Below are positions 1 to 64,000 of a stretch of DNA of 64,000 nucleotides, piece by piece. Every line of letters starts with the position of its first letter. Positions within the stretch are counted from its first letter, which is position 1. The stretch is taken from the NCBI GenBank assembly GCA_017502135.1, contig JAFVVP010000001.1, positions 544-64,543 of the forward strand. Reading direction: 5' to 3'. The stretch is from Clostridia bacterium. Its GTDB lineage: Bacteria > Bacillota > Clostridia > Oscillospirales > CAG-272. The position numbers and the translations under genes are program-made. The notes beneath the pieces were generated by a model. The model ran no database searches. It had not been told where the DNA came from and saw only the letters and a program-made list of their open reading frames with translations.

Positions 1-823
1 GCGGAGCAACGGGCGCACCCTTTACGGTGTAGGTAGCAGTTGCTGTTGTAGTGCTGCCGGTAAATTTATTGTCTCCGCTGAACAGCGAAAAACCGGCCTC
101 AGGGAGAACAATGTTTTCAGCAGGCACTGCTACCTTGGTATAAACAGAAATGCCGTTCGGGTTATCGTTGCCGTTGAAATCAACGGAGGCGGTATCTTTG
201 TTCAGAGCAATACCCGCCGTTTTAGCCGTAAACGTGCCGCCGTTAACGGTCAAATCAGCGTCGTACATAACGAGAGCGTAGGTGCCACCGATAAACGTAC
301 CGTCGTTAATCGTAAGAGCACCGAAACCTCCCTTATTGTTCTGCTCGATCGCATAGGTGGGACCCTCAAACGTACCACCGTTAATCGTAAGGTTTATGGT
401 GGAACCATTTTGTAAATACAGCGGAGCGTTGTTCTTTGCAGCACTCACGCAGGAAGCGCGCTCACTGCCGGTGTAAGTGTCCGTAATGATAAACGTGTTA
501 CCGGAGGTGCCTCTTACTCTGAAAGCAATGCTTCCAGAACCCGTAACATCATAACCGTTAAGGTCAAGAGTTATGTCGGAGCCCGCGCACTTCACGTTGG
601 TAGAAGCGATAGTAATGTCCTTCTGCAACTGAATGTAAGTCGCGGTGGTGCTGGCCTCGGCAGCAGTAAGCGCTTCCGCGAACGTGCCTTCTCTGCCTTC
701 GCCGCCAAGATCGTCAACGGACGCACCCCATTTCGCTTCGGGGATGTCAGCCGCCGACACTGCGAACGGTACGATAGACAGTACCATCACAAGTGCAACG
801 ACGAGAGTAATAATTCTTTTCAT
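1..823 (-). CDS. Secreted cell-surface repeat protein, N-terminal part (gene continues past the left edge)
   Basis: ATG at 823-821 is preceded by GGAGGA. Hand translation gives MKRIITLVVALVMVLSIVPFAVSAAD (signal peptide), then G/T/N-rich TINGGTF / TVNGGTF repeats like the beta-helix modules of the 2207-aa protein at 45259. The frame stays open to base 1. It is absent from the ORF track because it is truncated. Confidence 0.6.
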   Translation of the reverse strand, partial: MKRIITLVVALVMVLSIVPFAVSAADIPEAKWGASVDDLGGEGREGTFAEALTAAEASTTATYIQLQKDITIASTNVKCAGSDITLDLNGYDVTGSGSIAFRVRGTSGNTFIITDTYTGSERASCVSAAKNNAPLYLQNGSTINLTINGGTFEGPTYAIEQNNKGGFGALTINDGTFIGGTYALVMYDADLTVNGGTFTAKTAGIALNKDTASVDFNGNDNPNGISVYTKVAVPAENIVLPEAGFSLFSGDNKFTGSTTTATATYTVKGAPVAP

Positions 824-1154
824 TGTGAGTATCCTCCAAAAAATAAATTACAAAATTCTTGCAGTTTTACCGCTTCCGTTTTCCCAGGGATAACCTCGCG
901 CTCGCTTTCAGGAATATGTATAAATCCATCATTATTATACAGGTAATACGCGAAAGGAAAACCGGCATAGGGTAACATGCTACATACATTATAGCATTCA
1001 AGTCATATTATGGCAAGGGTTTTTAAAAAAAATTTGCCGGAAACCTGTCAAAAAATACGGATAAAATTTTGTCAAGGTGAACTAAAAGGATTGTATTTCG
1101 TAAAAAAGTCGACACACCAGGTTCAAAATCTTCGAAAACAAAGGGGAAATCAAA

Positions 1155-1193
1155 GCAAAAAGGAGTTGTTGCATTCATAAAAGCAACAACTCC
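1155..1193 (-). terminator. Rho-independent terminator (hairpin GGAGTTGTTGC-N10-GCAACAACTCC plus U-run on the minus strand)
   Basis: Perfect 11-bp stem at 1162-1172 / 1183-1193, with an A-run at 1157-1161 on the plus strand. The same 32-nt hairpin recurs inverted at 35434-35465. Confidence 0.6.
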
Positions 1194-1235
1194 ACTTAGC
1201 CGGTGGCAGGGCCTTTTTCGTCGGATTAAAGCGGT

Positions 1236-1478
1236 TTACAGAGTCCAGCTGAAGACGCCGTATCCTTCGGGTTCGATTTTGCAAAGGAGTTTTCTCATGC
1301 CGTTTTCGCTCGTCTCCGACACGATCTCGATACCCTCACCGTCGGCGAACGCCGGTGCTTTCTCGGGCAGGCAGTATTCATCCTCGGGTACGGAGAGAGT
1401 AATCTCAGCCGTCTTTGCGCTCGCGTTCACGGCGAACATACGGCGGTTTTTGGCCTGATCCTCCCACGTGCCTGCCAC
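1236..1478 (-). CDS. 80-aa ORF, possibly a C-terminal remnant of a larger (glycosidase-like beta-sandwich?) protein
   Basis: The ORF is squeezed between two terminators. An in-frame stop lies 8 codons upstream of the ATG. The ending EPEGYGVFSWTL resembles C-terminal domains of glycoside hydrolases. No clear RBS. Confidence 0.3.
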   Translation of the reverse strand: MAGTWEDQAKNRRMFAVNASAKTAEITLSVPEDEYCLPEKAPAFADGEGIEIVSETSENGMRKLLCKIEPEGYGVFSWTL

Positions 1479-1534
1479 GAAAGCACCACGATCTGCTGTT
1501 ACGAATCGGTCGCAAACGGACTGTTCTGACGAAA

Positions 1535-1577
1535 ATAAAAAAAGTCCTCCCGAATGTCGGGAGGACTTTCATTTTTT
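1535..1577. terminator. Bidirectional rho-independent terminator
   Basis: Stem AAAGTCCTCCCG / CGGGAGGACTTT (1541-1569), flanked by an A-run and a T-run, immediately after the stop of the 1580-2701 gene. Confidence 0.7.
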
Positions 1578-1579
1578 AT

Positions 1580-2701
1580 TTAATAGTTCTGGTTGAACAT
1601 ATTGCTTTCGCCGGGCTTGAAATCACCGAAGTATTCCTTCGGATCCATGCCGACGAATTCAGCAAAGCGGATCATCTCAACGACAGTATTCTCGTTTACG
1701 GGAACGCCGTTCTGTTTTCTGTCTTCGGTTGCGATGATCTCTTTCTCGCCGTGGGTGTAGATGCGATCGTGACCGTCGGCAAGCGGGCTCTCACGCAGCT
1801 CGCGCAGATACGTGGAGAGATGCTCTTTGATTGCCGCAGCATCGCCGAAGATAGCGGGATTGATCGCGGCAAAGAAGTGGCAAATGCCGCTTCTGCCCTT
1901 CATGCAGTAATTGGAGGTAGTTCCAAGGCTGATGATGGAGGAGAAGATCTCGCAGAGCATGCCGTATCCGTAGCCCTTATGGCTTCCGCTCTGTTCCTCC
2001 GAGCCGCCGAGAGGCATAATGCCGCCGCCGTTCTTTGCAACGATGTTAGAAAGAACGTCCGCCGCGTCGTTTGAGGGATGGCCGTTTTTATCAAGTGCCC
2101 AGCCATCCGGAAGAGGCTTGCTCATCTTATTGTACATTTCCAGCTTACCGCGGGTAACAACGGTGGTGGAAGCGTCAAAGAAGAACGGATAGGGATCTGC
2201 GGGCATGGAGATAGCAAGGGGGTTGGAACCGATCATGGCAAGGCGGCCGAAGGTGGGAACCATGATAGCCTCGCTGTTCGTGCCGGAGAAGCCCATAAGT
2301 CCCGCGTCGCATGCCATTTTTGCATAGTATCCGGCGATACCGTAGTGGTTGGAGTTGCGAACGGAAACAATACCGATACCGGTGTTTTTTGCTTTTTCGA
2401 TAGCCATCTCCATAGCCTTGCGGCCAACTACCTGACCCATAGCGTCGTTTGCGTCAACGACTGCGCTGACAGGGGTCTCGAAAACCGTTTCGGGCTTAGC
2501 GTCAACCTTGATGATGCCCTTTTCAATGCCCTTGTGGTAACGAACGAGTCTTTGCATACCGTGGCTCTCAATGCCGTAAAGGTCGGCAAGGAGAAGAACG
2601 TCGGTGATAGTGCGGCACTCGTCGTCATTGAACCCGATCTTCTTGAACGCCGTCATACAAAAGCGGTCCAGAAGATCAACCGGAAACTTAACATAACCCA
2701 T
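1580..2701 (-). CDS. Ldh2-family (malate / L-lactate / ureidoglycolate-type) NAD(P)-dependent dehydrogenase
   Basis: The 373-aa ORF shows family hallmarks: GIESHGMQRLVRY, SNHYGIAGYY, GSNPLAISMP and HKGYGYGM. Confidence 0.85.
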   Translation of the reverse strand: MGYVKFPVDLLDRFCMTAFKKIGFNDDECRTITDVLLLADLYGIESHGMQRLVRYHKGIEKGIIKVDAKPETVFETPVSAVVDANDAMGQVVGRKAMEMAIEKAKNTGIGIVSVRNSNHYGIAGYYAKMACDAGLMGFSGTNSEAIMVPTFGRLAMIGSNPLAISMPADPYPFFFDASTTVVTRGKLEMYNKMSKPLPDGWALDKNGHPSNDAADVLSNIVAKNGGGIMPLGGSEEQSGSHKGYGYGMLCEIFSSIISLGTTSNYCMKGRSGICHFFAAINPAIFGDAAAIKEHLSTYLRELRESPLADGHDRIYTHGEKEIIATEDRKQNGVPVNENTVVEMIRFAEFVGMDPKEYFGDFKPGESNMFNQNY

Positions 2702-2869
2702 AAAAGAACCTCTCTTTATGTAAAAATATCAAGACAAACTTATTTTACCACAGACAGAACGAAATTTCAAGTAAAACCGAAAAAACAGCCTGCATATAAA
2801 GTTATACGTAAAAGTCAAGCAGTAAGCGGAGATCTGTCCGCGTTACATTTTTGAAACCCGAAGCGGTTG

Positions 2870-4894
2870 TCAGGATGCGGATTTCAGATAGTGCTCGGAG
2901 AGAAATTCGTTTCTCTTTCGGAGCCAGTTTTTGAGATATTCGATCTCGCCGTCGTACGTTCCGTCAACGGGCTTGTGTTCGTACAGGCTGTATGCTTTCA
3001 CCGTGCTCCAGACGGTGTTGTTGCGGTCGATCTCCGCCCGGTGCTCGGAGAGAAGCGCGTCGATTCTGCTCTCTCCCAGTTCGTTATCCTCATACAGATT
3101 CACGATCACCGGCTGAAGTGCAGTATAAAGATCGGAAACGAGCGTTTTGAATTCTTCATATTCGAAGAGATAGCGGTTAAAGAGGCTCACGCAGTAAATC
3201 CCCTCGTAGGAAAGGCCCGTCGTGTCGGCGTTGTTGTACGCTTTGTAATAGGAGGACGAGCAGTTGCCCGAACTCAGATCGAAATCCCAAACGGGGCCCT
3301 CGTACAGTTTCCCGCCCTTCACGTAGAAGCGGGTGCTGCTCACGGAATAATCTACGTTTTTGAACAGTTCCTGGACGATGTAGCTTCGAGCGAAGGACTC
3401 AACGTCTATACACTCGGTTACCTTATCGTAGTCGCCTGAGAGAAGGGCGTCTTCCACGCTCGTCATGAACGTGCTGAGCCATGCGCGCTGTTCAGCGGTC
3501 GGCTCCTCGGGATCATTGTAGCCGAGAATGATGCCCGTCTTGGAAAGCGTCAGGGAGACGGGGTTGGAGTAGCCGGCACGGGGCTCAAGTTCGAGGAGAA
3601 ATTCGTTGTTGTCCGTGTCAATATCGACCTGCGTTTTGCTCACGTCCACCGGTTCGCAGATCTGATAGAGGCCGGCATACGCACCGTTCACGTATACCTC
3701 GGCGAACGCGGAATCTGAGACGTAGTTCACACCCGCATTCTCGGCGAACGTGAATGCCAGTGTATTGCGGATCTGCGTTTTGTCGTACAGATTGGCAAGG
3801 AGACTCCACTTTTTGCCCTTGCCGAGACCGAGCAGTTCGATTTTTGAGGAGAACTTTATATTGTACGGCTTTTTCTCACCGCTTGCGGTCGAGTTGCCGC
3901 GGATCTTGATCGTTGATTCCGAATCGTAAATATCGTTGTACACGCCGGTGGGATCATACACGGTAACGGCACAGGTAACGTACGCGGTGCGGGTGATCTC
4001 CTCTTCGGTCGTTATGTAGACCTGCGGGAGAAGGGAGAGGGAGGCGGGGACTCCCGAAAGTCCTTCCGGTATGACGGAGATCCGTCCGTCGCCGAACGGG
4101 TTTTCGTACGTCTCGCCGATCTTGCCGGCGAGCGTGTCGGTTACGTAACGGATGACCGCTTCGCGGTTCGTTTGGGGGGCTTCGGGGGGGATCATTTCGC
4201 CTTTCAAAACATCTTTGATCTCTGCGGGAAGCGCTTCGCTGAATGTTACCGTGTACACGGCTTCGGGATCGAGTGGGACTTCGCCTACCGTAACGCCCGA
4301 AACGCGGCGCTCACCGATAAAGCCGATAAAAGCACCTGCCTCGTCCGTCTCGGCGGCGGGCGTTTTGTTTTTGTCAAGGGTGAGCGAGATGCCGCTCAGA
4401 TGCAGAAAATCGGGCGCGGCTTCGTCGGACAGCGGAAGATGGGCGATCTCGAGGGCATTGAGGAGTGCTCCGCCGCTTGCGCGGACGGTAACGAGTGCCG
4501 CTTCTGTCGGCAAAACGGTTTCTACGGCGAGAAGCGTAATTTCCCCTTGGGGGATGCCGGCGGCGATCTCACTCGCCGACACGAGAGCGATGTTGGCATC
4601 TGCGGCAGTTCGGTACGCATCCGCTATGAAATCCCCGAGATTCGTCTCGGTTTTTGCGATAATCGGCGTCTTCGTCTTCGGATCGCTTACGACGAGATCG
4701 TACTCGGTCTGTCCAATCACGGTCATGGGATCGGGCGGCGGCGGAGGGAGCGCTTCTTCGGTTTCGTCAGTTTCCTCGGTGGAAACGTTCGCATCGGTCA
4801 CGGGATCGCCCGAGATGACCGGCTCCGTCTCACAGCCCGACAGAATGAGGCACGCACAAAGGCACGCGCACAGTATAAAAAGCAGTTTTTTCAA
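2870..4894 (-). CDS. Lipoprotein with a 5'-nucleotidase-C-like N-terminal region and a CotH kinase-family domain
   Basis: Lipobox LILSGC after MKKLLFILCACL. CotH-type block IKIRGNSTASGEKKPYNIKF...KKWSLLANLYDKTQIRNTLAF...VYVNGAYAGLY. Confidence 0.8.
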   Translation of the reverse strand: MKKLLFILCACLCACLILSGCETEPVISGDPVTDANVSTEETDETEEALPPPPPDPMTVIGQTEYDLVVSDPKTKTPIIAKTETNLGDFIADAYRTAADANIALVSASEIAAGIPQGEITLLAVETVLPTEAALVTVRASGGALLNALEIAHLPLSDEAAPDFLHLSGISLTLDKNKTPAAETDEAGAFIGFIGERRVSGVTVGEVPLDPEAVYTVTFSEALPAEIKDVLKGEMIPPEAPQTNREAVIRYVTDTLAGKIGETYENPFGDGRISVIPEGLSGVPASLSLLPQVYITTEEEITRTAYVTCAVTVYDPTGVYNDIYDSESTIKIRGNSTASGEKKPYNIKFSSKIELLGLGKGKKWSLLANLYDKTQIRNTLAFTFAENAGVNYVSDSAFAEVYVNGAYAGLYQICEPVDVSKTQVDIDTDNNEFLLELEPRAGYSNPVSLTLSKTGIILGYNDPEEPTAEQRAWLSTFMTSVEDALLSGDYDKVTECIDVESFARSYIVQELFKNVDYSVSSTRFYVKGGKLYEGPVWDFDLSSGNCSSSYYKAYNNADTTGLSYEGIYCVSLFNRYLFEYEEFKTLVSDLYTALQPVIVNLYEDNELGESRIDALLSEHRAEIDRNNTVWSTVKAYSLYEHKPVDGTYDGEIEYLKNWLRKRNEFLSEHYLKSAS

Positions 4895-5034
4895 AGGAGA
4901 ACCTCCGACTATGTTAGTATCCTTCAGATAGAATCATTGTACACTTTTTGCCCTGTGTTGTCAATATATCCGGAGATGCAAAAGAGCGGTACCGCCCTGT
5001 GCAGTATCGCTCTTTATACGGATTAACGTTAGTG

Positions 5035-5889
5035 TTAGTTTGCGGGATACAGCTTTTCTATTACGGCACGGTAACGCCTTGCCGCATCTCTCATGCCGTC
5101 CTGCAGTATCTCCTCACGGGATTTCTGATCGTAGGTATATTCTTCCCGGTCCATAAGGGAATAGTCGCAAAAACAGTGCATCTCCTGCGGAGAGAAGAGA
5201 ATAGTGTAATTGCGGGTTTGACGCTGTTCGTAGGTCCAGCGATCGGAAACGAAGGATTTCACAAAATCTGTCTGCTGCAGAATTACCTCGCGATTGCGCC
5301 ATACCTCATCAATGGAGAGGAATTTTCCTTCGTCATCGAGATAAAACATACCGGCTCGGGGATCGAGGTATGCCCAACGATCTTCGAAATAGATCTCGCA
5401 TACGATATGTCCTGCCATATGCATAACGATTCGTCCGGGGAATCCTGCGATTTCTGAAAGGGATACCATAAGCCGACCGAGGCATTCGCAGAGATTTTCG
5501 CCTTTTTCAATCAGCTGCTCCTCCGTACCGCCGTAGACGAGGTTGTACGGCAGGGCGTTGTTGGGATCATTTTTGTAGAGATCCCGACAGAATGACATAA
5601 GTGCGAGAACCTTTTCCCGATCGGTTTTTGCGTCCTTCGTTGCGTCTTCTACGTATTTTTCCAAAATGGGACGGGTGCCGCGGACATAGCGAACCTTTTC
5701 CGGCTTCGTGCCGTAGAGATATTCTCTCGTTTCGTCGCACAGAAGGATTTGTTTTTTGAGTCGCTGCCATTCCACGTTATCACCGTAGTTTATTTTCAGC
5801 TGGTCCCAGTTTGCCCGATACAACTCTTGTTTGTTTTCGTCCGTGAGGATGTCGGGAATGTTTTTACCCATATAATCGTGTATGTTCAT
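5035..5889 (-). CDS. Transglutaminase-like cysteine-protease-fold protein
   Basis: 284-aa ORF with a Cys-His-Asp arrangement: GENLCECLGRL, MAGHIVCEIY and WAYLDPRAG. Confidence 0.6.
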   Translation of the reverse strand: MNIHDYMGKNIPDILTDENKQELYRANWDQLKINYGDNVEWQRLKKQILLCDETREYLYGTKPEKVRYVRGTRPILEKYVEDATKDAKTDREKVLALMSFCRDLYKNDPNNALPYNLVYGGTEEQLIEKGENLCECLGRLMVSLSEIAGFPGRIVMHMAGHIVCEIYFEDRWAYLDPRAGMFYLDDEGKFLSIDEVWRNREVILQQTDFVKSFVSDRWTYEQRQTRNYTILFSPQEMHCFCDYSLMDREEYTYDQKSREEILQDGMRDAARRYRAVIEKLYPAN

Positions 5890-5907
5890 AGAAAAGTCCT
5901 TTTCTGA

Positions 5908-7515
5908 TTACTTCGGCTGAATAACAAGTGCCAGATCGCCCACGTTAAGCGGACGTTTTGTCAAGCCGCCTTCGGCGATATGATAGGTGAGCGTTATAGT
6001 GTTCTTGCCGCATTTCAGGTAAGACGGGGGAATGTCGATCTCATTTTTGCAGATGTCCCACCACCGGTCGATGCGTGCCAAATGCAGACGGTTGTAGCCC
6101 TTGATAGTGCCACTACTCGCGGGGAGGATCGGCTCGTCATCCGGAGACCAGTAAAGTTCCTTTTCGGTCAGCGTGATCTCGTGCCCATTTACGGAGAGGG
6201 TAACCGTTTCCAGTGCGGTAAGTCCTCTGGCGTGGATTACAAACGTGGCTTTCTCGATATTTTCGGGGTCGTCGCCGATCATAACGGAATGGGTGAAGGG
6301 GTTATCCTCCTTCGTCAGCTCGGCCGGGAGTTTGTTCAGATAGTCAAAAAAGTATTCCTTTTCCGCATGGGGAAGGAAATCCGCGTTCGCAATGGTGTCG
6401 AGCAGGGGATGCCAGATTTGCTCTCCCTTTTTTTTCATAGTGCCGGAAGAGGTGGCAAGTACCACCGCATTAGCTCCCGCCTGGATGCCGGCGAGCGCCC
6501 GCGCGTAATGTCGACGGGGCAGCACGGGGCGATCTTTGACGCCGCTGAGACCGGAACGAATGTCATTGGGATTGGGGTCGGTGGTGATTCGAGCGCAGGG
6601 AATGCGGATATGTGTGGCAACGCGGCAATTCGTGCCTTCGCATTCTTTGAGGAATTCCTCCACAGGAACACCGAACGTCAGATTGGGACGGAGATAGGAG
6701 GGTACGATCCAATCGATAAGCCCTTCCTTGACCCAGTCGCGCCACGCCATATAGAGCCGTTCTTGTGCATCCGGCTCCACGCGGACGGCGAGATCAATAT
6801 ATACGCCGCGCTTTTCGCCTTCTTCGTTCAGCACCTGACGAGCACTGCGGATGAAATCTGTCATATAGTGTCCGTCAGCCTTGGGATCAAAGAAGAAGGG
6901 GGGGTACACGCAGAAATCGAGCTCAATGCCGTCAATGTCGTGTTCGGCTACCTCGCGGATGATGGCAAGCTTGAAATCCCGTACTTCTTTGTGCTTGTAA
7001 TCAAGGAACGGATAGTTGGCGGGGGTACCGTCCGGTTTCGGAATGCGGTATTCGGGGTGTTCTTTGTTGAACTTGCCTACGAAGATGGCGTAGGTGAAAT
7101 TATCCTCGCTTACGGGTCCGTATTCGTGATTCATTTCAAAGCGTGCCCACGGAATGACGCCTATCTCGCGGCACTTCTTTGCCATAAGGTTAAGACCGTC
7201 CGAGCCGGTGTCAATACATTTTTGAATCCAATCCCGTGCAGCCAAATCACCCGGACGGCAGATTCTTTGAGCGAGCGGGGAGGCATCACGCATAAACACG
7301 TCGCCAACCTTCGTATCGTAGGCGAAAACGCTGCCGGGGCCAATGCCGATAAGCTTTACTTTTACGTCGGGATAATCTCTAAGGTATCCCACGTTGCGTT
7401 CAAGAAATTCCTCAATGGAGGCGGTGGCGGCATCACGACCGCAGTACTGAGAAAATCCGTCATCTCGAAGAATCAGAAACGGTTCGTTTTCGGGAAGGGT
7501 ATTTCTTTTCATCAT
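5908..7515 (-). CDS. Putative glycoside-hydrolase-like TIM-barrel protein (function uncertain)
   Basis: Long ORF 5908-7605. The likely start is MMKRNT at 7515, which has an upstream GAAAGG. IDGIELDF and alternating beta/alpha character suggest a GH-like (GHL10-type) barrel. C-terminal beta-rich domain. Confidence 0.6.
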   Translation of the reverse strand: MMKRNTLPENEPFLILRDDGFSQYCGRDAATASIEEFLERNVGYLRDYPDVKVKLIGIGPGSVFAYDTKVGDVFMRDASPLAQRICRPGDLAARDWIQKCIDTGSDGLNLMAKKCREIGVIPWARFEMNHEYGPVSEDNFTYAIFVGKFNKEHPEYRIPKPDGTPANYPFLDYKHKEVRDFKLAIIREVAEHDIDGIELDFCVYPPFFFDPKADGHYMTDFIRSARQVLNEEGEKRGVYIDLAVRVEPDAQERLYMAWRDWVKEGLIDWIVPSYLRPNLTFGVPVEEFLKECEGTNCRVATHIRIPCARITTDPNPNDIRSGLSGVKDRPVLPRRHYARALAGIQAGANAVVLATSSGTMKKKGEQIWHPLLDTIANADFLPHAEKEYFFDYLNKLPAELTKEDNPFTHSVMIGDDPENIEKATFVIHARGLTALETVTLSVNGHEITLTEKELYWSPDDEPILPASSGTIKGYNRLHLARIDRWWDICKNEIDIPPSYLKCGKNTITLTYHIAEGGLTKRPLNVGDLALVIQPK

Positions 7516-7680
7516 GGAATTGCCTTTCTTTTTGGAGAAGAATTTTTCAAAGGATATGTAAATCTCCGCTGAGGTCATTATACCACGTGCTTTCGTGTGA
7601 TTCAATAGGTAAGGGGAAAAAAGTACGGACTATGGTCATTGTTTTCAGATCTACAGCGGAAGTACATACCTTTGAAAATG

Positions 7681-7719
7681 AAAAAAAGACCACCACTTGA
7701 TTTTCCTCAAATGGTGGCC
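7681..7719 (-). terminator. Orphan rho-independent terminator directly downstream (minus sense) of a 12-nt tmRNA 3'-end remnant
   Basis: CCACCAcTTGA-ttttcc-TCAAaTGGTGG stem, followed on the minus strand by a 7-U run (plus-strand A-run 7681-7687). No minus-strand gene ends here. Confidence 0.55.
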
Positions 7720-7724
7720 TGGAA

Positions 7725-7736
7725 TGGTGGAGGCGA
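7725..7736. repeat. Putative att core (left copy): TGGTGGAGGCGA, identical to the 3' terminal 12 nt of ssrA at 25845-25856
   Basis: Exact 12-bp direct repeat in the same orientation, followed by an orphan terminator in the position expected for a displaced tmRNA 3' end. Confidence 0.5.
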
Positions 7737-8010
7737 ACCTCGGTCAAAAAAGGTTGATAATCTGGGGAATTTGCTCACGAATCTGCAGCGTACGGAAGTG
7801 GTTGTGCCGAATACGACGTACAAGGTGTTCGTGATCGGACGGCGGGTACTCAACTACTGCGGCGGGTTTGGCGTGGAGGAGTAAAACTATCAAAATCTAA
7901 TAATCAAAACTACGGCAGTTTAGGTTTGAAAGCCCTACAATCTGCCGTGGTTTTTGCTTTTACGACGCAGTGAATGTACCGTATAATTCCGCATATTATT
8001 CCTCAAATCA

Positions 8011-8039
8011 TTGACATCGTGCCGATAATGTGCTATAAT
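8011..8039 (+). promoter_or_regulatory. Consensus sigma-70-type promoter for the fic / R-M array
   Basis: TTGACA (8011-8016), 17-nt spacer, TATAAT (8034-8039), about 75 nt upstream of the fic ATG. Confidence 0.6.
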
Positions 8040-8047
8040 TATACTGA

Positions 8048-8089
8048 TATATTATAATTATTTTCACTTATATTATAATTATTTTCACT
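8048..8089. repeat. Perfect 2 x 21-bp tandem direct repeat (TATATTATAATTATTTTCACT) between promoter and fic
   Basis: 8048-8068 equals 8069-8089 exactly. The position suggests an operator. Confidence 0.8.
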
Positions 8090-8114
8090 CTTACAGACGA
8101 AGAGGTGCAGATAT

Positions 8115-8987
8115 ATGGCAATGAGAACACATGAAGCAGCTGAAAAATGGGGCATCACCGCGCGACGAGTACGTGTGCTTTGCGTAAATGGTCAGATCGA
8201 CGGTGCATGGCGCGAGGGCAAGATCTGGTACATCCCCGACAACGCTCCCAAGCCTGCTGACGGGCGAATCCGCAGTAAAGAAACGCTGATTGTGCAGATT
8301 GAAAGAAAAAAGGCGGAGCTGGATACTCGCCGTCCGCTGACCGAAGGCGAAGTCGCCCGGTTCAACGAAGATTTTATGATCGAGTACACCTACAACTCCA
8401 ACGCAATTGAGGGGAACACGCTCACTCTTCGCGAAACAGATATGGTGCTGAAGGGCTTGACCATTGATCAGAAACCGCTGAAGGATCACATGGAAGCGGT
8501 CGGCCACAAGGATGCCTTCTACTTTATCTGCGACCTCGTGAAGGATAATATTCCCCTCTCCGAGTCGGTCATCAAGCAGATTCACACGCTTGTGTTGGCG
8601 GATAAGCCGATGGATCGCGGTGTTTATCGCCGTGTCCCCGTTCGCATCATGGGCGCGAAGAACGAGCCTGTGCAGCCGTATATGATCGAGCCGAGGATGT
8701 ATGAGCTGATGCAGAAATACGCGGCGGACGAGCGAAATATCGTAGAGAAGCTCGCGGATTTGCACGTCGAATTTGAATCGATCCATCCGTTCATCGACGG
8801 CAACGGCAGAACCGGACGGCTGATAGTGAATCTGGAACTGATGAAAGCCGGCTATCCGCCGATTGATGTTAAGTTTACTGATCGGATGCGGTATTATGAG
8901 GCATTTGAGGATCGCGATGAAATGGCGCGGTTGTTTGGGGAGTATCTCAGTAAACGGTTGGATCAGTATTTGGAAGTACTTAAGTAA
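8115..8987 (+). CDS. fic: Fic-family protein with an N-terminal HTH (excisionase/MerR-like) domain
   Basis: Fic motif HPFIDGNGRTGRL. Upstream inhibitory-type motif SNAIEGN. N-terminal WGITARRVRVLCVNGQIDGA HTH. Confidence 0.9.
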   Translation: MAMRTHEAAEKWGITARRVRVLCVNGQIDGAWREGKIWYIPDNAPKPADGRIRSKETLIVQIERKKAELDTRRPLTEGEVARFNEDFMIEYTYNSNAIEGNTLTLRETDMVLKGLTIDQKPLKDHMEAVGHKDAFYFICDLVKDNIPLSESVIKQIHTLVLADKPMDRGVYRRVPVRIMGAKNEPVQPYMIEPRMYELMQKYAADERNIVEKLADLHVEFESIHPFIDGNGRTGRLIVNLELMKAGYPPIDVKFTDRMRYYEAFEDRDEMARLFGEYLSKRLDQYLEVLK

Positions 8988-9000
8988 AGGGGATAAAAAT

Positions 9001-9801
9001 ATGAAATTTGATTTTTCAACACCAATGACAATATATGAATTGTTAGCAATAATATTGGCAGCATTAGCACTTGTAATTCCGTTTTTTAAGTGGATATACG
9101 ATAAGTATATTCGAAAGCTTAAATTTAATTTTCTTGCTTCTGGAAAGTTATCAGTGTTTTTCAATAAAAGCGGAGCCTATGTTTCTCTTGGCGGTGTTTA
9201 TGAAGCAAAGAACAAAACTGCTGCAGTAAAAAACATATCCGCAAAAATTAAAAGGACTTCTGACAAGGCGATATTATCGTTGAGATGGTCTACCTTCCAA
9301 TCTCCGGTGTTTAGACAAATTGCAGGAAATTACGAAACATCATTTGAAACAGCTCATCCTTTCAAAGTTGAGGCAGACACATTAACTCCTGTATTTGTCG
9401 AATTTGAAAATGCAGAACAAAATTCTGGCGAAATAATAAATTCGATTATTAATCCCTTACATAAAAAAGCTAATAGTGATATGAATACTCTAAACATCTC
9501 TGTGCAGGCATATGACCCATCCTACAGAGCGAGCACGGAGTATAAAAACGCCTTAATTGCAATGAATGACATATTCTTTTGGAAGCCGGGGGACTATACC
9601 ATCAAATTGATTACAGAGTATAACAATTCCACATTTTCATGTTATGGTGAATTCAGTTTGACGAAAGAAGACTCAGAAAAATTGCGCGCTAATATTGAAG
9701 AATTATTTGTTGAGCCTCTTGCTAATAAAATCAACTGCAGAATAACCGTTAACACGGTATCAAAAGAGTTTAAACTTGATAATCAATCACGCAAGGAATA
9801 A
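9001..9801 (+). CDS. Hypothetical membrane-anchored protein (one N-terminal TM helix, beta-rich C-terminal domain)
   Basis: ATG at 9001 follows AAAGGGGA. LLAIILAALALVIPFF is a TM segment. AT-rich. Lies 13 nt after the fic stop and 3 nt before the next ATG. Confidence 0.7.
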   Translation: MKFDFSTPMTIYELLAIILAALALVIPFFKWIYDKYIRKLKFNFLASGKLSVFFNKSGAYVSLGGVYEAKNKTAAVKNISAKIKRTSDKAILSLRWSTFQSPVFRQIAGNYETSFETAHPFKVEADTLTPVFVEFENAEQNSGEIINSIINPLHKKANSDMNTLNISVQAYDPSYRASTEYKNALIAMNDIFFWKPGDYTIKLITEYNNSTFSCYGEFSLTKEDSEKLRANIEELFVEPLANKINCRITVNTVSKEFKLDNQSRKE

Positions 9802-9804
9802 TAT

Positions 9805-10716
9805 ATGTCAGATATATGGTCATTATTAAAAAACGCGAACGATGCATTAAAACCGAATTTTCTATGTGTCCCACCATATCGTTGCGTTAATGGTGAATAC
9901 CTCAATGAGATTAACGAATCCATTTCCGCTGGAAAAGATGCATCGTTGAAAGTTCGTGGCAGCATTAACCTTCCGTGGCAAAGAGCCTATCAGTTTGAAT
10001 ATCGCTATAAGAAATGCAAAATCTTTGAACCATTTATGCCTGCAATAGAGTATGCAACTTACGATGCAATGGAAGGAAATTGGATATGCGCATATTTAAG
10101 TTTTCTTGCTGTTGTGGAAGCAGTATTGCGAAAATGGGCAGATGAACAATCCCTTACATTCGAAAGAATGAAAGGAATTGCCGCGGCATTAGTGAAGCAT
10201 ATGCAGTCACAAAAATATTTTCCCGATGAACGCATTGCTATAACAGATGGATATATCGATTATCTTCAATATATCCTTTGCGAAGTTCTTTACGAAGGGT
10301 TCGACGGATACAAACTCAAGTCCTTTTCAGATATATTCAATCGAAATCTATCCTTGCACAAACTCGAAGGTGTCATGGATATTTCCGAAGGGCTGTCCAA
10401 TGTAACCCGTATCATGTTAGTGTTAGATATCATCGCAGAATTATACTTCATGCAAAATCCGGAAGAATATTGGACAACCACTTTTCACGCAGATCCTGAA
10501 AATAATCCCGATTTTCAATTGCGTTGGAAATTATACATAAAACATTCCATGTTGGCTATCGGTCCAAACGACAGACTAATTATTCAAAATGCGCTGTTAA
10601 ATTATGTTGATGATGATATCAAAAAGGCGACAACTGCAAAATTAGATTTGGAAATCAAATTATTATCCGGCAAATTTTTCACAGGAGAAAACCACTATGG
10701 CAAAGAAAAAAGTTGA
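9805..10716 (+). CDS. Hypothetical alpha-helical protein with an RNxxxH (HEPN-type Rx4H) motif
   Basis: 303-aa ORF with RNLSLH at residues 180-185 (nt 10342-10359). Overlaps the hsdM start by 20 nt. No other family recognised. Confidence 0.7.
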   Translation: MSDIWSLLKNANDALKPNFLCVPPYRCVNGEYLNEINESISAGKDASLKVRGSINLPWQRAYQFEYRYKKCKIFEPFMPAIEYATYDAMEGNWICAYLSFLAVVEAVLRKWADEQSLTFERMKGIAAALVKHMQSQKYFPDERIAITDGYIDYLQYILCEVLYEGFDGYKLKSFSDIFNRNLSLHKLEGVMDISEGLSNVTRIMLVLDIIAELYFMQNPEEYWTTTFHADPENNPDFQLRWKLYIKHSMLAIGPNDRLIIQNALLNYVDDDIKKATTAKLDLEIKLLSGKFFTGENHYGKEKS

Positions 10717-12301
10717 AGAAAAAATAAATCTTGATTCGATACTGTTCAAGTGTCGTGATATACTGCGTGCGGCGCGCAATTCGGGCTCGTTTTTTGAAAA
10801 GCGCGATATGATGCTGACGCTCGTGTTCTTGCGCTTCATTGGCGAGAAATTTGAGGACGGCGTTGAAAAGCTCCGTCAGGATCTTATTGCCCAGGGACTC
10901 GATCCCGATGATGAGGAAATCTTCGCGGCGTTCTTTGATGACGCTACCTTCACGGACGGTACGTATAACCTTCCCGTAGAAGCTCGCTGGTCTACCATCA
11001 TCAATACCCCTGCGCCCGGACTCAACGTTGCTCTTGACACTGCCCTTCACAGCATTGCTACGAGCAGTAAACAGCTCAAAGGATGCTTTGTCGAGGGTAC
11101 TTTCACTACGCGAAATCTCGCCGCTAACGACATCAAAAAGATCGTAGACGAAGTCAATAAGATCAGCCACAAGGCGTTTGGCGAGGAAAAAGACCTCATC
11201 GGACGTGTATACGAATACTTCCTCAAGGAATTTGCCGTAAACGCGACCAAAGAGGAAGGTGAGTTCTATACCCCTCACGATGCCGTGCAGTTGATCGCCG
11301 CTATGATCGAGCCTTTTGACGGTACACTCTATGACCCTTGTTGCGGTTCGGGAGGTATGTTCATTCAGAGTACCGACCTTATCCGTGAAAAGCGCGGTGA
11401 TATCAGCCGTATCAATATTTACGGTCAGGAGAAAGAGCCTGCAACCTATCGCCTTGCAAAAATGAACCTCGCTTTGCGCGGTATCAGCCACAATCTGGGT
11501 GACGAGGCTGACTCTACCTTTACCCACGACCTTCACAAAGGTCTCTACTTCGATTACATCATGGCGAACCCGCCCTTTAACCTCAAGGGATGGTACGATG
11601 AAAATCTCAAAAATGACTCCCGTTGGGCAGATTACGTAACCCCTCCCGAAAGCAACGCCAACTATGCCTGGATCCTTCATATGCTCTCTCACTTGAAAGC
11701 AACCAAGGGTGTAGCAGGCTTCCTTCTTGCCAACGGTGCGCTCGGTGACAGCGATACTTTGGAAATTCGTAAAAAGCTCATTCAGAATGACAAGGTAGAA
11801 GCTATTATCATTCTCCCTCGTGAGCTCTTTATTACCACCGATATCAGCGTTACACTTTGGATTTTGAATCAGAACAAGAAGGGCGGCGAATACCACGGCA
11901 GAACTCTGCGCAGCCGCGAGAATGAAATTCTCTTTATGGATCTTCGTACTTGGACAGAAAACCCCGTTAAGAACGAGGGTAAAAAGAAAATATTCTTGAG
12001 CGATGAACAGATTCAGAGAGCCGCAGACATCTACCATACTTGGCAAAACGAAGGAACGGATGGAACAAATTATGCTGTGCCCGAACTGTATCGTAGTGTA
12101 AGCAAGGAGATTATTGAAGGACAGGGCTGGAGCCTTGTTCCCAGTAAGTATATTGAGTTTATCGACCACGACTTGGATATTGATTTCAATGCTGAAATGA
12201 GCCGTATTCAGGCAGAAATGCGCGATGTTCTCGCACAGGAAAAGCAGTCTCAAAAGATGCTTGAGGATGCTTTTAGGGGGATTGGATATGGCATTAACTA
12301 A
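10697..12301 (+). CDS. hsdM: Type I restriction-modification system, DNA methyltransferase subunit M
   Basis: HsdM N-terminal domain, AdoMet motif DPCCGSGGM, and catalytic NPPF (IMANPPFNLKGW). Confidence 0.95.
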   Translation: MAKKKVEEKINLDSILFKCRDILRAARNSGSFFEKRDMMLTLVFLRFIGEKFEDGVEKLRQDLIAQGLDPDDEEIFAAFFDDATFTDGTYNLPVEARWSTIINTPAPGLNVALDTALHSIATSSKQLKGCFVEGTFTTRNLAANDIKKIVDEVNKISHKAFGEEKDLIGRVYEYFLKEFAVNATKEEGEFYTPHDAVQLIAAMIEPFDGTLYDPCCGSGGMFIQSTDLIREKRGDISRINIYGQEKEPATYRLAKMNLALRGISHNLGDEADSTFTHDLHKGLYFDYIMANPPFNLKGWYDENLKNDSRWADYVTPPESNANYAWILHMLSHLKATKGVAGFLLANGALGDSDTLEIRKKLIQNDKVEAIIILPRELFITTDISVTLWILNQNKKGGEYHGRTLRSRENEILFMDLRTWTENPVKNEGKKKIFLSDEQIQRAADIYHTWQNEGTDGTNYAVPELYRSVSKEIIEGQGWSLVPSKYIEFIDHDLDIDFNAEMSRIQAEMRDVLAQEKQSQKMLEDAFRGIGYGIN

Positions 12302-13385
12302 ATATAAACTTGGCGAGTTAATCAAACAACGCAGAGAGAAATACGACGGTTTAGAAGAGCTTCCTATAAAAGGTGTTGCTCGAGAAGGATTTATCTCACC
12401 TAAGCAGGACGGAGCGGATCTTTCTATCTATAACGTATATTATTTGAATGATTTTGTATTTAATCCCGCAAGAATGGAATTGAATTCTATCGCCCTAAAT
12501 ACGTTTTGGGATAAAGCCATTTGTTCTTCTCTGTATGAAATCTTTTATATCACTCGTACAGATTTGCTGCTTCCTGAATATCTGAATCTATATATAAAAA
12601 GAGATGAATTTGCACGCAAGTGCTGGTTTGAGGCTGTTGGCTCAGCTCGTAACTATTTCAGGGTAGCAGATTTATCAGAATTTGACATCGAACTTCCTGA
12701 CCTTCCCACTCAGCAGAAATATGTTGATATCTACAAAGCAATGGTTGCCAATCAGCAGAGCTACGAGCGTGGATTGAAAGATTTGAAGCTTGTTTGTGAC
12801 GCATACATCGAGAATATAAGTGCAGATGAATATAAATCGATTGGATTATTTATTAAGAGGAATCAAAATAAAAATCAAGAAAAAGTCTTTAACAAAACAC
12901 AGGTTAAAGGATTTAACAATGAAGGTGAGTTTATCAAGCCTATGCGACTGTTTTCAGGAGATATCTCGACATTCAAAGTAATTAAGAAAAACGATTTTGT
13001 TTACAATTCTCGAATAAATAGTACCATAAAAAAATTAAGCGTAGCTCTAAACGAAGGTGATGATTTAATTGTAAGTCCGGCTTATGAATCCTTTTACATA
13101 TGTGATACCGATAAATTAGATCCGTACTACCTATATATGTTGTTGCAAAGAGAACAATTTGCGAAGAAAGTTTTATTCCACTCATTTGGTAGTTCTACGT
13201 TAGTGTTTGGATTTGATAATTTGGGAGAGGTGGAGATTCCGATACCAGATATTCAAATTCAAAGAGCTATTGCAAACATATACAGAACTTATAAAGAACG
13301 AAAAGCTATCAACGAAAAGTTGAAAGCTCAAATTAAAGACATTTGCCCGATACTGATTCAGGGATCATTGGAGGAAGGAAAATAA
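12288..13385 (+). CDS. hsdS: Type I restriction-modification system, specificity subunit S (two TRDs)
   Basis: ATG at 12288 after AGGGGG, overlapping the hsdM end by 14 nt. Two target-recognition halves are separated by conserved helical spacers (QQKYVDIYKAM.. / IQRAIANIYRTY..). Confidence 0.85.
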   Translation: MALTKYKLGELIKQRREKYDGLEELPIKGVAREGFISPKQDGADLSIYNVYYLNDFVFNPARMELNSIALNTFWDKAICSSLYEIFYITRTDLLLPEYLNLYIKRDEFARKCWFEAVGSARNYFRVADLSEFDIELPDLPTQQKYVDIYKAMVANQQSYERGLKDLKLVCDAYIENISADEYKSIGLFIKRNQNKNQEKVFNKTQVKGFNNEGEFIKPMRLFSGDISTFKVIKKNDFVYNSRINSTIKKLSVALNEGDDLIVSPAYESFYICDTDKLDPYYLYMLLQREQFAKKVLFHSFGSSTLVFGFDNLGEVEIPIPDIQIQRAIANIYRTYKERKAINEKLKAQIKDICPILIQGSLEEGK

Positions 13386-13387
13386 TA

Positions 13388-14596
13388 GTGGCATTTAGAT
13401 TAAACATCGATAATATTCTTGAAACCAATATACGAGAATTAAATTCACATGAAATCACAAGTTTTGAATACGAGGATTTGTATAGCGATATAAGCAACGA
13501 GAAGTTGAAAACCGTTTTCACGTGGCTTCATGGCGGATACATGAGTCTTTTCAGAACAATGAACGAAAGACTTCCCACTAATGGATATGGTGCGCACTTT
13601 TGGGCAGAGCCGAGTAGGGAGTTGATTTTTATTATTGAACTTACCATATCTCTCCAAGGCTCTTTGAAAAAGACCGAGTGGGCTTTTTCGATAGACGAAT
13701 ATTACGATGATTTAATTAGGCAATGCCGAGAGTTTTTATCCAATAGTGGCGGTAGCACCCTGCCACCTAATATGAATAAAATAACACTTTGCTACGTAGA
13801 ACCTATTTTCAATCTTACAGAATCAATGGTTGTTAGCGGTGAGAGTCATTCTTTTGTTTCGAATTTAAAACCTATTGGAAATGGCTCTTACGCCAATGTG
13901 TTCCGATATACTGATGAATTTTACCACAGAGATTTCGTGCTTAAAAGAGCGAAAAACGATTTGAACGAAAAAGAGCTTCAACGGTTCAAACGAGAATTTG
14001 AGGAAATGCAATCTCTTCATTCCCCATACATAGTGGAAGTGTACTCGTACAACGAGGCAAGGCACGAATATATAATGGAATTGATGGATTACACTTTGGA
14101 AAATTACATCAAAATTCATAATCAATCCATGACCGTACAGGAACGCAGAAATATAATAATGCAGCTTCTACGTGCTTACGGATATTTATATTCCAAAAAT
14201 ATTTATCATCGCGATATCAGTCCCCAAAATGTGCTTATAAAGCAATATGACGATACCTTGGTGGTCAAACTCTCCGATTTTGGTCTTGTCAAAATAGTGG
14301 ATAGTGATTTAACATCGGAAAACACAGAGATAAAAGGTTCTCTAAATGATCCAGCATTAAAAACAGAGGGATTTGAAAACTATGGTTTGATACACGAACT
14401 GTATGCCATAACGTTACTATTCACATACGTGATGACTGGAAAGACAAACTGGGCAAAAATTAACGATTCTATTATCAAGCCTTTTATGAATAAAGGCACA
14501 AACCCCGATAAATCAAAAAGATTTCAAACGTTGGAGGAACTTGGCGATGCCGTTAAAGCATGTTTGATATCGCTTGAAAGACTACAGCAGTTTTGA
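13388..14596 (+). CDS. Hanks-type Ser/Thr protein kinase with an unknown ~170-aa N-terminal domain, embedded between hsdS and hsdR
   Basis: GTG at 13388 follows GGAGGAAGG (alternative ATG at 13343). Kinase motifs present: G-loop IGNGSYANVF, VLKRAK, YHRDISPQNVL (HRD at 14207-14215) and DFG (14276-14284). Confidence 0.85.
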   Translation: MAFRLNIDNILETNIRELNSHEITSFEYEDLYSDISNEKLKTVFTWLHGGYMSLFRTMNERLPTNGYGAHFWAEPSRELIFIIELTISLQGSLKKTEWAFSIDEYYDDLIRQCREFLSNSGGSTLPPNMNKITLCYVEPIFNLTESMVVSGESHSFVSNLKPIGNGSYANVFRYTDEFYHRDFVLKRAKNDLNEKELQRFKREFEEMQSLHSPYIVEVYSYNEARHEYIMELMDYTLENYIKIHNQSMTVQERRNIIMQLLRAYGYLYSKNIYHRDISPQNVLIKQYDDTLVVKLSDFGLVKIVDSDLTSENTEIKGSLNDPALKTEGFENYGLIHELYAITLLFTYVMTGKTNWAKINDSIIKPFMNKGTNPDKSKRFQTLEELGDAVKACLISLERLQQF

Positions 14597-14610
14597 AACT
14601 GGAGGTAAAA

Positions 14611-17600
14611 ATGGCAAACTTACAAAACTACAACGGACGCTATTGCGAATCTCAATTTGAATATGCGTTCCTCTCATTTTTAGAGGCAGAGGGATGGCAT
14701 TATCTGCACGGCAATAGCATTCCGCGTGAAAATAAAACTGCAGTTTTGTATGCGGATGATATGGAGCAGTTTTTGAGCAAGACCAATACGGATCTGACTG
14801 CCGACGAAATCCATCAGATCATGGACAAGGTGCGCCTTGTCGGTGCGGAGAGTGAGTTCTCCACACTTCATACGGTGTACGGATGGATGGTTGACGGCGT
14901 GCAGTTTGTTCCTCAAAGTGGACTTGCCCGTATGGTTGCGCTCATTGACTTTGAGCATCCCGAAAACAATATCTTCCGTGCAGTAAACCAGTTTACCGTC
15001 GAGTATATCAACAACGGGCAGAAGGAGAACCGCCGTCCCGATATTCTTCTGTATGTCAACGGTATGCCTCTGTGTATTATTGAACTCAAGAACCCTGCCG
15101 ACGCCAACGCAACGATTTTTGATGCCTACGAGCAGATCACCATTCGTTATTGGCGCGATATCCCTCATCTTCTGCATTACTGCCCCTTGGCATGTATTTC
15201 CGATGGTGTGAAAACTCGCCTCGGTACTGTCCACACACCCTACGAGCATTTCTATGCTTGGCGTCGTGTCAACGATGGGGACAAGGTATCCACGCTTCCT
15301 TTTGATGAACTCGAAACCATGATTAAGGGCGTATATGCCCCGGCAAGATTCCTTGAGATCTTCCGTGACTATATTTATTTTCAAGACCGCGAATACGACA
15401 GCGATGAGAAAGAAATCGTCTGCCGTTATCCGCAGTTCTTTGCTGCACGTTTGCTCAAGCAAAGTATCGTAAAATCGGTTATCGAAAAGAGCGGAAAAGG
15501 CGGTACATATTTCGGTGCGACCGGATGTGGTAAAACATACACCATGGCGTTCCTTGCTCGTCAGCTCGCGTTGCGTTGTACCGATGTTCCCGAAATCGGT
15601 TCGCCTACGATTGTAATGATCGTTGACCGTGAGGAACTGCAAAAGCAGGGTGCAAAGCTGTTCACCAAGAGTAAGGAATTCTTAAACCTCGGTGAAGTAA
15701 GCATCGTTCCCACCCGTAAAAAGCTCCGTGAGGAACTCGGCGCACGTGAAAGCGGCGGATTCTATATCTGTACCATTCAGAAGTTCTGCGACCGCGAAGA
15801 TGATAAAATCGGTCTGATCAATGACCGTGCCAATATTATTTGCTTCTCGGATGAAGCCCACAGAACACAGCTTGAGCATGCAAAGACGCTCAAGTTCAGC
15901 AAGGACACCGACGAAAATATGAAAGCTATGGTGTCCAAGCCTTATGCAAAGGTGCTCAAAGAGGCACTGCCCAACGCTACGTTCGTTGGATTTACCGGTA
16001 CGCCCATTTCCGAAACCTATCAGACCTTCGGTGACGAAATTGACCGCTATACCATGGATCAGGCTGTGGCAGATGGATTGACCGTATCTATCAAATACCA
16101 TCCCCGTATTGCCAAAGTCCTGCTCGATCAGGAAAAGGCAAAGGAAATCGAGGCATACTATAAGAAATGCTTTGATGATGGTGCTACCGAAGAAGACGTT
16201 GAAGCAAGTAAGAAAGCAATGAGCTCAATGGAAGTTATCCTTGGCGAGCCTTCTCGTTTGGAACGTTTAGCAGTAGATATCCATGATCACTATGTATCTG
16301 CTTGCGCCAAAGATCCCGACAGAGTGCAAAAAGCAATGGTCGTGTGCTCTTCGAGACCGATTGCATACGCACTTTTAAAGAAATTCCAAGAGAAATATCC
16401 CGAATGGTTCGTGGAAAAAAAGACTCCCGACGGAGTGAAAGTATCCGACGAGGAATTGAACAAGCTGAAGCCCATGCCATTTATGGCAATGGTTGCGAGT
16501 GTGGGCAAAAACGATGAGCCGGATATGTATAACTATCTCGGCGGTGTTAAAAACGGTTGTCGTTCCGAGGATCTTGATGCCGCATTTAAGCAAGACAATT
16601 CCAACTTCCATATCGTAATCGTTGTGGATATGTGGATCACCGGCTTTGACGTTCCTTCTCTGACCTATATGTATAACGATAAGCCTTTGAAGAAGCATCT
16701 GTTGATTCAGACCATAAGCCGTGTCAACAGAAAGTATCCTGGCAAGGATTACGGTTTCATCGTTGACTATATCGGTATTCGCGATAATATGCGTGAGGCT
16801 ATAAAGCAGTACGGTGGCGGCACCTCCATTGCTCCTTCTGCCGATGACGTGGAGCAGGCTACCGAGGTGTTTAGAGAACACATGGACGTTCTCAAGGATC
16901 TGTTTAAGGGGTATGACCTTACGCCATTCCTTGATCCCGAAGGAGATCCCGCTCTGCGTTATAGACTCTTAGCGAAAGCAGCCGAGTACGTATTTATCTC
17001 TACACAGGAATTGAACACGCAGAATAACGACGGCAAGAGTGTTCAGAAGGTATCCTTTAAGACATATTTTCTGAAGACTGTTAAGAGAATGCGTACCGCA
17101 TATGATATTTGTCAGCCCTCGGGTGAACTCGGAGAGGAAGAATCTGCCCTTGCACAGTGCTTTATGGCAATCGCAGGATTTGTCCGTAAGATGAGCGGCA
17201 CAAGCGAGGTGGATGCTGATACTATGAATCGCCACGTTGCGAAGATGGTTGAGGAAGCATTGAAGTATAACGAGGTTGAAAGCGTATTGGAAGACGGCGA
17301 GCAGGAAGATATTTTCAGCCCCGAATATTTCGAGAAGTTGTCTGACGTTAAAATGCCTGCCTCCAAGCTTGAAATCCTTGTAAAAATGCTTCGCAAGCAG
17401 ATCAAGGAATACAGCAAGACAAATCAGATGGCAGCGAAGAAATTCCAAGAGATGCTTGAAGAAACTATTAAGCTGTATCACGAAAGAAGAAAGCACCTCA
17501 CCGCAGAAGAAGCAGGAGAGGCGCAGGAGCACGCTACCGAGGATATTATCAGAAACGCTACCGAACAGGCACTTCGTATTTTGAAGGATATGAATGCCGA

Positions 17601-17940
17601 TCGTGAGAGCTTCCGAAAGATAGGTCTCACGTTTGAGGAAAAGGCATTCTACGATATTTTGATGGCGCTCCGAGATGAATACAACTTTGAGTACGGCACG
17701 GACAAAAAGGTGGATGGTATCGTTATTAACGATAAATGCAAATCCCTCGCTAAAAAGATCAAAGAGATTATCGATACCAAATCTTCCTTTGCAGATTGGC
17801 TCAACAATCAGATCGTCCGTGACCAGCTCAAATTTGATATCAAGGTTTGCTTGGTAAAGAATGGTTATCCTCCGCAGTATAGCCCCGAGGTGTTCCGTAA
17901 AGTTATGGAGCAGGTCGAGAATTTCGAGGAAAATAATTGA
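14611..17940 (+). CDS. hsdR: Type I restriction enzyme, R subunit (helicase/endonuclease)
   Basis: ATG at 14611 after GGAGG. HsdR_N nuclease region, Walker A GATGCGKTYTM, DEAH box FSDEAHRTQ, and a long C-terminal helical domain. Confidence 0.95.
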   Translation: MANLQNYNGRYCESQFEYAFLSFLEAEGWHYLHGNSIPRENKTAVLYADDMEQFLSKTNTDLTADEIHQIMDKVRLVGAESEFSTLHTVYGWMVDGVQFVPQSGLARMVALIDFEHPENNIFRAVNQFTVEYINNGQKENRRPDILLYVNGMPLCIIELKNPADANATIFDAYEQITIRYWRDIPHLLHYCPLACISDGVKTRLGTVHTPYEHFYAWRRVNDGDKVSTLPFDELETMIKGVYAPARFLEIFRDYIYFQDREYDSDEKEIVCRYPQFFAARLLKQSIVKSVIEKSGKGGTYFGATGCGKTYTMAFLARQLALRCTDVPEIGSPTIVMIVDREELQKQGAKLFTKSKEFLNLGEVSIVPTRKKLREELGARESGGFYICTIQKFCDREDDKIGLINDRANIICFSDEAHRTQLEHAKTLKFSKDTDENMKAMVSKPYAKVLKEALPNATFVGFTGTPISETYQTFGDEIDRYTMDQAVADGLTVSIKYHPRIAKVLLDQEKAKEIEAYYKKCFDDGATEEDVEASKKAMSSMEVILGEPSRLERLAVDIHDHYVSACAKDPDRVQKAMVVCSSRPIAYALLKKFQEKYPEWFVEKKTPDGVKVSDEELNKLKPMPFMAMVASVGKNDEPDMYNYLGGVKNGCRSEDLDAAFKQDNSNFHIVIVVDMWITGFDVPSLTYMYNDKPLKKHLLIQTISRVNRKYPGKDYGFIVDYIGIRDNMREAIKQYGGGTSIAPSADDVEQATEVFREHMDVLKDLFKGYDLTPFLDPEGDPALRYRLLAKAAEYVFISTQELNTQNNDGKSVQKVSFKTYFLKTVKRMRTAYDICQPSGELGEEESALAQCFMAIAGFVRKMSGTSEVDADTMNRHVAKMVEEALKYNEVESVLEDGEQEDIFSPEYFEKLSDVKMPASKLEILVKMLRKQIKEYSKTNQMAAKKFQEMLEETIKLYHERRKHLTAEEAGEAQEHATEDIIRNATEQALRILKDMNADRESFRKIGLTFEEKAFYDILMALRDEYNFEYGTDKKVDGIVINDKCKSLAKKIKEIIDTKSSFADWLNNQIVRDQLKFDIKVCLVKNGYPPQYSPEVFRKVMEQVENFEENN

Positions 17941-17951
17941 GAGGAGAAGCT

Positions 17952-19046
17952 ATGACAGAAAAAGGAGTCATTTATATTCTTACAAACCCGTCTTTCCCTC
18001 AATATGTAAAGATCGGCTATGCTGACAATGTGGAATCGCGGTTGAAACAACTGAATAATAGCGAGTGCATTCCTTTTGCTTTCCGTATTTATGCTACATA
18101 CGAAGTTGAGGAAAGACTGACGGATCTGAAGCTCCATGCGCTGATTGACCAGCTCAATCCGAATCTGCGTTCTATCGACGAAGTGGACGGCAAAAAGCGT
18201 GTTCGTGAGTTCTATGCGATGTCGAAGGAACAGGCGTATTCTATCCTTGAAACGATTGCTATTCTCGGCGGGCGCAAGGACAGGCTTCATCTGTATGAGC
18301 CGACCACGGAGGAGAAAAAGAGCGAGAATTTGGCACAGGAGATTGAGGAAGAACACATTGAGCGTCTTTCTCCGTTTGCCTTCTCCAAGTGCAAAATCCC
18401 TGTTGGTGCAACGATTACGTTTATTCATCAGGGCAACGCTAACTCTGGCGCACAATGTACTGTAGTGGATGATAAAACGGTTGACTATCAGGGGCGCAGA
18501 TTATCCCTTTCCGCCCTCGCAACCGAGCTTACAGGAAGCAAATGGGGCGTTGCCGGACCTCGATATTTCAAGTATAACGGCGTATGGCTTAACGAGCTCC
18601 GTGCCAAGGAAGAAGGTTGGAAGGTAACCTCGCGTCTTGATGATGTGTGGATTATTCCTTGCAACCCGAAATATTACGATATAGTCGCTGCGTTTGACCA
18701 CCTCGATGTAATCGAATGGAGTCAATCTACCAACACAACCGTGGGAGATACGGTTTACATATACGTTGGAGAGAAATACAAGTCGATTATGTTCAAATGC
18801 GAGGTTGTTGGTGCGGATCTGTATGGCAATCGTTCCACCGATGACCATCCGTATTATAAGGAACTGGAAAAAGATCCCGACGCTCGATATATGAAGTTGA
18901 AATTGGTCGAGAAATACCCCACCGGTCAGTATCCGCTGAAGGAACTTAAAGAAAATGGACTCACAAGTGTTCAGGGGCGAAGCAAGGCAACCGTGCAGCT
19001 GATGAAGTATTTGGAAAAACAACATTGGAGAAGTGATCTTTATTGA
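17952..19046 (+). CDS. GIY-YIG (T5orf172-type) nuclease domain fused to a C-terminal PUA-like (EVE/ASCH-type) domain
   Basis: N-terminus GVIYILTNPSFPQYVKIGYADNVESRLKQLN. C-terminus WIIPCNPKYYDIV...VGDTVYIYVG. ATG lies 11 nt after the hsdR stop, with a GAGGAG RBS. Confidence 0.75.
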   Translation: MTEKGVIYILTNPSFPQYVKIGYADNVESRLKQLNNSECIPFAFRIYATYEVEERLTDLKLHALIDQLNPNLRSIDEVDGKKRVREFYAMSKEQAYSILETIAILGGRKDRLHLYEPTTEEKKSENLAQEIEEEHIERLSPFAFSKCKIPVGATITFIHQGNANSGAQCTVVDDKTVDYQGRRLSLSALATELTGSKWGVAGPRYFKYNGVWLNELRAKEEGWKVTSRLDDVWIIPCNPKYYDIVAAFDHLDVIEWSQSTNTTVGDTVYIYVGEKYKSIMFKCEVVGADLYGNRSTDDHPYYKELEKDPDARYMKLKLVEKYPTGQYPLKELKENGLTSVQGRSKATVQLMKYLEKQHWRSDLY

Positions 19047-19076
19047 TTTTTAAAATTAATAAAACGAGGCTAATTA

Positions 19077-19937
19077 ATGATTCGCATAATAGAAAAATTT
19101 GAAGATAAGACCCCATCAAACATTGTTTTTGAAACCATAACGCTTTCTTCCGGTGATTCAATAAAGGTGTATACAATTGAAACAGTGCATGATCTAACCC
19201 AATTCATTGGTTATGGAAAGTATATGAATTGTCAAAATCATAATGTTTATTTGCGTGGGCAAACTTCATTGTATAATGGAAAACTAATACCTTCACTTTA
19301 TCGGGAGAAAACAAGTGTCAAAAGCATAACAGAAAATTATAATTTCAGGATGAACAAATTCAAAAGCAGCGTAAAATCATTTCACCAATACGAAAGAAAC
19401 GTTTTAGAACCACTTCTTCAGCATTATGGAATAAAAACGCCTTATATAGATTTGGTTGATAATGTATGGGTCGCGCTTTGGTTTGCATTACATCAAGCGA
19501 AATCTACAATAGTTAATTCACATGAATACATATATTACCATGATAGCAAAGAAAAATATGCATATATATTATTAATAGCTAGTGATGCTAGAGAAGTAAC
19601 AGAATATAAGGGCGTATATAAAGGTGATAAAACAACACTAGTGGATTTAAGAAATGCAACTCCTTCATACTTTTTAAGACCACATGCTCAACATGCATTT
19701 ATGCTTAGAAAGACAACTCCTTTTCCTGAAGACTATAGTGATTTGATTGTAGGAATAGCAAAAATACCTACGGCAATCGGATTCAAGTGGTTGGGAACAA
19801 ATGATTTTTTAACAGTGAATAGCCTTTTCCCGGCCATATATTTTGATTCTGGCTATGAAGTTTTAATGAAAAATTTTCCTGAAGAAAATGCAGGGATAGT
19901 AAAACAATATGGCTCAATACAAGTAATCACTGATTAG
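19077..19937 (+). CDS. FRG-domain protein
   Basis: YLRGQTSLYNGKLIPSLYR and LLQHYGIKTPYIDLVDNVWVALWFA match FRG hallmarks. AT-rich. Confidence 0.7.
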   Translation: MIRIIEKFEDKTPSNIVFETITLSSGDSIKVYTIETVHDLTQFIGYGKYMNCQNHNVYLRGQTSLYNGKLIPSLYREKTSVKSITENYNFRMNKFKSSVKSFHQYERNVLEPLLQHYGIKTPYIDLVDNVWVALWFALHQAKSTIVNSHEYIYYHDSKEKYAYILLIASDAREVTEYKGVYKGDKTTLVDLRNATPSYFLRPHAQHAFMLRKTTPFPEDYSDLIVGIAKIPTAIGFKWLGTNDFLTVNSLFPAIYFDSGYEVLMKNFPEENAGIVKQYGSIQVITD

Positions 19938-20025
19938 ACAGAGCGTATCATTTTTTCACCTATATGATTAATGTTTTGTTCTAAACAAGATGATTATCAT
20001 TGAATGAAAAAGCGGAGTGCTTGTG

Positions 20026-20466
20026 ATGACAAAACAAGATTTTCTTGAATATTGTCTCACCACCTACAGCACCACCCCCGACTATCCATTCGATGAAGAT
20101 TTCGAAATCGCCGTGCTCCGTCACAAGGACAACCACAAATGGTATGCCATCGTGATGCGCGTATCTCGCCGGAAGTTCGGCATCGATAGCGATGAAGTAA
20201 TCGATGTAGTCAACTTGAAGCTGCCGCTGGAGATGTTCGGCTCGTTCGGCGCGGTGAACGGTGTCTATTCGGCGTATCACATAAACAAGGTTCATTGGAT
20301 ATCGATGCTGCTTCCCGATGCGGCGGATGATTTGGTGGAGTTTCTTGTGAATGCGAGCTACGAGGCGACAAAGGACAAAAAGAAAAGCCGGAAAACGGCT
20401 GAATCATCCGTAATCGTTATCAAAAACTTAACACGATTCACGCTGGACTTCCTACATACTCTGTGA
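20026..20466 (+). CDS. MmcQ/YjbR-family DNA-binding protein
   Basis: TTPDYPFDEDFEIAVLRHKDNHKWYAIVM ... YHINKVHWISM is typical of the family. The alternative GTG start at 20017 is less likely. Confidence 0.75.
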   Translation: MTKQDFLEYCLTTYSTTPDYPFDEDFEIAVLRHKDNHKWYAIVMRVSRRKFGIDSDEVIDVVNLKLPLEMFGSFGAVNGVYSAYHINKVHWISMLLPDAADDLVEFLVNASYEATKDKKKSRKTAESSVIVIKNLTRFTLDFLHTL

Positions 20467-20596
20467 TATACTGTGTGCTACCACAAAAAGGAGGCACACA
20501 ATATGCGAAAATCATACACAATTCCATACCAAAAGAGCGGCTCTGCTGCGGTATTCACCGTGCGGAGCCGCTCTTGCTTTATGAAGGAGGCAGAGC

Positions 20597-20875
20597 ATGA
20601 ACATACTTGAAGATCTGTGGTTCGGCAACATCTCGCCGTGGGAGCGACCGTTCAAGAAAGACAGCGCATACGCACAACTGCTGGCTTTGGTGATTCGACA
20701 TCAGGATGATCTGCTCGGTCGGCTGAACGACGAGGAAAAGGAAATCTTCGAAAAATTCTCCGAATGCTCCACCGAGATGCACGATCTGACCGAGCGTGAA
20801 GCATTCGTGAAAGGCTTTACAATCGGTGCGCAGATTATCATTGAGGTAATGAGCAACACAAGCGAAGAAGAATAA
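20597..20875 (+). CDS. Small conserved hypothetical protein of Clostridia mobile elements
   Basis: 92-aa ORF with RBS GAAGGAGG 6 nt upstream. Sequence MNILEDLWFGNISPWERP..., followed by a terminator-like hairpin at 20888-20925. Confidence 0.6.
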   Translation: MNILEDLWFGNISPWERPFKKDSAYAQLLALVIRHQDDLLGRLNDEEKEIFEKFSECSTEMHDLTEREAFVKGFTIGAQIIIEVMSNTSEEE

Positions 20876-21149
20876 CACAAAGAACACCGCCTGTAACCGC
20901 AACAAACGGCACACGGGCGGTGTTTTGCGTTCCTGCGAGCATCCCCCGCAGAACGTATAAAACAAAGCGAACAACGAGCGAATTTACGCCCCTGTGTGCC
21001 TGAATTTATCAGAAGGACGAGCAGCAATTCTCGTTTTTTCATTTTAGATGAGTTCAAAGTAGGTTCGTATTTTCCACCGTCAACAGTTCGAGTCGGGTCA
21101 ACTACAGCCACTTCGATTTTTATATAAAAATTTTATTCTAAATCGGTTA

Positions 21150-21701
21150 AAAAGGGTGGTCAAAAGCATGAAAAAAACTATAAAGGTGAGGCGGTAATAA
21201 TTTTTTTTAGAAAATGCTATAAAAATATGCTCCAGAGCGTCCCAAAAATCTATAAAGGTAGGAGGTTAATAATAATTTTCGTTCAACTGAAAAAATCCAC
21301 CTCTCAAACGGCAGAAAAAATGTATAAAGATAAGGGCACATATTTTTTTTCTTGCAAAATGCAAAAAAAGACTTCTCAAAGTGCTTTAAAAAACTATAAA
21401 GATAGAGGTGAAAAATTATTTTTCTGAAAAACAGAAAAACATGCTTCAAAAAGCACGAAAAATGTATTAAGGTGAGGGAACAAAAAATTTCACAGTAAAA
21501 CGCAAAATAGACTTCTCAAAATGCTCAAAAAAGCTGTTAAGTAGAGGGTATAAAAAATTTACTGTACGGCCCAAAACAGACCTCTCAAAACGCTTCAAAA
21601 AAGCTGTTAAGTGAGGGGACAAATGTTTTTCTGTAAATATTCTGTGAATCCCCTCAAAATCACCCTGTAAAACTCCCTAAAAAAAGCTGTTAAGTAGAGG
21701 G
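21150..21701. repeat. Array of about 8 imperfect direct repeats with ~70-bp period (iteron-like), upstream of the RepA-like ATPase gene
   Basis: The conserved core (A)6 GCTGTTAAGT(A)GAGGG / CTATAAAGGTGAGG starts at 21178, 21250, 21321, 21394, 21463, 21533, 21603 and 21685. The last three units also share CTCTCAAAAyGCTyCAAAAAA. Confidence 0.8.
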
Positions 21702-21801
21702 ATTCATTTTCAACGCCAACGAAGGAGGTGGTTGCTATGATTTAAGCCATAAGCGTTTCAAAAACAGTCCGTAAAAAACAAATGACGAAAAGGAGAAGCA
21801 A

Positions 21802-22782
21802 ATGACAGCAGAAATGAAACTCAAAAGAATGTCCGAAATTGAATTGCAGGAGGTGGAGTGGCTCTGGTATCCGTATATCCCGTTCGGGAAGATCACGATC
21901 ATACAGGGTGATCCCGGAGAAGGCAAGACCACACTCGGACTGCGGCTTGCGGCGGCATGCTCCAACGGCAGCGGATTCCCAGGCATGGAAGAACGTGAAC
22001 CGATCAGCGTGATCTATCAAACAGCAGAGGATGGACTCGGAGACACGGTCAAGCCGCGTCTGATAGAAGCGGAAGCGAATGAAAACCTCATCTTCAATAT
22101 CAGCGAGGATACCGATGTGCTGACGCTGAAAGACGAGCGAATCGCGGAGGCGATACGGACAACCGGTGCGAAGCTAATGATTTTCGATCCCATCCAGGGT
22201 TACGTCGGTGAGGATACCGACATCAACCGCGCAAACGAAATACGAACGGTGATGCGAGGCATTGCAAACGTGGCGGAGAAGTCCGGATGTGCGATTGTCT
22301 TCGTCGGACATCTCAACAAGATGAAGGGCACGAACAGCGCATACCGCGGACTCGGCACAATTGATTTCCGTGCATCGGCACGCAGTGTTTTGCTTGTCGG
22401 CAGACTTCGCAAGTTCCCGAATGTGCGCGTGATCGTGCATGATAAATCTTCTCTTGCTCCCGAAGGAAAATCGATGGCGTTCAATCTAGGAAACGATGAG
22501 GGCTTCCATTGGATCGAAGGTTACGACAGCATCACCGCCGACGAACTTCTCTGCGGCGGAACGAACGAAACGAAGACCGACGCGGCGGAAGATCTGATTC
22601 GGGATATGCTTTCTTCAGGCGATTACGTTCCGTCCGAGAGGATCTACGAAAGAGCGAAGGAGAAAGACATCTCACCTCGTACCGTCACCGAAGCAAAAGC
22701 GAAGATCAAAGGGATCACCACAAAGAAGATCGGGAAGGCATGGCACTGGGCTATTTTAGAGAATGCCGACTGCACGGAATGA
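21802..22782 (+). CDS. RecA-fold AAA_25 / RepA-like ATPase of mobile elements
   Basis: Walker A GDPGEGKTT, Walker B KLMIFDP, and the typical N-terminal WLWYPYIPFGKITIIQG. Confidence 0.8.
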   Translation: MTAEMKLKRMSEIELQEVEWLWYPYIPFGKITIIQGDPGEGKTTLGLRLAAACSNGSGFPGMEEREPISVIYQTAEDGLGDTVKPRLIEAEANENLIFNISEDTDVLTLKDERIAEAIRTTGAKLMIFDPIQGYVGEDTDINRANEIRTVMRGIANVAEKSGCAIVFVGHLNKMKGTNSAYRGLGTIDFRASARSVLLVGRLRKFPNVRVIVHDKSSLAPEGKSMAFNLGNDEGFHWIEGYDSITADELLCGGTNETKTDAAEDLIRDMLSSGDYVPSERIYERAKEKDISPRTVTEAKAKIKGITTKKIGKAWHWAILENADCTE

Positions 22783-22860
22783 AGAAGGTAACAATGCAGT
22801 GTGTCTCTGCCGTGAAACGAAGATACCGTATAGTGTCTCTTGCATTGTTGCGTTATTCCT

Positions 22861-22882
22861 TACGGGACGGTTCCGTCCCGTA
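22861..22882. promoter_or_regulatory. Candidate oriT hairpin (TACGGGACGG-tt-CCGTCCCGTA)
   Basis: Perfect 10-bp inverted repeat in the 200-nt gap upstream of mobC-mobA. A second 9-bp inverted repeat, AACAATGCA...TGCATTGTT, lies at about 22790-22848. Confidence 0.4.
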
Positions 22883-22981
22883 TTGGCAAGTTTCGCCTTT
22901 GACAGTCATGCACTCCTTCGGGAGTACTGCAGCCAAGGCAAATGGGCTAAGCCCAAACCCCTACTTAGAAAGAGAGGACAG

Positions 22982-23302
22982 ATGAAAGAAAAACAAAATC
23001 GCACCGAGAAGGTGACCATCCGACTCACGCCGGACGAGCTGGAACGACTGCGCGAGCTCTCTTATGGGAGCTATCGGTTAATGGCGGACTACTGCCGCGA
23101 CTGTATTTTCGGACGTGAGATCTCCGTAATCCCTGGCTTTGATGAAGCGGCAAATCAGCTTCGGCGCATCGGTACGAATCTCAATCAGCTCACAAGGCTC
23201 GCGAACCTGCGTGAAATTTCGGTAGTCGATCTCACGGAAACCAAGGCGGAGATTGCAAAAATCTATGGTATTCTCCGTGCCGTATCGAAGGGAGGACGAT
23301 GA
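22982..23302 (+). CDS. mobC: MobC-family relaxosome accessory protein
   Basis: ATG at 22982 after AGAGAGGA. VTIRLTPDELERLRELS ... NQLRRIGTNLNQLTRLAN. Confidence 0.85.
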   Translation: MKEKQNRTEKVTIRLTPDELERLRELSYGSYRLMADYCRDCIFGREISVIPGFDEAANQLRRIGTNLNQLTRLANLREISVVDLTETKAEIAKIYGILRAVSKGGR

Positions 23303-24280
23303 ATGGCAATCGTAAAAATGATACCGTCGTCGAGTCCGCTCGGCAATATTTTCAACTATGTTCAAAACAAAGAGAAGACAGAGCCACATCTCATCAGCGG
23401 TAAGGACTGCATGACGGAGAGCGCTCAGGCAGAGTTTGAGATCGTGAAGTCCCGTTTCAACAAGACCGGAGGGCGGAATTACTATCACGTCATCCAATCC
23501 TTTGCACCCGAAGATGACCTCACCCCGGAGGAAGCGCACGACATCGGCATGGAGCTTGCAAGCTTTTTTAACAGTTTTCAGGTGCTCGTTGTCACGCATA
23601 CCGACCGCGGACATCTGCACAATCACCTCGTTGTAAACTCCGTCTCCCACGCGGACGGAAAGAAGCTGCACACCTCGCAGGACGATCTGATGCGGATGAA
23701 ATCTTACTCCAACAAGCTTTGCGCACGGCGTGGACTGTCCACCACCGAAGAAAAAAGCAGTTGGTATCGTCGTGGTGAATGGAAGACAGAACTCATGCGC
23801 GTGGCGCTGCGAGCAATGTTTCTGTCTGAAACGCGGGAGGACTTTATCGAATTTATGGAGAAGCACGGCTATGGTGTGAAGTGGAATCCCGATTATAAAT
23901 ATATAACCTTCTCCACGCCCGAGGGCAAGCGCGTGCGTGACAACAAGCTCTTCGATGAGCGGCTACTTAAAGGCAACCTTGAACTATACTTCGCCATGGG
24001 CGGATGCGGCTCGGTGCTGGGACCGGACTATTGGAACTATCAAACGCCGGCGCACAATGAAAATGCCAAGGAAACGGTCACAACCGGACTGCTGAATCTC
24101 ATTGCTGACCTGCTCTGCCAGGAAGAAGACGGTGGCTATACACCGCGACCACTCACCGAGATGGACAAATGGGAGAAAGAACGGCTCGAAAAGATTCTCG
24201 GCAAGCGGATTTCAAATGAAGCGTACTTATACTACTGCACGAAGGAAGACTACGAACAGTCGGCGGGACTGTCCATGTGA
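23303..24280 (+). CDS. mobA: MobA/VirD2-family relaxase (possibly C-terminally truncated)
   Basis: Relaxase motifs HVIQSFAPED and HTDRGHLHNHLVVNSV. The start abuts the mobC stop. The ORF ends exactly at an abrupt switch to AT-rich DNA. Confidence 0.85.
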   Translation: MAIVKMIPSSSPLGNIFNYVQNKEKTEPHLISGKDCMTESAQAEFEIVKSRFNKTGGRNYYHVIQSFAPEDDLTPEEAHDIGMELASFFNSFQVLVVTHTDRGHLHNHLVVNSVSHADGKKLHTSQDDLMRMKSYSNKLCARRGLSTTEEKSSWYRRGEWKTELMRVALRAMFLSETREDFIEFMEKHGYGVKWNPDYKYITFSTPEGKRVRDNKLFDERLLKGNLELYFAMGGCGSVLGPDYWNYQTPAHNENAKETVTTGLLNLIADLLCQEEDGGYTPRPLTEMDKWEKERLEKILGKRISNEAYLYYCTKEDYEQSAGLSM

Positions 24281-24282
24281 GT

Positions 24283-24899
24283 TGCTAAACTATGTAAATT
24301 ACGATGATTTGAAATCACAAGAAAAGTTCTCTAATGCTTTAAATAGTATGGAAACAGAGAAAATTATTCAGGTCTTGAAGACATTGAATGAACATCAGAA
24401 GAAAAAGAGGGGTGTTAGCAATCAGCAAGTATGTTGTTTGTCTTGTGTTGATAGAAATAATAACCATTTCTTGCAAACTGTTTGTGTTGGCAGAATATGG
24501 GCAAGTCATATTGAAAAATCACTTTTACCACATTTTACAGAAGATACTGTGTTGATTACAGACAGCCATAGGGCATATAAGACAGTAGCAAATAAGCACA
24601 AGATACCATTAAAGCAAATTCCAAGTGGAAAGCATACAAGTGGTGGATATAGTCTTGGTCATATCAATGGCTACCACCACAATATTAGTGATTTTATGTA
24701 TTTGTATCATGGTGTATCTTCAAAGTTTCTTGACTATTACTTGGCTCTGTTCTATTGGGTTGAGAAGAACAAGCACAAGCCTTATATTGAACAAGCCTAT
24801 GATATTATCACTCTGTTATCCAATCAGGCTAAGAAGATACCACTTAACAAGTTCAAAAATAAGCCTATATCCTTTGACTTAAAAGGTATGTTAAGTTAA
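24283..24899 (+). pseudogene. IS1595-family (ISXO2-like DDE) transposase, 5'-truncated fragment
   Basis: The C-terminal DDE region LITDSHRAYK ... GHINGYHHNISDFMY ... YLALFYWVEKNKHK is present. The N-terminal zinc-ribbon part is missing. The track ORF 24102-24899 reads in from the relaxase 3' end only by chance. Confidence 0.65.
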
Positions 24900-24988
24900 C
24901 AATTTTGTTAATTTTATCTCTATAACGTGACAAATGAGTAAAAGTATGCTATAATTCAGTTAGACAAATAAGAATTTGGAGGTATAAA

Positions 24989-25669
24989 ATGGATAGACCT
25001 ATTACAACATTGTTTATGCTAATGTCTGTTGATGGAAAAATCAGCACTGGTGCTACTGATGAATTAGATGTGGATAAAGATTTCCCTAAAATCGCAGGGG
25101 TTAATGAGGGTTTACATCAATATTATGAAATTGAGCAGACAACAGATTTATGGTCGCTCAATTCCGGTCGTGTTCAAGCAAAAGTTGGTGTCAATACAAA
25201 AGAGATGCCAAATAAAACACCTGTCTCTTTTGTAGTAATTGATAATACACATTTGAACGAAAATGGTGTGCATTATTTTTGTTCCTTATCAAAAGAATTT
25301 GTATTGGTAACAACAAATGAAAATCATCCAGCATTTAATGTGAATGCAAGCAATCTGCATATCATTCTTCAAAACGAATTGTCGATAAAGGATGCACTTA
25401 TAAAACTCAAATCAGAATACGGTTGTGATAAAGTGACGATACAAACCGGCGGCACATTAAATGGACTTTTTCTTCGTGAAAAGTTGTTAGATTATGTGGA
25501 TATTGTTGTTGCCCCTGTCTTAATAGGTGGCAAAGATACATCGACACTTATCGATGGTCAATCCCTGATGTCCGAAAGTGAATTGCACCATCTGGGTGTG
25601 CTGAAATTACAAGAATGTATAGTTTTGGAGAACTCATACTTACGATTACGTTACAAAGTAATGTGTTGA
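24989..25669 (+). CDS. RibD C-terminal-domain / dihydrofolate-reductase-like reductase
   Basis: MLMSVDGKISTG ... VTIQTGGTLNGLFLREKLLDYVDIVVAPVLIGGKD. AT-rich. Terminator hairpin at 25714-25737. Confidence 0.75.
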   Translation: MDRPITTLFMLMSVDGKISTGATDELDVDKDFPKIAGVNEGLHQYYEIEQTTDLWSLNSGRVQAKVGVNTKEMPNKTPVSFVVIDNTHLNENGVHYFCSLSKEFVLVTTNENHPAFNVNASNLHIILQNELSIKDALIKLKSEYGCDKVTIQTGGTLNGLFLREKLLDYVDIVVAPVLIGGKDTSTLIDGQSLMSESELHHLGVLKLQECIVLENSYLRLRYKVMC

Positions 25670-25810
25670 CAAATTCCAATTTGTTGAACTGAATAACATA
25701 TATTCCCTGATATGAGCAAGGTATATCGACCTTGCTCCTTTTGTTGGGTATTCATAAAAAATGAATAAAAAGGTCATTTATGCATATCAATACTTATCTA
25801 ATACAGAGAC

Positions 25811-25840
25811 AAACAAAAAAAGAGCCCAAAGGCTCTTTTG
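25811..25840 (-). terminator. Rho-independent terminator of ssrA
   Basis: AAAGAGCC-caaa-GGCTCTTT stem with a U-run on the minus strand, 4 nt after the CCA end. Confidence 0.75.
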
Positions 25841-25844
25841 TTTT

Positions 25845-26208
25845 TGGTGGAGGCGAGGGGAATCGAACCCCTGTCCGAAAACCTCTTGACGCAACTTTCT
25901 CCGGGTGCAGAGAATCTACTGAATTTCCCAAAAGCACCGCCGATTCTCAGGCTGTGATTCCGGTAGCTTTTTAATGCATGACCGTTACAAAAGCGAAATC
26001 ACGGTTCACGTTCGCTGCTGATTTGACGCCCGGACAGAGCCGCAGCCCTCTCTGTGCGGACGAAGGCGGCTAAAAGCCGCGAGCCGCTTAGGCGGCTACG
26101 AGTTCGCTGTTGTTAGCGTTTAATTTAAGTTAGGGATGATTTAAGAGGTTCCCAAACCTCTACCCGCTTATCACGCCTCAAAATCCCCGTCGAAACCTTT
26201 ACGCCCCC
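25845..26208 (-). ncRNA. ssrA: tmRNA (SsrA)
   Basis: On the minus strand the 5' end is GGGGGCGTAAAGGTTTCGACGGGG. The 3' end is tRNA-Ala-like: GGGGTTCGATTCCCCTCGCCTCCACCA. The tag reading frame ...GCT AAC AAC AGC GAA CTC GTA GCC GCC TAA (..ANNSELVAA*) lies at 26117-26088. It is directly downstream of smpB. Confidence 0.9.
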
Positions 26209-26266
26209 ATATAAATATATTTTTGCGATTGCATAAAATTGTGCTGATTTTGACAAACGTAAAAAT

Positions 26267-26743
26267 TCAATCCGCGTTCCGTGAACGGGATTTGGCGTAC
26301 CGTTCGATGTCGCGATTTGCCTGTCGTTTTGCTTCGGTGTCTCGCTTGTCGTAGAGTTTTTTACCGCGGCACAGACCGACCTCGACCTTTACGTTCGAGC
26401 CCTTGAAGTAGAGAGAGAGGGGAATGAGCGTATATCCCTCGCGGCCGACGAGCCCGTGCAGTTTCATGATCTCGCGGCGGTGCATGAGGAGTTTTCTGTC
26501 CCTCTCCGGTTCCCGATTGAAAACGTTTCCTTTTTCATAGGGGGAGATGTGTGCCCCCGTGAGGAACAACTCTCCCTCGCGAACCTCGCAGTAAGAATCC
26601 TTCAGATTCACTTGACCGGCTCTGAGGCTTTTGACCTCCGTGCCAAAGAGAGCGATGCCGGCTTCGTAGGTTTCGTCCACAAAATATTCATGACGCGCTT
26701 TTCTGTTTACGGAGATGATTTTGTGTCCCGTCTCTTTTGCCAT
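26267..26743 (-). CDS. smpB: SsrA-binding protein SmpB
   Basis: [26 protein letters not shown] is canonical SmpB. Confidence 0.95.
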
Positions 26744-26852
26744 AATCGTACCTCCTTTTCACTTACTGCGGGTATTATTATACCCTATTTTTTCGCAGAT
26801 AGCAAGAGCCGCTTCGGAGTGTTTACAAAAAGTACACCTTTGTCGGATGCTT

Positions 26853-27488
26853 TTACACCGCACCGCCGAATTTTTCGAGCAGCTCGTCCTCCGTCATGGT
26901 ACGGATGCGGAGCGTTTTGAGGTGGCGTGCGCCGCACACAGCGAGTACGTAATCGGCGCCAACGTGCCCGCTCAAATACGGGCGCAGGGCGTGATCACAT
27001 ACGTCCGGCAGCTTTACGCCGGTGAAAAAGCCGGTTCCGTTTCGTTTCAGGATCGCCTCTTTCGCCGTCCATATGCGGTAGAAGTCGAGTACTGGATCGC
27101 GGCTTTCGCGAAGGATCTCCCTTTCGGCTTTCGAGAAATAATGCTTCGCGATATTGAGATTCACGGAGCGGCGGTATTCGATATCCACACCGACCGGCAC
27201 ATTGCCGGCGGTGTAAGCGATATAGTGAGAGGTGTGGGAAACGGAGAAATGCTTTCCGGATGGCACGAGGAGATGCGGTTTTCCGTACTCACCGTACGTG
27301 ACGGAGATCTCGCCGCCGCCGGCCGCCTCGTGTCGGATGAGCAGCTCCGTGAGGAGAGAATCAATCCGTGCGCTCTCTTTGCGGTAGCGCTCCGTTTTCG
27401 CCCGTCTTTCCGGTGTGAGGAGTGGAAGATACTTTTCATAGTACGACCACGGGCGGTCTCCGTTCGTTCTGAGTACGGTTACGTTCAT
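26853..27488 (-). CDS. Sfp-type 4'-phosphopantetheinyl transferase
   Basis: GKPHLL..HFSVSHTSHY, VGVDIE and WTAKEAILK. Confidence 0.85.
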   Translation of the reverse strand: MNVTVLRTNGDRPWSYYEKYLPLLTPERRAKTERYRKESARIDSLLTELLIRHEAAGGGEISVTYGEYGKPHLLVPSGKHFSVSHTSHYIAYTAGNVPVGVDIEYRRSVNLNIAKHYFSKAEREILRESRDPVLDFYRIWTAKEAILKRNGTGFFTGVKLPDVCDHALRPYLSGHVGADYVLAVCGARHLKTLRIRTMTEDELLEKFGGAV

Positions 27489-27705
27489 ACATACCTCCGA
27501 CTGTTTTTTACGAATATATTATACCACAAAATTATCGGTTACGCAACATGTTTGGCAAAAAATGGATATTGATTGTGAATTTTTTGTGCTTTTCTTGTAT
27601 CTATTGCATTCAAAGGGGGATTGTGGTACAATAAAATGAGATTCGATTCGGTATAGTATTTCCAAAACAGAGCTTCCGAGGCAATCAAAACATGAAAGAA
27701 CAAAA

Positions 27706-28050
27706 ATGTCAGAGAAAACGAAACAAACGTGCAAAAAAATAATACAGTTTATTCTGAATCCCCGGCTGCTTCTTTGTGTGGGATTTGCGTGGCTGATCAC
27801 AAACGGCTGGTCGTACATCTTACTTTCGATAGGTACGTATTTCCGGATTGAGTGGATGATCGCTGTGGCAAGCGCTTATCTGGCGTTTTTGTGGCTGCCG
27901 ATTTCACCTGAGAAAATTGCAACTGCGGCGATTGCCATAGCACTTTTGCGTTTTTTGTTTCCGCAGGATAAAAAAACGCTTGCTGTTTTATCGGAAATGC
28001 TGAAAAAAGCTAAAAACTCACTTAAAAATCTACGCAAAAGAAAACAATAA
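27706..28050 (+). CDS. Small hypothetical membrane protein
   Basis: 114-aa ORF with three hydrophobic segments and a basic tail. Confidence 0.5.
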   Translation: MSEKTKQTCKKIIQFILNPRLLLCVGFAWLITNGWSYILLSIGTYFRIEWMIAVASAYLAFLWLPISPEKIATAAIAIALLRFLFPQDKKTLAVLSEMLKKAKNSLKNLRKRKQ

Positions 28051-28092
28051 TCAAAAAGCCGAGACGGAGAGACGGCAGGGAGGGGGAGACGG

Positions 28093-28392
28093 ATGGACAC
28101 GAAAGAATTCGTCCGCATCTGCTCGCGGATCTCGTTGCTCACGCAGCTTGGCTTGTCCGTCGTTACGCCGCCGATCCTTCTGACGCTTCTCGCACTCTTT
28201 CTGCAAAGACGTTTCGGCGTGGGTGACTGGGTGCTTCTCGTCGCGATCCTCACCGGTGTTTTTTCCGGCATCATGAGCGTGTTTTCCTTCGTGCGGCGGG
28301 AGAACGCCCGTGAAGTGAAAAGGCTTACGAAAGCAGGGACCGAAAGCGCACCCGACGGAACAAACGACGAAAAGGAGACGGATGACCGATGA
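28093..28392 (+). CDS. atpZ: AtpZ/AtpI-family small membrane protein
   Basis: Two TM helices (LLTQLGLSVVTPPILLTLL, WVLLVAILTGVFSGIM). First gene of the atp operon. Confidence 0.7.
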   Translation: MDTKEFVRICSRISLLTQLGLSVVTPPILLTLLALFLQRRFGVGDWVLLVAILTGVFSGIMSVFSFVRRENAREVKRLTKAGTESAPDGTNDEKETDDR

Positions 28393-28964
28393 AAAAGCCA
28401 GCACTTGATCCCGTTGTAAAAAAAGAAGTCTGCTTTATGGCGGCGGCATCGCTCGTATGCGCTTTGCTTTTGCAGATCGGATTCGTTCTTTTCCGCCGCT
28501 TTGACTATACGGTGGCGCTCGGCGGAGTGATCGGCTGGTCTTTGACCGTTCTGAATTTTTTCCTGATGAGCCTGGGCGTTCAGCGTGCAGTTGAGGATCC
28601 CGAGCGCGCACAGCTTCGGATGAAAGCGTCCTACACGCGCCGCTCTATGCTTTTGCTTGCCGTGATGATCGTTTCCTTCGTGGTCGATCAGATTCACTGG
28701 CTGCCGGTGGTGGCATCCGTGTTCTATCCGCCCGTCGTGATTTTCGTCCGGCAGTTTTGGGTAAAATACGTTTTAAAAGAAACAGGGGATGAGCCTCTCC
28801 CCGAAAAATGTGAATCTGCCGGTATCGCGGACGATGAGGACGAGGACGGCGAGGAAGACGAGTTTGAAAAAATGATCGGCCGCTTCGCCGGCAAAATCGA
28901 TACGGATTATTTGAAAAATACGAAAGCGGACTCAAAAGAAACGTCCGGAGAAAAGGAGGAATGA
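28389..28964 (+). CDS. atpI: ATP synthase protein I-like membrane protein
   Basis: ATGA overlap with atpZ. Four hydrophobic helices and an acidic tail. Position is upstream of atpB. Confidence 0.65.
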   Translation: MKKPALDPVVKKEVCFMAAASLVCALLLQIGFVLFRRFDYTVALGGVIGWSLTVLNFFLMSLGVQRAVEDPERAQLRMKASYTRRSMLLLAVMIVSFVVDQIHWLPVVASVFYPPVVIFVRQFWVKYVLKETGDEPLPEKCESAGIADDEDEDGEEDEFEKMIGRFAGKIDTDYLKNTKADSKETSGEKEE

Positions 28965-28967
28965 TGC

Positions 28968-29711
28968 GTGGATATCAGCATAAACGGTGCGAGAGTCTAT
29001 TTTGAGATTCCCGTGTTCGGCGGGATTCCCGTAACGGCAACGCAGGTGAATTCCATACTGGTCATTCTTCTGATCACGTCGCTCTGTATATGGCTCACGC
29101 ACGATCTCAAGGTGCGCCCCACCACGAAGCGGCAGATCGTGGCGGAATGGCTCGTGGAGAAGGTTACGGGACTCGTGGATTCGAACATGGGCGTGCAGTT
29201 CCGCTCGTTCGTGCCGCTGGTAGCGGCGATCCTTTCGCTGTCTGCCTGCTCGTCGCTTTTGGCGCTTCTCGGCATGTACGCGCCGACGGCGGATCTCAAT
29301 ACGGTGCTCGGCTGGGCGCTTTTGGTGTTTGCACTGATTACTTACTACAAGATCAAAACGAACGGATTCGGCGGGTATCTCAAAAGCTTTACGACACCGA
29401 TCGTCGTGTTCACGCCGTTCAACATTCTCGGTGAGATCTCGACCCCCGTTTCGATGGCGTTCCGTCATTTCGGAAACGTGGTATCGGGATCGGTCATCTC
29501 GGCGCTCGTGTACGCGGCGCTTGCGGCACTGTCCAATTTGGTGTTCGGATGGCTGCCGGGTCTTCTCGGTAAGATCCCCTTTTTGCAGGTGGGTATTCCG
29601 GCAGTGCTGTCCGTCTATTTCGACGTGTTCTCGTCCTGCATTCAGGCGTTCATTTTCGCTATGCTGACGATGCTGTATATCGCATCGGCGGCCACCCCTG
29701 AGGAAGAATGA
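28968..29711 (+). CDS. atpB: F0F1 ATP synthase subunit a
   Basis: GTG start follows AAAGGAGGA. Contains the conserved FRHFGNV arginine motif. Confidence 0.9.
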   Translation: MDISINGARVYFEIPVFGGIPVTATQVNSILVILLITSLCIWLTHDLKVRPTTKRQIVAEWLVEKVTGLVDSNMGVQFRSFVPLVAAILSLSACSSLLALLGMYAPTADLNTVLGWALLVFALITYYKIKTNGFGGYLKSFTTPIVVFTPFNILGEISTPVSMAFRHFGNVVSGSVISALVYAALAALSNLVFGWLPGLLGKIPFLQVGIPAVLSVYFDVFSSCIQAFIFAMLTMLYIASAATPEEE

Positions 29712-29769
29712 TCCCGACGGATCTTTCGATAAATTCCCGAAAATATTCAAACATACAAAGGAGAAATGA

Positions 29770-30057
<288 letters not shown>

Positions 30058-30113
30058 TCCCAAAACGGAAAATCGCCGTATAAACGGCATGGAAGATTTG
30101 CAGGAGAATAGGA

Positions 30114-30611
30114 ATGAACAGAGAATATCTTGAACTGATATCGCTGGACGTGTGGCATATTGCCGCCGCCATTCTCAATCTTCTCATCCTCGTTTGGATT
30201 ATGAAAAAGTTCCTTATAGGACCGGTACAGAAGATTCTCGCCGAGCGGCAGAGTCAGGTGGACACGCTGTATTCCAATGCAGAGACGGCGAAGAATGCCG
30301 CCGAAGCGGACCGCGCCGTCTATGAGGAAAAAATGGCAAACGCGGACAAAGAGGCCGAAGAAGTGGTTCGGCGTGCGACCGTGCGCGCGGATAAGATCAG
30401 CGATGAGATTCTGGCAGAGGCGAACCGGAAGGCCGCCGAAAAACTGAGAAAAGCGGACGCCGATATCGAACAGGAAAAGAAAAAGGCGATCAATGAGATC
30501 AAGGACGAAATCTCCGGCATGTCTATGGATATTGCCGAGGCGGTCGTCTGCCGCGAGATCAAGGCGTCCGATCACGAGAAACTGATCGACACCTTTATCG
30601 ATAGTCTGTGA
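30114..30611 (+). CDS. atpF: F0F1 ATP synthase subunit b
   Basis: N-terminal TM helix followed by a long charged coiled coil. Operon position. Confidence 0.9.
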   Translation: MNREYLELISLDVWHIAAAILNLLILVWIMKKFLIGPVQKILAERQSQVDTLYSNAETAKNAAEADRAVYEEKMANADKEAEEVVRRATVRADKISDEILAEANRKAAEKLRKADADIEQEKKKAINEIKDEISGMSMDIAEAVVCREIKASDHEKLIDTFIDSL

Positions 30612-30618
30612 GGCCTGT

Positions 30619-31158
30619 ATGAGCGACGTTGTAAAAGAATACAGCCGCGCCCTTGTCAGCCTTGCGGTGGACGAGGGAATCGCGGACTCGATGCTCTACG
30701 AGACGCGTACGGTCAGAAGGGCTTTTTCGGAGAATCCGGGTTACGGACGTCTTTTGTCCGATCCCCAGATCCCCAAGGAGGAGAGATCGGCGCTCCTTTC
30801 AGAGGCTTTATCCGGTGCGTGCCATCCGTATCTTGTGAACTATCTCAGAATGGTTGCCGAGCGCGGATACGCGCGTCATATTCCCACGCTTATGGCAGAG
30901 TATGAACGTCTGTACTGCGAACAGTACGGGATCGTGACTGCCTTGGCGGTCAGTGCCGTCCCCCTTACCGAGGAGCAGAAGCGGCGTCTTACGGACAAGG
31001 TTTCCGAGATCACGGGCAGGCTCGTTTCCCTTCGCTGTGAGGTCGACCCCTCACTTATCGGCGGGGTGCGCCTGACCGTGCAGAATACCCTTTTTGAGGG
31101 AAGCGTGCGCGCAAAGCTTGACCAGCTCAGAGGTACGCTCAAATCACTTACCGTCTGA
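30619..31158 (+). CDS. atpH: F0F1 ATP synthase subunit delta
   Basis: OSCP-like 179-aa protein. Operon position. Confidence 0.9.
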
Positions 31159-31193
31159 GACAAAAATTAAAAAATCAGAGAGGACGTAACGTC

Positions 31194-32708
31194 ATGGATC
31201 TTCGTCCCGAAGAGATCAGCAGTATTATCAAACAGCAGATCAAAAATTATGAAAACAAAACGAGCGACTCCGAGACCGGTACGGTTATCACCGTAGGTGA
31301 CGGTATCGCCACTGCGTTCGGTCTTGAAAACTGTATGGCAAACGAGCTCCTTACCTTTGAGCGTGGGGAGTACGGAATGGCCATGAACCTCGAAGAAAGC
31401 ACCGTTTCCATCGTGCTTTTGACCAACTCCGACAGTATACGGGAGGGCACCCGCGTGCATCGCACGGGGCGCGTTGTTTCCGTGCCCGTGGGTGAGCAGC
31501 TTCTCGGGCGCATCGTCGATGCACTCGGCAATCCGATTGACGGAAAAGGCCCGCACGGCTGTACCGAAAGCCGTCCGATCGAGAGAGAGGCACCCGGTAT
31601 TATCAAAAGAAAAAGCGTCAGCGTGCCGCTGCAGACCGGTATCAAGGCTATCGACGCGATGGTGCCGATCGGCCGCGGACAGCGTGAACTGATCATCGGC
31701 GATCGCCAGACCGGTAAGACGACCGTCGCGATTGATACGATTTTGAACCAGCGGGACACGGGCGTGATCTGCGTGTACGTGGCGATCGGTCAGAAAAACT
31801 CCACCGTGGCACAGCTGGCGGAAACGCTCCGCGCGGCAGGGGCTGACGCCTACACGATCATCGTATCCGCGTCCGCTTCCGAGATGGCGCCGCTTCAGTA
31901 CATCGCGCCGTACGCCGGATGCGCTATGGCGGAATATTTCATGGAGCAGGGAAAAGATGTTTTGATTGTGTACGACGATCTCACAAAGCACGCCGTCGCA
32001 TACCGTGCTCTCTCCCTTCTCATTCGCCGTCCCCCGGGACGCGAGGCATACCCCGGCGACGTATTCTATCTCCACAGCCGTCTTCTCGAACGCGCGGCGC
32101 GCGTCTCGCCTGAGTATGGCGGCGGTTCCATTACCGCTTTGCCGATCATCGAGACGCAGGCGGGCGACGTTTCGGCGTACATCCCGACGAACGTGATTTC
32201 GATCACCGACGGACAGATCTATCTGGAATCGGAACTGTTCCACGCCGGTGTTATCCCTGCGGTCAATCCCGGCATCTCGGTCTCCCGCGTAGGCGGATCG
32301 GCACAGGTAAAGGCGATGAAGAAGATCGCCGGCCGTCTGAAACTGATCTACTCGCAGTACCGCGAACTGCAGGCGTTCTCCCAGTTCGGCTCCGATTTGG
32401 ATGCCGATACCAAGGCACGCCTGGCCCAGGGTGAGAGAATCGTTGAGATCTTAAAGCAGGACAAGAGCGCGCCTGTGCCCGTGGAATATCAGGTCGCCGT
32501 CATCTACGCGGCGATCGGCGGACTTCTCGATAACGTCCCCGTATCTGCCGTGCGCGAGTATGAAAAGGGATTGAGAGAATACCTTCGCACCCGCGAGTAC
32601 GAGCTGATGAGCCGCATCCGCGAGAGCGGCAATCTTACTGACGAGGATAACAAGCTTCTCGGGGAAGCGCTTGCCGCTTATACGGCATCCTTCCTCGGAG
32701 ATCGCTGA
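31194..32708 (+). CDS. atpA: F0F1 ATP synthase subunit alpha
   Basis: Walker A GDRQTGKT. Conserved alpha-subunit sequence throughout. Confidence 0.97.
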
Positions 32709-32718
32709 CGGTAGCGCT

Positions 32719-33549
32719 ATGGGAGCAAACACGAAAGCGCTGAAAGCGCGCATCCGAAGCGTGGATTCGACCATGCATATCACGAAGGCGATGGAACTGG
32801 TGGCGTCTTCCAAAATGAAGCGCGCTCGCTCCAGGATGGAGGGTAGCCGATTTTACCGTACCGTTCTCGCGGAAGCCTTCGCAGATCTTGCCGCATCGGA
32901 CAGCATCTACGCAAAAGCCCGCCCCGATCTGCCCGTGCTCTATATCGTTATCGCCGGCGATCGCGGACTTGCGGGCGGCTACAATACGAATATATTCAAA
33001 ACCGTGATGCAGTCCGTCACGGAGAGAGATATTGTCTTACCCGTAGGACGGCGTGCCGCCGATTATTTTGCCCGCCGCGGCTTTGTCCCGTTTGACGGAA
33101 AAACGTATTCCGCGGACACGATCACGTCCTCGGAATGTGTTCGTCTGGCGTGCGAGATCAAGGACCGTTACGACCGCGGAGAATTCGGCGCGGTGTACGC
33201 AGTGTCCACGGAGTTCGTCTCTATGCTCTCGCAGAAGGCGGGCATACAGAAACTGCTCCCGCTTGAGAAAAAGGGCGGGGAAGAAACGGTTTCATCCGTT
33301 GCCACGCTGTACGAGCCGGACGCCGAGACGGTGCTCGCCGCTATCATTCCCGAGTATATAGCGGGCACGCTGTACGGCGCGGCCGCTGAATCGTTTGCAT
33401 CCGAGCTTGCCGCGCGGAGATCCGCTATGGATACCGCTACGAAGAACGCCTCCGAGATGATCGATACCTTGAGCCTCCGCTACAACCGCGCTCGTCAGAG
33501 CGCGATCACGCAGGAGATCACGGAGATCGTCGCCGGCGCGCAGATGTAA
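32719..33549 (+). CDS. atpG: F0F1 ATP synthase subunit gamma
   Basis: Start MGANTKALKARIRSV..TMHITKAMELVASSKM (in-frame ATG at 32719 within track ORF 32671). C-terminal ITQEITEIVAGA. Confidence 0.93.
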   Translation: MGANTKALKARIRSVDSTMHITKAMELVASSKMKRARSRMEGSRFYRTVLAEAFADLAASDSIYAKARPDLPVLYIVIAGDRGLAGGYNTNIFKTVMQSVTERDIVLPVGRRAADYFARRGFVPFDGKTYSADTITSSECVRLACEIKDRYDRGEFGAVYAVSTEFVSMLSQKAGIQKLLPLEKKGGEETVSSVATLYEPDAETVLAAIIPEYIAGTLYGAAAESFASELAARRSAMDTATKNASEMIDTLSLRYNRARQSAITQEITEIVAGAQM

Positions 33550-33606
33550 CCGTGCCTGTAAAACGCACATCTTTTGCAAAAAACGAAGCAAAAGGAGAAA
33601 TTTTGA

Positions 33607-35013
<1,407 letters not shown>

Positions 35014-35028
35014 GGACGGGCAGGCGTT

Positions 35029-35289
35029 ATGAAAACGTTTCATCTTGAAATCGCCGCACCGGACGGGCTTCGGTACGACGGAGATGCCGTTCAGCTGTCC
35101 GTCCGCGGGACGGAGGGAGAACTGGCGATCCTTTTCGGGCATATCCCGCTCGTTACGGCGCTCAAAGCGGGCGAATGCCGCGTCTACGTGGGCGATGCGG
35201 TCCGCCGCGCCAAGTACTCCGGCGGCATCCTCACGGTAACGAAGGAAACCGTCCGCATGCTCAGTGCGGAGTTTCGGTGGCTTGAGTGA
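35029..35289 (+). CDS. atpC: F0F1 ATP synthase subunit epsilon, short form (beta-sandwich only, 86 aa)
   Basis: An epsilon N-terminal-domain-like sequence in the last position of the operon. No C-terminal helical hairpin. Confidence 0.8.
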   Translation: MKTFHLEIAAPDGLRYDGDAVQLSVRGTEGELAILFGHIPLVTALKAGECRVYVGDAVRRAKYSGGILTVTKETVRMLSAEFRWLE

Positions 35290-35379
35290 GGGAAAGCGGG
35301 GCACCGCCCTCTCGCGCTTTCCTCAAACCTTTTCCCGAAAAGTTTTGAGAACCCAAAAACTTTTATAAAAGTGTAAAAG

Positions 35380-35409
35380 GGGGCTGTCGCGTGTATGGGC
35401 GACAGCCCC
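35380..35409. repeat. REP-like hairpin GGGGCTGTCGC-N8-GCGACAGCCCC (copy 1)
   Basis: Perfect 11-bp stem. The same stem with a different loop occurs at 37935-37964. Confidence 0.8.
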
Positions 35410-35433
35410 AAATATTTGAAATTCCAATGGAAA

Positions 35434-35471
35434 GGAGTTGTTGCTTTTATGAATGCAACAACTCCTTTTTT
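35434..35471 (+). terminator. atp operon terminator (same 32-nt hairpin as at 1162-1193, opposite orientation)
   Basis: GGAGTTGTTGC-ttttatgaat-GCAACAACTCC followed by TTTTTT. Confidence 0.75.
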
Positions 35472-35544
35472 GTCTGAAAACACTTCCATTCCCGCGAAAA
35501 ATGTGATACAATAGGTTTCGGTAAACGTCCCTCGGAGGTGTTTT

Positions 35545-36432
35545 ATGCGCACGCTCAGAAAATATTTTCTTGAATTTTTGTATGTTTTTCTCATAGTATT
35601 CGCCGTATATGCCGTTCCCATGTTGCTTCTTCTTTCGGGGGAGGGGAATGTCGGAGAGGCATACTATATCGCTGTTGTGCCTATATTTGTAATGATAAAC
35701 GTCGCATGGTACACGATCGCACAGCGCGGCGGGTATATTTTTTCCGTTGCGGCGGCTATGATCGCTCTTCTCGGACAAGGATTGTTTTTCTTTAGGAATG
35801 CGTCAAATCCCGCCGAGGCAGAACCTGGTTTTCGCCTGGTCCTCGGCGTAATTGCAGCGCTTCTCGAGGGCGGCGGCGCTGTTATCGTTTGTGTTCTGAC
35901 GGCGTTTGTGAACGCCTGCCGTGCCTGGAATCGTGATCGGAAAAAGCGACTGCAAAAGACCGCAGACAACAATGCCATAGAGCGCATTACGAGTTTTACG
36001 ATTGATCACGACAAGCTTACGCCGGGCATCTATATCTCCCGTGTGGACGGGGACGTGACGACCTACGATCTCCGTACGCGCACGCCGAACGGCGGTGCGT
36101 ATATGGATACCCGTACCGCCCACTCCGTGGAGCATATGTTTGCGACTTACGTGCGCAACAGCGATCTGTCCGATCGGGTGATCTATTTCGGGCCCATGGG
36201 CTGCCGTACCGGCTTTTATCTGCTTGTCCGTGACGTGGCACCCAAGGACATTCTCGCCTTGGTGAAGGATACGCTCGAAAAGATCCTCGCCCACGAGGGA
36301 GAGGTTTTCGGCGCATCCCGTAAAGAATGCGGTAATTATCTGGATCTCGAACTCGCCGATGCAAAACGCGAGTGTGAGGCGTATCTTGCCGTTCTCAATG
36401 AAAAAGAAGAATGGAGTTTTTCTTATGAATAA
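35545..36432 (+). CDS. luxS: S-ribosylhomocysteine lyase (LuxS) fused in frame to a ~135-aa N-terminal four-TM domain
   Basis: Strong RBS GGAGGTG before the ATG at 35545. The LuxS domain runs from about nt 35980 (ITSFTIDHDKL, HSVEH, GCRTGFY). There is no ATG/GTG/TTG at the usual LuxS start. Confidence 0.8.
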   Translation: MRTLRKYFLEFLYVFLIVFAVYAVPMLLLLSGEGNVGEAYYIAVVPIFVMINVAWYTIAQRGGYIFSVAAAMIALLGQGLFFFRNASNPAEAEPGFRLVLGVIAALLEGGGAVIVCVLTAFVNACRAWNRDRKKRLQKTADNNAIERITSFTIDHDKLTPGIYISRVDGDVTTYDLRTRTPNGGAYMDTRTAHSVEHMFATYVRNSDLSDRVIYFGPMGCRTGFYLLVRDVAPKDILALVKDTLEKILAHEGEVFGASRKECGNYLDLELADAKRECEAYLAVLNEKEEWSFSYE

Positions 36433-37126
36433 ACAGCCGATCGGCGTTATCGGTGCTATGAAGGTGGAGATTGATACCCTCATAGCCGATCTTACAAGTC
36501 CTAAAACGGAAACGGTGGGAGGTCTTACGTTTACCTCGGGCGAGCTGTCGGGCGTGCCGGTGGTGCTTTCCGTATCGGGCGTCGGTAAGGTGTGCGCCGC
36601 CATGGCGGCACAGACGATGATCCTCCGATACGGCGTTCGCGCCGTTATTAATACCGGCGTGGCGGGCACGCTCACGGATGCCCTCTCCATCGGCGATATC
36701 GCCGTGGCGGACAGCGTCGTCCAGCACGATATGGACACCTCCGCGGTAGGAGATCCCGTCGGGCTTATCTCCGGGCTGAATATCGTGTACATGAAGGCGG
36801 ACGGGTCTCTCTCGACACGGATCGCCGACATTATAAAAGAGCAGGGCGTCAATACCGTCTCGGGCGTGATCGCATCGGGTGACGTGTTCGTTGCCGATTC
36901 CGAGAAGAAAGCATACATCCGCGATACGTTCGGTGCCGTGGCTTGTGAGATGGAAGGCGGCGCGATCGGGCAGGTATGCGCGATGAACGGCATTCCGTTT
37001 GCCGTGATCCGTGCGATCTCCGACGGCGGAAACGAGGACGCTGTCATGGATTTCCCCACTTTTGTAAAAATTGCCGCCCAAAAATCCGCTGACGCGGTGC
37101 GGGCGCTTATGGAAACGGAAAAATAA
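36425..37126 (+). CDS. mtnN: 5'-methylthioadenosine / S-adenosylhomocysteine nucleosidase
   Basis: IGVIGAMKVEI..., SGVGKV.AA, CEMEGGAIGQVC. Overlaps the luxS stop. Confidence 0.9.
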   Translation: MNKQPIGVIGAMKVEIDTLIADLTSPKTETVGGLTFTSGELSGVPVVLSVSGVGKVCAAMAAQTMILRYGVRAVINTGVAGTLTDALSIGDIAVADSVVQHDMDTSAVGDPVGLISGLNIVYMKADGSLSTRIADIIKEQGVNTVSGVIASGDVFVADSEKKAYIRDTFGAVACEMEGGAIGQVCAMNGIPFAVIRAISDGGNEDAVMDFPTFVKIAAQKSADAVRALMETEK

Positions 37127-37135
37127 GGAGAACTG

Positions 37136-37921
37136 ATGAAAAACTTGGAGGCAATAAGAAACAAAGACAATTTTATCTGTGATATGGACGGTGTTATCTA
37201 TCACGGAAATCTTTTGATCCCGCACGTAAAAGAGTTCATTGAATGGCTCAATGACAATCATAAGAATTATCTGTTCCTCACGAACGGATCGGGCCGCTCG
37301 CCGAAGGAGCTTGCGCAGAAGCTCGAGCGAATGGGCCTTACGGTAGGTGAAGAGCATTTCTATACGAGTGCGCAGGCGACCGCTTCGTTCCTTAAGAGCC
37401 AGTGCCCCGGCGGCTCTGCGTACGTGATCGGAGACGCGGGTCTCGTGTGCGCACTCTACGAGGCAGGCTTCAGCATGAACGACGTGAATCCCGATTACGT
37501 CGTATTCGGAGGTACGAAGTTCATCAACTATGAGCAGATCGAGAAGGCATCCCGTCTCGTTATGAACGGTGCCAAACTGATCGGTACGAACAGCGACCTC
37601 GTTGATCCGTCCGAGAACGGCATCATCCCTGCCTGCCGTGCGCTCATCGCACCGATCGAGCTGACGACGGGCAAAAAAGCGTATTACGTCGGTAAACCGA
37701 ATCCGCTTATGATGCGTCATGCGCTCAAAGAACTGAACTGCCATCGCGCAGACGCCGTTCTGATCGGCGACCGGATGGATACGGACATCATCGCCGGCAT
37801 CGAGACGGAGATTGATACCGTTCTCGTTCTCTCCGGTGTTACGACCATGGAGGATCTCACAAAATTCGCCTACCGCCCGAAATATATCCTCAATGACGTG
37901 GGCGATATCGTAAACGCGTGA
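37136..37921 (+). CDS. HAD-IIA family (NagD-like) phosphatase
   Basis: DMDGVIYHG, LFLTNGS, GKPNP, IGDRMDTDI. Confidence 0.85.
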   Translation: MKNLEAIRNKDNFICDMDGVIYHGNLLIPHVKEFIEWLNDNHKNYLFLTNGSGRSPKELAQKLERMGLTVGEEHFYTSAQATASFLKSQCPGGSAYVIGDAGLVCALYEAGFSMNDVNPDYVVFGGTKFINYEQIEKASRLVMNGAKLIGTNSDLVDPSENGIIPACRALIAPIELTTGKKAYYVGKPNPLMMRHALKELNCHRADAVLIGDRMDTDIIAGIETEIDTVLVLSGVTTMEDLTKFAYRPKYILNDVGDIVNA

Positions 37922-37934
37922 TTATATAGGAAAC

Positions 37935-37964
37935 GGGGCTGTCGCATTTCGATGCGACAGCCCC
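37935..37964. repeat. REP-like hairpin GGGGCTGTCGC-N8-GCGACAGCCCC (copy 2), between convergent genes
   Basis: Perfect 11-bp stem identical to the one at 35380-35409. Confidence 0.8.
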
Positions 37965-37982
37965 AAGTTTATAAGGCGCGGT

Positions 37983-39527
37983 TTATTCCACCTGCGTGTA
38001 GTAATTCATAGGATCTACATAATCATTATTTATAACAAGGGAAAAATGCAAATGGGGGCCGGTGGCGTTCCCTGTATAGCCAAGATCGGCGATGCGGTCG
38101 CCCTGTTTCACCGTGTCACCGGCAAAAGCGTAAAGGCGTTCCAAATGGCGGTATTCCGCGATCACTCCGCCGCAGTCCAGCACCATGTAGTTCCCTTTCA
38201 TATAGTCATAAGATGCTTGCAGTACCTTGCCGTCTGCCACTGCCAGGATCGGTGTGTCCTGGGCAGCAGCGATGTCAATGCCGTCGTGATCGGAGACGAG
38301 CCAGACAATGTCCGGTGCATCCCCTTTGTTTTCCGGGATACGGGACAGATAGTAAAAGGGCGGTGCTTCGTTTACCCTTTCCGGAGTGCACATTACTTCA
38401 CCAAAAGGTCTGGTAATTTCCCACGTGCTGTCTGCGGGCAACGGGAAGATCAGTGAGATCTGCGGGGGTGTTTGCGGAGTTTCTTCTGCGGGAAATATAG
38501 GGGAGAGGGACGAATCGGCTGTGTCCGGCAGGAGAATGGCGGCATCCGATGCCGGGAGGGCAGATGGATTGCCACCGCCGGAGAGATTCATCGGAGCGGC
38601 GGCAAACACAGCAGTTACCGCCAGGCACAGCACCGCGGCGAGTATCATCAGAAGGAGGGAGGTCTTTTTCGGTCGAATCATACGAAGAATCCTTTCTTTT
38701 GTGGTGTTTCGTGATTTTCCTGCGAACGGCTTGCCTGCCATGCCGGCGGCGGTGGGCATAAACATGTGCAGATCGGCAAGATCCAGCAGAACACCGGCGT
38801 ACCGTGCCCGAGCGGCGGTATCACTGCCGATAACACGCAGAACAACTTCGTCACAGGCGAATTCCAGATCGCGGCAGGCGAGAACATACATGCCCCACAC
38901 CAGCGGATTGAACCAGTGAAGGGCGAGCACGGCGGCGAACAGCCATTTTACAGGAATATCGCTGCGGCGGATGTGTGCGTTTTCATGCACGAGAATACAC
39001 CGGAGCGTCTCCGGTGCGTACTTGTTAGGCATCTGCCCAAGGCAGATTACCGGCCGGAATATGCCCACGGCACAGGGGATCCGCACGTGCGGAGAGATGC
39101 GGACGCGTTGTCCTAAGTGGGTGATTTCCGCCGCGCTTCGCATACGAAGACAAAACCGCAGATGGGGAATGAGAAATAAAGCACTCATCAGAAGTACGCC
39201 GAGCAGCCAAATGACGAAGATCCACGCGAACGGTGCTTCGGCGGAAGAGGCAGCGGGTGTTTCTGTCAGCGGGATTACGGCGTACCATGCCCCGGTGTTG
39301 CCATAACCGATAGTATCTGATGCGGCACCGCCCAGTGCAAAAATACTGACAGGGGAGGGGATCTCGGCAAAAATCAGAAGGCGTACCGCTGCCAGAATCC
39401 AGATCGCACGATAAAATGCGGCTGGAAGCCGCCGGGCACACAGTGCCCGCAGGATCATACAGAAGAGAATGAGCACAGAAGCGCTTACTGTGACGGAAAA
39501 GAGTATCGTCATACCGTTCCCCCTCAT
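37983..39527 (-). CDS. BlaR1-like M56 membrane metalloprotease fused to a C-terminal M23 (LytM-type) peptidase domain
   Basis: M56 motif HENAHIRRSD. C-terminal HDGIDIAA ... GYTGNATGPHLHFSL (M23). ATGA overlap with upstream blaI. Confidence 0.85.
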   Translation of the reverse strand: MRGNGMTILFSVTVSASVLILFCMILRALCARRLPAAFYRAIWILAAVRLLIFAEIPSPVSIFALGGAASDTIGYGNTGAWYAVIPLTETPAASSAEAPFAWIFVIWLLGVLLMSALFLIPHLRFCLRMRSAAEITHLGQRVRISPHVRIPCAVGIFRPVICLGQMPNKYAPETLRCILVHENAHIRRSDIPVKWLFAAVLALHWFNPLVWGMYVLACRDLEFACDEVVLRVIGSDTAARARYAGVLLDLADLHMFMPTAAGMAGKPFAGKSRNTTKERILRMIRPKKTSLLLMILAAVLCLAVTAVFAAAPMNLSGGGNPSALPASDAAILLPDTADSSLSPIFPAEETPQTPPQISLIFPLPADSTWEITRPFGEVMCTPERVNEAPPFYYLSRIPENKGDAPDIVWLVSDHDGIDIAAAQDTPILAVADGKVLQASYDYMKGNYMVLDCGGVIAEYRHLERLYAFAGDTVKQGDRIADLGYTGNATGPHLHFSLVINNDYVDPMNYYTQVE

Positions 39528-39883
39528 TTCATCTCATTGATCATGCGGCGTAATTCCCTTATTTCTTCCGGTGATAAAGTGCCGTATTCCAAAATAGATG
39601 CGATAAGGCGATCGGTCTTTCCTCCGAAAAGACGGTCAATTAAATCTACAGTTTCTTTTTGTCGGATCTCTTTTTTAGAGATTGCGGCTGTGCAGATAAA
39701 GCCCGGCTCCGTGCGGGTGATCGCCCCTTTTTCGATGCATTTTTTAATAACCGTATAGGTTGTGGTTTTGCTCCAACCTATCGTTTCGGAGAGTACATCA
39801 GCGATCCGCTTTGCAGAAACGCTCCCTTGCTCCCATACTACATTCATGACATGCAACTCCGAAGGGAACAGTTTTTCGTTCAT
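39524..39883 (-). CDS. BlaI/MecI/CopY-family transcriptional repressor
   Basis: ELHVMNVVWEQGSVSAKRIADVL...WSKTTTYTVIKKCIEKG winged helix. Confidence 0.9.
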   Translation of the reverse strand: MNEKLFPSELHVMNVVWEQGSVSAKRIADVLSETIGWSKTTTYTVIKKCIEKGAITRTEPGFICTAAISKKEIRQKETVDLIDRLFGGKTDRLIASILEYGTLSPEEIRELRRMINEMK

Positions 39884-39904
39884 GTTTTTCTTCCTTTCAC
39901 GTTG

Positions 39905-39957
39905 TTCTACTGGAATAGAATGCCTGTTTTTTTGCTATTCTACCACAATAGAATGGC
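39905..39957. promoter_or_regulatory. Two TTCTA-N6-TAGAA dyads upstream of the blaI-like gene (candidate operators)
   Basis: TTCTActggaaTAGAA (39905-39920) and gcTATTCTAccacaaTAGAATgg (39934-39957), 22-74 nt upstream of the ATG at 39883. Confidence 0.45.
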
Positions 39958-40117
39958 GATGTCAATAGATTTTGTGCAAAAACAAAAAATTTAAAGATTT
40001 TTTCTCAGTGTAAAAGCAAATCGCGGAAATCTCTTGCGAAGTTTCGTTTTGTGTGTTATACTACTTAATGTATCATCGGAAATTCTGACTACGGTAGTTT
40101 GAAAGGTTGTTCAAAAC

Positions 40118-41344
40118 ATGAAAGAAATTGCAGTAATCGGCTTTGGCGTGGTAGGCGGCGGCGTCGTGTCTCTCGTTGACGAGAACCAAGAGCGCATCGC
40201 GCAGACGGCCGGAGATGCCGTGCACGTAAAATATATTCTCGATCTGAGAGATTTCCCCGATTCCCCCTACGCCGATCGCGTGATCCACGACGTGGACACG
40301 ATCATGAACGATCCGGAGATTGCCCTCGTCGTTGAGACGATGGGCGGTGTGCATCCGGCGCTCGAGTTTTCCACGGCTGCGCTTAAAGCGGGCAAGCACG
40401 TCATCACTTCCAATAAGGAGCTCGTGGCGAAGCACGGAGCGGAACTCATGCGTCTGGCAGACGAAAACGGTGTCGCCTATCTCTATGAGGCAAGCGTGGG
40501 CGGCGGTATTCCGCTGATCCGTTCCATCCGTACGAGCCTTGCCACCGACCGCGTGGATGCGATAAACGGTATTTTGAACGGTACGACGAACTACATCCTG
40601 ACCCGTATGCGCGACGGCGGTATCTCTTTCGATGAGGCACTCGCCGAAGCACAAGAACTCGGATATGCGGAAAAGGATCCATCCGCCGATATTCACGGCT
40701 TTGACGCACAGCGGAAGATCATGATTCTCGCCGCCGTCGCGACCGGCTATATCGCAGATGAAAACGACGTGTATGCCGAAACGATGTCAAAACTCACCAC
40801 CGCCGATATGGATGCGGCAAAGCGCCTCGGCGGTGCCGTGCGCCTCATTGGTTCGTTCAAGCGCGAGGCAGACGGCGTATCCGTCTTCGTATGCCCGCGT
40901 ATTGTGCCCGGAAAGAATCCGCTGGCACACGTGGATGACGTGTATAACGCGGCGTCCGTGGCGGCGGCTCTCACGGGAGATGTGATGTACTACGGCCGCG
41001 GTGCCGGTCGGTATCCGACCGCAGGAGCGGTTATCTCCGACGTGGCAGCTGCGCTGAACGGCTCGTACCGTACGGAATCGGTTAGAACGTGGGAGAACTC
41101 TCCCGCCGGATTTGTCAAAAAGTTCGCCGACAGCAAAAACCGTATGTACGTCCGCGTGAGCGGTGCATCCGTACAGGAGGTCATGGATGCTGCGCATCTC
41201 GTGTTCGGTGACGTTGCGGCTGTGCCCGGCACGCCCGCAGGGGTTTCGGAGTTCGTAACTTCTCTCATGACGGAGCGCCAGCTCAGTGAGGGCCTTTCCT
41301 CTCTGCCCGGCAAGGTGGAGTCGGCACTTCGTATACTTGATTGA
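40118..41344 (+). CDS. hom: Homoserine dehydrogenase
   Basis: IGFGVVGGGV NAD motif, ITSNKELVA, EASVGGGIPLI. Confidence 0.92.
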   Translation: MKEIAVIGFGVVGGGVVSLVDENQERIAQTAGDAVHVKYILDLRDFPDSPYADRVIHDVDTIMNDPEIALVVETMGGVHPALEFSTAALKAGKHVITSNKELVAKHGAELMRLADENGVAYLYEASVGGGIPLIRSIRTSLATDRVDAINGILNGTTNYILTRMRDGGISFDEALAEAQELGYAEKDPSADIHGFDAQRKIMILAAVATGYIADENDVYAETMSKLTTADMDAAKRLGGAVRLIGSFKREADGVSVFVCPRIVPGKNPLAHVDDVYNAASVAAALTGDVMYYGRGAGRYPTAGAVISDVAAALNGSYRTESVRTWENSPAGFVKKFADSKNRMYVRVSGASVQEVMDAAHLVFGDVAAVPGTPAGVSEFVTSLMTERQLSEGLSSLPGKVESALRILD

Positions 41345-41348
41345 AATA

Positions 41349-41388
41349 AAAAACGGTGGGAAAACCCCTGTGCCGATAAGACAGTAAT
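41349..41388. repeat. Left ~40-bp imperfect inverted repeat flanking the serine-recombinase element
   Basis: AAAAACGGTGGG-aaaaCCCCTGtgccga-TAAGACAGTAAT. Its reverse-complement partner is at 55040-55080 (outer 12 nt and inner 12 nt identical, central CCCTG shared). Confidence 0.75.
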
Positions 41389-41523
41389 CCGAAAAAACGA
41401 AATTTTTTACGGCATCTGTCTGACAGGGTTGGAAGCAAACAACACAAAAAGCACGATGTCGAGTCGAGAGACTTTGCATCGTGCTTTTTCCATCTCACCA
41501 ACTAATAACACGGAGGTACTATC

Positions 41524-41880
41524 ATGAATAACAATCTTACTTACACCCGCTGCGGCGATTATGAAATCCCGAACCTGACCTTATCCGAAACAGAAAATAA
41601 GCCTTTAGGCAAATACGGCAGAATGCGGAAGAAATATCTGCAGGAGCACAGGCCGGTACTGTGGAACAGCATGATCCTATCGGAGAAGCTGTATCCGCAT
41701 CTGAGGGAGATCGACGAAGCGGCGAATGCTCGGCTGGAGCAGATAATGCCCGAACTGATGAAGCGCAGCGGCGTGACGGAAAGTCTGAAAGCCAGCGATC
41801 CGATGAAGTGGACGGGACTGATGAATACTCTGAAAGCACAAGCAGAGGAAATTATTTTTGACGAACTGATTTATAACTGA
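41524..41880 (+). CDS. tnpV: Transposon-encoded TnpV-like protein
   Basis: LTYTRCGDYEIPNLTL...KPLGKYGRMRKKYLQEHRPVLWNSMILSEKLYPHLREIDE matches the TnpV family pattern. Confidence 0.8.
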   Translation: MNNNLTYTRCGDYEIPNLTLSETENKPLGKYGRMRKKYLQEHRPVLWNSMILSEKLYPHLREIDEAANARLEQIMPELMKRSGVTESLKASDPMKWTGLMNTLKAQAEEIIFDELIYN

Positions 41881-42021
41881 CGCATCGGCGGCGTATGGAA
41901 TTATCCATGCGCCGCTGTTCTATTTCAAAAGCAGTCACTGATTTGATGACACCTTTACTAAAAAAACAAATTCCAAACAGGTCATTGTGAAATCCGTGAA
42001 ATACTTCGCTGCAGGACAAAT

Positions 42022-42270
42022 TCATTTCACCATTCCGTGCTTCTCTGAACGATGAACGCAGTATGCGGAACAGTGTGCCTTTGCACGGAACGGCGAAAGG
42101 TCATACAAAATAGTAAAGTCCAATATACCCACTTTCGACCAGTACATCATCGGAGATATTTCTATCGGTTGCAGCGCCGTTTCAAAGATTATTCCGAATT
42201 CCGGTAGCTGCTTCCAAAATTCAACAGCATCGTCACGCGACGCCAAGTCAAACTGATATGACAACATCAA
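42022..42270 (-). CDS. Hypothetical 82-aa protein
   Basis: Only an isolated ORF in a 690-nt gap. No recognisable motif. Confidence 0.3.
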   Translation of the reverse strand: MMLSYQFDLASRDDAVEFWKQLPEFGIIFETALQPIEISPMMYWSKVGILDFTILYDLSPFRAKAHCSAYCVHRSEKHGMVK

Positions 42271-42504
42271 TTCTGGGTGTCAGAACAGGAGCATATGCCC
42301 CTATTTTGAAAGGCAAAATCTTTTTGCCATAGGAGAACACACGGATACTGCTTTATCTTTATTCAAGAAACATACGCTCCTAATGCAAAAAAAGTTACAA
42401 ATGAGTTTGCTCACCCTGATTGTAAATCCAGCTTCAATATGATAAAATTATTATGTAGAATTGTGCCCATTTTTATGAGAAACTTTTTTACAAATGGATA
42501 TCCC

Positions 42505-42531
42505 TTTGTTGGTTATGAAATAACCAACAAA
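42505..42531. promoter_or_regulatory. Perfect 12-bp palindrome TTTGTTGGTTAT-gaa-ATAACCAACAAA upstream of the response-regulator gene
   Basis: Lies 40 nt upstream of the ATG at 42572. No U-run, so it is more likely an operator than a terminator. Confidence 0.4.
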
Positions 42532-42571
42532 GACCCTTAACTACACATCATGCGGAAGGGAGGCGCGGCTC

Positions 42572-43315
42572 ATGATCAACATCGCAATTTGCGATGACGA
42601 GTTGTTATGGCTTGAAAGTACAGAGCAATTACTAAGAGAATACAGTGAGAGCACCGGTATCCCGATGAAGATACATACGTTTCTCTCTGCTTACGATATC
42701 ATAGAATATGTTGATGACAACGAGGATTTTGACCTTTATATTCTCGATGTGGTCATGCCGGAAAAGACCGGGATTCAGGTCGGAACATGGCTTCGCGAAG
42801 CAGACAAGCGGGGCTTGATCATCTACCTTACTACCTCAAAGGATTTCGCTCTGGACGCCTACGCCGTTCAGCCCTTCCACTATCTGCTCAAGCCTGTTGA
42901 ACGCGAAAGTCTTTTTGCGGTACTGGACAAGGCTGCGGCCATATTGACAGAGCGTGTCAATAAAGCAATCTGTGTCAAGAGCAAGAACGGCTCCTTGCGA
43001 ATCATGTTTGATGACATTGTGTATGTCGAGTATGTTGACCGTTGCAGCAATTTCCACTTAAAGAGCGGCGACATCGTTACCTCTACGCAGCAGCGCGTCT
43101 CTTTTGCCGACAGTATGCAGCCGCTTCTCAGTGATGAGAGATTTTTCCGCTGCGGAGCGAGCTTTGTTCTGAATCTGTATTACATATCGGCTGTTGATAA
43201 GGACGCCGTACACTTTCGCCATGTTCCCAATACTTTGTATTTGCCAAAAAACGCAAGCAGTGCTTTGACCTCTGCATGGTTTGATTATTGGATGGAGAGA
43301 GGAAACAACGTATGA
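42572..43315 (+). CDS. LytTR-family (AgrA/LytR-type) response regulator
   Basis: Receiver domain (DDE..., DLYILDVVMP) plus a C-terminal LytTR domain (ICVKSKNGSLRI..DDIVYVEY). Confidence 0.9.
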   Translation: MINIAICDDELLWLESTEQLLREYSESTGIPMKIHTFLSAYDIIEYVDDNEDFDLYILDVVMPEKTGIQVGTWLREADKRGLIIYLTTSKDFALDAYAVQPFHYLLKPVERESLFAVLDKAAAILTERVNKAICVKSKNGSLRIMFDDIVYVEYVDRCSNFHLKSGDIVTSTQQRVSFADSMQPLLSDERFFRCGASFVLNLYYISAVDKDAVHFRHVPNTLYLPKNASSALTSAWFDYWMERGNNV

Positions 43316-44595
43316 GTGAGATATTAAGACTGACCTCGGCGGCGTGGTCACTGTTTCATATTCTGATATTGTTCATGTTCTTTTACTCGCCGCGGTTTTC
43401 AAGAAAAAAGACTACGATTATTACCTGTGCCACAATGGTGCCGCTTGTGATCGTCAACGCATTGCTGCTGGTGCTGTTGGAACGGGCTGTCTACGGAAAG
43501 CTGATCTTATTATTGCTGGTCATTCCAAGCTTTGCGTTTTTCTTCTTCCTTGCAAAGCACCGGGATTTTCGTTTCGTGTTTACATTCTGCCTTGTGGATA
43601 CCATATCCGCAGAGTTGATTATCATTTCCATGCTCCTCAATCAGTACATAACTCCCGAAAGCAACATCGTAATGTTTGCTATCCGCATTTTGGGATTTCC
43701 TTTGGTGGAATACTTTGTCGTTAAAAAACTGCGTAAGCCGTATTTTGAAATTCAGAACAGTGTAAAGAAAGGATGGGGCACCTTTTCCCTTGTGTCGGTG
43801 ATATTCTATGTTCTGATTCTTGTGATGACTGCTTTCCCGACGGTAATAACCGAGCGTCCCAACGATATGCCCATTATGCTGATCTTCATGCTCCTGATGC
43901 CACTGATGTATCTGAATATTTTCCAGATACTCCATCATCAGAACAGGCTGAATACCGTTGAACGTGAGCAGGAATTGTGGCAGATACAGTCCTCGCATAT
44001 GCAGAAGCAGATCGCATCTATGGCCGAAGCGGATAAGCGGGTGAGCTGTGAACGACATGACATCCGACACCGGCTGCAGATCATCGATGTTATGCTGCAG
44101 AAAGGTGAGATAAAAGAAGCGAGAGAATTTATCAGCTCCACCCATGAAACACTGCAGGCTCCGACAGGGCTTGTCTACTGCAAGAATCCGGTTCTGGATG
44201 CTGTTTTCAGTTTCTATTTCAAACAGGCGCAGGATAAAGACATTCGTATCGAATCCACGCTGTCGATCTCCGAGGAACTTCCTGCAGACCCGTCGGAGCT
44301 GTCCATCGTCATAGCCAATGCGCTTGAGAATGCGATCCATGCCTGCGAGAAACTGCCGCAGGAAAAACGCGTGATCTCCTGCCGCTGCATTGAAAAGCCC
44401 CAGTTTATGCTGCAGATCAGAAATCCCTTCGATGGCGAGGTCAGGCTCGATGCGGAGGGCTTCCCCGTGACCGATGCCAAAGGCCACGGAATCGGGATTC
44501 GCTCCATTCGCTCCTTCTGCGAGAGGAACCATGCACAGGCTGAATTCAAGATCGAGGACAAGATGTTTGCCCTGCGTATTTTGATACAGAAATAA
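43312..44595 (+). CDS. AgrC-like multi-TM GHKL sensor histidine kinase
   Basis: ATGA overlap with the RR stop. About 6 TM helices. H-box ERHDIRHRL, N-box NALENAIHA, G-box GHGIGIRSI. Confidence 0.88.
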   Translation: MSEILRLTSAAWSLFHILILFMFFYSPRFSRKKTTIITCATMVPLVIVNALLLVLLERAVYGKLILLLLVIPSFAFFFFLAKHRDFRFVFTFCLVDTISAELIIISMLLNQYITPESNIVMFAIRILGFPLVEYFVVKKLRKPYFEIQNSVKKGWGTFSLVSVIFYVLILVMTAFPTVITERPNDMPIMLIFMLLMPLMYLNIFQILHHQNRLNTVEREQELWQIQSSHMQKQIASMAEADKRVSCERHDIRHRLQIIDVMLQKGEIKEAREFISSTHETLQAPTGLVYCKNPVLDAVFSFYFKQAQDKDIRIESTLSISEELPADPSELSIVIANALENAIHACEKLPQEKRVISCRCIEKPQFMLQIRNPFDGEVRLDAEGFPVTDAKGHGIGIRSIRSFCERNHAQAEFKIEDKMFALRILIQK

Positions 44596-44602
44596 TTGTT
44601 TT

Positions 44603-44630
44603 TCGGCTCCCGAAAGGGAGCCGATTTTTT
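44603..44630 (+). terminator. Terminator of the TCS operon
   Basis: TCGGCTCCC-gaaa-GGGAGCCGA followed by TTTTTT. Confidence 0.8.
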
Positions 44631-44662
44631 GTTCAGAGCCTCAAATTCTCTGTGCAGATAAA

Positions 44663-44727
44663 AAATATGTGAAAAAAAGGGCGAAATATGTGAATTGCAA
44701 AGTTCGGAGAGATTTTCGGAGTATAAT
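44663..44727 (+). promoter_or_regulatory. LytTR-type direct-repeat box plus -10 element
   Basis: AAATATGTGAA at 44663-44673 and 44684-44694 (exact, 21-bp period). TTGCAA at 44695-44700, TATAAT at 44722-44727. Confidence 0.6.
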
Positions 44728-44778
44728 TTCTGTAAGGAAAAGCCTGTTTATTATCAAGACTGCGAGAGGAGGATGTGT

Positions 44779-45009
44779 ATGCTCGGACGCGAGATCATCC
44801 GCAGGCTGGAGCACAGCGAAGAATTCAGTGAACCGCACACAGGACAAAATGTCTGGCCGCGCCAATGGTGTCCGGCCTTTGCAGAAAGGCGCAGCACCAT
44901 CCCGTTTGTACCAAAATGCTGGTTTTGCCGATGCGCCTACTTCGGTCTTGAAAACAAAACCGCCCTTGAGGTTGGCATCTGTCGATACCCGGAGGTGCAG
45001 ACCCGATGA
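44779..45009 (+). CDS. Small Cys-rich protein (76 aa)
   Basis: RBS GAGAGGAGG lies 6 nt before the ATG at 44779. Motifs WCP, KCWFCRC and GICRY. ATGA overlap with the next ORF. Confidence 0.5.
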   Translation: MLGREIIRRLEHSEEFSEPHTGQNVWPRQWCPAFAERRSTIPFVPKCWFCRCAYFGLENKTALEVGICRYPEVQTR

Positions 45010-45221
45010 AATATCAGAAACTGAAAAAGGAAGCCTTTCATTCCATGTGCCGACAATGTATCAATGAGCAATATGGTCTGCAGCTGAAAACCCGGGACTG
45101 CTATTACCTGCCTTATCAGGAACTGTGCAGCTGCTGCGGAAACATCAGAAACATTGTGGCCGATATTAGCCGCCATAGCCGGTGGCGATTGTTCTTTGCC
45201 CGGCAAAAAAAGAAACCGTAA
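45006..45221 (+). CDS. Small Cys-rich protein (71 aa)
   Basis: CRQC ... C ... CSCC pattern and a basic tail. Translationally coupled to the previous ORF. Confidence 0.5.
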   Translation: MKYQKLKKEAFHSMCRQCINEQYGLQLKTRDCYYLPYQELCSCCGNIRNIVADISRHSRWRLFFARQKKKP

Positions 45222-45258
45222 ATCATAGCAATCTGCTTTACCATAGGAGGAACACAAA

Positions 45259-48200
45259 ATGAAGAAACGGATTTTGAGCATTATTTTGAGTATCGTGATG
45301 CTCGTCGGCCTGCTGCCGACAACGGCGCTGGCGCTGCCTTCCCACAGCCACTGTGTCTGCGGCGGCAGCGTGACAGTGGGCGGTCATACTCACGAAAACA
45401 TCACTTCATGGGTGGCGTGGGACGGCACAGATGCAGATGCAAACACTGCCGACATCCAGCTGCCCGGCACCAATGTGTATTTAACCAATAACGTGTCACT
45501 TAACGATGATATTGCGATCACCGGTGCGGTAAACTTCTGCTTGAACGGGTACAAGATAGAGAGCAGTGCTTCTGTTTTCTCACTCGTCAACGGCGCAGCG
45601 CTGAGTATCTGCGATTGTTCGGCGAACAAGACCGGTGAACTCTCAGGGGTTGTATATTTATATTCTTCCTCTACCGTCAACCTTTACAGCGGCACGATCA
45701 CTTCCACCAGCTATGGCATTCATAGCAATGGTAATAATTCCATTGTAAACGTCTACGACGGTGTGATTACTGCCGCTAATAACGGCATCTACAACTACGG
45801 AAAAAATTCCGTCAATATTTATGGCGGCACAATTACCACAACCGGCAGCTCTCTCGACGCTGTATGTAACACAGACGGTACTGTAACCGTCAGCGGCGGC
45901 ACGATAAATGCCGGAAACGAAGGCATCTGCAATTACACGGGCACAGTTACCATCTCCGCCGGCAGCATCAGCGGCCAATATGGTATCAACAACAACCAAG
46001 GCACCGTTACCATTTCAGACGTGGCCACTGTCAGCGGAACCACCAGCGGCATCTTGAATAGTAAAACCCTCATTGTCAGCGGCGGTACCGTCAGCGGTGG
46101 CAGCTATGGCATCCAGAACTACAGCGTTTATAACAACGCAGATAAAATTGGCACCGTTGAGCTCAGCGGTGCGCCCGTGATCACCGGCACGATGGCGGAC
46201 ATCTATCTTGTAAACAACAAGGTTATCAACATCAGCGGTGCTCTCACTTACGGGGCTGCCAATGCCATCAGCGTAAAAATGGATTCCGTGGGCACCTTCA
46301 CCACCGGCTGGACAACCAAGATGGGCGATGCAGCTTACAGTAGCTATTTCACCTCCGCGATGGGCAGCTACACCGTTCAGAAGAACAACAGCGGCGAACT
46401 GAAGCTGGCGAAGCCTCCCGCCACCATCCCCGTCACCGGCGTGGAGCTGAGCGAGAGCAGCCTTATCCTTGACGTGGGCGACAGCGAAACTCTTACCGCT
46501 ACCGTCAGCCCCAATAACGCCACCAACAAGGCTGTGACTTGGGGTTCCAATAATGAATCTGTGGCGACAGTTGCAAACGGCGTTGTCACCGCAGTAAGCG
46601 AAGGCACGGCTACCATCACCGTCACCACTGCCGACGGCAGCTTCACCGCCACCTGCACTGTGAAGGTAGTGCCCGTACACGAGCATCACAACTGCGGTGT
46701 GGCGAACTGCACCAACGCTACCCATAACCACAGCGAAGTAAACGAGTGGATCAAGCTGACGAAGGAAAATATCGGTAGTTATGTGACAAAGTCCAGCTCC
46801 TCATATATACTCACCCCCGGCAGCTACTATCTGGGTGAGGATATTACCCTCTCGGATGTTGCCAATGACTGCACATTCATTTATATGAATGCCAGCGGAA
46901 CATACAATGTCTGCCTGAATGGCAATACAATTACCGGCTCCGGAAGCGCCCAGGTGTTTAGAGCGAATGACACCAATGCGGTTTTGAGCATCTGCGACTG
47001 CAGCGAGCCTTCCACCGGCAAGATCACCGGAGGAAAAAACGGCGGCGTGTATATTGATGACGGCACTGTGAACCTCTACGGCGGCAGCATCACCGGCAAC
47101 ACCGTTTATCAACAAGGAGCCGGTGTGTATGTGTCCTCCGGCACCTTTAACATGTACGGCGGAAGCATTTCCAACAACACCTTTACATCTAGCAGCGATC
47201 GCAAAGGCGGCGGTGTGTATGTGTCCTCCGGCACCTTTAATATGTACGGCGGTACAATTTCCGACCATGTATCCTCCAATGGCGGCGGTGTGTATGTGGC
47301 CTCCGGCACCTTCAATATGTCCGGTACTGCCGCAATCTCCGGCAACAGCGCTTCCAGTCAGGGCGGCGGTGTGTATGTGTATTCCGGCACCTTCACCATG
47401 ACCGGCGGCAAGATCACCGGCAACAACGCCAATAATAATAGCGGCGGTGTGCATAACCGGGGCGGCACGTTCAATGTGTCCGGCAGCCCTGTTGTCACGG
47501 ATAATACGGTTGGCACGGCTGAAAACAATATTTACTGCGCTAATGACATCACTATCATCGGCGCGCTGACCGCGGACGCACAGATCGGCGTAAATTATTC
47601 CTCCGAAAGGATATTTACCTCCGGTTGGACCGCTGCAATGGGCGAGTCCGAAACCGATTATGAAAAGTATTTCACCAGCGACAACTCCGGTTTTGAAATC
47701 GTTAAGAACGACAGCGGTGAACTGGAACTGAAGAAGCCTACCATTCCTGTCACCGACGTGGTGCTGGATAAGAGCAGCATCACCCTGGATGTGAACGGAA
47801 CTGCAGAACTTGCAGCAACCGTCCTTCCCGATGATGCCACGGATAAGACCGTGAGCTGGACTTCCTCTGATCCAACCGTGGCGAAGGTGGAAAACGGCAA
47901 GGTAACTGCCAAAAAGCCGGGTACGGCTACCATCACGGTCACGACCAATGACGGCAGCTTCACCGATACCTGCACCGTGACGGTCAATAAGATCGCCATC
48001 ACCGGTACGATTGTTGTCACCACAGTGACCGAGCCCAAGGTTGGAGAAACCTATTCCCCCAATGTTAACGTTTCTACAGACCTCACAACAGGTTATTATT
48101 CGATGTCTGCAAGCGACTTTTCTCCTTCCGCATCGAGTGATCCGGTCAAGGCTGGCACGGCCTATACACTGAGTGTTACTTTCCAACCGTCTAGTGGATA

Positions 48201-51200
48201 TTTCTTTGGTGAGAACATTCAAGCAACCTTCAATGGTGAAGCCGTAGAGATTACCCGCTTGGATATAGGCGGAACGATCTATCTTCAGATCGAGCACACC
48301 TATTCCTTCCCTGCCGCCGTGCCCAACAGCGTTGATATCCTCCGGAACGGAGCTCCTGCTGACACGGCATCCATCCTCCTGCCCGGCATCAATGAGAATG
48401 CTGCCACGATGGACTTTACCGCAAAGACTCTTGACCAGTACGGCCAGGAAATGACCGGTCAGACAGTCGCGTGGAGCATCACCGGCACCGACACCACCGG
48501 CATTTCTGTAACGGGCGGCGTGCTCACCGTCACCAAAGATGCCGCAGTGGGCAACTACACCCTCACCGCGACCTGCGATGGCAAGTCCGACAGCATTACG
48601 ATAAAGGTTGAAAAGGCGGAATCCGTCCTGACTACTGTTAAAATCTTCGATGGTGGTGGTGCGGGCAATGAGATCACAACGATTGACCGCACAATTCCTA
48701 ATGTGGGAAGCACACTTTACATCAACTCGGCAGCCAAAGGCTACGATCAGTACGGTGAACTAATGATCGGGCTGACGTTCACCTGGAGCAATACCAATAC
48801 AGACTCTGAGATAAGTCTTGTTGATGGCCATGTGACAATTGGCTCCGGTGCGCATGAAGGAAACTTTACTTACACAGCCTCCTGCAACGGCAAGAGCGCA
48901 ACGGTCACAGTGAACCTTACGAAAAAAATATACACCGTAACCTACACAGACAATGTTGCGAATGAAACTGTATTTGCTGATGTGTCTGAAACAGTACAGT
49001 CCGGTGGAACAGCACCGGCCTACCCCAATGGCACACCTTCAAGAACCGGCTATACCTTTGACGGTTGGTATACCAGCACGGATGGCGGCGCGACACTTTC
49101 TGCTTCGGCGTATGATTTTGATACTCCCGTGACCGGCAATCTGACGCTGTATGCAAAATGGACGCGTCAGGTATATACCATCAAGTTCGTGGACGAAGAT
49201 GGCACAGAGCTGCAGAGCAGCGAGGTTGCCTATGGTGAAACTCCCGTTTACAACGGTTCAACCCCCACCAAGGCCGCAACGGCTCAGTACACCTACACTT
49301 TCGCAGGCTGGACGCCTGAAATCGCTGCTGTCACCGGCGAAGCCACCTACACGGCCACCTACACCAGTACTGTCAACAAGTACACCATCAAGTTTGTAGA
49401 CGAAGATGGCACAGAGCTGCAGAGCGGCGAGGTTGCCTATGGTGAAACTCCCGTTTACAACGGTTCAACCCCCACCAAGGCCGCAACGGCTCAGTACACC
49501 TACACTTTCGCAGGCTGGACGCCTGAAATCGCTGCTGTTACCGGCGAAGCCACCTACACGGCCACCTACACCAGTACTGTCAACGAGTACACCGTCATCT
49601 TTGCAGATTGGAACGGTACGGAGCTTGACCGTCAGACAGTAGCCTACGGAAACGCAGCAACGACTCCCACTGCCCCCACCCGTACCGGCCATACCTTTAC
49701 CGGATGGGATAAGGCATTCGACGAGATTGTTGCGGATCTGACCGTTACGGCGCAGTACCGCATCAATCAGTACACCATCACATTTGATACCAATGGCGGT
49801 TCTGCTGTTGATTCCATCACGCAGGATTACAACACGGATGTTACAGCTCCTGCCGATCCCACCAAGATAGGATACGACTTTGGCGGCTGGCTGAAAGACG
49901 GAGATGACTTCACGTTTAACAGCTACAAGATGGGCGCAGAGAACTTTACGCTTATCGCAAAGTGGAATCCTGCCAATGGAACTGCCTACATGGTGAATCA
50001 TCATTTCCAGAATGTTGAAAACGATGAATACACCGTAGAACCCGAAACCAAACACGGCTATACCGACTCCGATACTGCGGCAGAATCCAAGTCCATTACC
50101 GGTTTTACCGCAGGCGTAGTCACCCAAAAGAAAATCGCTCCCGATGGTACTACTGTCATTGATATCTATTACACGCGCAACGTCCACACCCTGACCTTCA
50201 AGCCCGAAAACGGCGAGGAAAATATTGTTTCCGAGGTAAAATTCGGCGCAGCGATCACTACACCCGACGCTCCTGCAAAGACAGGATATACTTTCAAGGG
50301 TTGGGGTGAGGTTGCAGCAACAATGCCCGATGCAGATGTGACATATACTGCAGGCTGGACAATCAATCAGTACACCATCACGTTCAATTCCAACGGCGGT
50401 TCTGCTGTACCGGAGATCACGCAGGACTACAACACTGCTGTTGTGCAGCCTGAAAATCCCACCAAGACCGGATATGACTTCGGCGGTTGGTATGAAGATG
50501 CAGAGCTGACTACAGCGTATGTATTCAGCACCATGCCTGCAGAAAATATCACCGTATATGCCAAGTGGAATCCCGCAAACGGTATTGCCTACACGGTGAA
50601 GCACTACCATGAGGACGTTTCCGGCGATGGCTATACTCTGTATGAAACTGAAACTCTGCGCGGCACCACCAATGCACAGACCGCAGCAGAAGCAAAGAAT
50701 TATCCCGGCTTCACCGCACAGACGTTTGAGCAGACCACCATTCTCCCCGACGGCAGCGCAGTTGTGGAAATCAAGTATGACCGGAATATCTACTCGGTCA
50801 CACTTGTTACCAACGGCGGTACTGTCCGTGATGGCGATATTACCGAGTACACCTACGGTGTCGGCGCAAAACTCCCCACCGATGTCACAAGAAGCGGATA
50901 CCGGTTCGGCGGTTGGTATGATAACGAAGCCTGCAAGGGTACTCCTGTAACTGAGATCACAGCAACGGACATTGGCGACAAGACGTTCTATGCAAAGTGG
51001 GAGTACATCTACATCCCGATCATCACGCCTACCTATGATGTGGAGATCGCAGATGACATCACCGGCGGCGACGTGAGTGCAAGCAAGAAGCTGGCGTACA
51101 GAGGCGACACGATCACGATCACAGTTGTGCCCGATGCCGGTTACGAGCTTACAAAGTTGACCGTAACAGACAGCCGCGGCAATGCGGTTTCCGTGACCAA

Positions 51201-51882
51201 GGTAACCGACATCAAGTACACATTCAAGATGCCCGGTTATGATGTTGAGATCGACGCAGTGTTTGCAAAGATCGATACTACTTGCCCGCGCGACTGGACT
51301 TGCCCGATGTACGGCTACACTGATTTGGATAGAACGCTGTGGTATCACGATGGCATCCACTACTGCATTGAGCACGGTTTGATGGTTGGCACTGGCACGA
51401 ATATCTTTGAGCCGAATATCGCAACAAGCCGTGCCATGATCGTCACGATCCTATGGCGTCTGGAGGGCAGCCCCGTTGTGAACTACGCAATGGACTTTGA
51501 GGATGTTGCAGCCGGTCAGTGGTACACCGAAGCCATCCGCTGGGCAGCAAGCGAGAAGATCGTGGAAGGCTACGGCAACGGCAAGTTCGGTGCGAATGAC
51601 GCCATCACCCGTGAGCAGATGGTGACCATCATGTGGCGCTACGCCAAGTACAAGGGCTACGACGTTTCCGTTGGTGAGAACACCAACATTCTCTCCTACG
51701 ACGATGCCTTCGATGTGGCTGACTGGGCAATCCCCGCTATGCAGTGGGCTTGCGGCGAAAGTCTGGTTCAGGGCATTGCCGATGGCAGTAAGATGAACCT
51801 TGCTCCCCAGGGCAATGCAACCCGCGCACAGGCCGCAGCCATCCTGCAACGCTTCATCGAAAATGTCGTGAACGGGAAATAA
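45259..51882 (+). CDS. Giant (2207-aa) SLH-anchored cell-surface protein: two beta-helix modules, Big_2 domains, Listeria-Bacteroides-type repeats and three SLH domains
   Basis: Signal peptide MKKRILSIILSIVMLVGLLPTTALA. Big_2 blocks (VTGVELSESSL..TATVSP.NATNKAVTWGS). Many TGYTFDGWY...LYAKW repeats. C-terminal SLH (FEDVAAGQWYTEAIRWAA.., ITREQMVTIMWRY). Confidence 0.95.
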   Translation: MKKRILSIILSIVMLVGLLPTTALALPSHSHCVCGGSVTVGGHTHENITSWVAWDGTDADANTADIQLPGTNVYLTNNVSLNDDIAITGAVNFCLNGYKIESSASVFSLVNGAALSICDCSANKTGELSGVVYLYSSSTVNLYSGTITSTSYGIHSNGNNSIVNVYDGVITAANNGIYNYGKNSVNIYGGTITTTGSSLDAVCNTDGTVTVSGGTINAGNEGICNYTGTVTISAGSISGQYGINNNQGTVTISDVATVSGTTSGILNSKTLIVSGGTVSGGSYGIQNYSVYNNADKIGTVELSGAPVITGTMADIYLVNNKVINISGALTYGAANAISVKMDSVGTFTTGWTTKMGDAAYSSYFTSAMGSYTVQKNNSGELKLAKPPATIPVTGVELSESSLILDVGDSETLTATVSPNNATNKAVTWGSNNESVATVANGVVTAVSEGTATITVTTADGSFTATCTVKVVPVHEHHNCGVANCTNATHNHSEVNEWIKLTKENIGSYVTKSSSSYILTPGSYYLGEDITLSDVANDCTFIYMNASGTYNVCLNGNTITGSGSAQVFRANDTNAVLSICDCSEPSTGKITGGKNGGVYIDDGTVNLYGGSITGNTVYQQGAGVYVSSGTFNMYGGSISNNTFTSSSDRKGGGVYVSSGTFNMYGGTISDHVSSNGGGVYVASGTFNMSGTAAISGNSASSQGGGVYVYSGTFTMTGGKITGNNANNNSGGVHNRGGTFNVSGSPVVTDNTVGTAENNIYCANDITIIGALTADAQIGVNYSSERIFTSGWTAAMGESETDYEKYFTSDNSGFEIVKNDSGELELKKPTIPVTDVVLDKSSITLDVNGTAELAATVLPDDATDKTVSWTSSDPTVAKVENGKVTAKKPGTATITVTTNDGSFTDTCTVTVNKIAITGTIVVTTVTEPKVGETYSPNVNVSTDLTTGYYSMSASDFSPSASSDPVKAGTAYTLSVTFQPSSGYFFGENIQATFNGEAVEITRLDIGGTIYLQIEHTYSFPAAVPNSVDILRNGAPADTASILLPGINENAATMDFTAKTLDQYGQEMTGQTVAWSITGTDTTGISVTGGVLTVTKDAAVGNYTLTATCDGKSDSITIKVEKAESVLTTVKIFDGGGAGNEITTIDRTIPNVGSTLYINSAAKGYDQYGELMIGLTFTWSNTNTDSEISLVDGHVTIGSGAHEGNFTYTASCNGKSATVTVNLTKKIYTVTYTDNVANETVFADVSETVQSGGTAPAYPNGTPSRTGYTFDGWYTSTDGGATLSASAYDFDTPVTGNLTLYAKWTRQVYTIKFVDEDGTELQSSEVAYGETPVYNGSTPTKAATAQYTYTFAGWTPEIAAVTGEATYTATYTSTVNKYTIKFVDEDGTELQSGEVAYGETPVYNGSTPTKAATAQYTYTFAGWTPEIAAVTGEATYTATYTSTVNEYTVIFADWNGTELDRQTVAYGNAATTPTAPTRTGHTFTGWDKAFDEIVADLTVTAQYRINQYTITFDTNGGSAVDSITQDYNTDVTAPADPTKIGYDFGGWLKDGDDFTFNSYKMGAENFTLIAKWNPANGTAYMVNHHFQNVENDEYTVEPETKHGYTDSDTAAESKSITGFTAGVVTQKKIAPDGTTVIDIYYTRNVHTLTFKPENGEENIVSEVKFGAAITTPDAPAKTGYTFKGWGEVAATMPDADVTYTAGWTINQYTITFNSNGGSAVPEITQDYNTAVVQPENPTKTGYDFGGWYEDAELTTAYVFSTMPAENITVYAKWNPANGIAYTVKHYHEDVSGDGYTLYETETLRGTTNAQTAAEAKNYPGFTAQTFEQTTILPDGSAVVEIKYDRNIYSVTLVTNGGTVRDGDITEYTYGVGAKLPTDVTRSGYRFGGWYDNEACKGTPVTEITATDIGDKTFYAKWEYIYIPIITPTYDVEIADDITGGDVSASKKLAYRGDTITITVVPDAGYELTKLTVTDSRGNAVSVTKVTDIKYTFKMPGYDVEIDAVFAKIDTTCPRDWTCPMYGYTDLDRTLWYHDGIHYCIEHGLMVGTGTNIFEPNIATSRAMIVTILWRLEGSPVVNYAMDFEDVAAGQWYTEAIRWAASEKIVEGYGNGKFGANDAITREQMVTIMWRYAKYKGYDVSVGENTNILSYDDAFDVADWAIPAMQWACGESLVQGIADGSKMNLAPQGNATRAQAAAILQRFIENVVNGK
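49174..49587 (+). repeat. Near-identical 2 x 207-bp tandem duplication inside the giant gene
   Basis: 49174-49380 versus 49381-49587 differ at only a handful of bases. They encode YTIKFVDEDGTELQS(S/G)EVAYGETPVYNGSTPTKAATAQYTYTFAGWTPEIAAVTGEATYTATYTSTVN twice. Confidence 0.9.
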
Positions 51883-51897
51883 CGCATAATTCCAAAA

Positions 51898-51927
51898 GGC
51901 ACAGACGGAGAAGATTCCGTCTGTGCC
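51898..51927 (+). terminator. Terminator of the giant surface-protein gene
   Basis: GGCACAGACGG-agaagatt-CCGTCTGTGCC followed by TTTCC. Confidence 0.7.
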
Positions 51928-52440
51928 TTTCCTCGTAAATATCAAAAAGCGCCGGAACGGTGCGCAGCCATATTTCCACGCAATCAGATTCATTGATTGC
52001 GGAGAAATTGTTAAAGAGTTTGGGATGTTGCTGGGCAAGGAAAACGGAGTTTTCGCCTGTGTGTATATACACAGGCATTGCTTGCGGGTATTGTAAAATG
52101 GCCGCAAGCGCATCGAGGCGCCCCGATGCATTGCTTGCCAAGTATGAAATCTATATTTTCGTACTTCGGCAAGCTGCATATTTCTCCCAAAATGGATAAA
52201 GGTGGGCAAGCACTTCTGTGCCTTGCCCACCTTGTCTGCCACATAGCGAAACTGCCGGGCGCTGCGGGTGGCGGCGAAGCCGTTCATCTTGACCATTAAC
52301 TGTGTCCGGCAGATTTGCTACTCACTTTCGGTTATGCGCTTAAATTGTAAATTCCTTTTGAATTATGTAAATTTGCCGTTGAGTAATTGAGACTGTTATG
52401 ATATAATAATACCAGCAGAAATGAAAAGAGGTGTACCGTA

Positions 52441-52827
52441 TTGGAATCGGAATTTGAAGTTATGAGAAAGAGAATACGGGAGCTTCGCGAGACTGCCGGT
52501 CTTTCTCAAAACAGACTTGGCAAGCTTGCAGGAATACAGCAGGCCAGCATCAATCGCTATGAACACGGACAGGCTGTTCCGTCACCAAAAGCGCTCCTGT
52601 GGTATGCGGAATACTTCGATGTTTCGCTGGATTACCTTTTCGGCAGAACAGACAGCCCTCACGGTATTCGGTATCCGTACAAACGAGATCATAAACCCGT
52701 TGATGAGAAAACACAGAAAGTCGTTGACCTGTGTTTTGACGAAAACTCTCCCGTCCGCGAAAAGCTGAAAGAAGCACTTGTGGGAATATTGGGAGATGCC
52801 ATGTGGGAGGAAAATGAACATGAGTGA
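52441..52827 (+). CDS. XRE-family HTH transcriptional regulator
   Basis: LRETAGLSQNRLGKLAGIQQASINRYEHG. TTG at 52441 has RBS GAGGTG 7 nt upstream (alternative ATG at 52462). Confidence 0.8.
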   Translation: MESEFEVMRKRIRELRETAGLSQNRLGKLAGIQQASINRYEHGQAVPSPKALLWYAEYFDVSLDYLFGRTDSPHGIRYPYKRDHKPVDEKTQKVVDLCFDENSPVREKLKEALVGILGDAMWEENEHE

Positions 52828-53113
52828 TCAGAAACGAAATGAAGGAATGAAGGAAGAATTAGAAAACACCCACGCTGACGATCTGGAAGAAACTGAAGAA
52901 GTCATCGTGTTCACCAAGGAAGAATTTGAAGCACTCATGGCAGAAGAAGGTATCGACGAAGAGGAAGAAGATGCAGAAGAAATTCCTGTGTTCGCTTTCA
53001 CCAATTCCGATCCGTATGCCAAGATGGAGCCCCGTCCCGATGACGCACCCAAGCGCGATGTTTCCTTTGATGAAAAGGGTAACATCGTAGTCAAAAACCC
53101 GTCAGCCTTCTGA
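52820..53113 (+). CDS. Acidic hypothetical protein, ending at a TGA that is in frame with the downstream TnpW-like segment
   Basis: RBS GGGAGG. Very acidic (EEGIDEEEEDAEE). The frame continues after the TGA at 53111-53113. Confidence 0.55.
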   Translation: MSDQKRNEGMKEELENTHADDLEETEEVIVFTKEEFEALMAEEGIDEEEEDAEEIPVFAFTNSDPYAKMEPRPDDAPKRDVSFDEKGNIVVKNPSAF

Positions 53114-53269
53114 CTCCCCGAAATTAAAATCGTGGATGAGGTCGGCGGCACGGAATACACCGTAACCGGCAGCTATGAGGGAACAGAAACCCTCAATAAA
53201 AAGCTCAAACGCATTATGGAGCATAACGCTGCCAACGACAATTCCGATATCACGGAGGATAGCGAATGA
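53114..53269 (+). CDS. TnpW-like segment (no own ATG; possible GTG at 53132), same frame as the preceding ORF
   Basis: LPEIKIVDEVGGTEYTVTGSYEGTETLNKKLKRIM resembles small transposon TnpW-type proteins. The stop overlaps the recombinase ATG (ATGA). Confidence 0.35.
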   Translation, partial: LPEIKIVDEVGGTEYTVTGSYEGTETLNKKLKRIMEHNAANDNSDITEDSE

Positions 53270-55008
53270 AAGACGAATCCTCTTTTGATATAGATAACAA
53301 AACCAACCCTGTTCAGACAGTTGCCCCTACCAACAAGGAGGAAAACGAAATGTTAGGAGCAACAGACAAAATCACAGCACTTTATTGCAGACTGTCCGTA
53401 GAGGACACGAAAGACGACAAGAAAAAAGGCAATGAAGATCCGTCGGATTCCATTCAGCATCAACAACTCATGTTAATGCAGTATGCCAAATCCAATCGCT
53501 TCCCGAATCCCACGGTTTTCATCGATGACGGCTTCTCCGGAGTAACCTATGACCGTCCCGGCTTTCAGAAAATGATGGCTGAGATTGAAGCGGGCAATGT
53601 GAGTACAGTCATTACGAAAGACTTATCCCGCCTTGGTCGTAACTCAGCACTGACGGGACTGTACATCAACTACACATTCCCGCAGTACGGTGTTCGGTAT
53701 ATCGCCGTCAACGATCACTTCGACACCATCAATCCCAACAGCACCGACAGCGATATGGCAGGTATCCGCAACTGGTTCAATGAGTTTTTTGCAAAGGATA
53801 CCAGCCGAAAAATCCGCGCGGTCAACAAGGCAAAGGGCGAACGTGGAGAACGGCTGACCGTGAATGTTCCCTATGGGTACAAAAGCGATCCCGATGATAA
53901 AACCAAGTGGATCATTGATGAAGAAGCGGCAGGCGTAGTCAAAAGAATCTTCTCCCTCTGTATGGAGGGCAAAGGACCAAGCCAGATCGCCGCACTGCTT
54001 GAAAAGGAAAAGGTACTGAACCCTACCGCATACAAACAGCGTGAGGGCAGAAAGACACCGCATCAGACACCGGAGAACGAGTACCGCTGGCATGAAAGTA
54101 CCGTTGCTTACATTCTCGAATATATGGAGTACACCGGGTGTACGGTCAATTTCAAAACCTACACCAACTCCATTTGGGACAAGAAGCAGCGTGAGACACC
54201 GGTGGAGAACCGCAAGGTCTTCTACAACACCCATCCGGCAATCATTTCTCTGGAGGTATTCGATAAGGTGCAGGAAATCCGACAGCAGCGGCATCGCAGA
54301 ACGGCAACAGGAAAGAGCAGTATGTTCTCCGGCGTGGTATTCTGTGACGACTGCAAGCAGAAACTCTACTACTCCACCACCGGCTACTTTGAGAAACGGC
54401 AGGACTTCTTCATCTGCTCCACCCATCGGGTGAACAAGGATAAGTGCAGCGGGCACTATATCCGTGAAGTTGTACTGGAACGCGAGGTCTGGAAACACGT
54501 ACAGGAAGTGATCTCGGTGGTCACCCGGTATGAAGCCTATTTCCGTTCTGAGATGGAACAGAAACTCCGGTTACAGAGCGAGGAAAAGCTGCGGGTAGCA
54601 AAGAAGCGAATGGCACAGGCTGAGAAGCGTATCGGAGAACTTGATCGGTTGTTCCTCCGCAGTTATGGGGACAATGTATCGGGCAAGATCGATGATGAAC
54701 GCTTTGCCATGATGAACCGAAACTACACGGAAGAACAGAAAAAACTCAAAGAAGAAGTCATCAGTCTGCATCAGGAAATTGAAGAACAGGAACGCAAGGC
54801 AGAAGATTTGGAACAGTTTATCCAGAGGGTAAAGAGAAACAGTGAGCTGACTGAACTCACGCCCTATGCGCTGCATGAACTTGTCAAGGCAGTCTATGTA
54901 GAAGCGCCAGATAAGTCCAGCGGCAAGAGAAAGCAGAAGATTCACATCTGCTATGATCTTGTAGGATTTATCCCCGTGGATATTCTCGCAAAAGCAGAAC
55001 AGGCATGA
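53266..55008 (+). CDS. Large serine recombinase (TnpX-like; resolvase catalytic domain, recombinase domain, zinc ribbon, coiled coil, DUF4368-like tail)
   Basis: ALYCRLSVEDT (catalytic Ser), VITKDLSRLGRN, CDDCKQKLYY...CSTH zinc ribbon, C-terminal LTELTPYALHELVKAVYVE. RBS GGAGGA. Confidence 0.92.
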   Translation: MKDESSFDIDNKTNPVQTVAPTNKEENEMLGATDKITALYCRLSVEDTKDDKKKGNEDPSDSIQHQQLMLMQYAKSNRFPNPTVFIDDGFSGVTYDRPGFQKMMAEIEAGNVSTVITKDLSRLGRNSALTGLYINYTFPQYGVRYIAVNDHFDTINPNSTDSDMAGIRNWFNEFFAKDTSRKIRAVNKAKGERGERLTVNVPYGYKSDPDDKTKWIIDEEAAGVVKRIFSLCMEGKGPSQIAALLEKEKVLNPTAYKQREGRKTPHQTPENEYRWHESTVAYILEYMEYTGCTVNFKTYTNSIWDKKQRETPVENRKVFYNTHPAIISLEVFDKVQEIRQQRHRRTATGKSSMFSGVVFCDDCKQKLYYSTTGYFEKRQDFFICSTHRVNKDKCSGHYIREVVLEREVWKHVQEVISVVTRYEAYFRSEMEQKLRLQSEEKLRVAKKRMAQAEKRIGELDRLFLRSYGDNVSGKIDDERFAMMNRNYTEEQKKLKEEVISLHQEIEEQERKAEDLEQFIQRVKRNSELTELTPYALHELVKAVYVEAPDKSSGKRKQKIHICYDLVGFIPVDILAKAEQA

Positions 55009-55026
55009 CCGTAATCATGCCTGTTC
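54997..55026. other. Perfect 12-bp hairpin GAACAGGCATGA-ccgtaa-TCATGCCTGTTC spanning the recombinase stop codon
   Basis: Exact inverted repeat about 15 nt inside the right end of the element. Confidence 0.7.
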
Positions 55027-55039
55027 TATCAAAATTCAT

Positions 55040-55080
55040 ATTACTGTCTTACCAGCAGGGAGCAAAAACCCACCGTTTTT
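55040..55080. repeat. Right ~41-bp imperfect inverted repeat flanking the serine-recombinase element
   Basis: ATTACTGTCTTA-ccagCAGGGagcaaaaa-CCCACCGTTTTT is the reverse-complement partner of 41349-41388. Confidence 0.75.
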
Positions 55081-55085
55081 ATTTC

Positions 55086-55937
55086 TTATTTCACCCGGGG
55101 ACAGCCGGAGAGTGCCGCGCCGATCACCGGCCCGAACTGGGAACGCTCGGGAATGAGGAAGTTCATATCGAACATCTTGTTGAGCGAGTCGAAAACCTCC
55201 GGCGCGTGTTCCACGCTCGTCAGGTTGCCGGTCAGAACGATATCGCGGATGCCGTGATTGCGCGCGGCGAATATCGCCACCATACCGATCGTTTCGAACA
55301 CCAGATTGATGATGCCGAGCGCGATGTCCGATTTTGTCGTGATGTCGCTCACGTTGGCAAAGTTGGAGGCGGTCATCGTATCGGAGAAGCCGGGCACGAT
55401 ATCCACCTTCGTCAGATCGCTGATCTTTAGATCCACGCGGCCGAGATCGCCCTCGCGTGCGAGCTCTTCGATGTGGCGGATGTCATCCATGCCGAGCATC
55501 TTTTTGGATAGACCCATGAGCGTACCGCCGCCCACACCCGTGCCGCCGAGGTACTGCGGCTCTTCGCCGCGGCGGGCGTGCACCAGTGCCGTTCCCGTGC
55601 CGAGGCTTGCGACGATCGCGCGTTCAAGGCCGGAGAGATACAGACCGCCAAGGCCGATGCACCGGAATTCCGGCATCACCTCACAGGGCAGGGAGTAGAT
55701 CGGACGCTGTATGTAGGACGAGCCTACGCCCGTGATCATTACTTTTTCGATATCGGTGAGCGAAAGGCCGTTCAAATCGGTGAACTTGCCGAACGCACCG
55801 TAGATAGACGTAATGGGGTCCGTCGCACGCACGAACAAAGGCTCAATCAGGCGGCGGTCGCCGTCCGTAATGTCAAATCCGCCGATTTTGGTGGTGCTGC
55901 CGCCGACGTCAATGCCGACGATAACGCGCTTACTCAT
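55086..55937 (-). CDS. coaW: Type II pantothenate kinase
   Basis: VGIDVGGSTTKI, SLGTGTAL, GGTGVGGGTLMGL and DLKISDL resemble Staphylococcus-type CoaW. Confidence 0.8.
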   Translation of the reverse strand: MSKRVIVGIDVGGSTTKIGGFDITDGDRRLIEPLFVRATDPITSIYGAFGKFTDLNGLSLTDIEKVMITGVGSSYIQRPIYSLPCEVMPEFRCIGLGGLYLSGLERAIVASLGTGTALVHARRGEEPQYLGGTGVGGGTLMGLSKKMLGMDDIRHIEELAREGDLGRVDLKISDLTKVDIVPGFSDTMTASNFANVSDITTKSDIALGIINLVFETIGMVAIFAARNHGIRDIVLTGNLTSVEHAPEVFDSLNKMFDMNFLIPERSQFGPVIGAALSGCPRVK

Positions 55938-56131
55938 GAGAAACCTCCCGAGGGTTCAGTTTGACGTTTGTTTTCCCTATTATAGCACAACTCGCGGGGG
56001 AAAGCAACCTGTTTATAAAACCTTCGGCGGTTGGGCGTGACTTAAAGGAAAAGGTTGAAAATTTTTTGCTTTTGTGGTATACTCTGTAAAACGCACTTTT
56101 TGAACGCGAGAGCGATTCTTGGGAGGAACGT

Positions 56132-56965
56132 ATGGATGCGAACAGGCAGATTTTAGCGGGGAAAAAACTTTTTATTTTCGATATGGACGGCACGGTCTAC
56201 CTCGGGGGAATCCCGTTTGATTTCGCGATCCGTTTCATCAAAAATCTGCGGGCGAACGGACAGCGCGTTCTGTTCTTCACGAACAACGCCTCCCACTCAA
56301 AGGAGTTCTATTATGAAAAGCTCACCCGCCTCGGCTTTGCGCCCATGGAGGGCGAGATTATGACTTCGGGCGACGTTACCGCCGCTTTTCTCACGCGCAA
56401 TCGGGCGGGAAAATCGGTGTATCTTCTCGGGACGGGAGAGCTTTGGGACGAGTTCACGCTTGCCGGCGTTCCCATGATCTCGGACAGAGAGGGAAAACTT
56501 GTTGACAAGGGTGCTAAAGCGGATATCGTCGTTACGAGCTTTGATACTACTCTCACGTATGAAAAACTGACGCTTGCCTGCGATTTCATACGGGGCGGCG
56601 CGGAGTATCTTTCCACTCACCCCGATTACAACTGCCCTACGGAGACCGGATTTATCCCCGACAGCGGTGCGATCGCCGCCGCCGTTACCGCATCCACGGG
56701 CGCGGTGCCTACCTATTTCGGCAAGCCCTATCCGGAGACTGCCCGGATGATCTCGGAGATCACGGGCGTGGAGCGCTCGGATATGTGCATCTTCGGCGAT
56801 CGGCTGTATACGGATATCGCTACGGGCAAAAAACACGGCATTACCGCAGTATTGGTTCTCACGGGTGAGAGCACTCTTTGTGACGTCGATGCGGCAGCGG
56901 AGGATATGCGTCCCGATATGATTTTCGAGAGCCTCGGCGAGGTCGACGAGCTTCTTTTCGGCTGA
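56132..56965 (+). CDS. HAD-IIA family (NagD-like) phosphatase, second paralog
   Basis: FDMDGTVYLG, LFFTNNAS, GKPYP, FGDRLYTDI. Confidence 0.85.
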   Translation: MDANRQILAGKKLFIFDMDGTVYLGGIPFDFAIRFIKNLRANGQRVLFFTNNASHSKEFYYEKLTRLGFAPMEGEIMTSGDVTAAFLTRNRAGKSVYLLGTGELWDEFTLAGVPMISDREGKLVDKGAKADIVVTSFDTTLTYEKLTLACDFIRGGAEYLSTHPDYNCPTETGFIPDSGAIAAAVTASTGAVPTYFGKPYPETARMISEITGVERSDMCIFGDRLYTDIATGKKHGITAVLVLTGESTLCDVDAAAEDMRPDMIFESLGEVDELLFG

Positions 56966-56967
56966 TC

Positions 56968-58173
56968 TTACGGGAGAATATCGGAAACGGTGAGCGTACA
57001 TTTGCCGCCGCTCACAATGTCGGCGATGGCGATCGCCGCGAGCGCGCCTGCGCGCTTAGCCTCGGTGAGCGTGTTGCCGCACGAGCCCACCTCAAGAAGA
57101 AGCGATCCCTTCGTGTACTGCTGATTGAATCCCGCTCCGCGCAGATTTACGGTGCGGGCAAACCGATCTGCACGTCCCATAAGATTCTCTTGAATCTTGA
57201 GAGCAAAACTGAGATTTTTCGTCCAATCGGGGTGATTCGCCCCTTTGAAATCCGTCCCGACAACGGTCATGAACTGTGCGGTGTCTTTGCCGTTAACCGT
57301 TGTAATGGGGCGGATTTTCGTCATGTCTGTACGGATTATGGAATCGCGGTGTACGTCAAGCACGATCTGTATGGAGGGGTACTCCTTTATGTATTCGCGG
57401 ATCGCTGCCGCCGCGCGGCTGTACGAATCGCGGTACGAGTCTTTGTCGAACATTTCCGTTACGTGGATGACGGGGATACCGGCACGCTCGAATGTTTCTG
57501 CCATGACCGCGCCCACCGCTACGATGTTTTGTGAAACGTCGTCCGAGCGGAACGAATCCGACGTGGTGTACGTATCCGCCCCCTCGGGGGAGAATGCCTC
57601 CGTGCCGTGCGTGTGAAGGATGAGGACGTAAGGTTCGTCGGGACCGTATTTTTTCATATGCTCAGTGAGATCGGGAAAGGGAAGGGCGGATGACAGAAGT
57701 GCCTCGGTGTCAGGCTCGTACGTCGTTTCGTTCAGAAGTGCGTGGAGATCTTTGCCGCCGATGTCTGCCGCCTGTATCGGATACCGTACCGTCTGTACAT
57801 TTTCGTTCGTTTCACCGTCCGCACTCTCTGACGGAGGGATTGTATCCGACTCGTCGGGAACGTCGGTTGAGGGGAAGCGCTGGGGCGGGTTTTCTTTTTG
57901 CGCGGTTATTGTTCCGAGCCCGAAGAGAGCGAAATTCCCAAGGCGGAGGACGATCCCCTCCATGCTCGTCCGCTGGGCGTACGTTGCTGTGTTGATCCCG
58001 CCGATCGCCGCCGAAAACACGCAGAAAAACGCGCACGCAAAAGAAAGGATCCGATGCCGGATCGGTGTTCCCTTCCTCTTTGCGGGCGGCGTGTAGAGGA
58101 CGAGTCGGCGCTCCGTTTCGTTGATCGGACCGCGGTACGGTTTTTCCGTGTTGCCGAGATGTGTTTTCGTCAT
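56968..58173 (-). CDS. spoIIP: Stage II sporulation protein P
   Basis: N-terminal TM segment, YVLILHTHGTEAF, VLDVHRDS, and amidase-like C-terminal half. Adjacent to gpr. Confidence 0.85.
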   Translation of the reverse strand: MTKTHLGNTEKPYRGPINETERRLVLYTPPAKRKGTPIRHRILSFACAFFCVFSAAIGGINTATYAQRTSMEGIVLRLGNFALFGLGTITAQKENPPQRFPSTDVPDESDTIPPSESADGETNENVQTVRYPIQAADIGGKDLHALLNETTYEPDTEALLSSALPFPDLTEHMKKYGPDEPYVLILHTHGTEAFSPEGADTYTTSDSFRSDDVSQNIVAVGAVMAETFERAGIPVIHVTEMFDKDSYRDSYSRAAAAIREYIKEYPSIQIVLDVHRDSIIRTDMTKIRPITTVNGKDTAQFMTVVGTDFKGANHPDWTKNLSFALKIQENLMGRADRFARTVNLRGAGFNQQYTKGSLLLEVGSCGNTLTEAKRAGALAAIAIADIVSGGKCTLTVSDILP

Positions 58174-58237
58174 GCCGTGCTCCTTTTTCGCTCCTGTTTT
58201 TGATCCATATATATGCGAAAACGGACGGGAGTATGCG

Positions 58238-59122
58238 CTACGTCAGCGCCGGTGTGAGGACGCGGTTGATTGCCGCCGCCAGAAGGGCGGACGAGGCGTC
58301 GGCGATCAGATCGCTCTCGCGCGGAGAAACGATATAACTGCGTCCTTCCTCCAGTACGCGGACGAGCTCGTCCGAGGGGGAATCAATATCGGCTTTTCTG
58401 AGCGCATCAAAGACGAGCGTGGCGGAATCGACCGCCGTCGGCACGCCGATCGCGATGACGGGAACGCCTGCGTTTTCTTTCGTGACGGCGGTGCGCCGTA
58501 TACCGATGCCCGATCCCGGGCGGATCCCCGTGTCCGTAATCTGCACAGTAGTGCCGAGCCGCACCGTTGATCGTGCCGCCAATGCGTCCACGGCGATGAT
58601 CGCATTGGCTTTTACCGCTTTTGCCGTGTCTCTGATGATCGCCGCGGCTTCTATGCCCGTCTGCCCGACGACGCCGGGTGCGATCGCGGAGACACGGGCG
58701 CATCCGAGGAGCGACGGCAAAGAATCCGTGTCCGCGGCGTGATTCGTTACCGTGACTCGATCAACCGTTCGGGGGCCGATCGAATCCGACGTAATAAAAC
58801 GGTTGCCGAGCCCCGCGACGAGAACGGCAGTGTGTGTTCCCGGTGCTTCGCCCGTGGATTCTGTGAGAAAGTCAAAGAGCAGTGCGGCTATCGCCTCGGC
58901 GGCGCGTGCCGATTCTTTTTTATCCATCAGCCAGATCTTATCGAGATGGAGCGTTGCGTATCTGCCGGCGGGGCGTCCGGAGGCGCTCTCCCCCTCGCCG
59001 GGCGAGACGATCGCTTCTTCGGCTTCGATGCCGGCGTATCTTTTCTTTTTCAGCCGTACGCCTTTTTGGGAGGCGTTATCGGGCATCTCACAGGCAAGAT
59101 CGGTTCTTTCGTATCCGTTCAT
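58238..59122 (-). CDS. gpr: GPR germination protease (spore endopeptidase)
   Basis: ERTDLACEM N-terminus, VAGLGN..ITSD.IGP, and IIAVDALAARS. Confidence 0.88.
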   Translation of the reverse strand: MNGYERTDLACEMPDNASQKGVRLKKKRYAGIEAEEAIVSPGEGESASGRPAGRYATLHLDKIWLMDKKESARAAEAIAALLFDFLTESTGEAPGTHTAVLVAGLGNRFITSDSIGPRTVDRVTVTNHAADTDSLPSLLGCARVSAIAPGVVGQTGIEAAAIIRDTAKAVKANAIIAVDALAARSTVRLGTTVQITDTGIRPGSGIGIRRTAVTKENAGVPVIAIGVPTAVDSATLVFDALRKADIDSPSDELVRVLEEGRSYIVSPRESDLIADASSALLAAAINRVLTPALT

Positions 59123-59421
59123 TTTTCTACCTCGTTCGGACGGTGGATTTCTTTTTCATTATCTCTGCTTTTTCTGCCGATATGCATAAAGAAAGGAAAG
59201 ATCCCGACGGCAAGTATCGCACCGGTGGGAAAAGGCGTGGATTTCTGTTAAATTTGCCAAAAAAAACGCCTCAATATTGTGCATCTGTCCGAAAGTTTTG
59301 TACGGATTGCAATAGGTTGTTGATTATCTCTTGTAAAGGTGCTATAATATAACGAGTAATCGGCATTTTTATGTTTGCCGCGAAGTATCGCATAAAACCA
59401 CGAGGAGGATATATCCATACC

Positions 59422-61146
59422 ATGAAAAGAGTTTTATCCCTGATGATCTGCGCCGTTATGCTTCTGGGCGCTCTGGCCGGCTGTACCACGATCGAAGAAG
59501 GCACCAAGGGCATGATCATCGATGTCTATATGACCCGCGAAATGGTTGATTTCGACCCGGCGCTTCATTTTAATGATGACGCAATGGTTCAGGTGTTCGA
59601 CCTCATCTTCGAAGGCCTCACTGATCTTGACGAGAACGGTAAGTGGAAAAAGGCCCTCATGAAGGAGTACGAGCTTCTCGGCAATGATGACGATGGCTGG
59701 TACATGCTCATCACGCTCAAAAATACCAAGTGGACGGACGGACGTACCGTACAGGCCGCCGACTTCGTTTACGCGTGGAAGCGCATTCTGAACGCTACGT
59801 TCAAAAGCGAAGCCGCAGCACTTCTTTACGATATCACGAATGCACGCGACGTGAAGATGGGCGACGTTTCCATTGATGACGTCGGCATCTCTGCCGTTGA
59901 CGTATACGTCCTTCAGGTGAACTTCGATAAGAAACCGGATGTAGATCGGTTCTTCACCGCTGTGTCTTCTCCCGCACTCGTTCCGCTCCGCGAGGATATT
60001 GTGGAGCGCGACGCACATTGGGCAAAGCAGGCTTCCGGTATTGTAACGAACGGCCCGTTCGCGATCAAGAGCCTCACCAAGGGCGAGGTGATGCGTCTCG
60101 AACGCTCCGGTTACTACTATCTGGACGATGAGAAGAACGAGGCTCTTGACAAGTACGTAATCCCGTACCGCCTCGTAACGAATTATTCTTACGGTGACGC
60201 CGCAGCACAGCTTGAGAAATTTGAGGCAGGCGAACTCTTCTACCTCGACGAGATTCCGCTCGCTTTTCGCGAACAGTATAAGAACGAAGCCGTTATCACC
60301 GATGAGTTGGCAACGCACACTTATTATTTCAACACGAACAACAAGCTTTTCTCCGACGCTCGCGTCCGCCGCGCGCTGTCCATGGCGATCGACAGAAACG
60401 AGATCGTGAAGATCGTTACATACGCGAAGGCCGCAACCGGTCTTATTCCGTATAACGCATTCGAAACGTCTGTCGGCACGTCCTTCCGTGAAATCGGCGG
60501 CGACGTGATTGCCGCTGCCGCTGACGTGGCGGGTGCCAAGGCACTTCTCGGCGAGGCCGGTGTAAAGGGCGGATCCTTCACTATCACCGTTCGCAACGAT
60601 GAGGCAGATCTTGCCGTTGCCGCTTACGTAAAGGGTGTCTGGGAATCTCTCGGCTTTAAGGTTACCGTCGAGGAGGTTGCTCCCGCAAAGATAAAGGGCA
60701 CCGATAAGAATATTTACAGCGAAGCTATTACAGAGCGTTATCAGTCCGGTGATTTTGACGTGATCGCGCTGGATCTGCAGATGCTGGCTCCCGACGCGTT
60801 CGTGGCTCTCGCTCCCTTTGCCGCTGAATTCTCCGGTAACGGTGTGAATATGGATTCCTCCACGTACGACGTATACGGCCACGCTACCGGCTACAAGAAC
60901 GACGCATACGACGCACTCATCGAGAAGGCATATGCCGCAGCGAATGCCGCTGACCGCGCTGCTGCTCTCCACGAGGCAGAAACTATGCTCATGGCTGATA
61001 TGCCCGTTATGCCGCTCATCTTCCTTCAGGATGCGTTCCTTATTCACGACGATCTGTCCGGATACGGTTCCTCCTACTACGCAAGCCGCGAATTCAAGCA
61101 GATGAAACTGAAGAACTACACCGCGTATCTTCCCGAGGAAGACTGA
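59422..61146 (+). CDS. ABC-transporter family-5 (peptide/nickel, OppA-like) substrate-binding lipoprotein, orphan
   Basis: In-frame ATG at 59422 after GAGGAGGA. Lipobox LAGCTT. Family-5 SBP length and motifs. No adjacent permease genes. Confidence 0.85.
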   Translation: MKRVLSLMICAVMLLGALAGCTTIEEGTKGMIIDVYMTREMVDFDPALHFNDDAMVQVFDLIFEGLTDLDENGKWKKALMKEYELLGNDDDGWYMLITLKNTKWTDGRTVQAADFVYAWKRILNATFKSEAAALLYDITNARDVKMGDVSIDDVGISAVDVYVLQVNFDKKPDVDRFFTAVSSPALVPLREDIVERDAHWAKQASGIVTNGPFAIKSLTKGEVMRLERSGYYYLDDEKNEALDKYVIPYRLVTNYSYGDAAAQLEKFEAGELFYLDEIPLAFREQYKNEAVITDELATHTYYFNTNNKLFSDARVRRALSMAIDRNEIVKIVTYAKAATGLIPYNAFETSVGTSFREIGGDVIAAAADVAGAKALLGEAGVKGGSFTITVRNDEADLAVAAYVKGVWESLGFKVTVEEVAPAKIKGTDKNIYSEAITERYQSGDFDVIALDLQMLAPDAFVALAPFAAEFSGNGVNMDSSTYDVYGHATGYKNDAYDALIEKAYAAANAADRAAALHEAETMLMADMPVMPLIFLQDAFLIHDDLSGYGSSYYASREFKQMKLKNYTAYLPEED

Positions 61147-61250
61147 TCGGTTCTCTTACACTTAACAATTAAACCACCGCGTGTTTTCAATCGGGAGGTA
61201 GAAATACCTCCCGGTTTTTGCCCTCGATGCCTTTGGAAAGGAGAATGTCT

Positions 61251-61826
61251 ATGCCTGCTCCCTTGCGCGATAAAAACGAAATTAAAATATTTATTCTGTT
61301 TTTGCTCGATAAAATCGGGTATCCGCTCGATTACAATACGATCGGCTCGATCGTCGTACAGGATGGGATCGTCCGCTTTTTTGATTTCGCGGATTGCTTT
61401 TTTCAGCTCCTTGATGCCGGTCATATCGCCCGCGCGAGCGAGGATGTCGCACAACTCCATTTATCCGAGGATGCTGACGGGGAAGAACAGTTTGAGATCA
61501 CGGATACCGGCCGCGAGGTCGCGCACGTGCTCGGCGAGAACCTCATGATCACCGTGCGCGAGCAAGGTGAGCGCAGTGCACTCAGACACCTTTCCTTGAA
61601 AAGGCTCGGCGCGGCGGTCGATCAGAACTATGATTCTTTGGGCGAAGGCTTTATGTATCACTGTTCGATCAAGGACAAAGACGGAAAGGTTCTCGGTGTG
61701 GATCTCCGCGTGGATGACCGCCGCCGGCTTGAGCGGATCACGAAGAATTTTGCGGACAGACCGGAGATCATTTACCGCGGAATACTGGCGCTTCTCACGG
61801 GAGACGTGAATTACATTTTTGAATAA
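61251..61826 (+). CDS. DUF4364-family protein
   Basis: KNEIKIFILFLLDKIGYPLDYNTIGSIV is typical of the family. ATG at 61251 lies 7 nt after AAGGAG. Confidence 0.7.
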   Translation: MPAPLRDKNEIKIFILFLLDKIGYPLDYNTIGSIVVQDGIVRFFDFADCFFQLLDAGHIARASEDVAQLHLSEDADGEEQFEITDTGREVAHVLGENLMITVREQGERSALRHLSLKRLGAAVDQNYDSLGEGFMYHCSIKDKDGKVLGVDLRVDDRRRLERITKNFADRPEIIYRGILALLTGDVNYIFE

Positions 61827-61923
61827 AAATGAAAAAGAATGTTGAAAAAGTGAAAATTTCTCCGAAAAATTCCCATTCTATCGCCCAAAATATATACAAA
61901 ATGAAAAAACTTTTCGTTAACTA

Positions 61924-61951
61924 TTGACAAATTTGTGATTTATGATATAAT
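61924..61951 (+). promoter_or_regulatory. Sigma-70-type promoter with extended -10
   Basis: TTGACA (61924-61929), 16-nt spacer containing TG, TATAAT (61946-61951). Confidence 0.55.
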
Positions 61952-61988
61952 GTATTCATAAATCTGTAAAGATTTAAGGTGGGCGTTT

Positions 61989-62561
61989 TTGACTAAAGAA
62001 ATCCACGACCTCCTCACGGCTGTGGCGTGCGGAGACGAAAATGCTTTCAGCAGTCTTACCGAACAGTACGCCCCGCTCATTCGTTCGATGAGCGAGCGGT
62101 TTATTGATTCCTTTAAAGATACGGCGGACATTTCCGCGATTTCCGTGCAGGATTTGGAGCAGGAAGCTCGTTTGGCGCTGTATCGCGCCGCGGCATCGTA
62201 CGATGCACGGCAGAGTGATGTTACGTTCGGTTTGTATGCGAAAATATGTATCCGCAATTCCCTTATCTCCCTTTTGCGGAAATCCGCATCGGCGGCGCGT
62301 TCGAAAAGCAAAAGCGAATCAAACGCCGCGCGCGGCGGGGTAGGAGATCCGCTCTCGGAGCTTGTATCCCAAACGGAGGCTGCGGCTTTGACCGCACGCA
62401 TTCGAAGTGCCCTTTCGCCTTACGAAAATTCCATATTTGAGCAGTATACCAGCGGCAGGTCCGTGAAATGCATCTCTGGAAACGTTGGAAAGACGGAAAA
62501 ATCCGTCAGCAACGCATTGTACCGGATTCGCGTTAAGATTAAAGGCTTGCTTTCTAACTGA
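61989..62561 (+). CDS. Sigma-70-family RNA polymerase sigma factor (group 3/4, SigH-like context)
   Basis: TTG start after AAGGTGGG. Region 2 (FSSLTEQYAPLIRSM, EARLALYRAA) and region 4 HTH (SVSNALYRIRVKIK). Confidence 0.8.
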   Translation: MTKEIHDLLTAVACGDENAFSSLTEQYAPLIRSMSERFIDSFKDTADISAISVQDLEQEARLALYRAAASYDARQSDVTFGLYAKICIRNSLISLLRKSASAARSKSKSESNAARGGVGDPLSELVSQTEAAALTARIRSALSPYENSIFEQYTSGRSVKCISGNVGKTEKSVSNALYRIRVKIKGLLSN

Positions 62562-62711
62562 CTCCCCCGATATTAGTGTGCCCGATCTTCGTGCGCATTT
62601 CAATATGTAAGCCCGAATAGCTTAATGCAAGAGCGTTGTAATCCAAAGGTGACGGTTGAACTCCGTCGAGGGCAAAAATTTTATCCTTTTATTTTAAGCG
62701 AGGTTTTAAAC

Positions 62712-62990
62712 ATGTACCAGGACAAGACACTGACGTGCAAAGAGTGCGGCAACGAATTTGTATTCACCGCAGGTGAGCAGGAATTCTACGCAGAGAAGGG
62801 CTTTCAGAACGAGCCCCAGCGCTGCAAGAATTGCCGCGACGCTCGTAAGAACGCCAGCAAGGCGCAGAGAGAGATGTTCACCACTGTTTGCGCAAGATGC
62901 GGTAAGGAAGCAAAAGTTCCTTTCCAGCCCAGCAATGACAGACCGGTTTACTGCAGCGAGTGCTTTGCAGCAATTAAGGAGCAGCAGTAA
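62712..62990 (+). CDS. Zinc-ribbon (zf-trcl-type) small protein
   Basis: CKECGNEFVFTAGEQEFYAEKGFQNEPQRCKNCR plus a second CxxC...CxxC. Confidence 0.75.
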   Translation: MYQDKTLTCKECGNEFVFTAGEQEFYAEKGFQNEPQRCKNCRDARKNASKAQREMFTTVCARCGKEAKVPFQPSNDRPVYCSECFAAIKEQQ

Positions 62991-63225
62991 TTTTTCTGCT
63001 GTTCTTTAAGAACCATTGTCACGGTGTATTGAAGGAGATGCGAATGATCGCATCTCCTTTTTCCGTTTTCAGGGGTAAACGAGGCAAGAATTTCTCGTTT
63101 TGGAGACAATTTTCGGCATAAAAAAATAAAATGGTATATACAAATCGGAAAAGATATGTTATAATAGTCAGAGAATGTATCCTTATGCCTAAATCGGAAA
63201 GGACCGGCGTCAGCCGGGTGAAAAA

Positions 63226-64000
63226 ATGGCTTATAATTCCGAAAAAGGCCGCGCGGGCGGCTATTCGAAAAAAACGTATGATAAACGCGGCGGAGCCCGA
63301 TTCGGAAACGACCGTCGGGGATCGAGACCAACGGGTGAGACAGGGAAGGAAACGGTCCTGCCCGAGAACATCGTCTGCGGCCGAAATTCCGTCAGAGAGC
63401 TCCTCAAATCTGAGCGGTCGATAGACAAAATCTTCGTCCGTGCCGGCGACAGAGAAGGATCTATCACCGTCATCGTGGCGGAGGCAATCCGTCTCGGCGT
63501 TCCGGTGATCGAGGTTGATTCGCAGAAGCTCGATAATATGACGATGGGCGCGCATCATCAGGGCGTCGTTGCCATGGCGGCGGAAAAACAGTACGTTACC
63601 GTCGAGGAAATCGTAAATATCGCGCGCGAGCGCGGAGAAAAACCGCTCATCGTGATCGCGGACGGTATCGAGGACCCACACAATCTGGGTGCCATGATCC
63701 GCTGTGCCGAGTGTGCCGGTGCGCACGGTATTATTCTGCCCAAGCGCCGCGCGGTCGGACTGACCCCTGTCGTAACGAACGCATCCGCGGGTGCTCTTGA
63801 GCATATGGCGATCGCCAAAGTGCAGAACATTGCGGCTACTATCGAAGAACTCAAAGAGATGGGGCTGTGGATTTTCACCGCCGAGGCGGGTGGTGCGCCG
63901 TACTACGAAACGGACTGGAACGTCGGTGCCGCTGTCGTCTTCGGCAGTGAAGGCGAGGGCGTCAGCCGGCTCGTACGCGACCGCAGTGATTTTATTGTAT
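63226..64000 (+). CDS. rlmB: 23S rRNA (guanosine-2'-O-)-methyltransferase RlmB (TrmH family), 3' end outside the window
   Basis: Hand translation from the ATG at 63226 gives: basic N-terminal tail, GRNSVRELL, HHQGV, DGIEDPHNLGAMIR, AVVFGSEGEG. The frame is open to 64000. Confidence 0.85.
   Translation, partial: MAYNSEKGRAGGYSKKTYDKRGGARFGNDRRGSRPTGETGKETVLPENIVCGRNSVRELLKSERSIDKIFVRAGDREGSITVIVAEAIRLGVPVIEVDSQKLDNMTMGAHHQGVVAMAAEKQYVTVEEIVNIARERGEKPLIVIADGIEDPHNLGAMIRCAECAGAHGIILPKRRAVGLTPVVTNASAGALEHMAIAKVQNIAATIEELKEMGLWIFTAEAGGAPYYETDWNVGAAVVFGSEGEGVSRLVRDRSDFIV

Follow-up and report, generated by a model that had tools for sequence, protein, structure and literature searches.

Does a stretch of nine defence-type genes, packed on one strand behind a single consensus promoter in a Clostridia bacterium, encode one integrated machine, or has a restriction-modification (R-M) operon gathered independent genes around itself? 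We analysed the whole 64 kb stretch of DNA (64,000 nucleotides, the window) that holds these genes and compared the locus with its relatives. We consider it likely that the locus is a type I R-M operon on a mobile island onto which six independent single-gene defence or candidate modules have accreted, linked by shared transfer and transcription.

Gene content and layout of the array

Recomputing the coordinates placed nine co-directional genes on the + strand at 8115-19937, with the same junction spacings that a preliminary description of this DNA had reported (Table 1). A Shine-Dalgarno-like purine run precedes each gene start. Profile, motif and structure analyses also agree with that description on the type I R-M genes, the Fic protein, the membrane protein, the kinase, the GIY-YIG/PUA-like fusion and the FRG protein.

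Table 1. Features of the array and its flanks, with GC fraction and distance to the next array gene (negative values are overlaps)
Feature	Position	Strand	GC	Spacing to next gene (nt)	Matches and remarks
Sigma-70 consensus promoter, TTGACA-17-TATAAT with TG extension	8011..8039	+			belongs to the fic module
21-nt element TATATTATAATTATTTTCACT, two tandem copies	8048..8089	+			between -10 box and fic; candidate operator
fic, HTH-Fic protein, 290 aa, first array gene	8115..8987	+	.52	+13	Pfam Fic 6e-20; PADLOC PDC-S04 9e-40, SoFic 1e-26
TM, single-pass membrane protein, 266 aa	9001..9801	+	.34	+3	one hydrophobic segment, aa 5-34
P3, orphan all-alpha protein, 303 aa	9805..10716	+	.37	-20	invariant FNRNLSLHKLEG; RNxxxH motif
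hsdM, type I N6-adenine methyltransferase, 534 aa	10697..12301	+	.47	-14	N6_Mtase 1e-85, HsdM_N; MTase_I 2e-105
hsdS, specificity subunit, 365 aa, full length	12288..13385	+	.35	+2	Specificity_I 4e-80 over aa 4-363; Methylase_S
Ser/Thr protein kinase, 402 aa, GTG start	13388..14596	+	.37	+14	Pkinase 1e-29; mad6, Stk2, PD-T4-6 models
hsdR, restriction/translocase subunit, 1109 aa, full length	14611..17940	+	.46	+11	HSDR_N, SWI2_SNF2, T1R_D3-like, T1RH-like_C; REase_I 3e-244
GIY-YIG (T5orf172) nuclease, DUF2924-like middle, C-terminal PUA-like (EVE/ASCH/YTH-type) domain (protein 8), 364 aa	17952..19046	+	.46	+30	
FRG-domain protein, 286 aa	19077..19937	+	.32		Pfam FRG 5e-13; PADLOC PDC-S15 1e-14
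yjbR (MmcQ/YjbR family), probable tenth gene	20017..20466	+			YjbR 6e-13
First strong stem-loop after the array, candidate terminator	20533..20575	+			3' of yjbR

The core is an intact, complete canonical type I R-M system, hsdM-hsdS-hsdR; its HsdR scores 434 bits against TIGR00348, for which the cut-off is 285. The Fic protein has a HPFIDGNGRTGR core, a SNAIEG inhibitory motif and a weak HTH_59 match at its N-terminus. The GTG start of the kinase is backed by a homologue in a related locus (L014) that begins MGFKLNIDNILE, and its catalytic motifs are present (GNGSYA, HRDISPQN and DFG). Protein 8 matches PDC-S57 over aa 1-221 (7e-97), and Foldseek comparison of its AF2 model returned EVE 2ar1, ASCH 5y6c, THYN1-5mC DNA and VcaM4I (E from 9e-5 to 3e-3), so that a PUA-like fold is supported by the predicted structure. 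This protein has >6000 homologues, among which a three-domain form of ~357 aa is common.

No Pfam, PADLOC or NCBIfam family matched TM or P3. The product of the third gene had been labelled a HEPN-motif protein, and it carries an RNxxxH motif. We dropped the HEPN label as neither fold nor profile searches supported it: the predicted structure of P3 (pLDDT 82) gave no Foldseek match with E<0.5. Among 1.84 billion proteins the P3 family comprises 124 representative clusters; for TM there are 80 homologue clusters.

Promoter and transcription unit

The promoter is the sole perfect TTGACA-17-TATAAT in the window, and none of 100 dinucleotide-preserving shuffles contained any. It is conserved alongside fic in two related loci, L083 and L133. 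L083 has one copy of the 21-nt element, as against two here. The tandem repeat is a candidate operator, through which the HTH of the Fic protein may autoregulate the promoter of its own module.

The + strand of 8040-19937 holds one terminator-like match, at 17089 within hsdR, where a weak stem of 5 bp can form, in line with the earlier statement that the array lacks internal terminators; the junctions are too short and leave no room for one. The extent assigned to the array stood at its promoter end and needed correction at the other. In the 79-nt FRG-yjbR spacer we found no hairpin, and folding was no better than that of shuffles (z -0.9), whereas segment 20460-20600 has a folding energy of -55.6 kcal/mol (z -5.2), a stability reached by 0/200 shuffles. 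Because the first strong + strand hairpin comes after yjbR, the transcription unit probably has ten genes, yjbR included.

Homology to a related locus, L003, begins 7 nt 5' of the hsdM ATG, and the region farther upstream has been replaced. Insertion of the cassettes left no seams, and hsdM no longer has its native promoter, which makes a single polycistronic mRNA from the 8011-8039 promoter the most likely product of the whole array. From this loss and from the compaction of the genes, we infer that the array is probably co-transcribed. It is possible, though we think it rather unlikely, that internal promoters came with the AT-rich cassettes and that the consensus promoter, which accompanies fic in both L083 and L133, serves mainly fic. 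Internal promoters are common in operons of 12 kb, and the AT-rich cargo genes hold several 9-10/12 promoter-like matches that could act as such, including 10/12 matches on the + strand at 9025, 14129 and 19315. None of the promoter-like sites is intergenic, however, and overall they are not enriched (43 against 33 +/- 6 expected from shuffles), a count that speaks neither for nor against internal promoters. Further points against several units are the junctions of -20 to +30 nt, with overlaps of the translational-coupling type, the replacement that reaches to 7 nt before hsdM, and the lack of an internal terminator in the array scan.

Modularity of the accessory genes

The survey covered 80 loci with an HsdM 82-98% identical to that of the array. 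With a crude ORF tiling (ATG starts only, fixed length cut-off), hsdS and hsdR were separated by ≤71 nt and no gene in 30/72 loci, and by 1-3 co-directional genes in the other 42. This cargo forms 26 clusters, including CAP12/Pycsar-TIR, kinase, AbiJ-like, KAP NTPase, AAA_21, PIN_8, RT, RhuM, HamA with a helicase (Hachiman), GmrSD and AAA_13. The upstream slot is occupied in 32/60 loci and the downstream slot in 15/38, by HTH, AbiEi/Eii, DUF4143, HNH, TIR and AAA_5 genes. The number of accessory genes per locus ranges from 0 to 6 and is most often 2 (32 comparable loci); the array here has 6-7. TM, P3 and FRG were found in 0/80 loci. Across the survey, accessory genes are absent, swapped for unrelated defence genes or present singly. 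In L133, a different core, made up of an MmeI-like R-M system and SIR2, is framed by the same Fic (86% identical), GIY-YIG (94%) and YjbR (76%), and that array likewise ends in YjbR. Comparison with L083, in which fic abuts P3, shows TM as a clean indel of 815 nt. Per-gene GC, which is mosaic along the array, and the clean cassette boundaries point to modular accretion, and the locus lies on a mobilisable island of ~18 kb adjoining a tmRNA gene. The nine genes do not form a conserved machine.

The preliminary description had favoured a layered or guard-type system and had proposed surveying which gene subsets recur elsewhere; the accessory set proved variable in close loci, which in that description's own terms counts against the guard. 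Such a guard would have TM, P3 or the kinase physically monitor HsdMSR and become active once an anti-restriction protein of a phage has knocked it out, on the model of PrrC and EcoprrI, the array being one machine. We judge this improbable. The kinase does sit in the hsdS-hsdR slot, the position of PrrC in EcoprrI, as it does in L003, L004, L010, L014, L031 and L047, and with hsdR it forms one homology block with L003; yet 30/72 near-identical cores lack an insert, the remainder carry unrelated cargo, and no array protein resembles PrrC in Pfam or PADLOC profiles. In 4/5 sampled cases TM homologues occupy the hsdR-hsdS interval of another type I family, a position kept down to 38% identity, and P3 homologues of at least 54% identity are inside type I R-M in 6/7 sampled contexts, spanning two hsd families. 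Nevertheless, either protein can be found in the absence of its partner and away from R-M genes (L131, L146), distant P3 relatives are located in two-component-system operons, and the suggested pairing of the two proteins is not conserved across homologue contexts. Their strong preference for type I R-M operons might mean that they need Hsd proteins to function and do not just hitch-hike.

A MADS or BREX/Pgl-type system with methyltransferase, specificity subunit and kinase as obligate partners is effectively refuted: although the best PADLOC match of the kinase is mad6 (2.5e-34), hsdM matches mad2, and MAD2, MAD5, MAD6 and PglW are among the weaker NCBIfam matches, the scores fall far under the equivalog cut-offs (MAD2 50 vs 720 bits, MAD5 21 vs 400, MAD6 76 vs 460, PglW 43 vs 990), the core is a canonical HsdMSR with TIGR00348 over its cut-off, the core's close relatives mostly have no kinase, and a PADLOC search found no mad1, mad3, mad4 or mad7 homologues.

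The preferred reading is thus accretion of independent modules on a type I R-M operon. The three usual cargo slots are filled by the HTH-Fic gene with its own strong promoter, the membrane protein and P3 (5' of hsdM), by the kinase (between hsdS and hsdR), and by the GIY-YIG/PUA-like fusion, FRG and probably yjbR (3' of hsdR). HsdMSR would cut unmethylated DNA, and the GIY-YIG/PUA-like enzyme is predicted to cut, in a type IV-like manner, the modified DNA that HsdMSR leaves uncut; for Fic, the kinase, TM, P3 and FRG the predicted role is of abortive-infection type or that of a back-up. These modules would act in parallel as layers and not as a fixed multi-subunit machine, their linkage being evolutionary and regulatory through common transfer and common transcription. 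Several independent, co-expressed modules are the sensible meaning of the layered system proposed earlier, and also the published one.

Comparison with known systems

Like Stk2, PD-T4-6 and MADS MAD6, the array kinase belongs to a defence locus and has a Ser/Thr kinase domain of the Hanks type whose catalytic motifs are intact. The likeness is confined to that domain, the N-terminal ~155 aa matched no family, and the protein scores far short of every curated equivalog cut-off. Protein 8 resembles type IV enzymes (the VcaM4I/TspA15I group, PMC6765204; EVE-nuclease fusions, PMC7641849) in joining a nuclease to a C-terminal PUA-like beta-barrel that structurally matches EVE, ASCH, YTH and the VcaM4I reader. 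It differs in its nuclease, which is GIY-YIG and not HNH or PD-(D/E)XK, and in its extra DUF2924-like middle domain.

In the EPEC RptR-regulated RMS-DarTG-M48 island, one promoter with direct repeats drives a 7-ORF type I R-M + DarTG island (PMC12255303). The array is likewise a multi-gene type I R-M island apparently under one upstream promoter with direct repeats, and its first gene product also has a DNA-binding domain. Here, however, that product is a 290-aa Fic enzyme with a weak HTH match instead of the small RptR repressor, and the repeats are 21-nt, AT-rich and 3' of the -10 box, a putative operator, whereas the RptR repeats are TAGCTA palindromes.

The array is a heavily loaded but ordinary case of the known pattern of defence genes embedded in type I R-M systems, of which PrrC in EcoprrI and DarTG2 in the EPEC RRDM island (PMC12255303) are classical examples. 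In 96.7% of cases, embedded genes run in the same direction as the type I system around them (Payne et al. 2024, bioRxiv 10.1101/2024.01.29.577857). The array shares with this pattern a canonical hsdMSR in which foreign defence genes, co-oriented and tightly packed, occupy the hsdS-hsdR gap and both flanks, cargo that differs among close relatives, and a horizontally acquired island. Three of its accessory genes match PDC-S04, PDC-S15 and PDC-S57, models derived from the embedded genes of that study. It differs in its unusually heavy load of 6-7 accessory genes and in TM and P3, which fall outside PADLOC, Pfam and NCBIfam families. The recurrence of these two families inside type I R-M operons is a small novelty of the locus.

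Layout and expression of the array

Nine plus-strand genes make up the array, in the order fic, TM (a single-pass membrane protein), P3 (an orphan all-alpha protein), hsdM, hsdS, kinase, hsdR, GIY-YIG/PUA and FRG. The ORF listing and the recomputed junctions gave spacings of +13, +3, -20, -14, +2, +14, +11 and +30 nt, exactly the junction table of the preliminary description. A purine-rich ribosome-binding site precedes every start codon, and the GTG start assigned to the kinase agrees with homologues beginning MGFKLNIDNILE. The consensus promoter described ahead of the array (TTGACA-17-TATAAT with a TG extension) is the sole perfect match in the 64-kb window and appeared in 0 of 100 shuffles. 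The reported lack of internal terminator hairpins also held: between its first and last gene, plus-strand terminator-like matches are limited to a 5-bp stem in hsdR.

The array had been described as nine genes ending at FRG. The nine-gene packing stands, but the end at 19937 does not. We found no terminator at this position; the spacer between FRG and yjbR folds like its shuffles (z -0.9), and the first and second strong hairpins lie 3' of yjbR (z -5.2) and 3' of the DUF6809 gene (z -4.3). Because the FRG-yjbR spacer lacks a hairpin and strong stem-loops follow yjbR and the DUF6809 gene, the transcription unit probably comprises ten genes rather than nine, with yjbR included. Given the seamless junctions, the loss of the native hsdM promoter and the absence of an internal terminator, a polycistronic mRNA of ~12.5 kb would probably extend from the fic promoter through yjbR.

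The fic promoter moves together with fic, as seen in both L083 and L133, two other loci compared with the window. In all three fic promoters a ATTATTCC box lies directly upstream of the -35 hexamer. A 21-nt element 3' of the -10 is tandemly duplicated in the window and present as a single copy in L083. An Rfam scan of 7-27 kb detected the tmRNA only and no leader RNA element. Long antisense ORFs (357-548 aa) lie opposite fic, hsdM and the GHL10-like gene; no Pfam family matched the one checked, that of the GHL10-like gene. These ORFs look like by-products of coding-strand codon bias rather than genes.

Positions of the array, its flanks and the features compared in other loci (window coordinates unless a locus is named)
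Feature	Position	Strand	Remark
Antisense ORF	5980-7572	+	mirrors GHL10-like gene
GHL10-like gene terminator	7687-7720	-	left edge of low-GC stretch
Repeat of tmRNA 3'-end 12-mer	7725-7736		just past GHL10-like terminator
ATTATTCC box	7990-8010		L083 about 2085-2110; L133 about 1215-1240, duplicated there
fic promoter	8011-8039
Antisense ORF	8091-9164	-	mirrors fic
Nine-gene array	8115-19937	+
Segment absent from L083	8978-9792		815 nt carrying TM; L083:3050-3059
TM gene	9001-9801	+
P3 gene	9805-10716	+
Antisense ORF	10679-12325	-	mirrors hsdM
Kinase start codon	13388	+	GTG
GIY-YIG/PUA-like gene	17952-19046	+	gene 8
FRG-yjbR spacer	19938-20016		79 nt
yjbR	20017-20466
First strong hairpin	20533-20575		3' of yjbR
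Second strong hairpin	20882-20925		3' of DUF6809 gene
Relaxase ORF	23303-24899		relaxase ORF together with the overlapping 265-aa ORF
tmRNA 3'-end 12-mer	25845-25856		TGGTGGAGGCGA
tmRNA gene	25845-26208	-	right edge of low-GC stretch
L133 array	L133:1321-15298		Fic, 241-aa protein, MmeI-like (1025 aa), methyltransferase (617 aa), GIY-YIG/PUA-like, SIR2_2 (1048 aa), DUF3800, YjbR, WYL
P3 homologue of distant three-gene unit	about 10001-10850		coordinates within L102, L105, L107, L111, L113, L114, L117 and L124, in most of them

The type I core and its annotated accessory proteins

The canonical type I R-M core of the preliminary description was confirmed, as hsdM, hsdS and hsdR are all full length and strongly match type I models. 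HsdM matched N6_Mtase (1e-85) and HsdM_N (3.5e-10) in Pfam and MTase_I (1.6e-105) in PADLOC. The Specificity_I model covers aa 4-363 of the 365 in HsdS, and Methylase_S matched in two stretches, in keeping with two target-recognition halves. HsdR combines HSDR_N, SWI2_SNF2/ResIII, T1R_D3-like and T1RH-like_C regions, i.e., an N-terminal nuclease, an SF2 translocase and a C-terminal domain, and scored 434 bits with TIGR00348 (cut-off 285). Judged by sequence, HsdMSR would methylate host DNA and restrict unmethylated DNA.

Four of the accessory assignments were upheld by profile, motif or structural matches. The first gene encodes a protein of the Fic AMPylator type, with an intact active site of the HxFx(D/E)GNGRxxR pattern (HPFIDGNGRTGR at aa 224), an inhibitory helix of the (S/T)xxxE(G/N) pattern (SNAIEG at aa 95) and matches to Pfam Fic (6e-20) and PADLOC PDC-S04 (9e-40). 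SoFic was also matched in PADLOC; the NCBIfam SoFic equivalog gave 35 bits and did not reach its cut-off of 550. Gene 9 is an FRG protein by its match to PDC-S15 (1e-14). Gene 6 encodes a kinase of the Hanks type in which G-loop, HRD and DFG motifs are present and the N-terminal ~155 aa are unannotated; it sits as embedded cargo between hsdS and hsdR on the same strand.

Gene 8 has the domain order T5orf172/GIY-YIG (7e-13), DUF2924-like region and C-terminal PUA-like domain, and matches PADLOC PDC-S57 (7e-97). Searching the PDB by sequence with the C-terminal domain returned only noise, and a structural search was needed to identify it. With Foldseek, the predicted structure of this domain matched EVE (2ar1, 8.6e-5), ASCH (5y6c, 1.2e-4), THYN1 with 5mC DNA (1e-3), the modification-dependent endonuclease VcaM4I (2.5e-3) and YTH domains, all with probability 1.00. 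These matches (E 9e-5 to 3e-3) support the GIY-YIG/PUA fusion called from the sequence. This three-domain form is common, with >6000 homologues. EVE/PUA-like domains fused to nucleases, GIY-YIG included, are predicted or proven modification-dependent restriction enzymes (PMC7641849; PMC6765204), and protein 8 likewise joins a nuclease domain to a PUA-like fold as type IV modification-dependent nucleases do. Its predicted target is modified DNA that escapes type I restriction.

Both the window and L133 carry a yjbR/MmcQ gene along with the GIY-YIG/PUA-like gene. MmcQ/YjbR-EVE fusions are known, and surveys report YjbR-EVE and GIY-YIG-YjbR-EVE fusions (PMC7641849). From this co-occurrence in two arrays and the published fusions, YjbR might serve the PUA-like nuclease as a partner that binds DNA.

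Cargo of related hsd loci and a probable surrounding island

We scanned for HsdM in one genome per species and obtained 80 loci (82-98% identical) from Clostridia, Verrucomicrobia, Planctomycetes, Synergistes and Lactobacillales, onto which the window proteins were mapped. This was the synteny survey proposed in the preliminary description, and the nine-gene set proved not to be shared. TM, P3 and FRG occur in none of the 80 loci. Clear kinase homologues (71-91% identity) sit in the hsdS-hsdR gap of just six loci, and distant kinases in that of two more; a short GIY-YIG homologue lies 3' of hsdR in four loci and Fic lies 5' of hsdM in one or two. We also considered, after L133, a partnership of Fic and GIY-YIG; it is not general, since four loci (L012, L024, L033 and L042) have a short GIY-YIG without an upstream Fic.

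Cargo is found in three slots: upstream of hsdM, between hsdS and hsdR, and downstream of hsdR. The hsdS-hsdR gap measures ≤71 nt in 30 of 72 loci and holds 1-3 genes, essentially all co-directional, in 42, which form 26 cargo clusters. These are CAP12/Pycsar-TIR (12 loci), kinase (8), AbiJ-like proteins (6), KAP NTPases, AAA_21, PIN_8, reverse transcriptase, RhuM, HamA plus helicase (Hachiman), GmrSD, AAA_13 and several unannotated families. The upstream slot is filled in 32 of 60 loci (small Cro/C1 HTH, HTH-DUF3990, AbiEi/AbiEii, AAA_14-DUF4143) and the downstream slot in 15 of 38 (GIY-YIG, HNH, TIR, AAA_5). The number of accessory genes per locus ranges from 0 to 6 with a mode of 2; counted in the same way, the window has 8, the heaviest load in the sample.

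The cassette boundaries themselves can be read from three comparisons. In L003, the closest hsd locus, homology begins 7 nt before the hsdM ATG and resumes as a single block of kinase and hsdR, with an additional TIR gene 5' of the kinase. In the metagenomic locus L083, the promoter and fic (85% nucleotide identity) and P3 and hsdM (86%) are collinear with the window, and the segment carrying TM is absent, a clean insertion or deletion that leaves Fic (94% identical) and P3 (85%) adjacent. The L083 hsdM (97% identical) stops after 217 codons; a 63-aa ORF and a serine recombinase gene lie downstream of it. In L133, Fic (86%), the GIY-YIG/PUA-like protein (94%) and YjbR (76%) flank another core, and the sequences suggest an island scaffold shared with the window in which the R-M core was swapped. 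Along the window array, genes of ~0.46-0.52 GC (fic, hsdM, hsdR and GIY-YIG) alternate with genes of 0.32-0.37 GC (TM, P3, hsdS, kinase and FRG).

Around the array, from the GHL10-like gene to the tmRNA gene, GC content is low in patches; past the array this stretch carries yjbR, DUF6809, an AAA_25 ATPase, NikA/MobC, a relaxase and an IS1595 fragment. The terminal 12 nt of the tmRNA 3' end recur just past the GHL10-like terminator; ~0.4 chance matches are expected for any 12-mer of the probe region, so that this repeat is statistically weak alone. On the strength of this recurrence, the sequence suggests a mobilisable island of ~18 kb integrated at ssrA with att-like boundaries. We saw no integrase gene in these ~18 kb. 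The relaxase ORF is only 325 aa long, and part of an IS1595 transposase domain is encoded in a 265-aa ORF overlapping it. It is possible that the mobilisation module has decayed.

A megablast of the 12-kb array against plasmid and phage collections returned no match, and an exact look-up of HsdM retrieved the same locus only, in five metagenome contigs. The sequences of the HsdM/HsdR family indicate horizontal spread that was very recent and wide-ranging among gut and rumen communities. Across L003-L082, HsdM is 82-98% and HsdR 76-97% identical, and the record titles name Clostridia, Verrucomicrobia/Opitutales, Planctomycetes, Synergistes, Gastranaerophilaceae and Facklamia as hosts.

TM, P3 and the comparison with known systems

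TM has a single N-terminal hydrophobic segment, and neither TM nor P3 has a family assignment in Pfam, PADLOC or NCBIfam or a PDC model. P3 had been introduced as a HEPN-motif protein. The motif is present: RNLSLH at aa 180-185 fits Rx4-6H and is invariant in 26 aligned homologues, as is FNRNLSLHKLEG. The HEPN fold was rejected as unproven. None of the 26 members matched HEPN or Abi Pfam profiles at E ≤ 5, nor did any of 10 distant relatives in Pfam; searches of PADLOC and NCBIfam were likewise negative. The AlphaFold (AF2) model is all-alpha (pLDDT 82), with the motif region as its least confident part, and Foldseek comparison with the PDB and BFVD gave nothing better than E 0.5. Because no profile or fold matched and the bare motif occurs by chance 1-5 times in hsdM, the kinase, hsdR, the GIY-YIG protein, FRG and yjbR, "HEPN" here denotes a motif and not a demonstrated fold.

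The P3 family is rare (124 representative clusters among 1.84 billion proteins). Its 85% homologue has the order fic-P3-hsdM, and homologues at 54-67% are placed between the hsdR and hsdS genes of another type I family, one with an EcoEI_R_C-type HsdR. TM homologues at 73%, 51%, 51% and 38% directly follow an EcoEI-type hsdR of this same family and precede hsdS. A 48% TM homologue lies outside any R-M, and one 52% P3 homologue is a lone gene next to a SocA/Panacea toxin-antitoxin pair in a mobile element. At 40-44% identity, P3 homologues of two metagenomes are preceded by genes for a response-regulator-HD-GYP protein and a hybrid histidine kinase, a context that is not obviously defensive, and one lies between an MmeI-type R-M and GmrSD. 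The three-gene unit is conserved in eight of the compared loci (L102, L105, L107, L111, L113, L114, L117 and L124). Both families show a striking preference for type I operons. The two are not the pair they had been taken for: apart from the window locus and copies nearly identical to it, no locus has both, elsewhere TM or P3 is found without the other, and L083 has fic-P3 without TM.

The window locus is an "embedded defence gene" architecture, of a known kind and unusually loaded. Fic, GIY-YIG and FRG count as embedded cargo by their matches to PDC models, and the models concerned, PDC-S04, PDC-S15 and PDC-S57, were derived from embedded genes (bioRxiv 10.1101/2024.01.29.577857). The predicted role of Fic, the kinase, FRG, TM and P3 is that of autonomous abortive-infection or back-up modules. 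The earlier interpretation of layered modules around a type I core is retained. Its further proposal, that the array as a whole is a guard-type system rather than a set of independent neighbours, is not favoured by the shuffling data, as the cargo is variable or absent with related cores (30 of 72 gaps empty).

A narrower alternative is a PrrC-like dependence of TM, P3 or the kinase on Hsd. For TM and P3, physical partnership and not hitch-hiking would then explain why they reside near-exclusively in hsd operons of two unrelated type I families. They would represent two new and rare families, accessory or guard factors that depend on type I R-M and sense the state of the Hsd complex or DNA translocation like PrrC, P3 through an unrecognised fold around the FNRNLSLHKLEG loop. 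We regard this as improbable. The window array encodes no AAA_13 or ABC ATPase of the PrrC/RloC type, whereas an AAA_13 protein occupies the hsdS-hsdR slot in L043, another of the surveyed loci. Membership of the locus in MADS/BREX was rejected on scores against curated cut-offs (MAD2 50 against 720, MAD5 21 against 400 and MAD6 76 against 460 bits), and PADLOC gave no matches to mad1, mad3, mad4 or mad7.

With the embedded architecture as our reading, the locus is a clear example of type I R-M operons as landing pads and shared expression platforms for defence genes, and of the movement of composite defence arrays between phyla on mobilisable islands. It reveals no system of a new kind, and what is new, the association of two unannotated families with type I R-M, is of limited novelty. 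We nominate TM and P3 as new embedded defence candidates. The practical value is modest; the compact ten-gene cassette with its single strong promoter would be suited to cloning in one piece for phage-challenge and deletion studies.

Payne et al. found that nested genes are frequent in type I R-M, BREX and DISARM loci and run in the same direction as the system around them in 96.7% of cases; the classical embedded gene is PrrC in EcoprrI, and GmrSD-type enzymes complement the host system by attacking modified DNA (bioRxiv 10.1101/2024.01.29.577857). A tested precedent for expression is the EPEC RRDM island (RptR-hsdMS-DarTG2-hsdR-M48), a seven-gene type I R-M island driven by one promoter with direct repeats (PMC12255303). 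In place of the RptR repressor, the first gene of the window array encodes Fic, whose N-terminus gives only a sub-threshold HTH_59 match (E 0.0018); an HTH-Fic that autoregulates the promoter through the 21-nt repeats is a hypothesis only. The window array has a direct repeat (2 x 21 nt) by its promoter.

Follow-up and report, generated by a model that had tools for sequence, protein, structure and literature searches.

Two separately mobile accessory genes, one with a HEPN-type signature, in the leading part of a type I restriction-modification operon

The 64,000-nucleotide stretch of Clostridia DNA analysed here (the window) contains a type I restriction-modification (R-M) operon carrying at its front two conserved genes without annotation, ORF1 and ORF2, which recur in R-M operons of this type independently of each other. 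We read them as two unrelated, independently mobile accessory genes, with ORF2 as a putative second-line RNase in the manner of PrrC, and give this reading a probability of roughly 0.6. Independent distribution is evident from 68 related loci, and the proposed function of ORF2 draws on conserved residues that resemble the catalytic signature of HEPN RNases.

Operon organization

The genes follow one another in the order fic-ORF1-ORF2-hsdM-hsdS-kinase-hsdR (Table 1) as a single operon from a candidate promoter upstream of fic, which is the likely driver of the whole unit; no terminator-like site was found on the + strand between this promoter and position 17089. ORF2 starts 3 nt past the ORF1 stop codon and overlaps the beginning of hsdM by 20 nt. 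A first-pass annotation of this DNA had described two AT-rich ORFs with precisely this gap and overlap, placed between fic and hsdM, co-transcribed with the R-M system and in a defence context, all of which the present analysis upholds. Indeed, ORF1 (34% GC) and ORF2 (37%) differ in composition from fic (52%), hsdM (47%) and the window as a whole (49.5%), and the operon is a mosaic of cargo genes at 34-37% GC versus 46-52% for fic, hsdM and hsdR, which speaks for the independence of the two ORFs. The Ser/Thr kinase gene is another embedded cargo gene. The operon lies within a mobilisable island, in a bacterium of the gut Clostridia type.

Table 1. Positions of the operon features within the window.
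Feature	Position	Strand	Evidence or remark
Candidate sigma-70-type promoter, upstream of fic	8011..8039	+	TTGACA-17-TATAAT, TG-extended, 12/12 match
fic (Fic/DOC family, N-terminal HTH), first gene of the operon	8115..8987	+	PF02661 E=6e-20; PADLOC PDC-S04/SoFic
ORF1, 266 aa, family without annotation	9001..9801	+	ATG 9001, TAA 9799-9801
ORF1 N-terminal transmembrane helix, residues 11-37	9031..9111	+	AF2 helix 11-37; hydropathy
ORF2, 303 aa, all-helical, family without annotation, HEPN-type signature	9805..10716	+	ATG 9805
ORF2 E105-A-V-L-R109 (Ex3R)	10117..10131	+	E105 in 50/52 distant relatives
ORF2 R180-N-L-S-L-H185 (Rx4H, polar residue after R)	10342..10359	+	Conservation in homologues
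hsdM (type I methyltransferase)	10697..12301	+	ATG 10697; PF02384 E=1e-85, PF12161
hsdS (specificity subunit)	12285..13385	+	PF01420
Ser/Thr protein kinase gene, between hsdS and hsdR	13343..14596	+	PF00069 E=1.5e-29; PADLOC mad6/Stk2/PD-T4-6-like
hsdR (type I restriction subunit)	14593..17940	+	HSDR_N, SWI2_SNF2, T1RH-like_C

ORF1 is a membrane-anchored beta-sandwich protein

The ORF1 start codon is preceded by the ribosome-binding site AAAGGGGA. A 312-aa version of the protein starting at TTG 8863 was rejected as an artefact of ORF listing; every homologue begins MKFDF. Database searches retrieved at least 80 homologues, with E-values for the two families, ORF1 and ORF2, reaching 1e-188. In the hydropathy profile, the top 19-residue windows begin at residues 11 and 14 (mean 2.5), and the AlphaFold model (pLDDT 86.8) places a helix over residues 11-37, followed by a beta-sandwich; the protein also has an insert of three helices and is extended at its C terminus. 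Together, profile and model agree with the single N-terminal transmembrane helix plus beta-rich domain noticed at first pass. The K/R-rich segment KWIYDKYIRKLK directly follows the helix, and in the predicted topology the beta-sandwich and helical-insert domain probably lies on the cytoplasmic side.

Comparison of ORF1 with Pfam, NCBIfam, PADLOC and PHROGs yielded nothing above noise; weak matches to N4_RNAP_helical, DUF6941 and PtuB fell far below cut-offs and were discarded. The best Foldseek matches of the model were RbmA (E=1.7e-3), the TMEM106B lumenal domain (E=2.2e-3) and the LEA protein At2g46140 (1yyc; E=0.039), all generic beta-sandwiches with TM-scores of 0.24-0.42 and none at E<=1e-3. 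ORF1 shares with LEA-2/TMEM106B-like or FnIII/Ig-like single-pass proteins the succession of one N-terminal transmembrane helix and a beta-sandwich, but the match to the LEA-2/TMEM106B type, with E ~2e-3 and TM <=0.37, is marginal and generic, ORF1 has the insert and extension in addition, and the likeness carries no functional implication. ORF1 is a module in its own right, with its one N-terminal helix as membrane anchor. Judged from genomic context, it may act as an independent R-M-embedded accessory, either as a membrane-acting effector or by tethering the restriction complex to the membrane.

ORF2 conserves a HEPN-type signature

HEPN domains feature an Rx4-6H motif, with N, D or H right after the arginine, and an upstream acidic residue, typically within Ex3[KR] (PMC3710099). 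We followed these features in two ORF2 alignments, one of 30 close homologues (A1) and the other of 52 distant relatives with identities down to ~16% (A3). The first-pass annotation had staked its RNLSLH motif on the conservation of R180 and H185, and both residues proved invariant across A1, so that the motif is under functional constraint. Among the 52 distant relatives, R180 is kept in 49 and H185 in 50, which ranks them among the five most conserved positions of the protein, and 49 sequences have H (34) or N (15) at position 181. The spacing around E105 is Ex3R in the branch of the window and mostly E-x4-R in distant members. The most conserved residues of the family are E105(x3-4)[R/K] and N179-R180-[N/H]181-x3-H185. 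At the composition of ORF2, chance alone would produce ~0.01 RNxxxH and ~0.5 Rx4-6H motifs per protein; RNLSLH counts as more than chance because it is conserved, and only for that reason. ORF2 thus combines a conserved Rx4-6H, a polar residue after the arginine and an upstream acidic residue, and its conserved residues match the signature by which HEPN RNases catalyse metal-independent endonucleolytic cleavage. Conservation also extends beyond the minimal HEPN core, to R60, N12, L15, D208 and Y244.

The predicted structure of ORF2 (pLDDT 85, pTM 0.84) consists of 14 helices and no other regular elements, as anticipated for the helical protein of the first-pass annotation. E105 falls in helix 93-114 and RNLSLH between helices 144-171 and 193-215, an order compatible with a HEPN core. 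The motif itself lies within a coil of lower confidence (residues 172-192, pLDDT ~61) and not at a helix start; in the four-helix up-down bundle of HEPN domains, it would open the last core helix. Some 90 conserved residues precede the putative core and another ~90 follow it.

Searches for relatives of known family did not confirm the HEPN four-helix fold. The ORF2 protein matched neither HEPN nor any other family in Pfam, NCBIfam, PADLOC and PHROGs, and a Pfam scan of each of its 30 close and 52 distant relatives turned up neither a HEPN family nor any other that recurred. Sequence-profile searches of the PDB with A1 and A3 returned nothing but a designed binder (E=1.8), and an iterated profile search started from the distant relatives led to no protein with an annotation. 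Foldseek of the model against the PDB found neither a HEPN structure nor any other solved one (best E=0.97, TM <=0.19); long-helix matches of the ClyA/XaxB type were rejected as insignificant helical noise. Against viral predicted structures, the one match (E=0.3, TMt 0.52), to a Siphoviridae protein that is itself uncharacterised, is uninformative. Finally, hhalign of the ORF2 profile with HepT-like and Ymh proteins from related loci gave no alignment in what is a low-power, single-sequence comparison. This lack of a profile or fold match leaves membership of ORF2 in the HEPN superfamily, as suggested by its residues, plausible but unproven.

The family is small. Databases hold 51 homologues of ORF2, and only ~124 representatives were found among 1.84 billion protein clusters; members with a traced source come almost entirely from uncultured bacteria of gut, rumen and other metagenomes.

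Both families recur within type I R-M operons

ORF2 is embedded in type I hsd operons in the window and at loci L001-L008, L017-018 and L054-058, in five distinct operon layouts; hsdR-ORF2-hsdS-x-hsdM is found among its homologues. The usual setting of ORF1 is hsdR-ORF1-hsdS in Clostridia MAGs, an arrangement shared by 15 of the 19 loci that represent separate bacterial species (GTDB representative genomes). When alone, either family usually has hsdR on one side and hsdS on the other, within type I systems of Clostridia from gut and rumen, and ORF1 on its own fills the same hsdR-X-hsdS slot that ORF2 fills in other genomes. The hosts of this embedding span two HsdR families, EcoEI_R_C and T1RH-like_C.

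What lies embedded in a type I R-M operon is frequently a defence gene (PMC11411939; Payne et al. 2024, bioRxiv 10.1101/2024.01.29.577857). Both ORFs display this 'guilt by embedding': they share the strand of the hsd genes, lie next to or between them, and recur across different R-M systems. Each also occurs outside R-M operons, ORF1 at L039 and L045, and ORF2 at L021, L024, L028, L059 and L067. Relatives of ORF2 are found in other defence settings (beside Ymh and Gabija, between MmeI and GmrSD, or near Mrr or an integrase), and some in non-defence ones, after a hybrid histidine kinase or amid housekeeping genes. Neither ORF matches any PADLOC v2 family, candidates included, and other slot cargo gave only weak PADLOC matches, to PDC-S31 and PDC-M34B.

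Alternative explanations

The first-pass annotation had taken the two genes for an abortive-infection pair. In its strict form, this would be an obligate two-gene cassette in which ORF1, as a membrane sensor, activates or restrains an ORF2 HEPN RNase, and it finds support in the 3-nt spacing within one operon and in an adjacency kept in five related metagenomic loci. However, these five (L062-L066) are the only ones among the 68 related loci with both families, ORF1 being alone in 27 and ORF2 in 36. All five share 88% identity or more with the window and so amount to a single shallow lineage. Where ORF2 identity is down to 85%, ORF1 is already cleanly missing from L054 (fic-ORF2-hsdM), where fic abuts the AAGGA ribosome-binding site that belongs to ORF2 itself, and relatives at <=73% identity have ORF1 without ORF2. 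The gene downstream of ORF1 also varies, encoding a 5-TM protein or a coiled-coil/Zn-ribbon protein, or is missing altogether. The co-variation across genomes that a pair predicts is therefore not observed. ORF1 and ORF2 are two separately mobile accessory genes and not a sensor-effector pair; the cassette is refuted as such, and obligate dependence between the two is very improbable. Two proteins without family assignment that are encoded beside ORF1 or ORF2 homologues, of 236 aa at L005 and 175 aa at L009, were compared with ORF1 and ORF2, respectively, as diverged versions of the missing partner and rejected. For annotators, the case illustrates that functional pairing does not follow from tight translational coupling. 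A different kind of dependence, on the R-M enzyme, would make ORF1 and ORF2 accessory subunits that localise or regulate HsdR. The position of ORF1 directly after hsdR, with gaps of few nucleotides, in the 15 loci mentioned above, the use of the same slot by ORF2, and the common strand and tight coupling with the hsd genes are all consistent with such a role. We nonetheless hold it quite improbable: the two families are alternatives for one slot, and the majority of type I systems lack both, the embedding involves two HsdR families and two gene orders, both genes live outside R-M operons as well, and their GC content is unlike that of hsdM and hsdR.

More weight is due to the possibility that ORF2 is not an RNase but a helical protein of new fold, either a regulator or adaptor of the restriction complex or an enzyme acting on another substrate, whose R-x4-H is convergent or coincidental. 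A confident model that nevertheless shows no structural or profile tie to HEPN families, the predicted loop location of RNLSLH, and the additional conserved positions, which suggest an active or binding surface that is distinct and more extensive, all speak in its favour. It must, on the other hand, accommodate the retention of the full HEPN signature, with N or H after the arginine and an upstream glutamate followed by a basic residue 4-5 positions on, as well as a neighbourhood of R-M, Fic, Gabija, GmrSD and Mrr that is typical company of HEPN toxins. The presence of the family in genomes without any R-M genes nearby further argues against a dedicated R-M subunit. We regard a non-RNase ORF2 as unlikely, if worth serious consideration. 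Its combination with an ORF1 that represents an unrecognised class of membrane-tethered type I R-M accessory is less probable still. ORF2 would then have reached its E...R-[N/H]-x3-H centre independently, or would use it for other chemistry; ORF1 might keep the restriction complex close to the site of phage DNA entry at the membrane or, alternatively, might be a membrane-damaging suicide effector released on HsdR inhibition; and the hsdR-X-hsdS slot would swap ORF1, ORF2 and proteins of 229, 236, 326 and 412 aa that are likewise unknowns.

ORF2 as a candidate second-line RNase

The best reading of ORF2 remains that of a new family within the known theme of R-M-linked RNases. It is predicted to be an RNase effector that stands alone and acts as a second line through abortive infection, a type for which PrrC and at least 16 other R-M-linked HEPN clades are precedents, and which would stay latent while masked by the R-M complex or by its own N-terminal domain, and would cut RNA once a phage disables or overwhelms restriction. 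Both the RNase activity and this PrrC-like control logic are what we infer from the residues and the operon.

The survey of Anantharaman et al. 2013 (PMC3710099) covers R-M-linked HEPN clades with Fic/Doc partners and the PrrC model. Its R-M-linked HEPN toxins (Abi2/AbiD/AbiF, ApeA, EC042_2821/DUF3644, pEK499_p136, Ymh and others) resemble ORF2 in their Rx4H with N or H after the arginine and an upstream glutamate plus basic residue, in being lone same-strand genes in type I R-M operons, and in their company of Fic/Doc genes and mobile defence islands. Unlike them, ORF2 has no profile match (Pfam, PADLOC) and no Foldseek match, carries its motif in a predicted loop, and reaches 303 aa through the conserved stretches on either side of its putative core.

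The PrrC anticodon nuclease of the EcoprrI type Ic R-M locus is likewise encoded inside an hsd operon and is a latent RNase released once restriction is neutralised, a logic that for ORF2 is only proposed. PrrC has an N-terminal ABC-ATPase domain, whereas ORF2 shows no NTPase domain in Pfam or NCBIfam and is modelled as all-helical. Moreover, PrrC sits between hsdS and hsdR, a slot held in the window by the Ser/Thr kinase, while ORF2 precedes hsdM here and lies between hsdR and hsdS elsewhere. Parallels for the embedding as such are provided by the rlo genes of Campylobacter jejuni, TgvAB of Vibrio cholerae VPI-2 (PMC11411939) and the candidates of Payne et al. 2024, which, like ORF1 and ORF2, are variable same-strand cargo of hsdR-hsdS and hsdS-hsdM/hsdR slots. 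TgvAB differs in that its two proteins, which are GmrSD-like and target DNA, form an obligate pair.

Should ORF2 prove to be an active RNase, the HEPN toxins known as a backup to restriction would gain a new family, so far invisible to annotation and missed by current defence-finder tools. More generally, type I R-M operons of gut Clostridia appear as cassette racks, in which one conserved hsd frame receives ORF1 or ORF2 in one slot, and they therefore offer a practical route for mining unknown defence genes. Cargo also swaps between otherwise related operons at a second slot of the same type I systems, which is occupied by either a kinase or a TIR protein.

Two unannotated genes that do not form a cassette

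ORF1 and ORF2, the two genes lying between fic and hsdM, are real members of unannotated families. A collection of 5.8 billion proteins yielded 51 homologues of ORF2 and at least 80 of ORF1, all unnamed or 'hypothetical' and almost all of metagenomic origin, and exhaustive profile searching across 1.84 billion representatives of protein clusters uncovered only 124 ORF2 relatives. Pfam, NCBIfam, PADLOC and PHROG gave no family match for ORF1, ORF2 or any of 80 individually scanned ORF2 relatives. Newly described here are two families missing from every profile library searched, one of them also devoid of a match to any solved structure.

Profiles of the ORF1 and ORF2 families were run against 68 related loci, taken from metagenomes and species-representative genomes or retrieved by exact-protein look-ups. 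The outcome contradicts the two-gene cassette proposed in the first-pass annotation: the families occur together in only five loci (L062-L066), which encode proteins at least 88-90% identical to those of the window in a common fic-ORF1-ORF2-hsdM layout, and apart in 63, with ORF1 only in 27 (21 of these with at least 1.2 kb on either side) and ORF2 only in 36 (22 by the same measure). At the loci L054 and L055, from which ORF1 is cleanly missing, an 85%-identical ORF2 homologue directly follows fic, whose 3' end meets ORF2's own AAGGATAAT-ACATG leader; ORF1 is therefore present or absent precisely as a unit. ORF1 and ORF2 are not a cassette, their independence is very probable, and overall we read them as two independent embedded modules (probability about 0.6).

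Operon layout and base composition

The positions and spacing first assigned to both genes held, as did their AT-richness and the identity of their neighbours, since domain matches confirmed fic (Fic), hsdM (N6_Mtase/HsdM_N), hsdS (Methylase_S) and hsdR (HSDR_N, SWI2_SNF2, T1RH-like_C). A ribosome-binding site, AAAGGGGA, lies upstream of ORF1; 3 nt separate its stop from the ATG of ORF2, which has its own AAGGA site 8 nt 5' of the ATG and overlaps hsdM (ATG at 10697) by 20 nt. Because a promoter precedes fic and no plus-strand terminator-like site occurs from there up to 17089, fic, ORF1, ORF2, hsdM, hsdS, the Ser/Thr kinase gene and hsdR make up one transcription unit, in line with the co-transcription suggested earlier.

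Features of the R-M operon and its downstream region
Feature	Position	Strand	Remarks
Promoter	8011-8039		perfect extended sigma-70 consensus
ORF1	ATG 9001 to TAA 9801	+	266 aa; starts 13 nt past fic stop
ORF2	ATG 9805 to 10716	+	303 aa
Ser/Thr protein kinase	13343-14596	+	Pkinase E=1.5e-29; PADLOC mad6/Stk2/PD-T4-6-like; between hsdS and hsdR
T5orf172/GIY-YIG-like + DUF2924 protein	17937-19046	+	PADLOC PDC-S57, E=7e-97; candidate defence gene
FRG-domain protein	19077-19937	+	PADLOC PDC-S15; 32% GC; candidate defence gene
Mobilisation module	21802-24899	+	AAA_25 ATPase, NikA/MobC-like protein, MobA/VirD2 relaxase (325 aa); downstream of R-M island

The region 8001-28000 forms a low-GC block (41-47% vs 50-57% in the flanks; window 49.5%). 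Within it, GC content runs from 52% in fic to 34% in ORF1, 37% in ORF2, 47% in hsdM, 35% in hsdS, 37% in the kinase gene, 46% in hsdR and 46% in the T5orf172 gene, an alternation consistent with modular assembly of the operon from different sources. The kinase gene overlaps hsdS at its start and hsdR at its end, and the T5orf172 and FRG genes follow directly 3' of hsdR in the same orientation. Given the mobilisation module downstream, the R-M island appears to reside on a mobilisable, possibly decayed, element. An IS1595-like transposase ORF overlaps the 3' part of the relaxase gene, and relaxase/NikA/AAA_25 genes likewise flank the ORF2 locus L056.

Genomic company of the two families

Of 19 species-level loci, 15 carry ORF1 within an hsdR-ORF1-hsdS-(x)-hsdM operon, hosted by Oscillospiraceae, Acutalibacteraceae, Lachnospiraceae, Ruminococcus, Butyricicoccus, Flavonifractor and others; at one exception, a Fic fragment lies directly upstream. 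ORF2 fills the hsdR-X-hsdS slot in several distinct operons. Such operons encode an EcoEI_R_C-type HsdR, as opposed to T1RH-like_C in the window, and because hsd family and gene order differ, the link of both genes is to type I R-M in general.

Elsewhere, ORF2 has an MmeI-type enzyme on one side and GmrSD on the other, lies close to Mrr in an integrative element, or is bordered by a Ymh protein, an ArsC-like gene and Gabija. At L059:1050-6729 (also L060 and L061), the latter arrangement comprises a 65%-identical ORF2 between the Ymh-family protein, Ymh being a HEPN family (PMC3710099), and an ArsC/glutaredoxin-like gene, then Gabija (GajA-like OLD/TOPRIM ATPase and UvrD helicase) and an integrase. 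An ORF2-ArsC/glutaredoxin fusion is on record as protein P0010 (414 aa). A few settings are non-defence, with ORF2 among housekeeping genes or after a hybrid histidine kinase. In the latter (L023:3015-6340, L024:7572-10897, L027:7572-10858), a distant ORF2 (about 41% identity) overlaps the kinase end by about 19 nt and a response-regulator/HD-domain gene precedes the kinase; this signalling context is unexplained by the R-M model.

Other cargo occupies comparable positions. L064, otherwise near-identical to the window, holds a CAP12/Pycsar-type TIR protein and a 415-aa unknown in the kinase slot (hsdS-hsdR). Several uncharacterised proteins of 135 to 412 aa are embedded in hsdR-hsdS and hsdS-hsdM slots of Clostridia type I operons (L001:10113-12349; L005:10027-10737; L013:10020-10709; L056:8622-9987 and 12092-14039), with no match in Pfam and none or marginal ones only in PADLOC.

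ORF2 carries a conserved HEPN-like signature

The expected chance occurrence in ORF2 is about 0.01 for RNxxxH and about 0.5 for Rx4-6H; a lone RNxxxH match is unremarkable, and it is the conservation of the motif that is remarkable. Across 30 homologues with identity down to 37%, F178, N179, R180, N181, L182, H185, L187 and G189 are invariant, and relatives to about 16% identity retain R180 (49/52), H185 (50/52), N179 (47/52), H or N at position 181 (49/52) and E105 (50/52). Downstream of E105 comes a basic residue, which is R109 (Ex3R) in the branch that includes the window and an R at +5 among distant members. After the initiator Met, the five most conserved positions are R60, H185, E105, Y244 and R180. 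The same hallmarks are listed for the HEPN superfamily: an Rx4-6H motif whose R precedes a polar residue (N/D/H), and an acidic residue further upstream, typically in Ex3[KR] (PMC3710099).

The structural model (14 helices, pLDDT 85, pTM 0.84; no membrane segment) upholds a helical protein whose chain order is compatible with a HEPN core: helix 93-114 contains E105, its hairpin partner spans 119-135, and helices 144-171 and 193-215 bracket the motif. Counting against HEPN, the motif is modelled as coil of lower confidence; Foldseek hits in the PDB were all insignificant (best E=0.97, TM at most 0.19), and neither structure nor profile comparisons tied ORF2 to any HEPN family. Since ORF2 bears the signature and lacks HEPN profile membership, we call it a HEPN-like candidate. 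Among viral predicted structures, ORF2 weakly matched one uncharacterised protein, encoded by an uncultured siphovirus (BFVD A0A8S5NQ77, 217 aa, E=0.3, prob 0.98, TMt 0.52); it is the only relative recovered at the level of structure and hints at a shortened form of the fold in phages or prophages.

Links to R-M systems have been described for at least 16 HEPN clades, frequently with Fic/Doc toxins alongside, and by analogy with PrrC these clades are read as a second-line defence released on neutralised restriction (Anantharaman et al., PMC3710099). The window layout agrees with these clades in its R-M genes and Fic/Doc company, and also with the 'embedded gene' principle illustrated by the Campylobacter rlo genes, which sit between hsdR and hsdS, by TgvAB of Vibrio cholerae (PMC11411939) and by the cases of Payne et al. 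(bioRxiv 10.1101/2024.01.29.577857), in which genes embedded in type I R-M loci are mostly defence genes and include a validated HEPN protein with an essential Rx4-6H histidine. PrrC itself occupies the hsdS-hsdR position of EcoprrI, held in the window by the Ser/Thr kinase. We give an even chance to ORF2 being a HEPN-type RNase effector, which by analogy with PrrC would be a second line freed on neutralised restriction. An alternative in which ORF2 has a novel fold whose catalytic centre arose by convergence, and ORF1 founds a new class of accessories to type I restriction that are tethered to the membrane, seems unlikely. Neither HEPN-like toxins embedded in R-M loci nor R-M operons built like cassettes are new in themselves; what the locus adds is a clean case of slot swapping in nature.

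ORF1 is a predicted membrane-anchored protein

The AlphaFold model of ORF1 (pLDDT 86.8) agrees with the one N-terminal TM helix and beta-rich domain noted at first: helix 11-37 is the single strongly hydrophobic segment, and a beta-sandwich (41-137), a three-helix insert (142-191), and a beta-hairpin with C-terminal helices follow. The K/R-rich stretch directly after the helix suggests, by the positive-inside rule, a cytoplasmic globular part. Foldseek matches were marginal (E about 2e-3, TM at most 0.42) and involved sandwich domains of a generic kind (RbmA, the TMEM106B lumenal domain, a LEA-2 protein and Kir C-terminal domains). Context and architecture suggest that ORF1 might either act on the membrane as an effector or tether the restriction complex to it.

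The partners of ORF1 may differ between lineages. At L009, a 73%-identical ORF1 precedes an unrelated 5-TM protein; elsewhere its 3' neighbour is a coiled-coil/Zn-ribbon protein, or hsdS directly. The 5-TM protein, conserved and of 175 aa with five predicted TM segments, follows 69-73%-identical ORF1 homologues at L009:8823-9350 and L035 (about 10760-11300), and those of L036 and L040 are followed by a coiled-coil protein that is about 120 aa long and Cys-rich at its C-terminus.

Follow-up and report, generated by a model that had tools for sequence, protein, structure and literature searches.

The EcoPrrI locus is a type IC restriction-modification (R-M) system with an embedded anticodon nuclease, PrrC, which is physically masked by the R-M complex; the Campylobacter rlo genes are a further R-M-embedded example. 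Stk2 of Staphylococcus epidermidis, said to have been described by Depardieu and colleagues in 2016, is reportedly an anti-phage Ser/Thr kinase. PrrC is found almost only within type I loci, and genes that sit inside type I R-M, BREX, and DISARM loci have been catalogued (Payne, Hughes, Fineran & Jackson 2024, bioRxiv 10.1101/2024.01.29.577857), as has been reported for TgvAB in V. cholerae as embedded defence genes (PMC11411939). PD-T4-6 is a Ser/Thr kinase system of E. coli (Vassallo et al. 2022, PMC9519451), and the PD-T4-6 models also call a conserved PASTA-type kinase in every S. thermophilus strain examined (PMC11514479). PglW in BREX type 2 is a kinase with a regulatory role in an R-M-like system (PMC12839542), and CapK, which has a STAS partner, belongs to the GHKL kinases of the anti-sigma-factor type (PMC13373217). 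Fusions of the AbiJ N-terminal domains NTD1 and NTD3 to S/T/Y protein kinases were listed by Anantharaman, Makarova, Burroughs, Koonin & Aravind (2013, Table 2 and text, PMC3710099), who proposed that the NTD is a sensor or antitoxin and the C-terminal domain a toxin; NTD2 and NTD5 are about 100 aa long in the same description.

Here we describe a gene for a Hanks-type Ser/Thr kinase in a type I R-M operon of a Clostridia bacterium, found in a stretch of 64,000 nucleotides that was analysed as a whole (the window). We propose, with somewhat better than even confidence, that the gene encodes an autonomous defence protein of the abortive-infection type, combining sensor and effector in a single polypeptide and inserted as a precise cassette into a slot of variable cargo.

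A cassette in the hsdS/hsdR junction

The kinase gene belongs to a nine-gene array, of which the relevant features are as follows.

8011-8039, + strand: predicted sigma-70-type consensus promoter heading the array, TTGACA-17-TATAAT with TG, 12/12 matches, the only perfect promoter match for the array
8115-8987, + strand: Fic-domain gene (Fic E 6.4e-20), upstream cargo, PADLOC candidate PDC-S04 (E 8.7e-40) / SoFic-like
8863/8988-9801, + strand: first low-GC ORF between the Fic gene and hsdM, start ambiguous, GC 0.34
9805-10716, + strand: second low-GC ORF between the Fic gene and hsdM, GC 0.37
10697-12301, + strand: hsdM, type I methyltransferase (N6_Mtase E 1e-85; HsdM_N; PADLOC MTase_I E 1.6e-105)
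12225-13385, + strand: hsdS, type I specificity subunit (Methylase_S; PADLOC Specificity_I E 3.4e-80)
13386-14600, + strand: cargo cassette, the stretch missing where relatives in this R-M family have an empty slot
13388-14596, + strand: kinase-fusion ORF, 402 aa, start GTG 13388, stop TGA 14594-14596
14601-14605, + strand: GGAGG, ribosome-binding site of hsdR, bordering the cassette on its 3' side (sequence and junction comparison)
14611-17940, + strand: hsdR, type I restriction subunit (HSDR_N, SWI2_SNF2, T1R_D3-like, T1RH-like_C; REase_I E 3.3e-244)
17937-19046, + strand: T5orf172 / DUF2924 gene, downstream cargo, PADLOC candidate PDC-S57 (E 7.1e-97)
19077-19937, + strand: FRG-domain gene, downstream cargo, PADLOC candidate PDC-S15, GC 0.32

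The two low-GC ORFs upstream of hsdM matched no significant family in Pfam, NCBIfam, and PADLOC scans. No terminator-like site was found on the + strand between 8011 and about 20242, in agreement with the original prediction that neither a terminator nor a promoter-sized gap flanks the kinase gene. Immediately downstream of the island, the window carries a relaxase gene and an AAA_25 gene.

The junctions of the kinase gene proved to be as first read: its GTG at 13388 follows the hsdS stop codon (TAA, 13383-13385) after 2 nt, and the ATG of hsdR at 14611 begins 14 nt past its own stop. The ribosome-binding site of the kinase-fusion ORF is GGAGGAAGG at 13370-13378, within the 3' end of hsdS. The GTG start is supported by the identical 402-aa product called on four independent metagenome contigs; the codon at 13343, which had been offered as an alternative ATG, is TTG. 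The lower GC content ascribed to the kinase gene and hsdS is also borne out (0.368 and 0.353, respectively, versus 0.472 for hsdM and 0.462 for hsdR). In the junction comparison, homology between the window and five sister loci (L095, L103, L098, L100, and L102) ends at about 13380-13386 and restarts at about 14600-14611. The kinase gene is a discrete 1.2-kb low-GC cassette that fits precisely into the space from the hsdS stop to the hsdR start, borrows a ribosome-binding site embedded in hsdS, and brings a new one for hsdR.

Sister R-M loci, whose HsdR proteins are 88-97% identical to that of the window, were compared for the content of this slot.

L095 and L103: empty
L098: a 369-aa protein of unrecognised family
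L100 and L101: Drt4 and a 415-aa protein
L102: PDC-S06 / AAA_13
L011 and L042: PDC-S35 TIR and kinase

The sister loci also match the PADLOC candidates PDC-S35, PDC-S06, and PDC-S49. In this gut-Clostridia R-M family, what lies at the hsdS/hsdR junction varies: it is a cargo slot and natural site of cassette exchange, empty in some relatives and in others holding Drt4, a PrrC-like ATPase, TIR proteins, kinases, or unrecognised genes; the unrecognised cargo (the 369-aa and 415-aa proteins, and positions 8988-10716 of the window) is therefore a good lead to new defence genes. The kinase had been said to occupy the position of PrrC. This is correct as far as the location between hsdS and hsdR is concerned, but the analogy stops at position: the slot holds unrelated cargo or none, so that occupancy of the PrrC slot is by itself no evidence for PrrC-like coupling, a point on which caution is advisable.

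Domain structure of the kinase-fusion protein

The features of the 402-aa protein are given below.

13388-13861, + strand: N-terminal helical domain, aa 1-158, most likely AbiJ-NTD1-like, presumed sensor (phmmer relatives, fusions, AF2)
13595-13624, + strand: conserved N-domain motif HFWAxxSREL (homologue alignment)
13733-13765, + strand: conserved N-domain motif FLxxSGGSxIP (homologue alignment)
13862-14596, + strand: Hanks-type Ser/Thr kinase domain, aa 159-402 (Pfam, catalytic residues, AF2 model, Foldseek)
13874-13903, + strand: G-loop IGNGSYANVF, aa 163-172, including G164/G166
13943-13945, + strand: VAIK-type Lys K186, in VLKRAK (motif reading)
+ strand: alpha-C Glu E203, in KREFEEM (motif reading)
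14207-14215, + strand: catalytic HRD, aa 274-276
14276-14284, + strand: DFG, aa 297-299
14312-14314, + strand: conserved activation-loop T309 (homologue alignment)

Pfam Pkinase (PF00069) matches aa 159-362 with an E value of 1.4e-29 (103.8 bits versus a cutoff of 31.7). Among 40 homologues of 36-97% identity, K186, R275, D276, N281, and D297 are invariant, and E203 and T309 are at least 90% conserved down to 36% identity. The score and the invariant catalytic residues confirm the kinase signature that had been read in complete order, with HRD at 14207-14215 and DFG at 14276-14284. The tripeptide HRD also turns up a second time, incidentally, at aa 180-182. The AF2 model of the kinase domain (pLDDT 88.9) has the bilobal kinase fold, with Foldseek matches in the PDB to CaMKII, WNK, ULK1, PknB, and Stk1 (E about 1e-11, probability 1.0). 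The protein has a complete Hanks-type kinase that is predicted to be catalytically competent. In NCBIfam it scores below the equivalog thresholds of MADS6 (75.9 versus a cutoff of 460) and PglW (43.4 versus 990). A regulator kinase of the CapK/CapS type in immune operons was considered and rejected, since CapK is a GHKL (anti-sigma-factor-type) kinase with a STAS partner and the present protein is a Hanks kinase without a partner.

The N-domain (aa 1-158) gave no match to Pfam, NCBIfam, and PADLOC models. A sequence-profile search of the PDB found nothing significant (best E 0.012, FliS and others), nor did Foldseek against the PDB (best E 2.1) or the viral BFVD (best E 1.3). Its AF2 model (pLDDT 89.6) shows four long helices (7-19, 38-59, 73-93, and 104-119) and short strands, a predicted fold with no solved structural relative in the databases searched. 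An exhaustive phmmer search with the N-domain yielded 301 representative clusters, and a kinase is present in at least 70 of the 150 N-domain relatives listed. The full-length N-domain proteins without kinase comprise seven with Abi_C, the AbiJ HEPN domain (PF14355; P0137, P0138, P0164, P0171, P0173, P0187, and P0235), three with TIR (CAP12-type TIR and TIR_2), and one with R2K ATP-grasp. The PADLOC AbiJ model covers only the C-terminal part of the Abi_C-carrying proteins, and PDC-S35 matches both CAP12-TIR proteins. One protein of the HEPN/TIR type follows an MmeI-type enzyme; the gene context of such proteins was visible on two short contigs. Conversely, kinase cores 74-87% identical to that of the window are found behind AbiJ_NTD3 or behind a third N-domain (L065). 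Such swapping of sensors and effectors around the kinase and the N-domain is typical of defence genes.

The N-domain is a widespread helical module of conflict systems, most likely AbiJ-NTD1. This assignment to NTD1, whose published prototype is Bcep1808_2091 (gi 134296193) and whose listed kinase example is gi 47459341, was made by elimination and from the architectures in the published description. Pfam AbiJ_NTD3 does not match the N-domain at E values up to 0.01, whereas the same model does detect P0069; remote homology to AbiJ_NTD3 was rejected after hhalign against the NTD3 alignment gave a probability of 0.1%. For NTD4 and NTD5, the elimination goes by the lack of any Pfam match. The first 170 or so residues had been said to match no family. 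That is accurate for Pfam, NCBIfam, and PADLOC, but the region can be placed as a sensor-type conflict-system module, most likely AbiJ-NTD1, by its fusions to Abi_C and TIR. Of the checks put forward with the original prediction, the profile scans found no family and structure prediction gave the helical model.

The residues N59, A73, S76, L117, G122, and P126 of the N-domain are invariant in the alignment, as are the polar residues N59, S76, R77, G122, and S123. The invariance of the latter five is unusual for a domain recognising fast-evolving phage proteins, and the N-domain could therefore have a small-molecule ligand or an enzymatic role. It is conceivable, if unlikely, that the N-domain is a conserved ligand-binding module reading a common signal that arises whenever restriction, of whatever type, has failed or been inhibited. 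The basis for this idea is the invariance of N59, S76, R77, G122, S123, and P126 across the kinase, HEPN, and TIR fusions, together with the lack of a structural relative; it would explain why members follow immediately after R-M genes of the type I, II, IIL, ISP, and III-like classes and after BREX genes. If true, the N-domain kinase, HEPN, and TIR proteins would be a general back-up alarm for R-M systems.

The domain data also bear on the proposal that the kinase tunes restriction or modification through phosphorylation of HsdR, HsdM, HsdS, or a host factor, for example in restriction alleviation after DNA damage or on entering a new host. Its place in the middle of the hsd operon, with predicted co-transcription from the promoter at 8011 and no internal terminator, would suit such a regulator, and kinases do regulate R-M-like systems, as PglW does in BREX type 2. 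Close relatives of the R-M system lack the kinase and have an empty slot, relatives of the kinase occur with no R-M system nearby, the PglW and MADS6 scores are far below threshold, and the exchange of N-domains (NTD1-like, NTD3, and a third type) and their sharing with HEPN and TIR toxins fit the logic of an effector rather than that of a dedicated regulator. Both the general proposal and the alleviation example are highly improbable.

Distribution of the kinase and its probable role

More than 2,300 homologues were found in Clostridia, Bacilli, Campylobacterota, Verrucomicrobia, Elusimicrobia, and Melainabacteria. Among 80 species-level loci (L005-L084), nine are flanked by HsdS and HsdR, two have HsdR upstream, and the rest are located elsewhere; at least 22 of the 80 are R-M-adjacent, a lower bound obtained from pooled neighbour scans and ten large neighbours scanned singly. 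In this neighbourhood census, of the kind suggested with the original prediction, homologues also occur in defence islands. Further homologues come after AlwI, Type ISP, MmeI, Eco57I-like, and Res-like genes, BREX BrxL, and RADAR RdrB; P0066 lies between Gabija-like/AbiEii genes and Lamassu. A 57%-identical homologue (P0095, listed in 271 contig-index blocks) is alone on a conjugative element, and full-length homologues are carried by 62 Campylobacter conjugative plasmids, 19 Lactococcus dairy plasmids, and one Bacillus phage. The kinase family and the R-M family are each found without the other, so that neither needs the other at the family level. The literature searched holds no paper that tests the N-domain-kinase family, and two papers on lactococcal plasmid defence (PMC11381338 and PMC12418389) make no reference to the kinase of p158A-type plasmids.

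A PrrC-like guard arrangement, in which binding to HsdMSR keeps the kinase latent until a phage anti-restriction protein (of the Stp, Ocr, or ArdA type) unleashes it to kill the cell by phosphorylation, has to be weighed against this distribution. The kinase gene is in the prrC position and translationally tight with hsdS and hsdR. In one locus with a 97%-identical HsdR, an ABC-ATPase of the AAA_13 family that weakly matches PrrC (E 1.4e-8) fills the slot, which hence does host PrrC-like genes. Moreover, all sampled full-length homologues of at least 71% identity, and only this closest clade, are in the hsdS/hsdR gap (L042, L005, L006, L007, and the four contigs with the identical protein), and for this reason a clade-specific functional coupling of the kinase to this R-M family may exist. 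Yet most members of the kinase family come without type I R-M, being carried by conjugative elements or plasmids, lying within defence islands, or accompanying other R-M types, in contrast to the nearly exclusive type I embedding of PrrC; the slot in relatives holds unrelated cargo or is empty; the N-domain is also present in HEPN and TIR proteins, one of them after an MmeI-type enzyme; and the kinase protein has no sequence or domain relation to PrrC. The PrrC-like guard is accordingly improbable, and the original choice between an R-M-guarded effector and a phospho-regulator of restriction is disfavoured by kinase homologues without type I R-M and by the same R-M family without the kinase.

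The plasmid and phage homologues raise the further prospect that the kinase benefits a mobile element as a toxin-like or exclusion factor (addiction, plasmid entry exclusion, or interference with host defence), its place in the R-M operon being incidental hitch-hiking. Many homologues are on conjugative plasmids and ICE-like elements, adjoining relaxase and ArdA-type anti-restriction polyprotein genes, and the relaxase and AAA_25 gene are directly downstream of the island in the window. Such elements typically carry defence genes anyway, however; in the window and at many loci the gene has defence or R-M genes of the same strand as its immediate neighbours; and among the 408 neighbour proteins (312 clusters) no conserved antitoxin-like partner was found beside the kinase gene. 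We therefore judge this prospect distinctly unlikely.

A defence-effector role, as the original prediction had it, is the best reading because the N-domain is common to HEPN and TIR architectures of abortive infection and because homologues are found in defence islands and next to R-M and BREX genes. As an autonomous sensor and effector, the protein would be held inactive by its N-domain in the uninfected cell; an infection cue sensed by the N-domain would free the kinase, which might then autophosphorylate, the candidate site being the conserved T309 of its activation loop, and phosphorylate host and/or phage proteins, so that growth or phage development stops, as has been reported for Stk2. 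Presumably transcribed together with the R-M genes from the 8011 promoter, the kinase could act as a second layer once restriction has been evaded, a role that would require no physical coupling to HsdMSR. The large N-domain-kinase family, which current defence-finder models miss at the N-domain, is a ready candidate for kinase-based abortive infection.

Comparison with known systems

Like Stk2, the window protein is a single-gene Hanks-type kinase with a presumed phage-triggered abortive-infection function. In PADLOC, the match to Stk2 (E 6.9e-32) is confined to the kinase core, model positions 128-353 of 500, short of full length, and the flanking regions of Stk2 are unrelated to the window N-domain. 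The likeness to PD-T4-6 is that of kinase defence by a single gene: many PD-T4-6 models match aa 160-357, the best covering positions 15-213 of 311, again the kinase core only, and the match is unspecific because the models also call conserved kinases of the PASTA, or housekeeping, type.

Like prrC, the window gene adjoins hsdS and hsdR within a type I hsd operon and has a plausible second-line suicide function. The proteins differ, PrrC being an AAA_13 ABC-ATPase with a HEPN tRNA nuclease and the window protein a helical NTD with a Hanks kinase, in which Pfam and PADLOC found no match to AAA_13, HEPN, or PrrC; and PrrC is almost only R-M-embedded, whereas the kinase family is mostly elsewhere and its slot is interchangeable. 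The catalogued embedded genes are, like the present one, unrelated defence genes within multigene R-M operons, and the window neighbours match the candidates PDC-S04, PDC-S57, and PDC-S15. Unlike these candidates, the window N-domain matches no PADLOC v2.0.0 model, and the family as such is therefore absent from them. The claim that no type I R-M-embedded kinase system had been described holds narrowly, but AbiJ-NTD-kinase fusions were published in 2013 (PMC3710099) and R-M embedding has been catalogued.

The AbiJ-NTD fusions of that publication differ from the present analysis in being a table entry, without family analysis, type I slot, or experiment. The resemblance extends to a mostly helical N-domain of about 140-160 aa, to its position before AbiJ-type HEPN, TIR / nucleoside-deoxyribosyltransferase-like, and kinase domains, and to frequent R-M association with the logic of an NTD sensor or antitoxin and a C-terminal toxin; in sister loci the same kinase stands behind a bona fide Pfam AbiJ_NTD3.

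Kinase gene and operon setting

The kinase ORF lies on the plus strand between hsdS and hsdR, where the original prediction had placed it, with gaps of 2 nt and 14 nt: its GTG start (13388) stands 2 nt after the hsdS stop, is preceded by GGAGGAAGG at 13370-13378, and its TGA stop precedes the hsdR ATG (14611) by 14 nt. The start at 13388 is supported by the identical 402-aa product called on four independent metagenome contigs, on which HsdS and/or HsdR flank the gene wherever the contig is long enough; at 13343, proposed as an alternative ATG start, the codon reads TTG. The predicted AT-richness was confirmed (GC content 0.368 for the kinase gene and 0.353 for hsdS versus 0.472 for hsdM and 0.462 for hsdR).

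Features of the R-M island in the window
8115-8987, Fic gene, PDC-S04 / SoFic-like, cargo
8863-10716, two low-GC ORFs (0.34 and 0.37), co-directional, between Fic and hsdM
hsdM, plus strand, type I neighbour, N6_Mtase E 1e-85
hsdS, plus strand, stop TAA 13383-13385, type I neighbour, PADLOC Specificity_I E 3.4e-80
13388-14596, plus strand, kinase gene, 402 aa, stop TGA 14594-14596
hsdR, plus strand, start 14611, type I neighbour, REase_I E 3.3e-244
17937-19046, T5orf172 + DUF2924 gene, PDC-S57, cargo
19077-19937, FRG-domain protein, PDC-S15, cargo

These profile matches show the three Hsd neighbours to be genuine type I genes. A sigma-70-type promoter with a perfect match is found at 8011-8039, with no plus-strand terminator-like site between it and about 20242, so that a single transcription unit plausibly runs through all nine co-directional genes, Fic to FRG. 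The R-M operon is thus loaded before hsdM (Fic), between hsdS and hsdR (kinase), and after hsdR (T5orf172 and FRG cargo). The two low-GC ORFs (the first about 270-312 aa with an uncertain start, the second 303 aa) have no Pfam, NCBIfam or PADLOC match and no homologue in 84 compared loci; their position makes them candidates for embedded defence genes. Just downstream of the island are an AAA_25 (RepA/KaiC-like) ATPase and a MobA/VirD2-type relaxase (21802-24280), so the island borders on a mobilisable element. The genes upstream are ordinary metabolic ones (Ldh_2, a CotH/5'-nucleotidase protein and a transglutaminase-like protein).

Kinase and N-terminal domains

Every kinase motif read from the ORF in the original prediction was recovered in place, and Pfam Pkinase matches aa 159-362 with 103.8 bits (cutoff 31.7). 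A word-indexed search returned 2,333 homologues, among them a closely knit set of proteins of about 400 aa. When 40 full-length homologues (36-97% identical) were aligned, K186, R275, D276, N281 and D297 were invariant, and G164, G166, E203 and the activation-loop T309 were at least 90% conserved. The AlphaFold2 kinase domain has a mean pLDDT of 88.9 with low confidence in the activation loop only, and Foldseek against the PDB returned protein kinases only (CaMKII, WNK, ULK1, PknB/Stk1; E about 1e-11, probability 1.0). By alignment and model, the domain is intact, under selection and predicted to be a working Hanks-type kinase rather than a pseudokinase, and the 402-aa protein is assigned to the Hanks kinase superfamily, every testable defining feature of which is present.

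The N-terminal domain (aa 1-158) is matched by no model in Pfam, NCBIfam or PADLOC. Searched exhaustively with phmmer, 1.84 billion representative proteins yielded 301 clusters that have it, and about half of the 150 members listed carry the same kinase. [quoted passage not shown] The same kinase core (74-87% identical) follows a bona fide Pfam AbiJ_NTD3 in proteins P0068 and P0069 and loci L011, L023 and L057, and in Sporomusa malonica (L065 9560-10756, core 58% identical) it follows a third N-domain of about 160 aa with no match to the window's N-domain, AbiJ_NTD3 or Pfam. The modelled N-domain is mostly helical (pLDDT 89.6); no relative was found among solved structures by sequence profile or fold (best Foldseek E 2.1), or among predicted viral structures. 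Kinship with AbiJ_NTD3 was rejected (hhalign probability 0.1%). AbiJ-NTD1 has been described as a mostly helical domain of about 140 aa, fused to HEPN domains (AbiJ and others), HKD and REase nucleases, a nucleoside deoxyribosyltransferase-like domain and "STYKinase" (Anantharaman et al. 2013, PMC3710099, Table 2 and text). The window's N-domain agrees with this description in size, helicity, and HEPN and kinase fusions, and matches AbiJ-NTD1, the label being assigned by architecture and elimination, not alignment. The domain called unassignable at first is so with respect to family models and solved structures, but is placeable as AbiJ-NTD1-like through its HEPN, TIR and ATP-grasp fusions.

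Across all effector contexts (kinase, HEPN, TIR), N59, A73, S76, L117, G122 and P126 are invariant and R77 and S123 at least 90% conserved; these residues and H70, encoded within 13562-13765, are invariant or nearly so whichever effector follows. This constancy points tentatively to a defined site for a ligand or an interaction. A presumed phage-protein sensor would not usually show such invariance.

The hsdS/hsdR slot and the setting of homologues

DNA homology to the compared R-M relatives stops at 13380-13386 and restarts at 14600-14611; the kinase gene is therefore a precise 1.2-kb cassette. GGAGGAAGG lies within the conserved hsdS 3' end (encoding ...GSLEEG) and in empty-slot loci (e.g. 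L095 6960-7030) is the hsdR ribosome-binding site, while in the window the kinase uses it and hsdR gets a new GGAGG (14601-14605) from the cassette, so that cargo exchange keeps translational coupling. HsdR homologues 88-98% identical to the window's are very numerous, and slot contents were compared in five that were looked up.

Slot contents in relatives of the window's HsdR and in kinase-bearing sister loci
L095/L096 and L103/L104, empty, hsdS overlapping hsdR
L098/L099, 369-aa protein (L098 5818-6927), no Pfam or PADLOC match
L100/L101, Drt4 reverse transcriptase, then 415-aa protein (L100 5718-6965), the latter with no Pfam or PADLOC match
L102 5491-7880, PDC-S06 / AAA_13 ABC-ATPase, weak PrrC match, HsdR 97% identical
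L011 and L042 (sister loci), PDC-S35 (CAP12-TIR) ahead of kinase
L083 (sister locus), PDC-S49 behind kinase

The 369-aa and 415-aa proteins, from loci with HsdR 88-90% identical, may be new defence genes, or else accessory factors of Drt4. The ABC-ATPase of L102 is broken into two ORFs (287 aa and 514 aa), suggestive of a frameshift or assembly error.

The neighbourhood census proposed with the original prediction took one genome per species (459 relatives), with counts over the best 80 loci (L005-L084), from many phyla. When genes were identified by their similarity to Hsd proteins of the window, the order hsdM-hsdS-(x)-kinase-(x)-hsdR was found in L005, L006, L007, L011, L023, L042, L057 and L083, and also in L001, a contig with the identical kinase protein; HsdR is upstream of the kinase in L048 and L059. 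When large upstream neighbours were scanned one by one (L070 and L071 being placed by clustering), further associations appeared.

Genes ahead of the kinase, directly and on the same strand for the rows from AlwI to RdrB
AlwI type II system, L012, L070, L071
Type ISP enzyme, L030
MmeI enzyme, L033
Eco57I-like enzymes, L062, L084
Res-like helicases, L024, L031, L040
RADAR RdrB-like deaminase, L020
BREX BrxL (kinase after it), L049, L053

Pooled Pfam scans of the two upstream neighbours (116 proteins) gave Methylase_S 10, ResIII 7, N6_Mtase 6, Eco57I 5, D12 methylase 4, AlwI 3, N6_N4 methylase 3, BrxL 2, PglZ 2, MmeI 2 and Type ISP 1; those of the two downstream neighbours (96 proteins) gave HsdR 8 and Mrr 4, plus recombinases, integrases and transposases. 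In at least 22 of the 80 loci the kinase adjoins R-M or BREX genes; many contigs are short, which makes this a lower bound. Only about one kinase in eight lies in a type I locus. Neighbours are otherwise very diverse (312 clusters among 408 proteins). P0181, which joins the window's N-domain to a CAP12-type TIR (L106 3-1714), begins 9 nt downstream of a type IIL R-M enzyme of the MmeI family; thus non-kinase relatives of the N-domain can also be R-M-adjacent.

Other kinase homologues stand by themselves, as standard cargo on mobile elements or in defence islands. The most widespread homologue, P0095 (57% identical, listed in 271 contig-index blocks; L085-L090), lies in an ICE-like element found in gut Firmicutes, flanked by relaxase/MobC/Bro-N genes and by an ArdA-ArdC anti-restriction polyprotein, and P0066 (60% identical) has Gabija-like and AbiEii genes on one side and a Lamassu system on the other. 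Full-length homologues are present in 62 records of Campylobacter jejuni/coli conjugative plasmids (about 45-50 kb), in 19 records of Lactococcus dairy plasmids (e.g. p158A, WP_015081795.1, adjoining a recombinase gene with mobC a few kb away) and in one Bacillus phage. On the ICE-like, Campylobacter and Lactococcus elements their annotation says no more than "protein kinase family protein" or hypothetical.

At the level of families the kinase and the R-M system can be separated, and the slot takes varied cargo or none; the PrrC position is therefore no evidence for R-M masking or a restriction-regulator role. Every sampled full-length homologue at least 71% identical is embedded in type I R-M, and specific coupling of this clade to the window's R-M family therefore keeps a low probability.

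Proposed function and comparison with known systems

The kinase is likely a defence effector, as originally suggested, given the N-domain shared with HEPN and TIR proteins and the defence contexts; its guarding by the R-M complex is unsupported, and so is phospho-regulation of that complex, in view of the separable families and promiscuous slot. The N-domain would autoinhibit the kinase until a trigger activates it; autophosphorylation at T309 might ensue and, by analogy with Stk2, broad phosphorylation could follow. The gene fits the logic put forward in 2013 for single-protein abortive infection, and also the "guilt-by-embedding" picture (Payne et al. 2024, bioRxiv 10.1101/2024.01.29.577857): its N-domain is common to HEPN/TIR suicide effectors, N-domains are swapped on one kinase core, and homologues occur in mobile-element and defence-island settings with strong R-M/BREX adjacency. 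The family represents a large, plasmid-borne candidate defence group whose N-domain is an orphan sensor-like fold with invariant polar residues, and the well-defined cassette slot leads toward more unknown defence genes.

In the literature that could be searched, no paper tests this kinase family. The protein differs from PrrC in domain composition and distribution, matches the core of the Stk2 model alone, and scores far below the NCBIfam cutoffs for MAD6 and PglW, and is a member of none of the four. For PD-T4-6, the matches are confined to the generic kinase core, and its models are known also to call conserved cellular kinases (PMC11514479). Among the candidates of Payne et al. are PDC-S04, PDC-S57 and PDC-S15, which match the other cargo genes in the kinase's own operon. 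The kinase protein is an uncharacterised NTD-effector Abi-type protein in an R-M locus, and the kind of system is not new.
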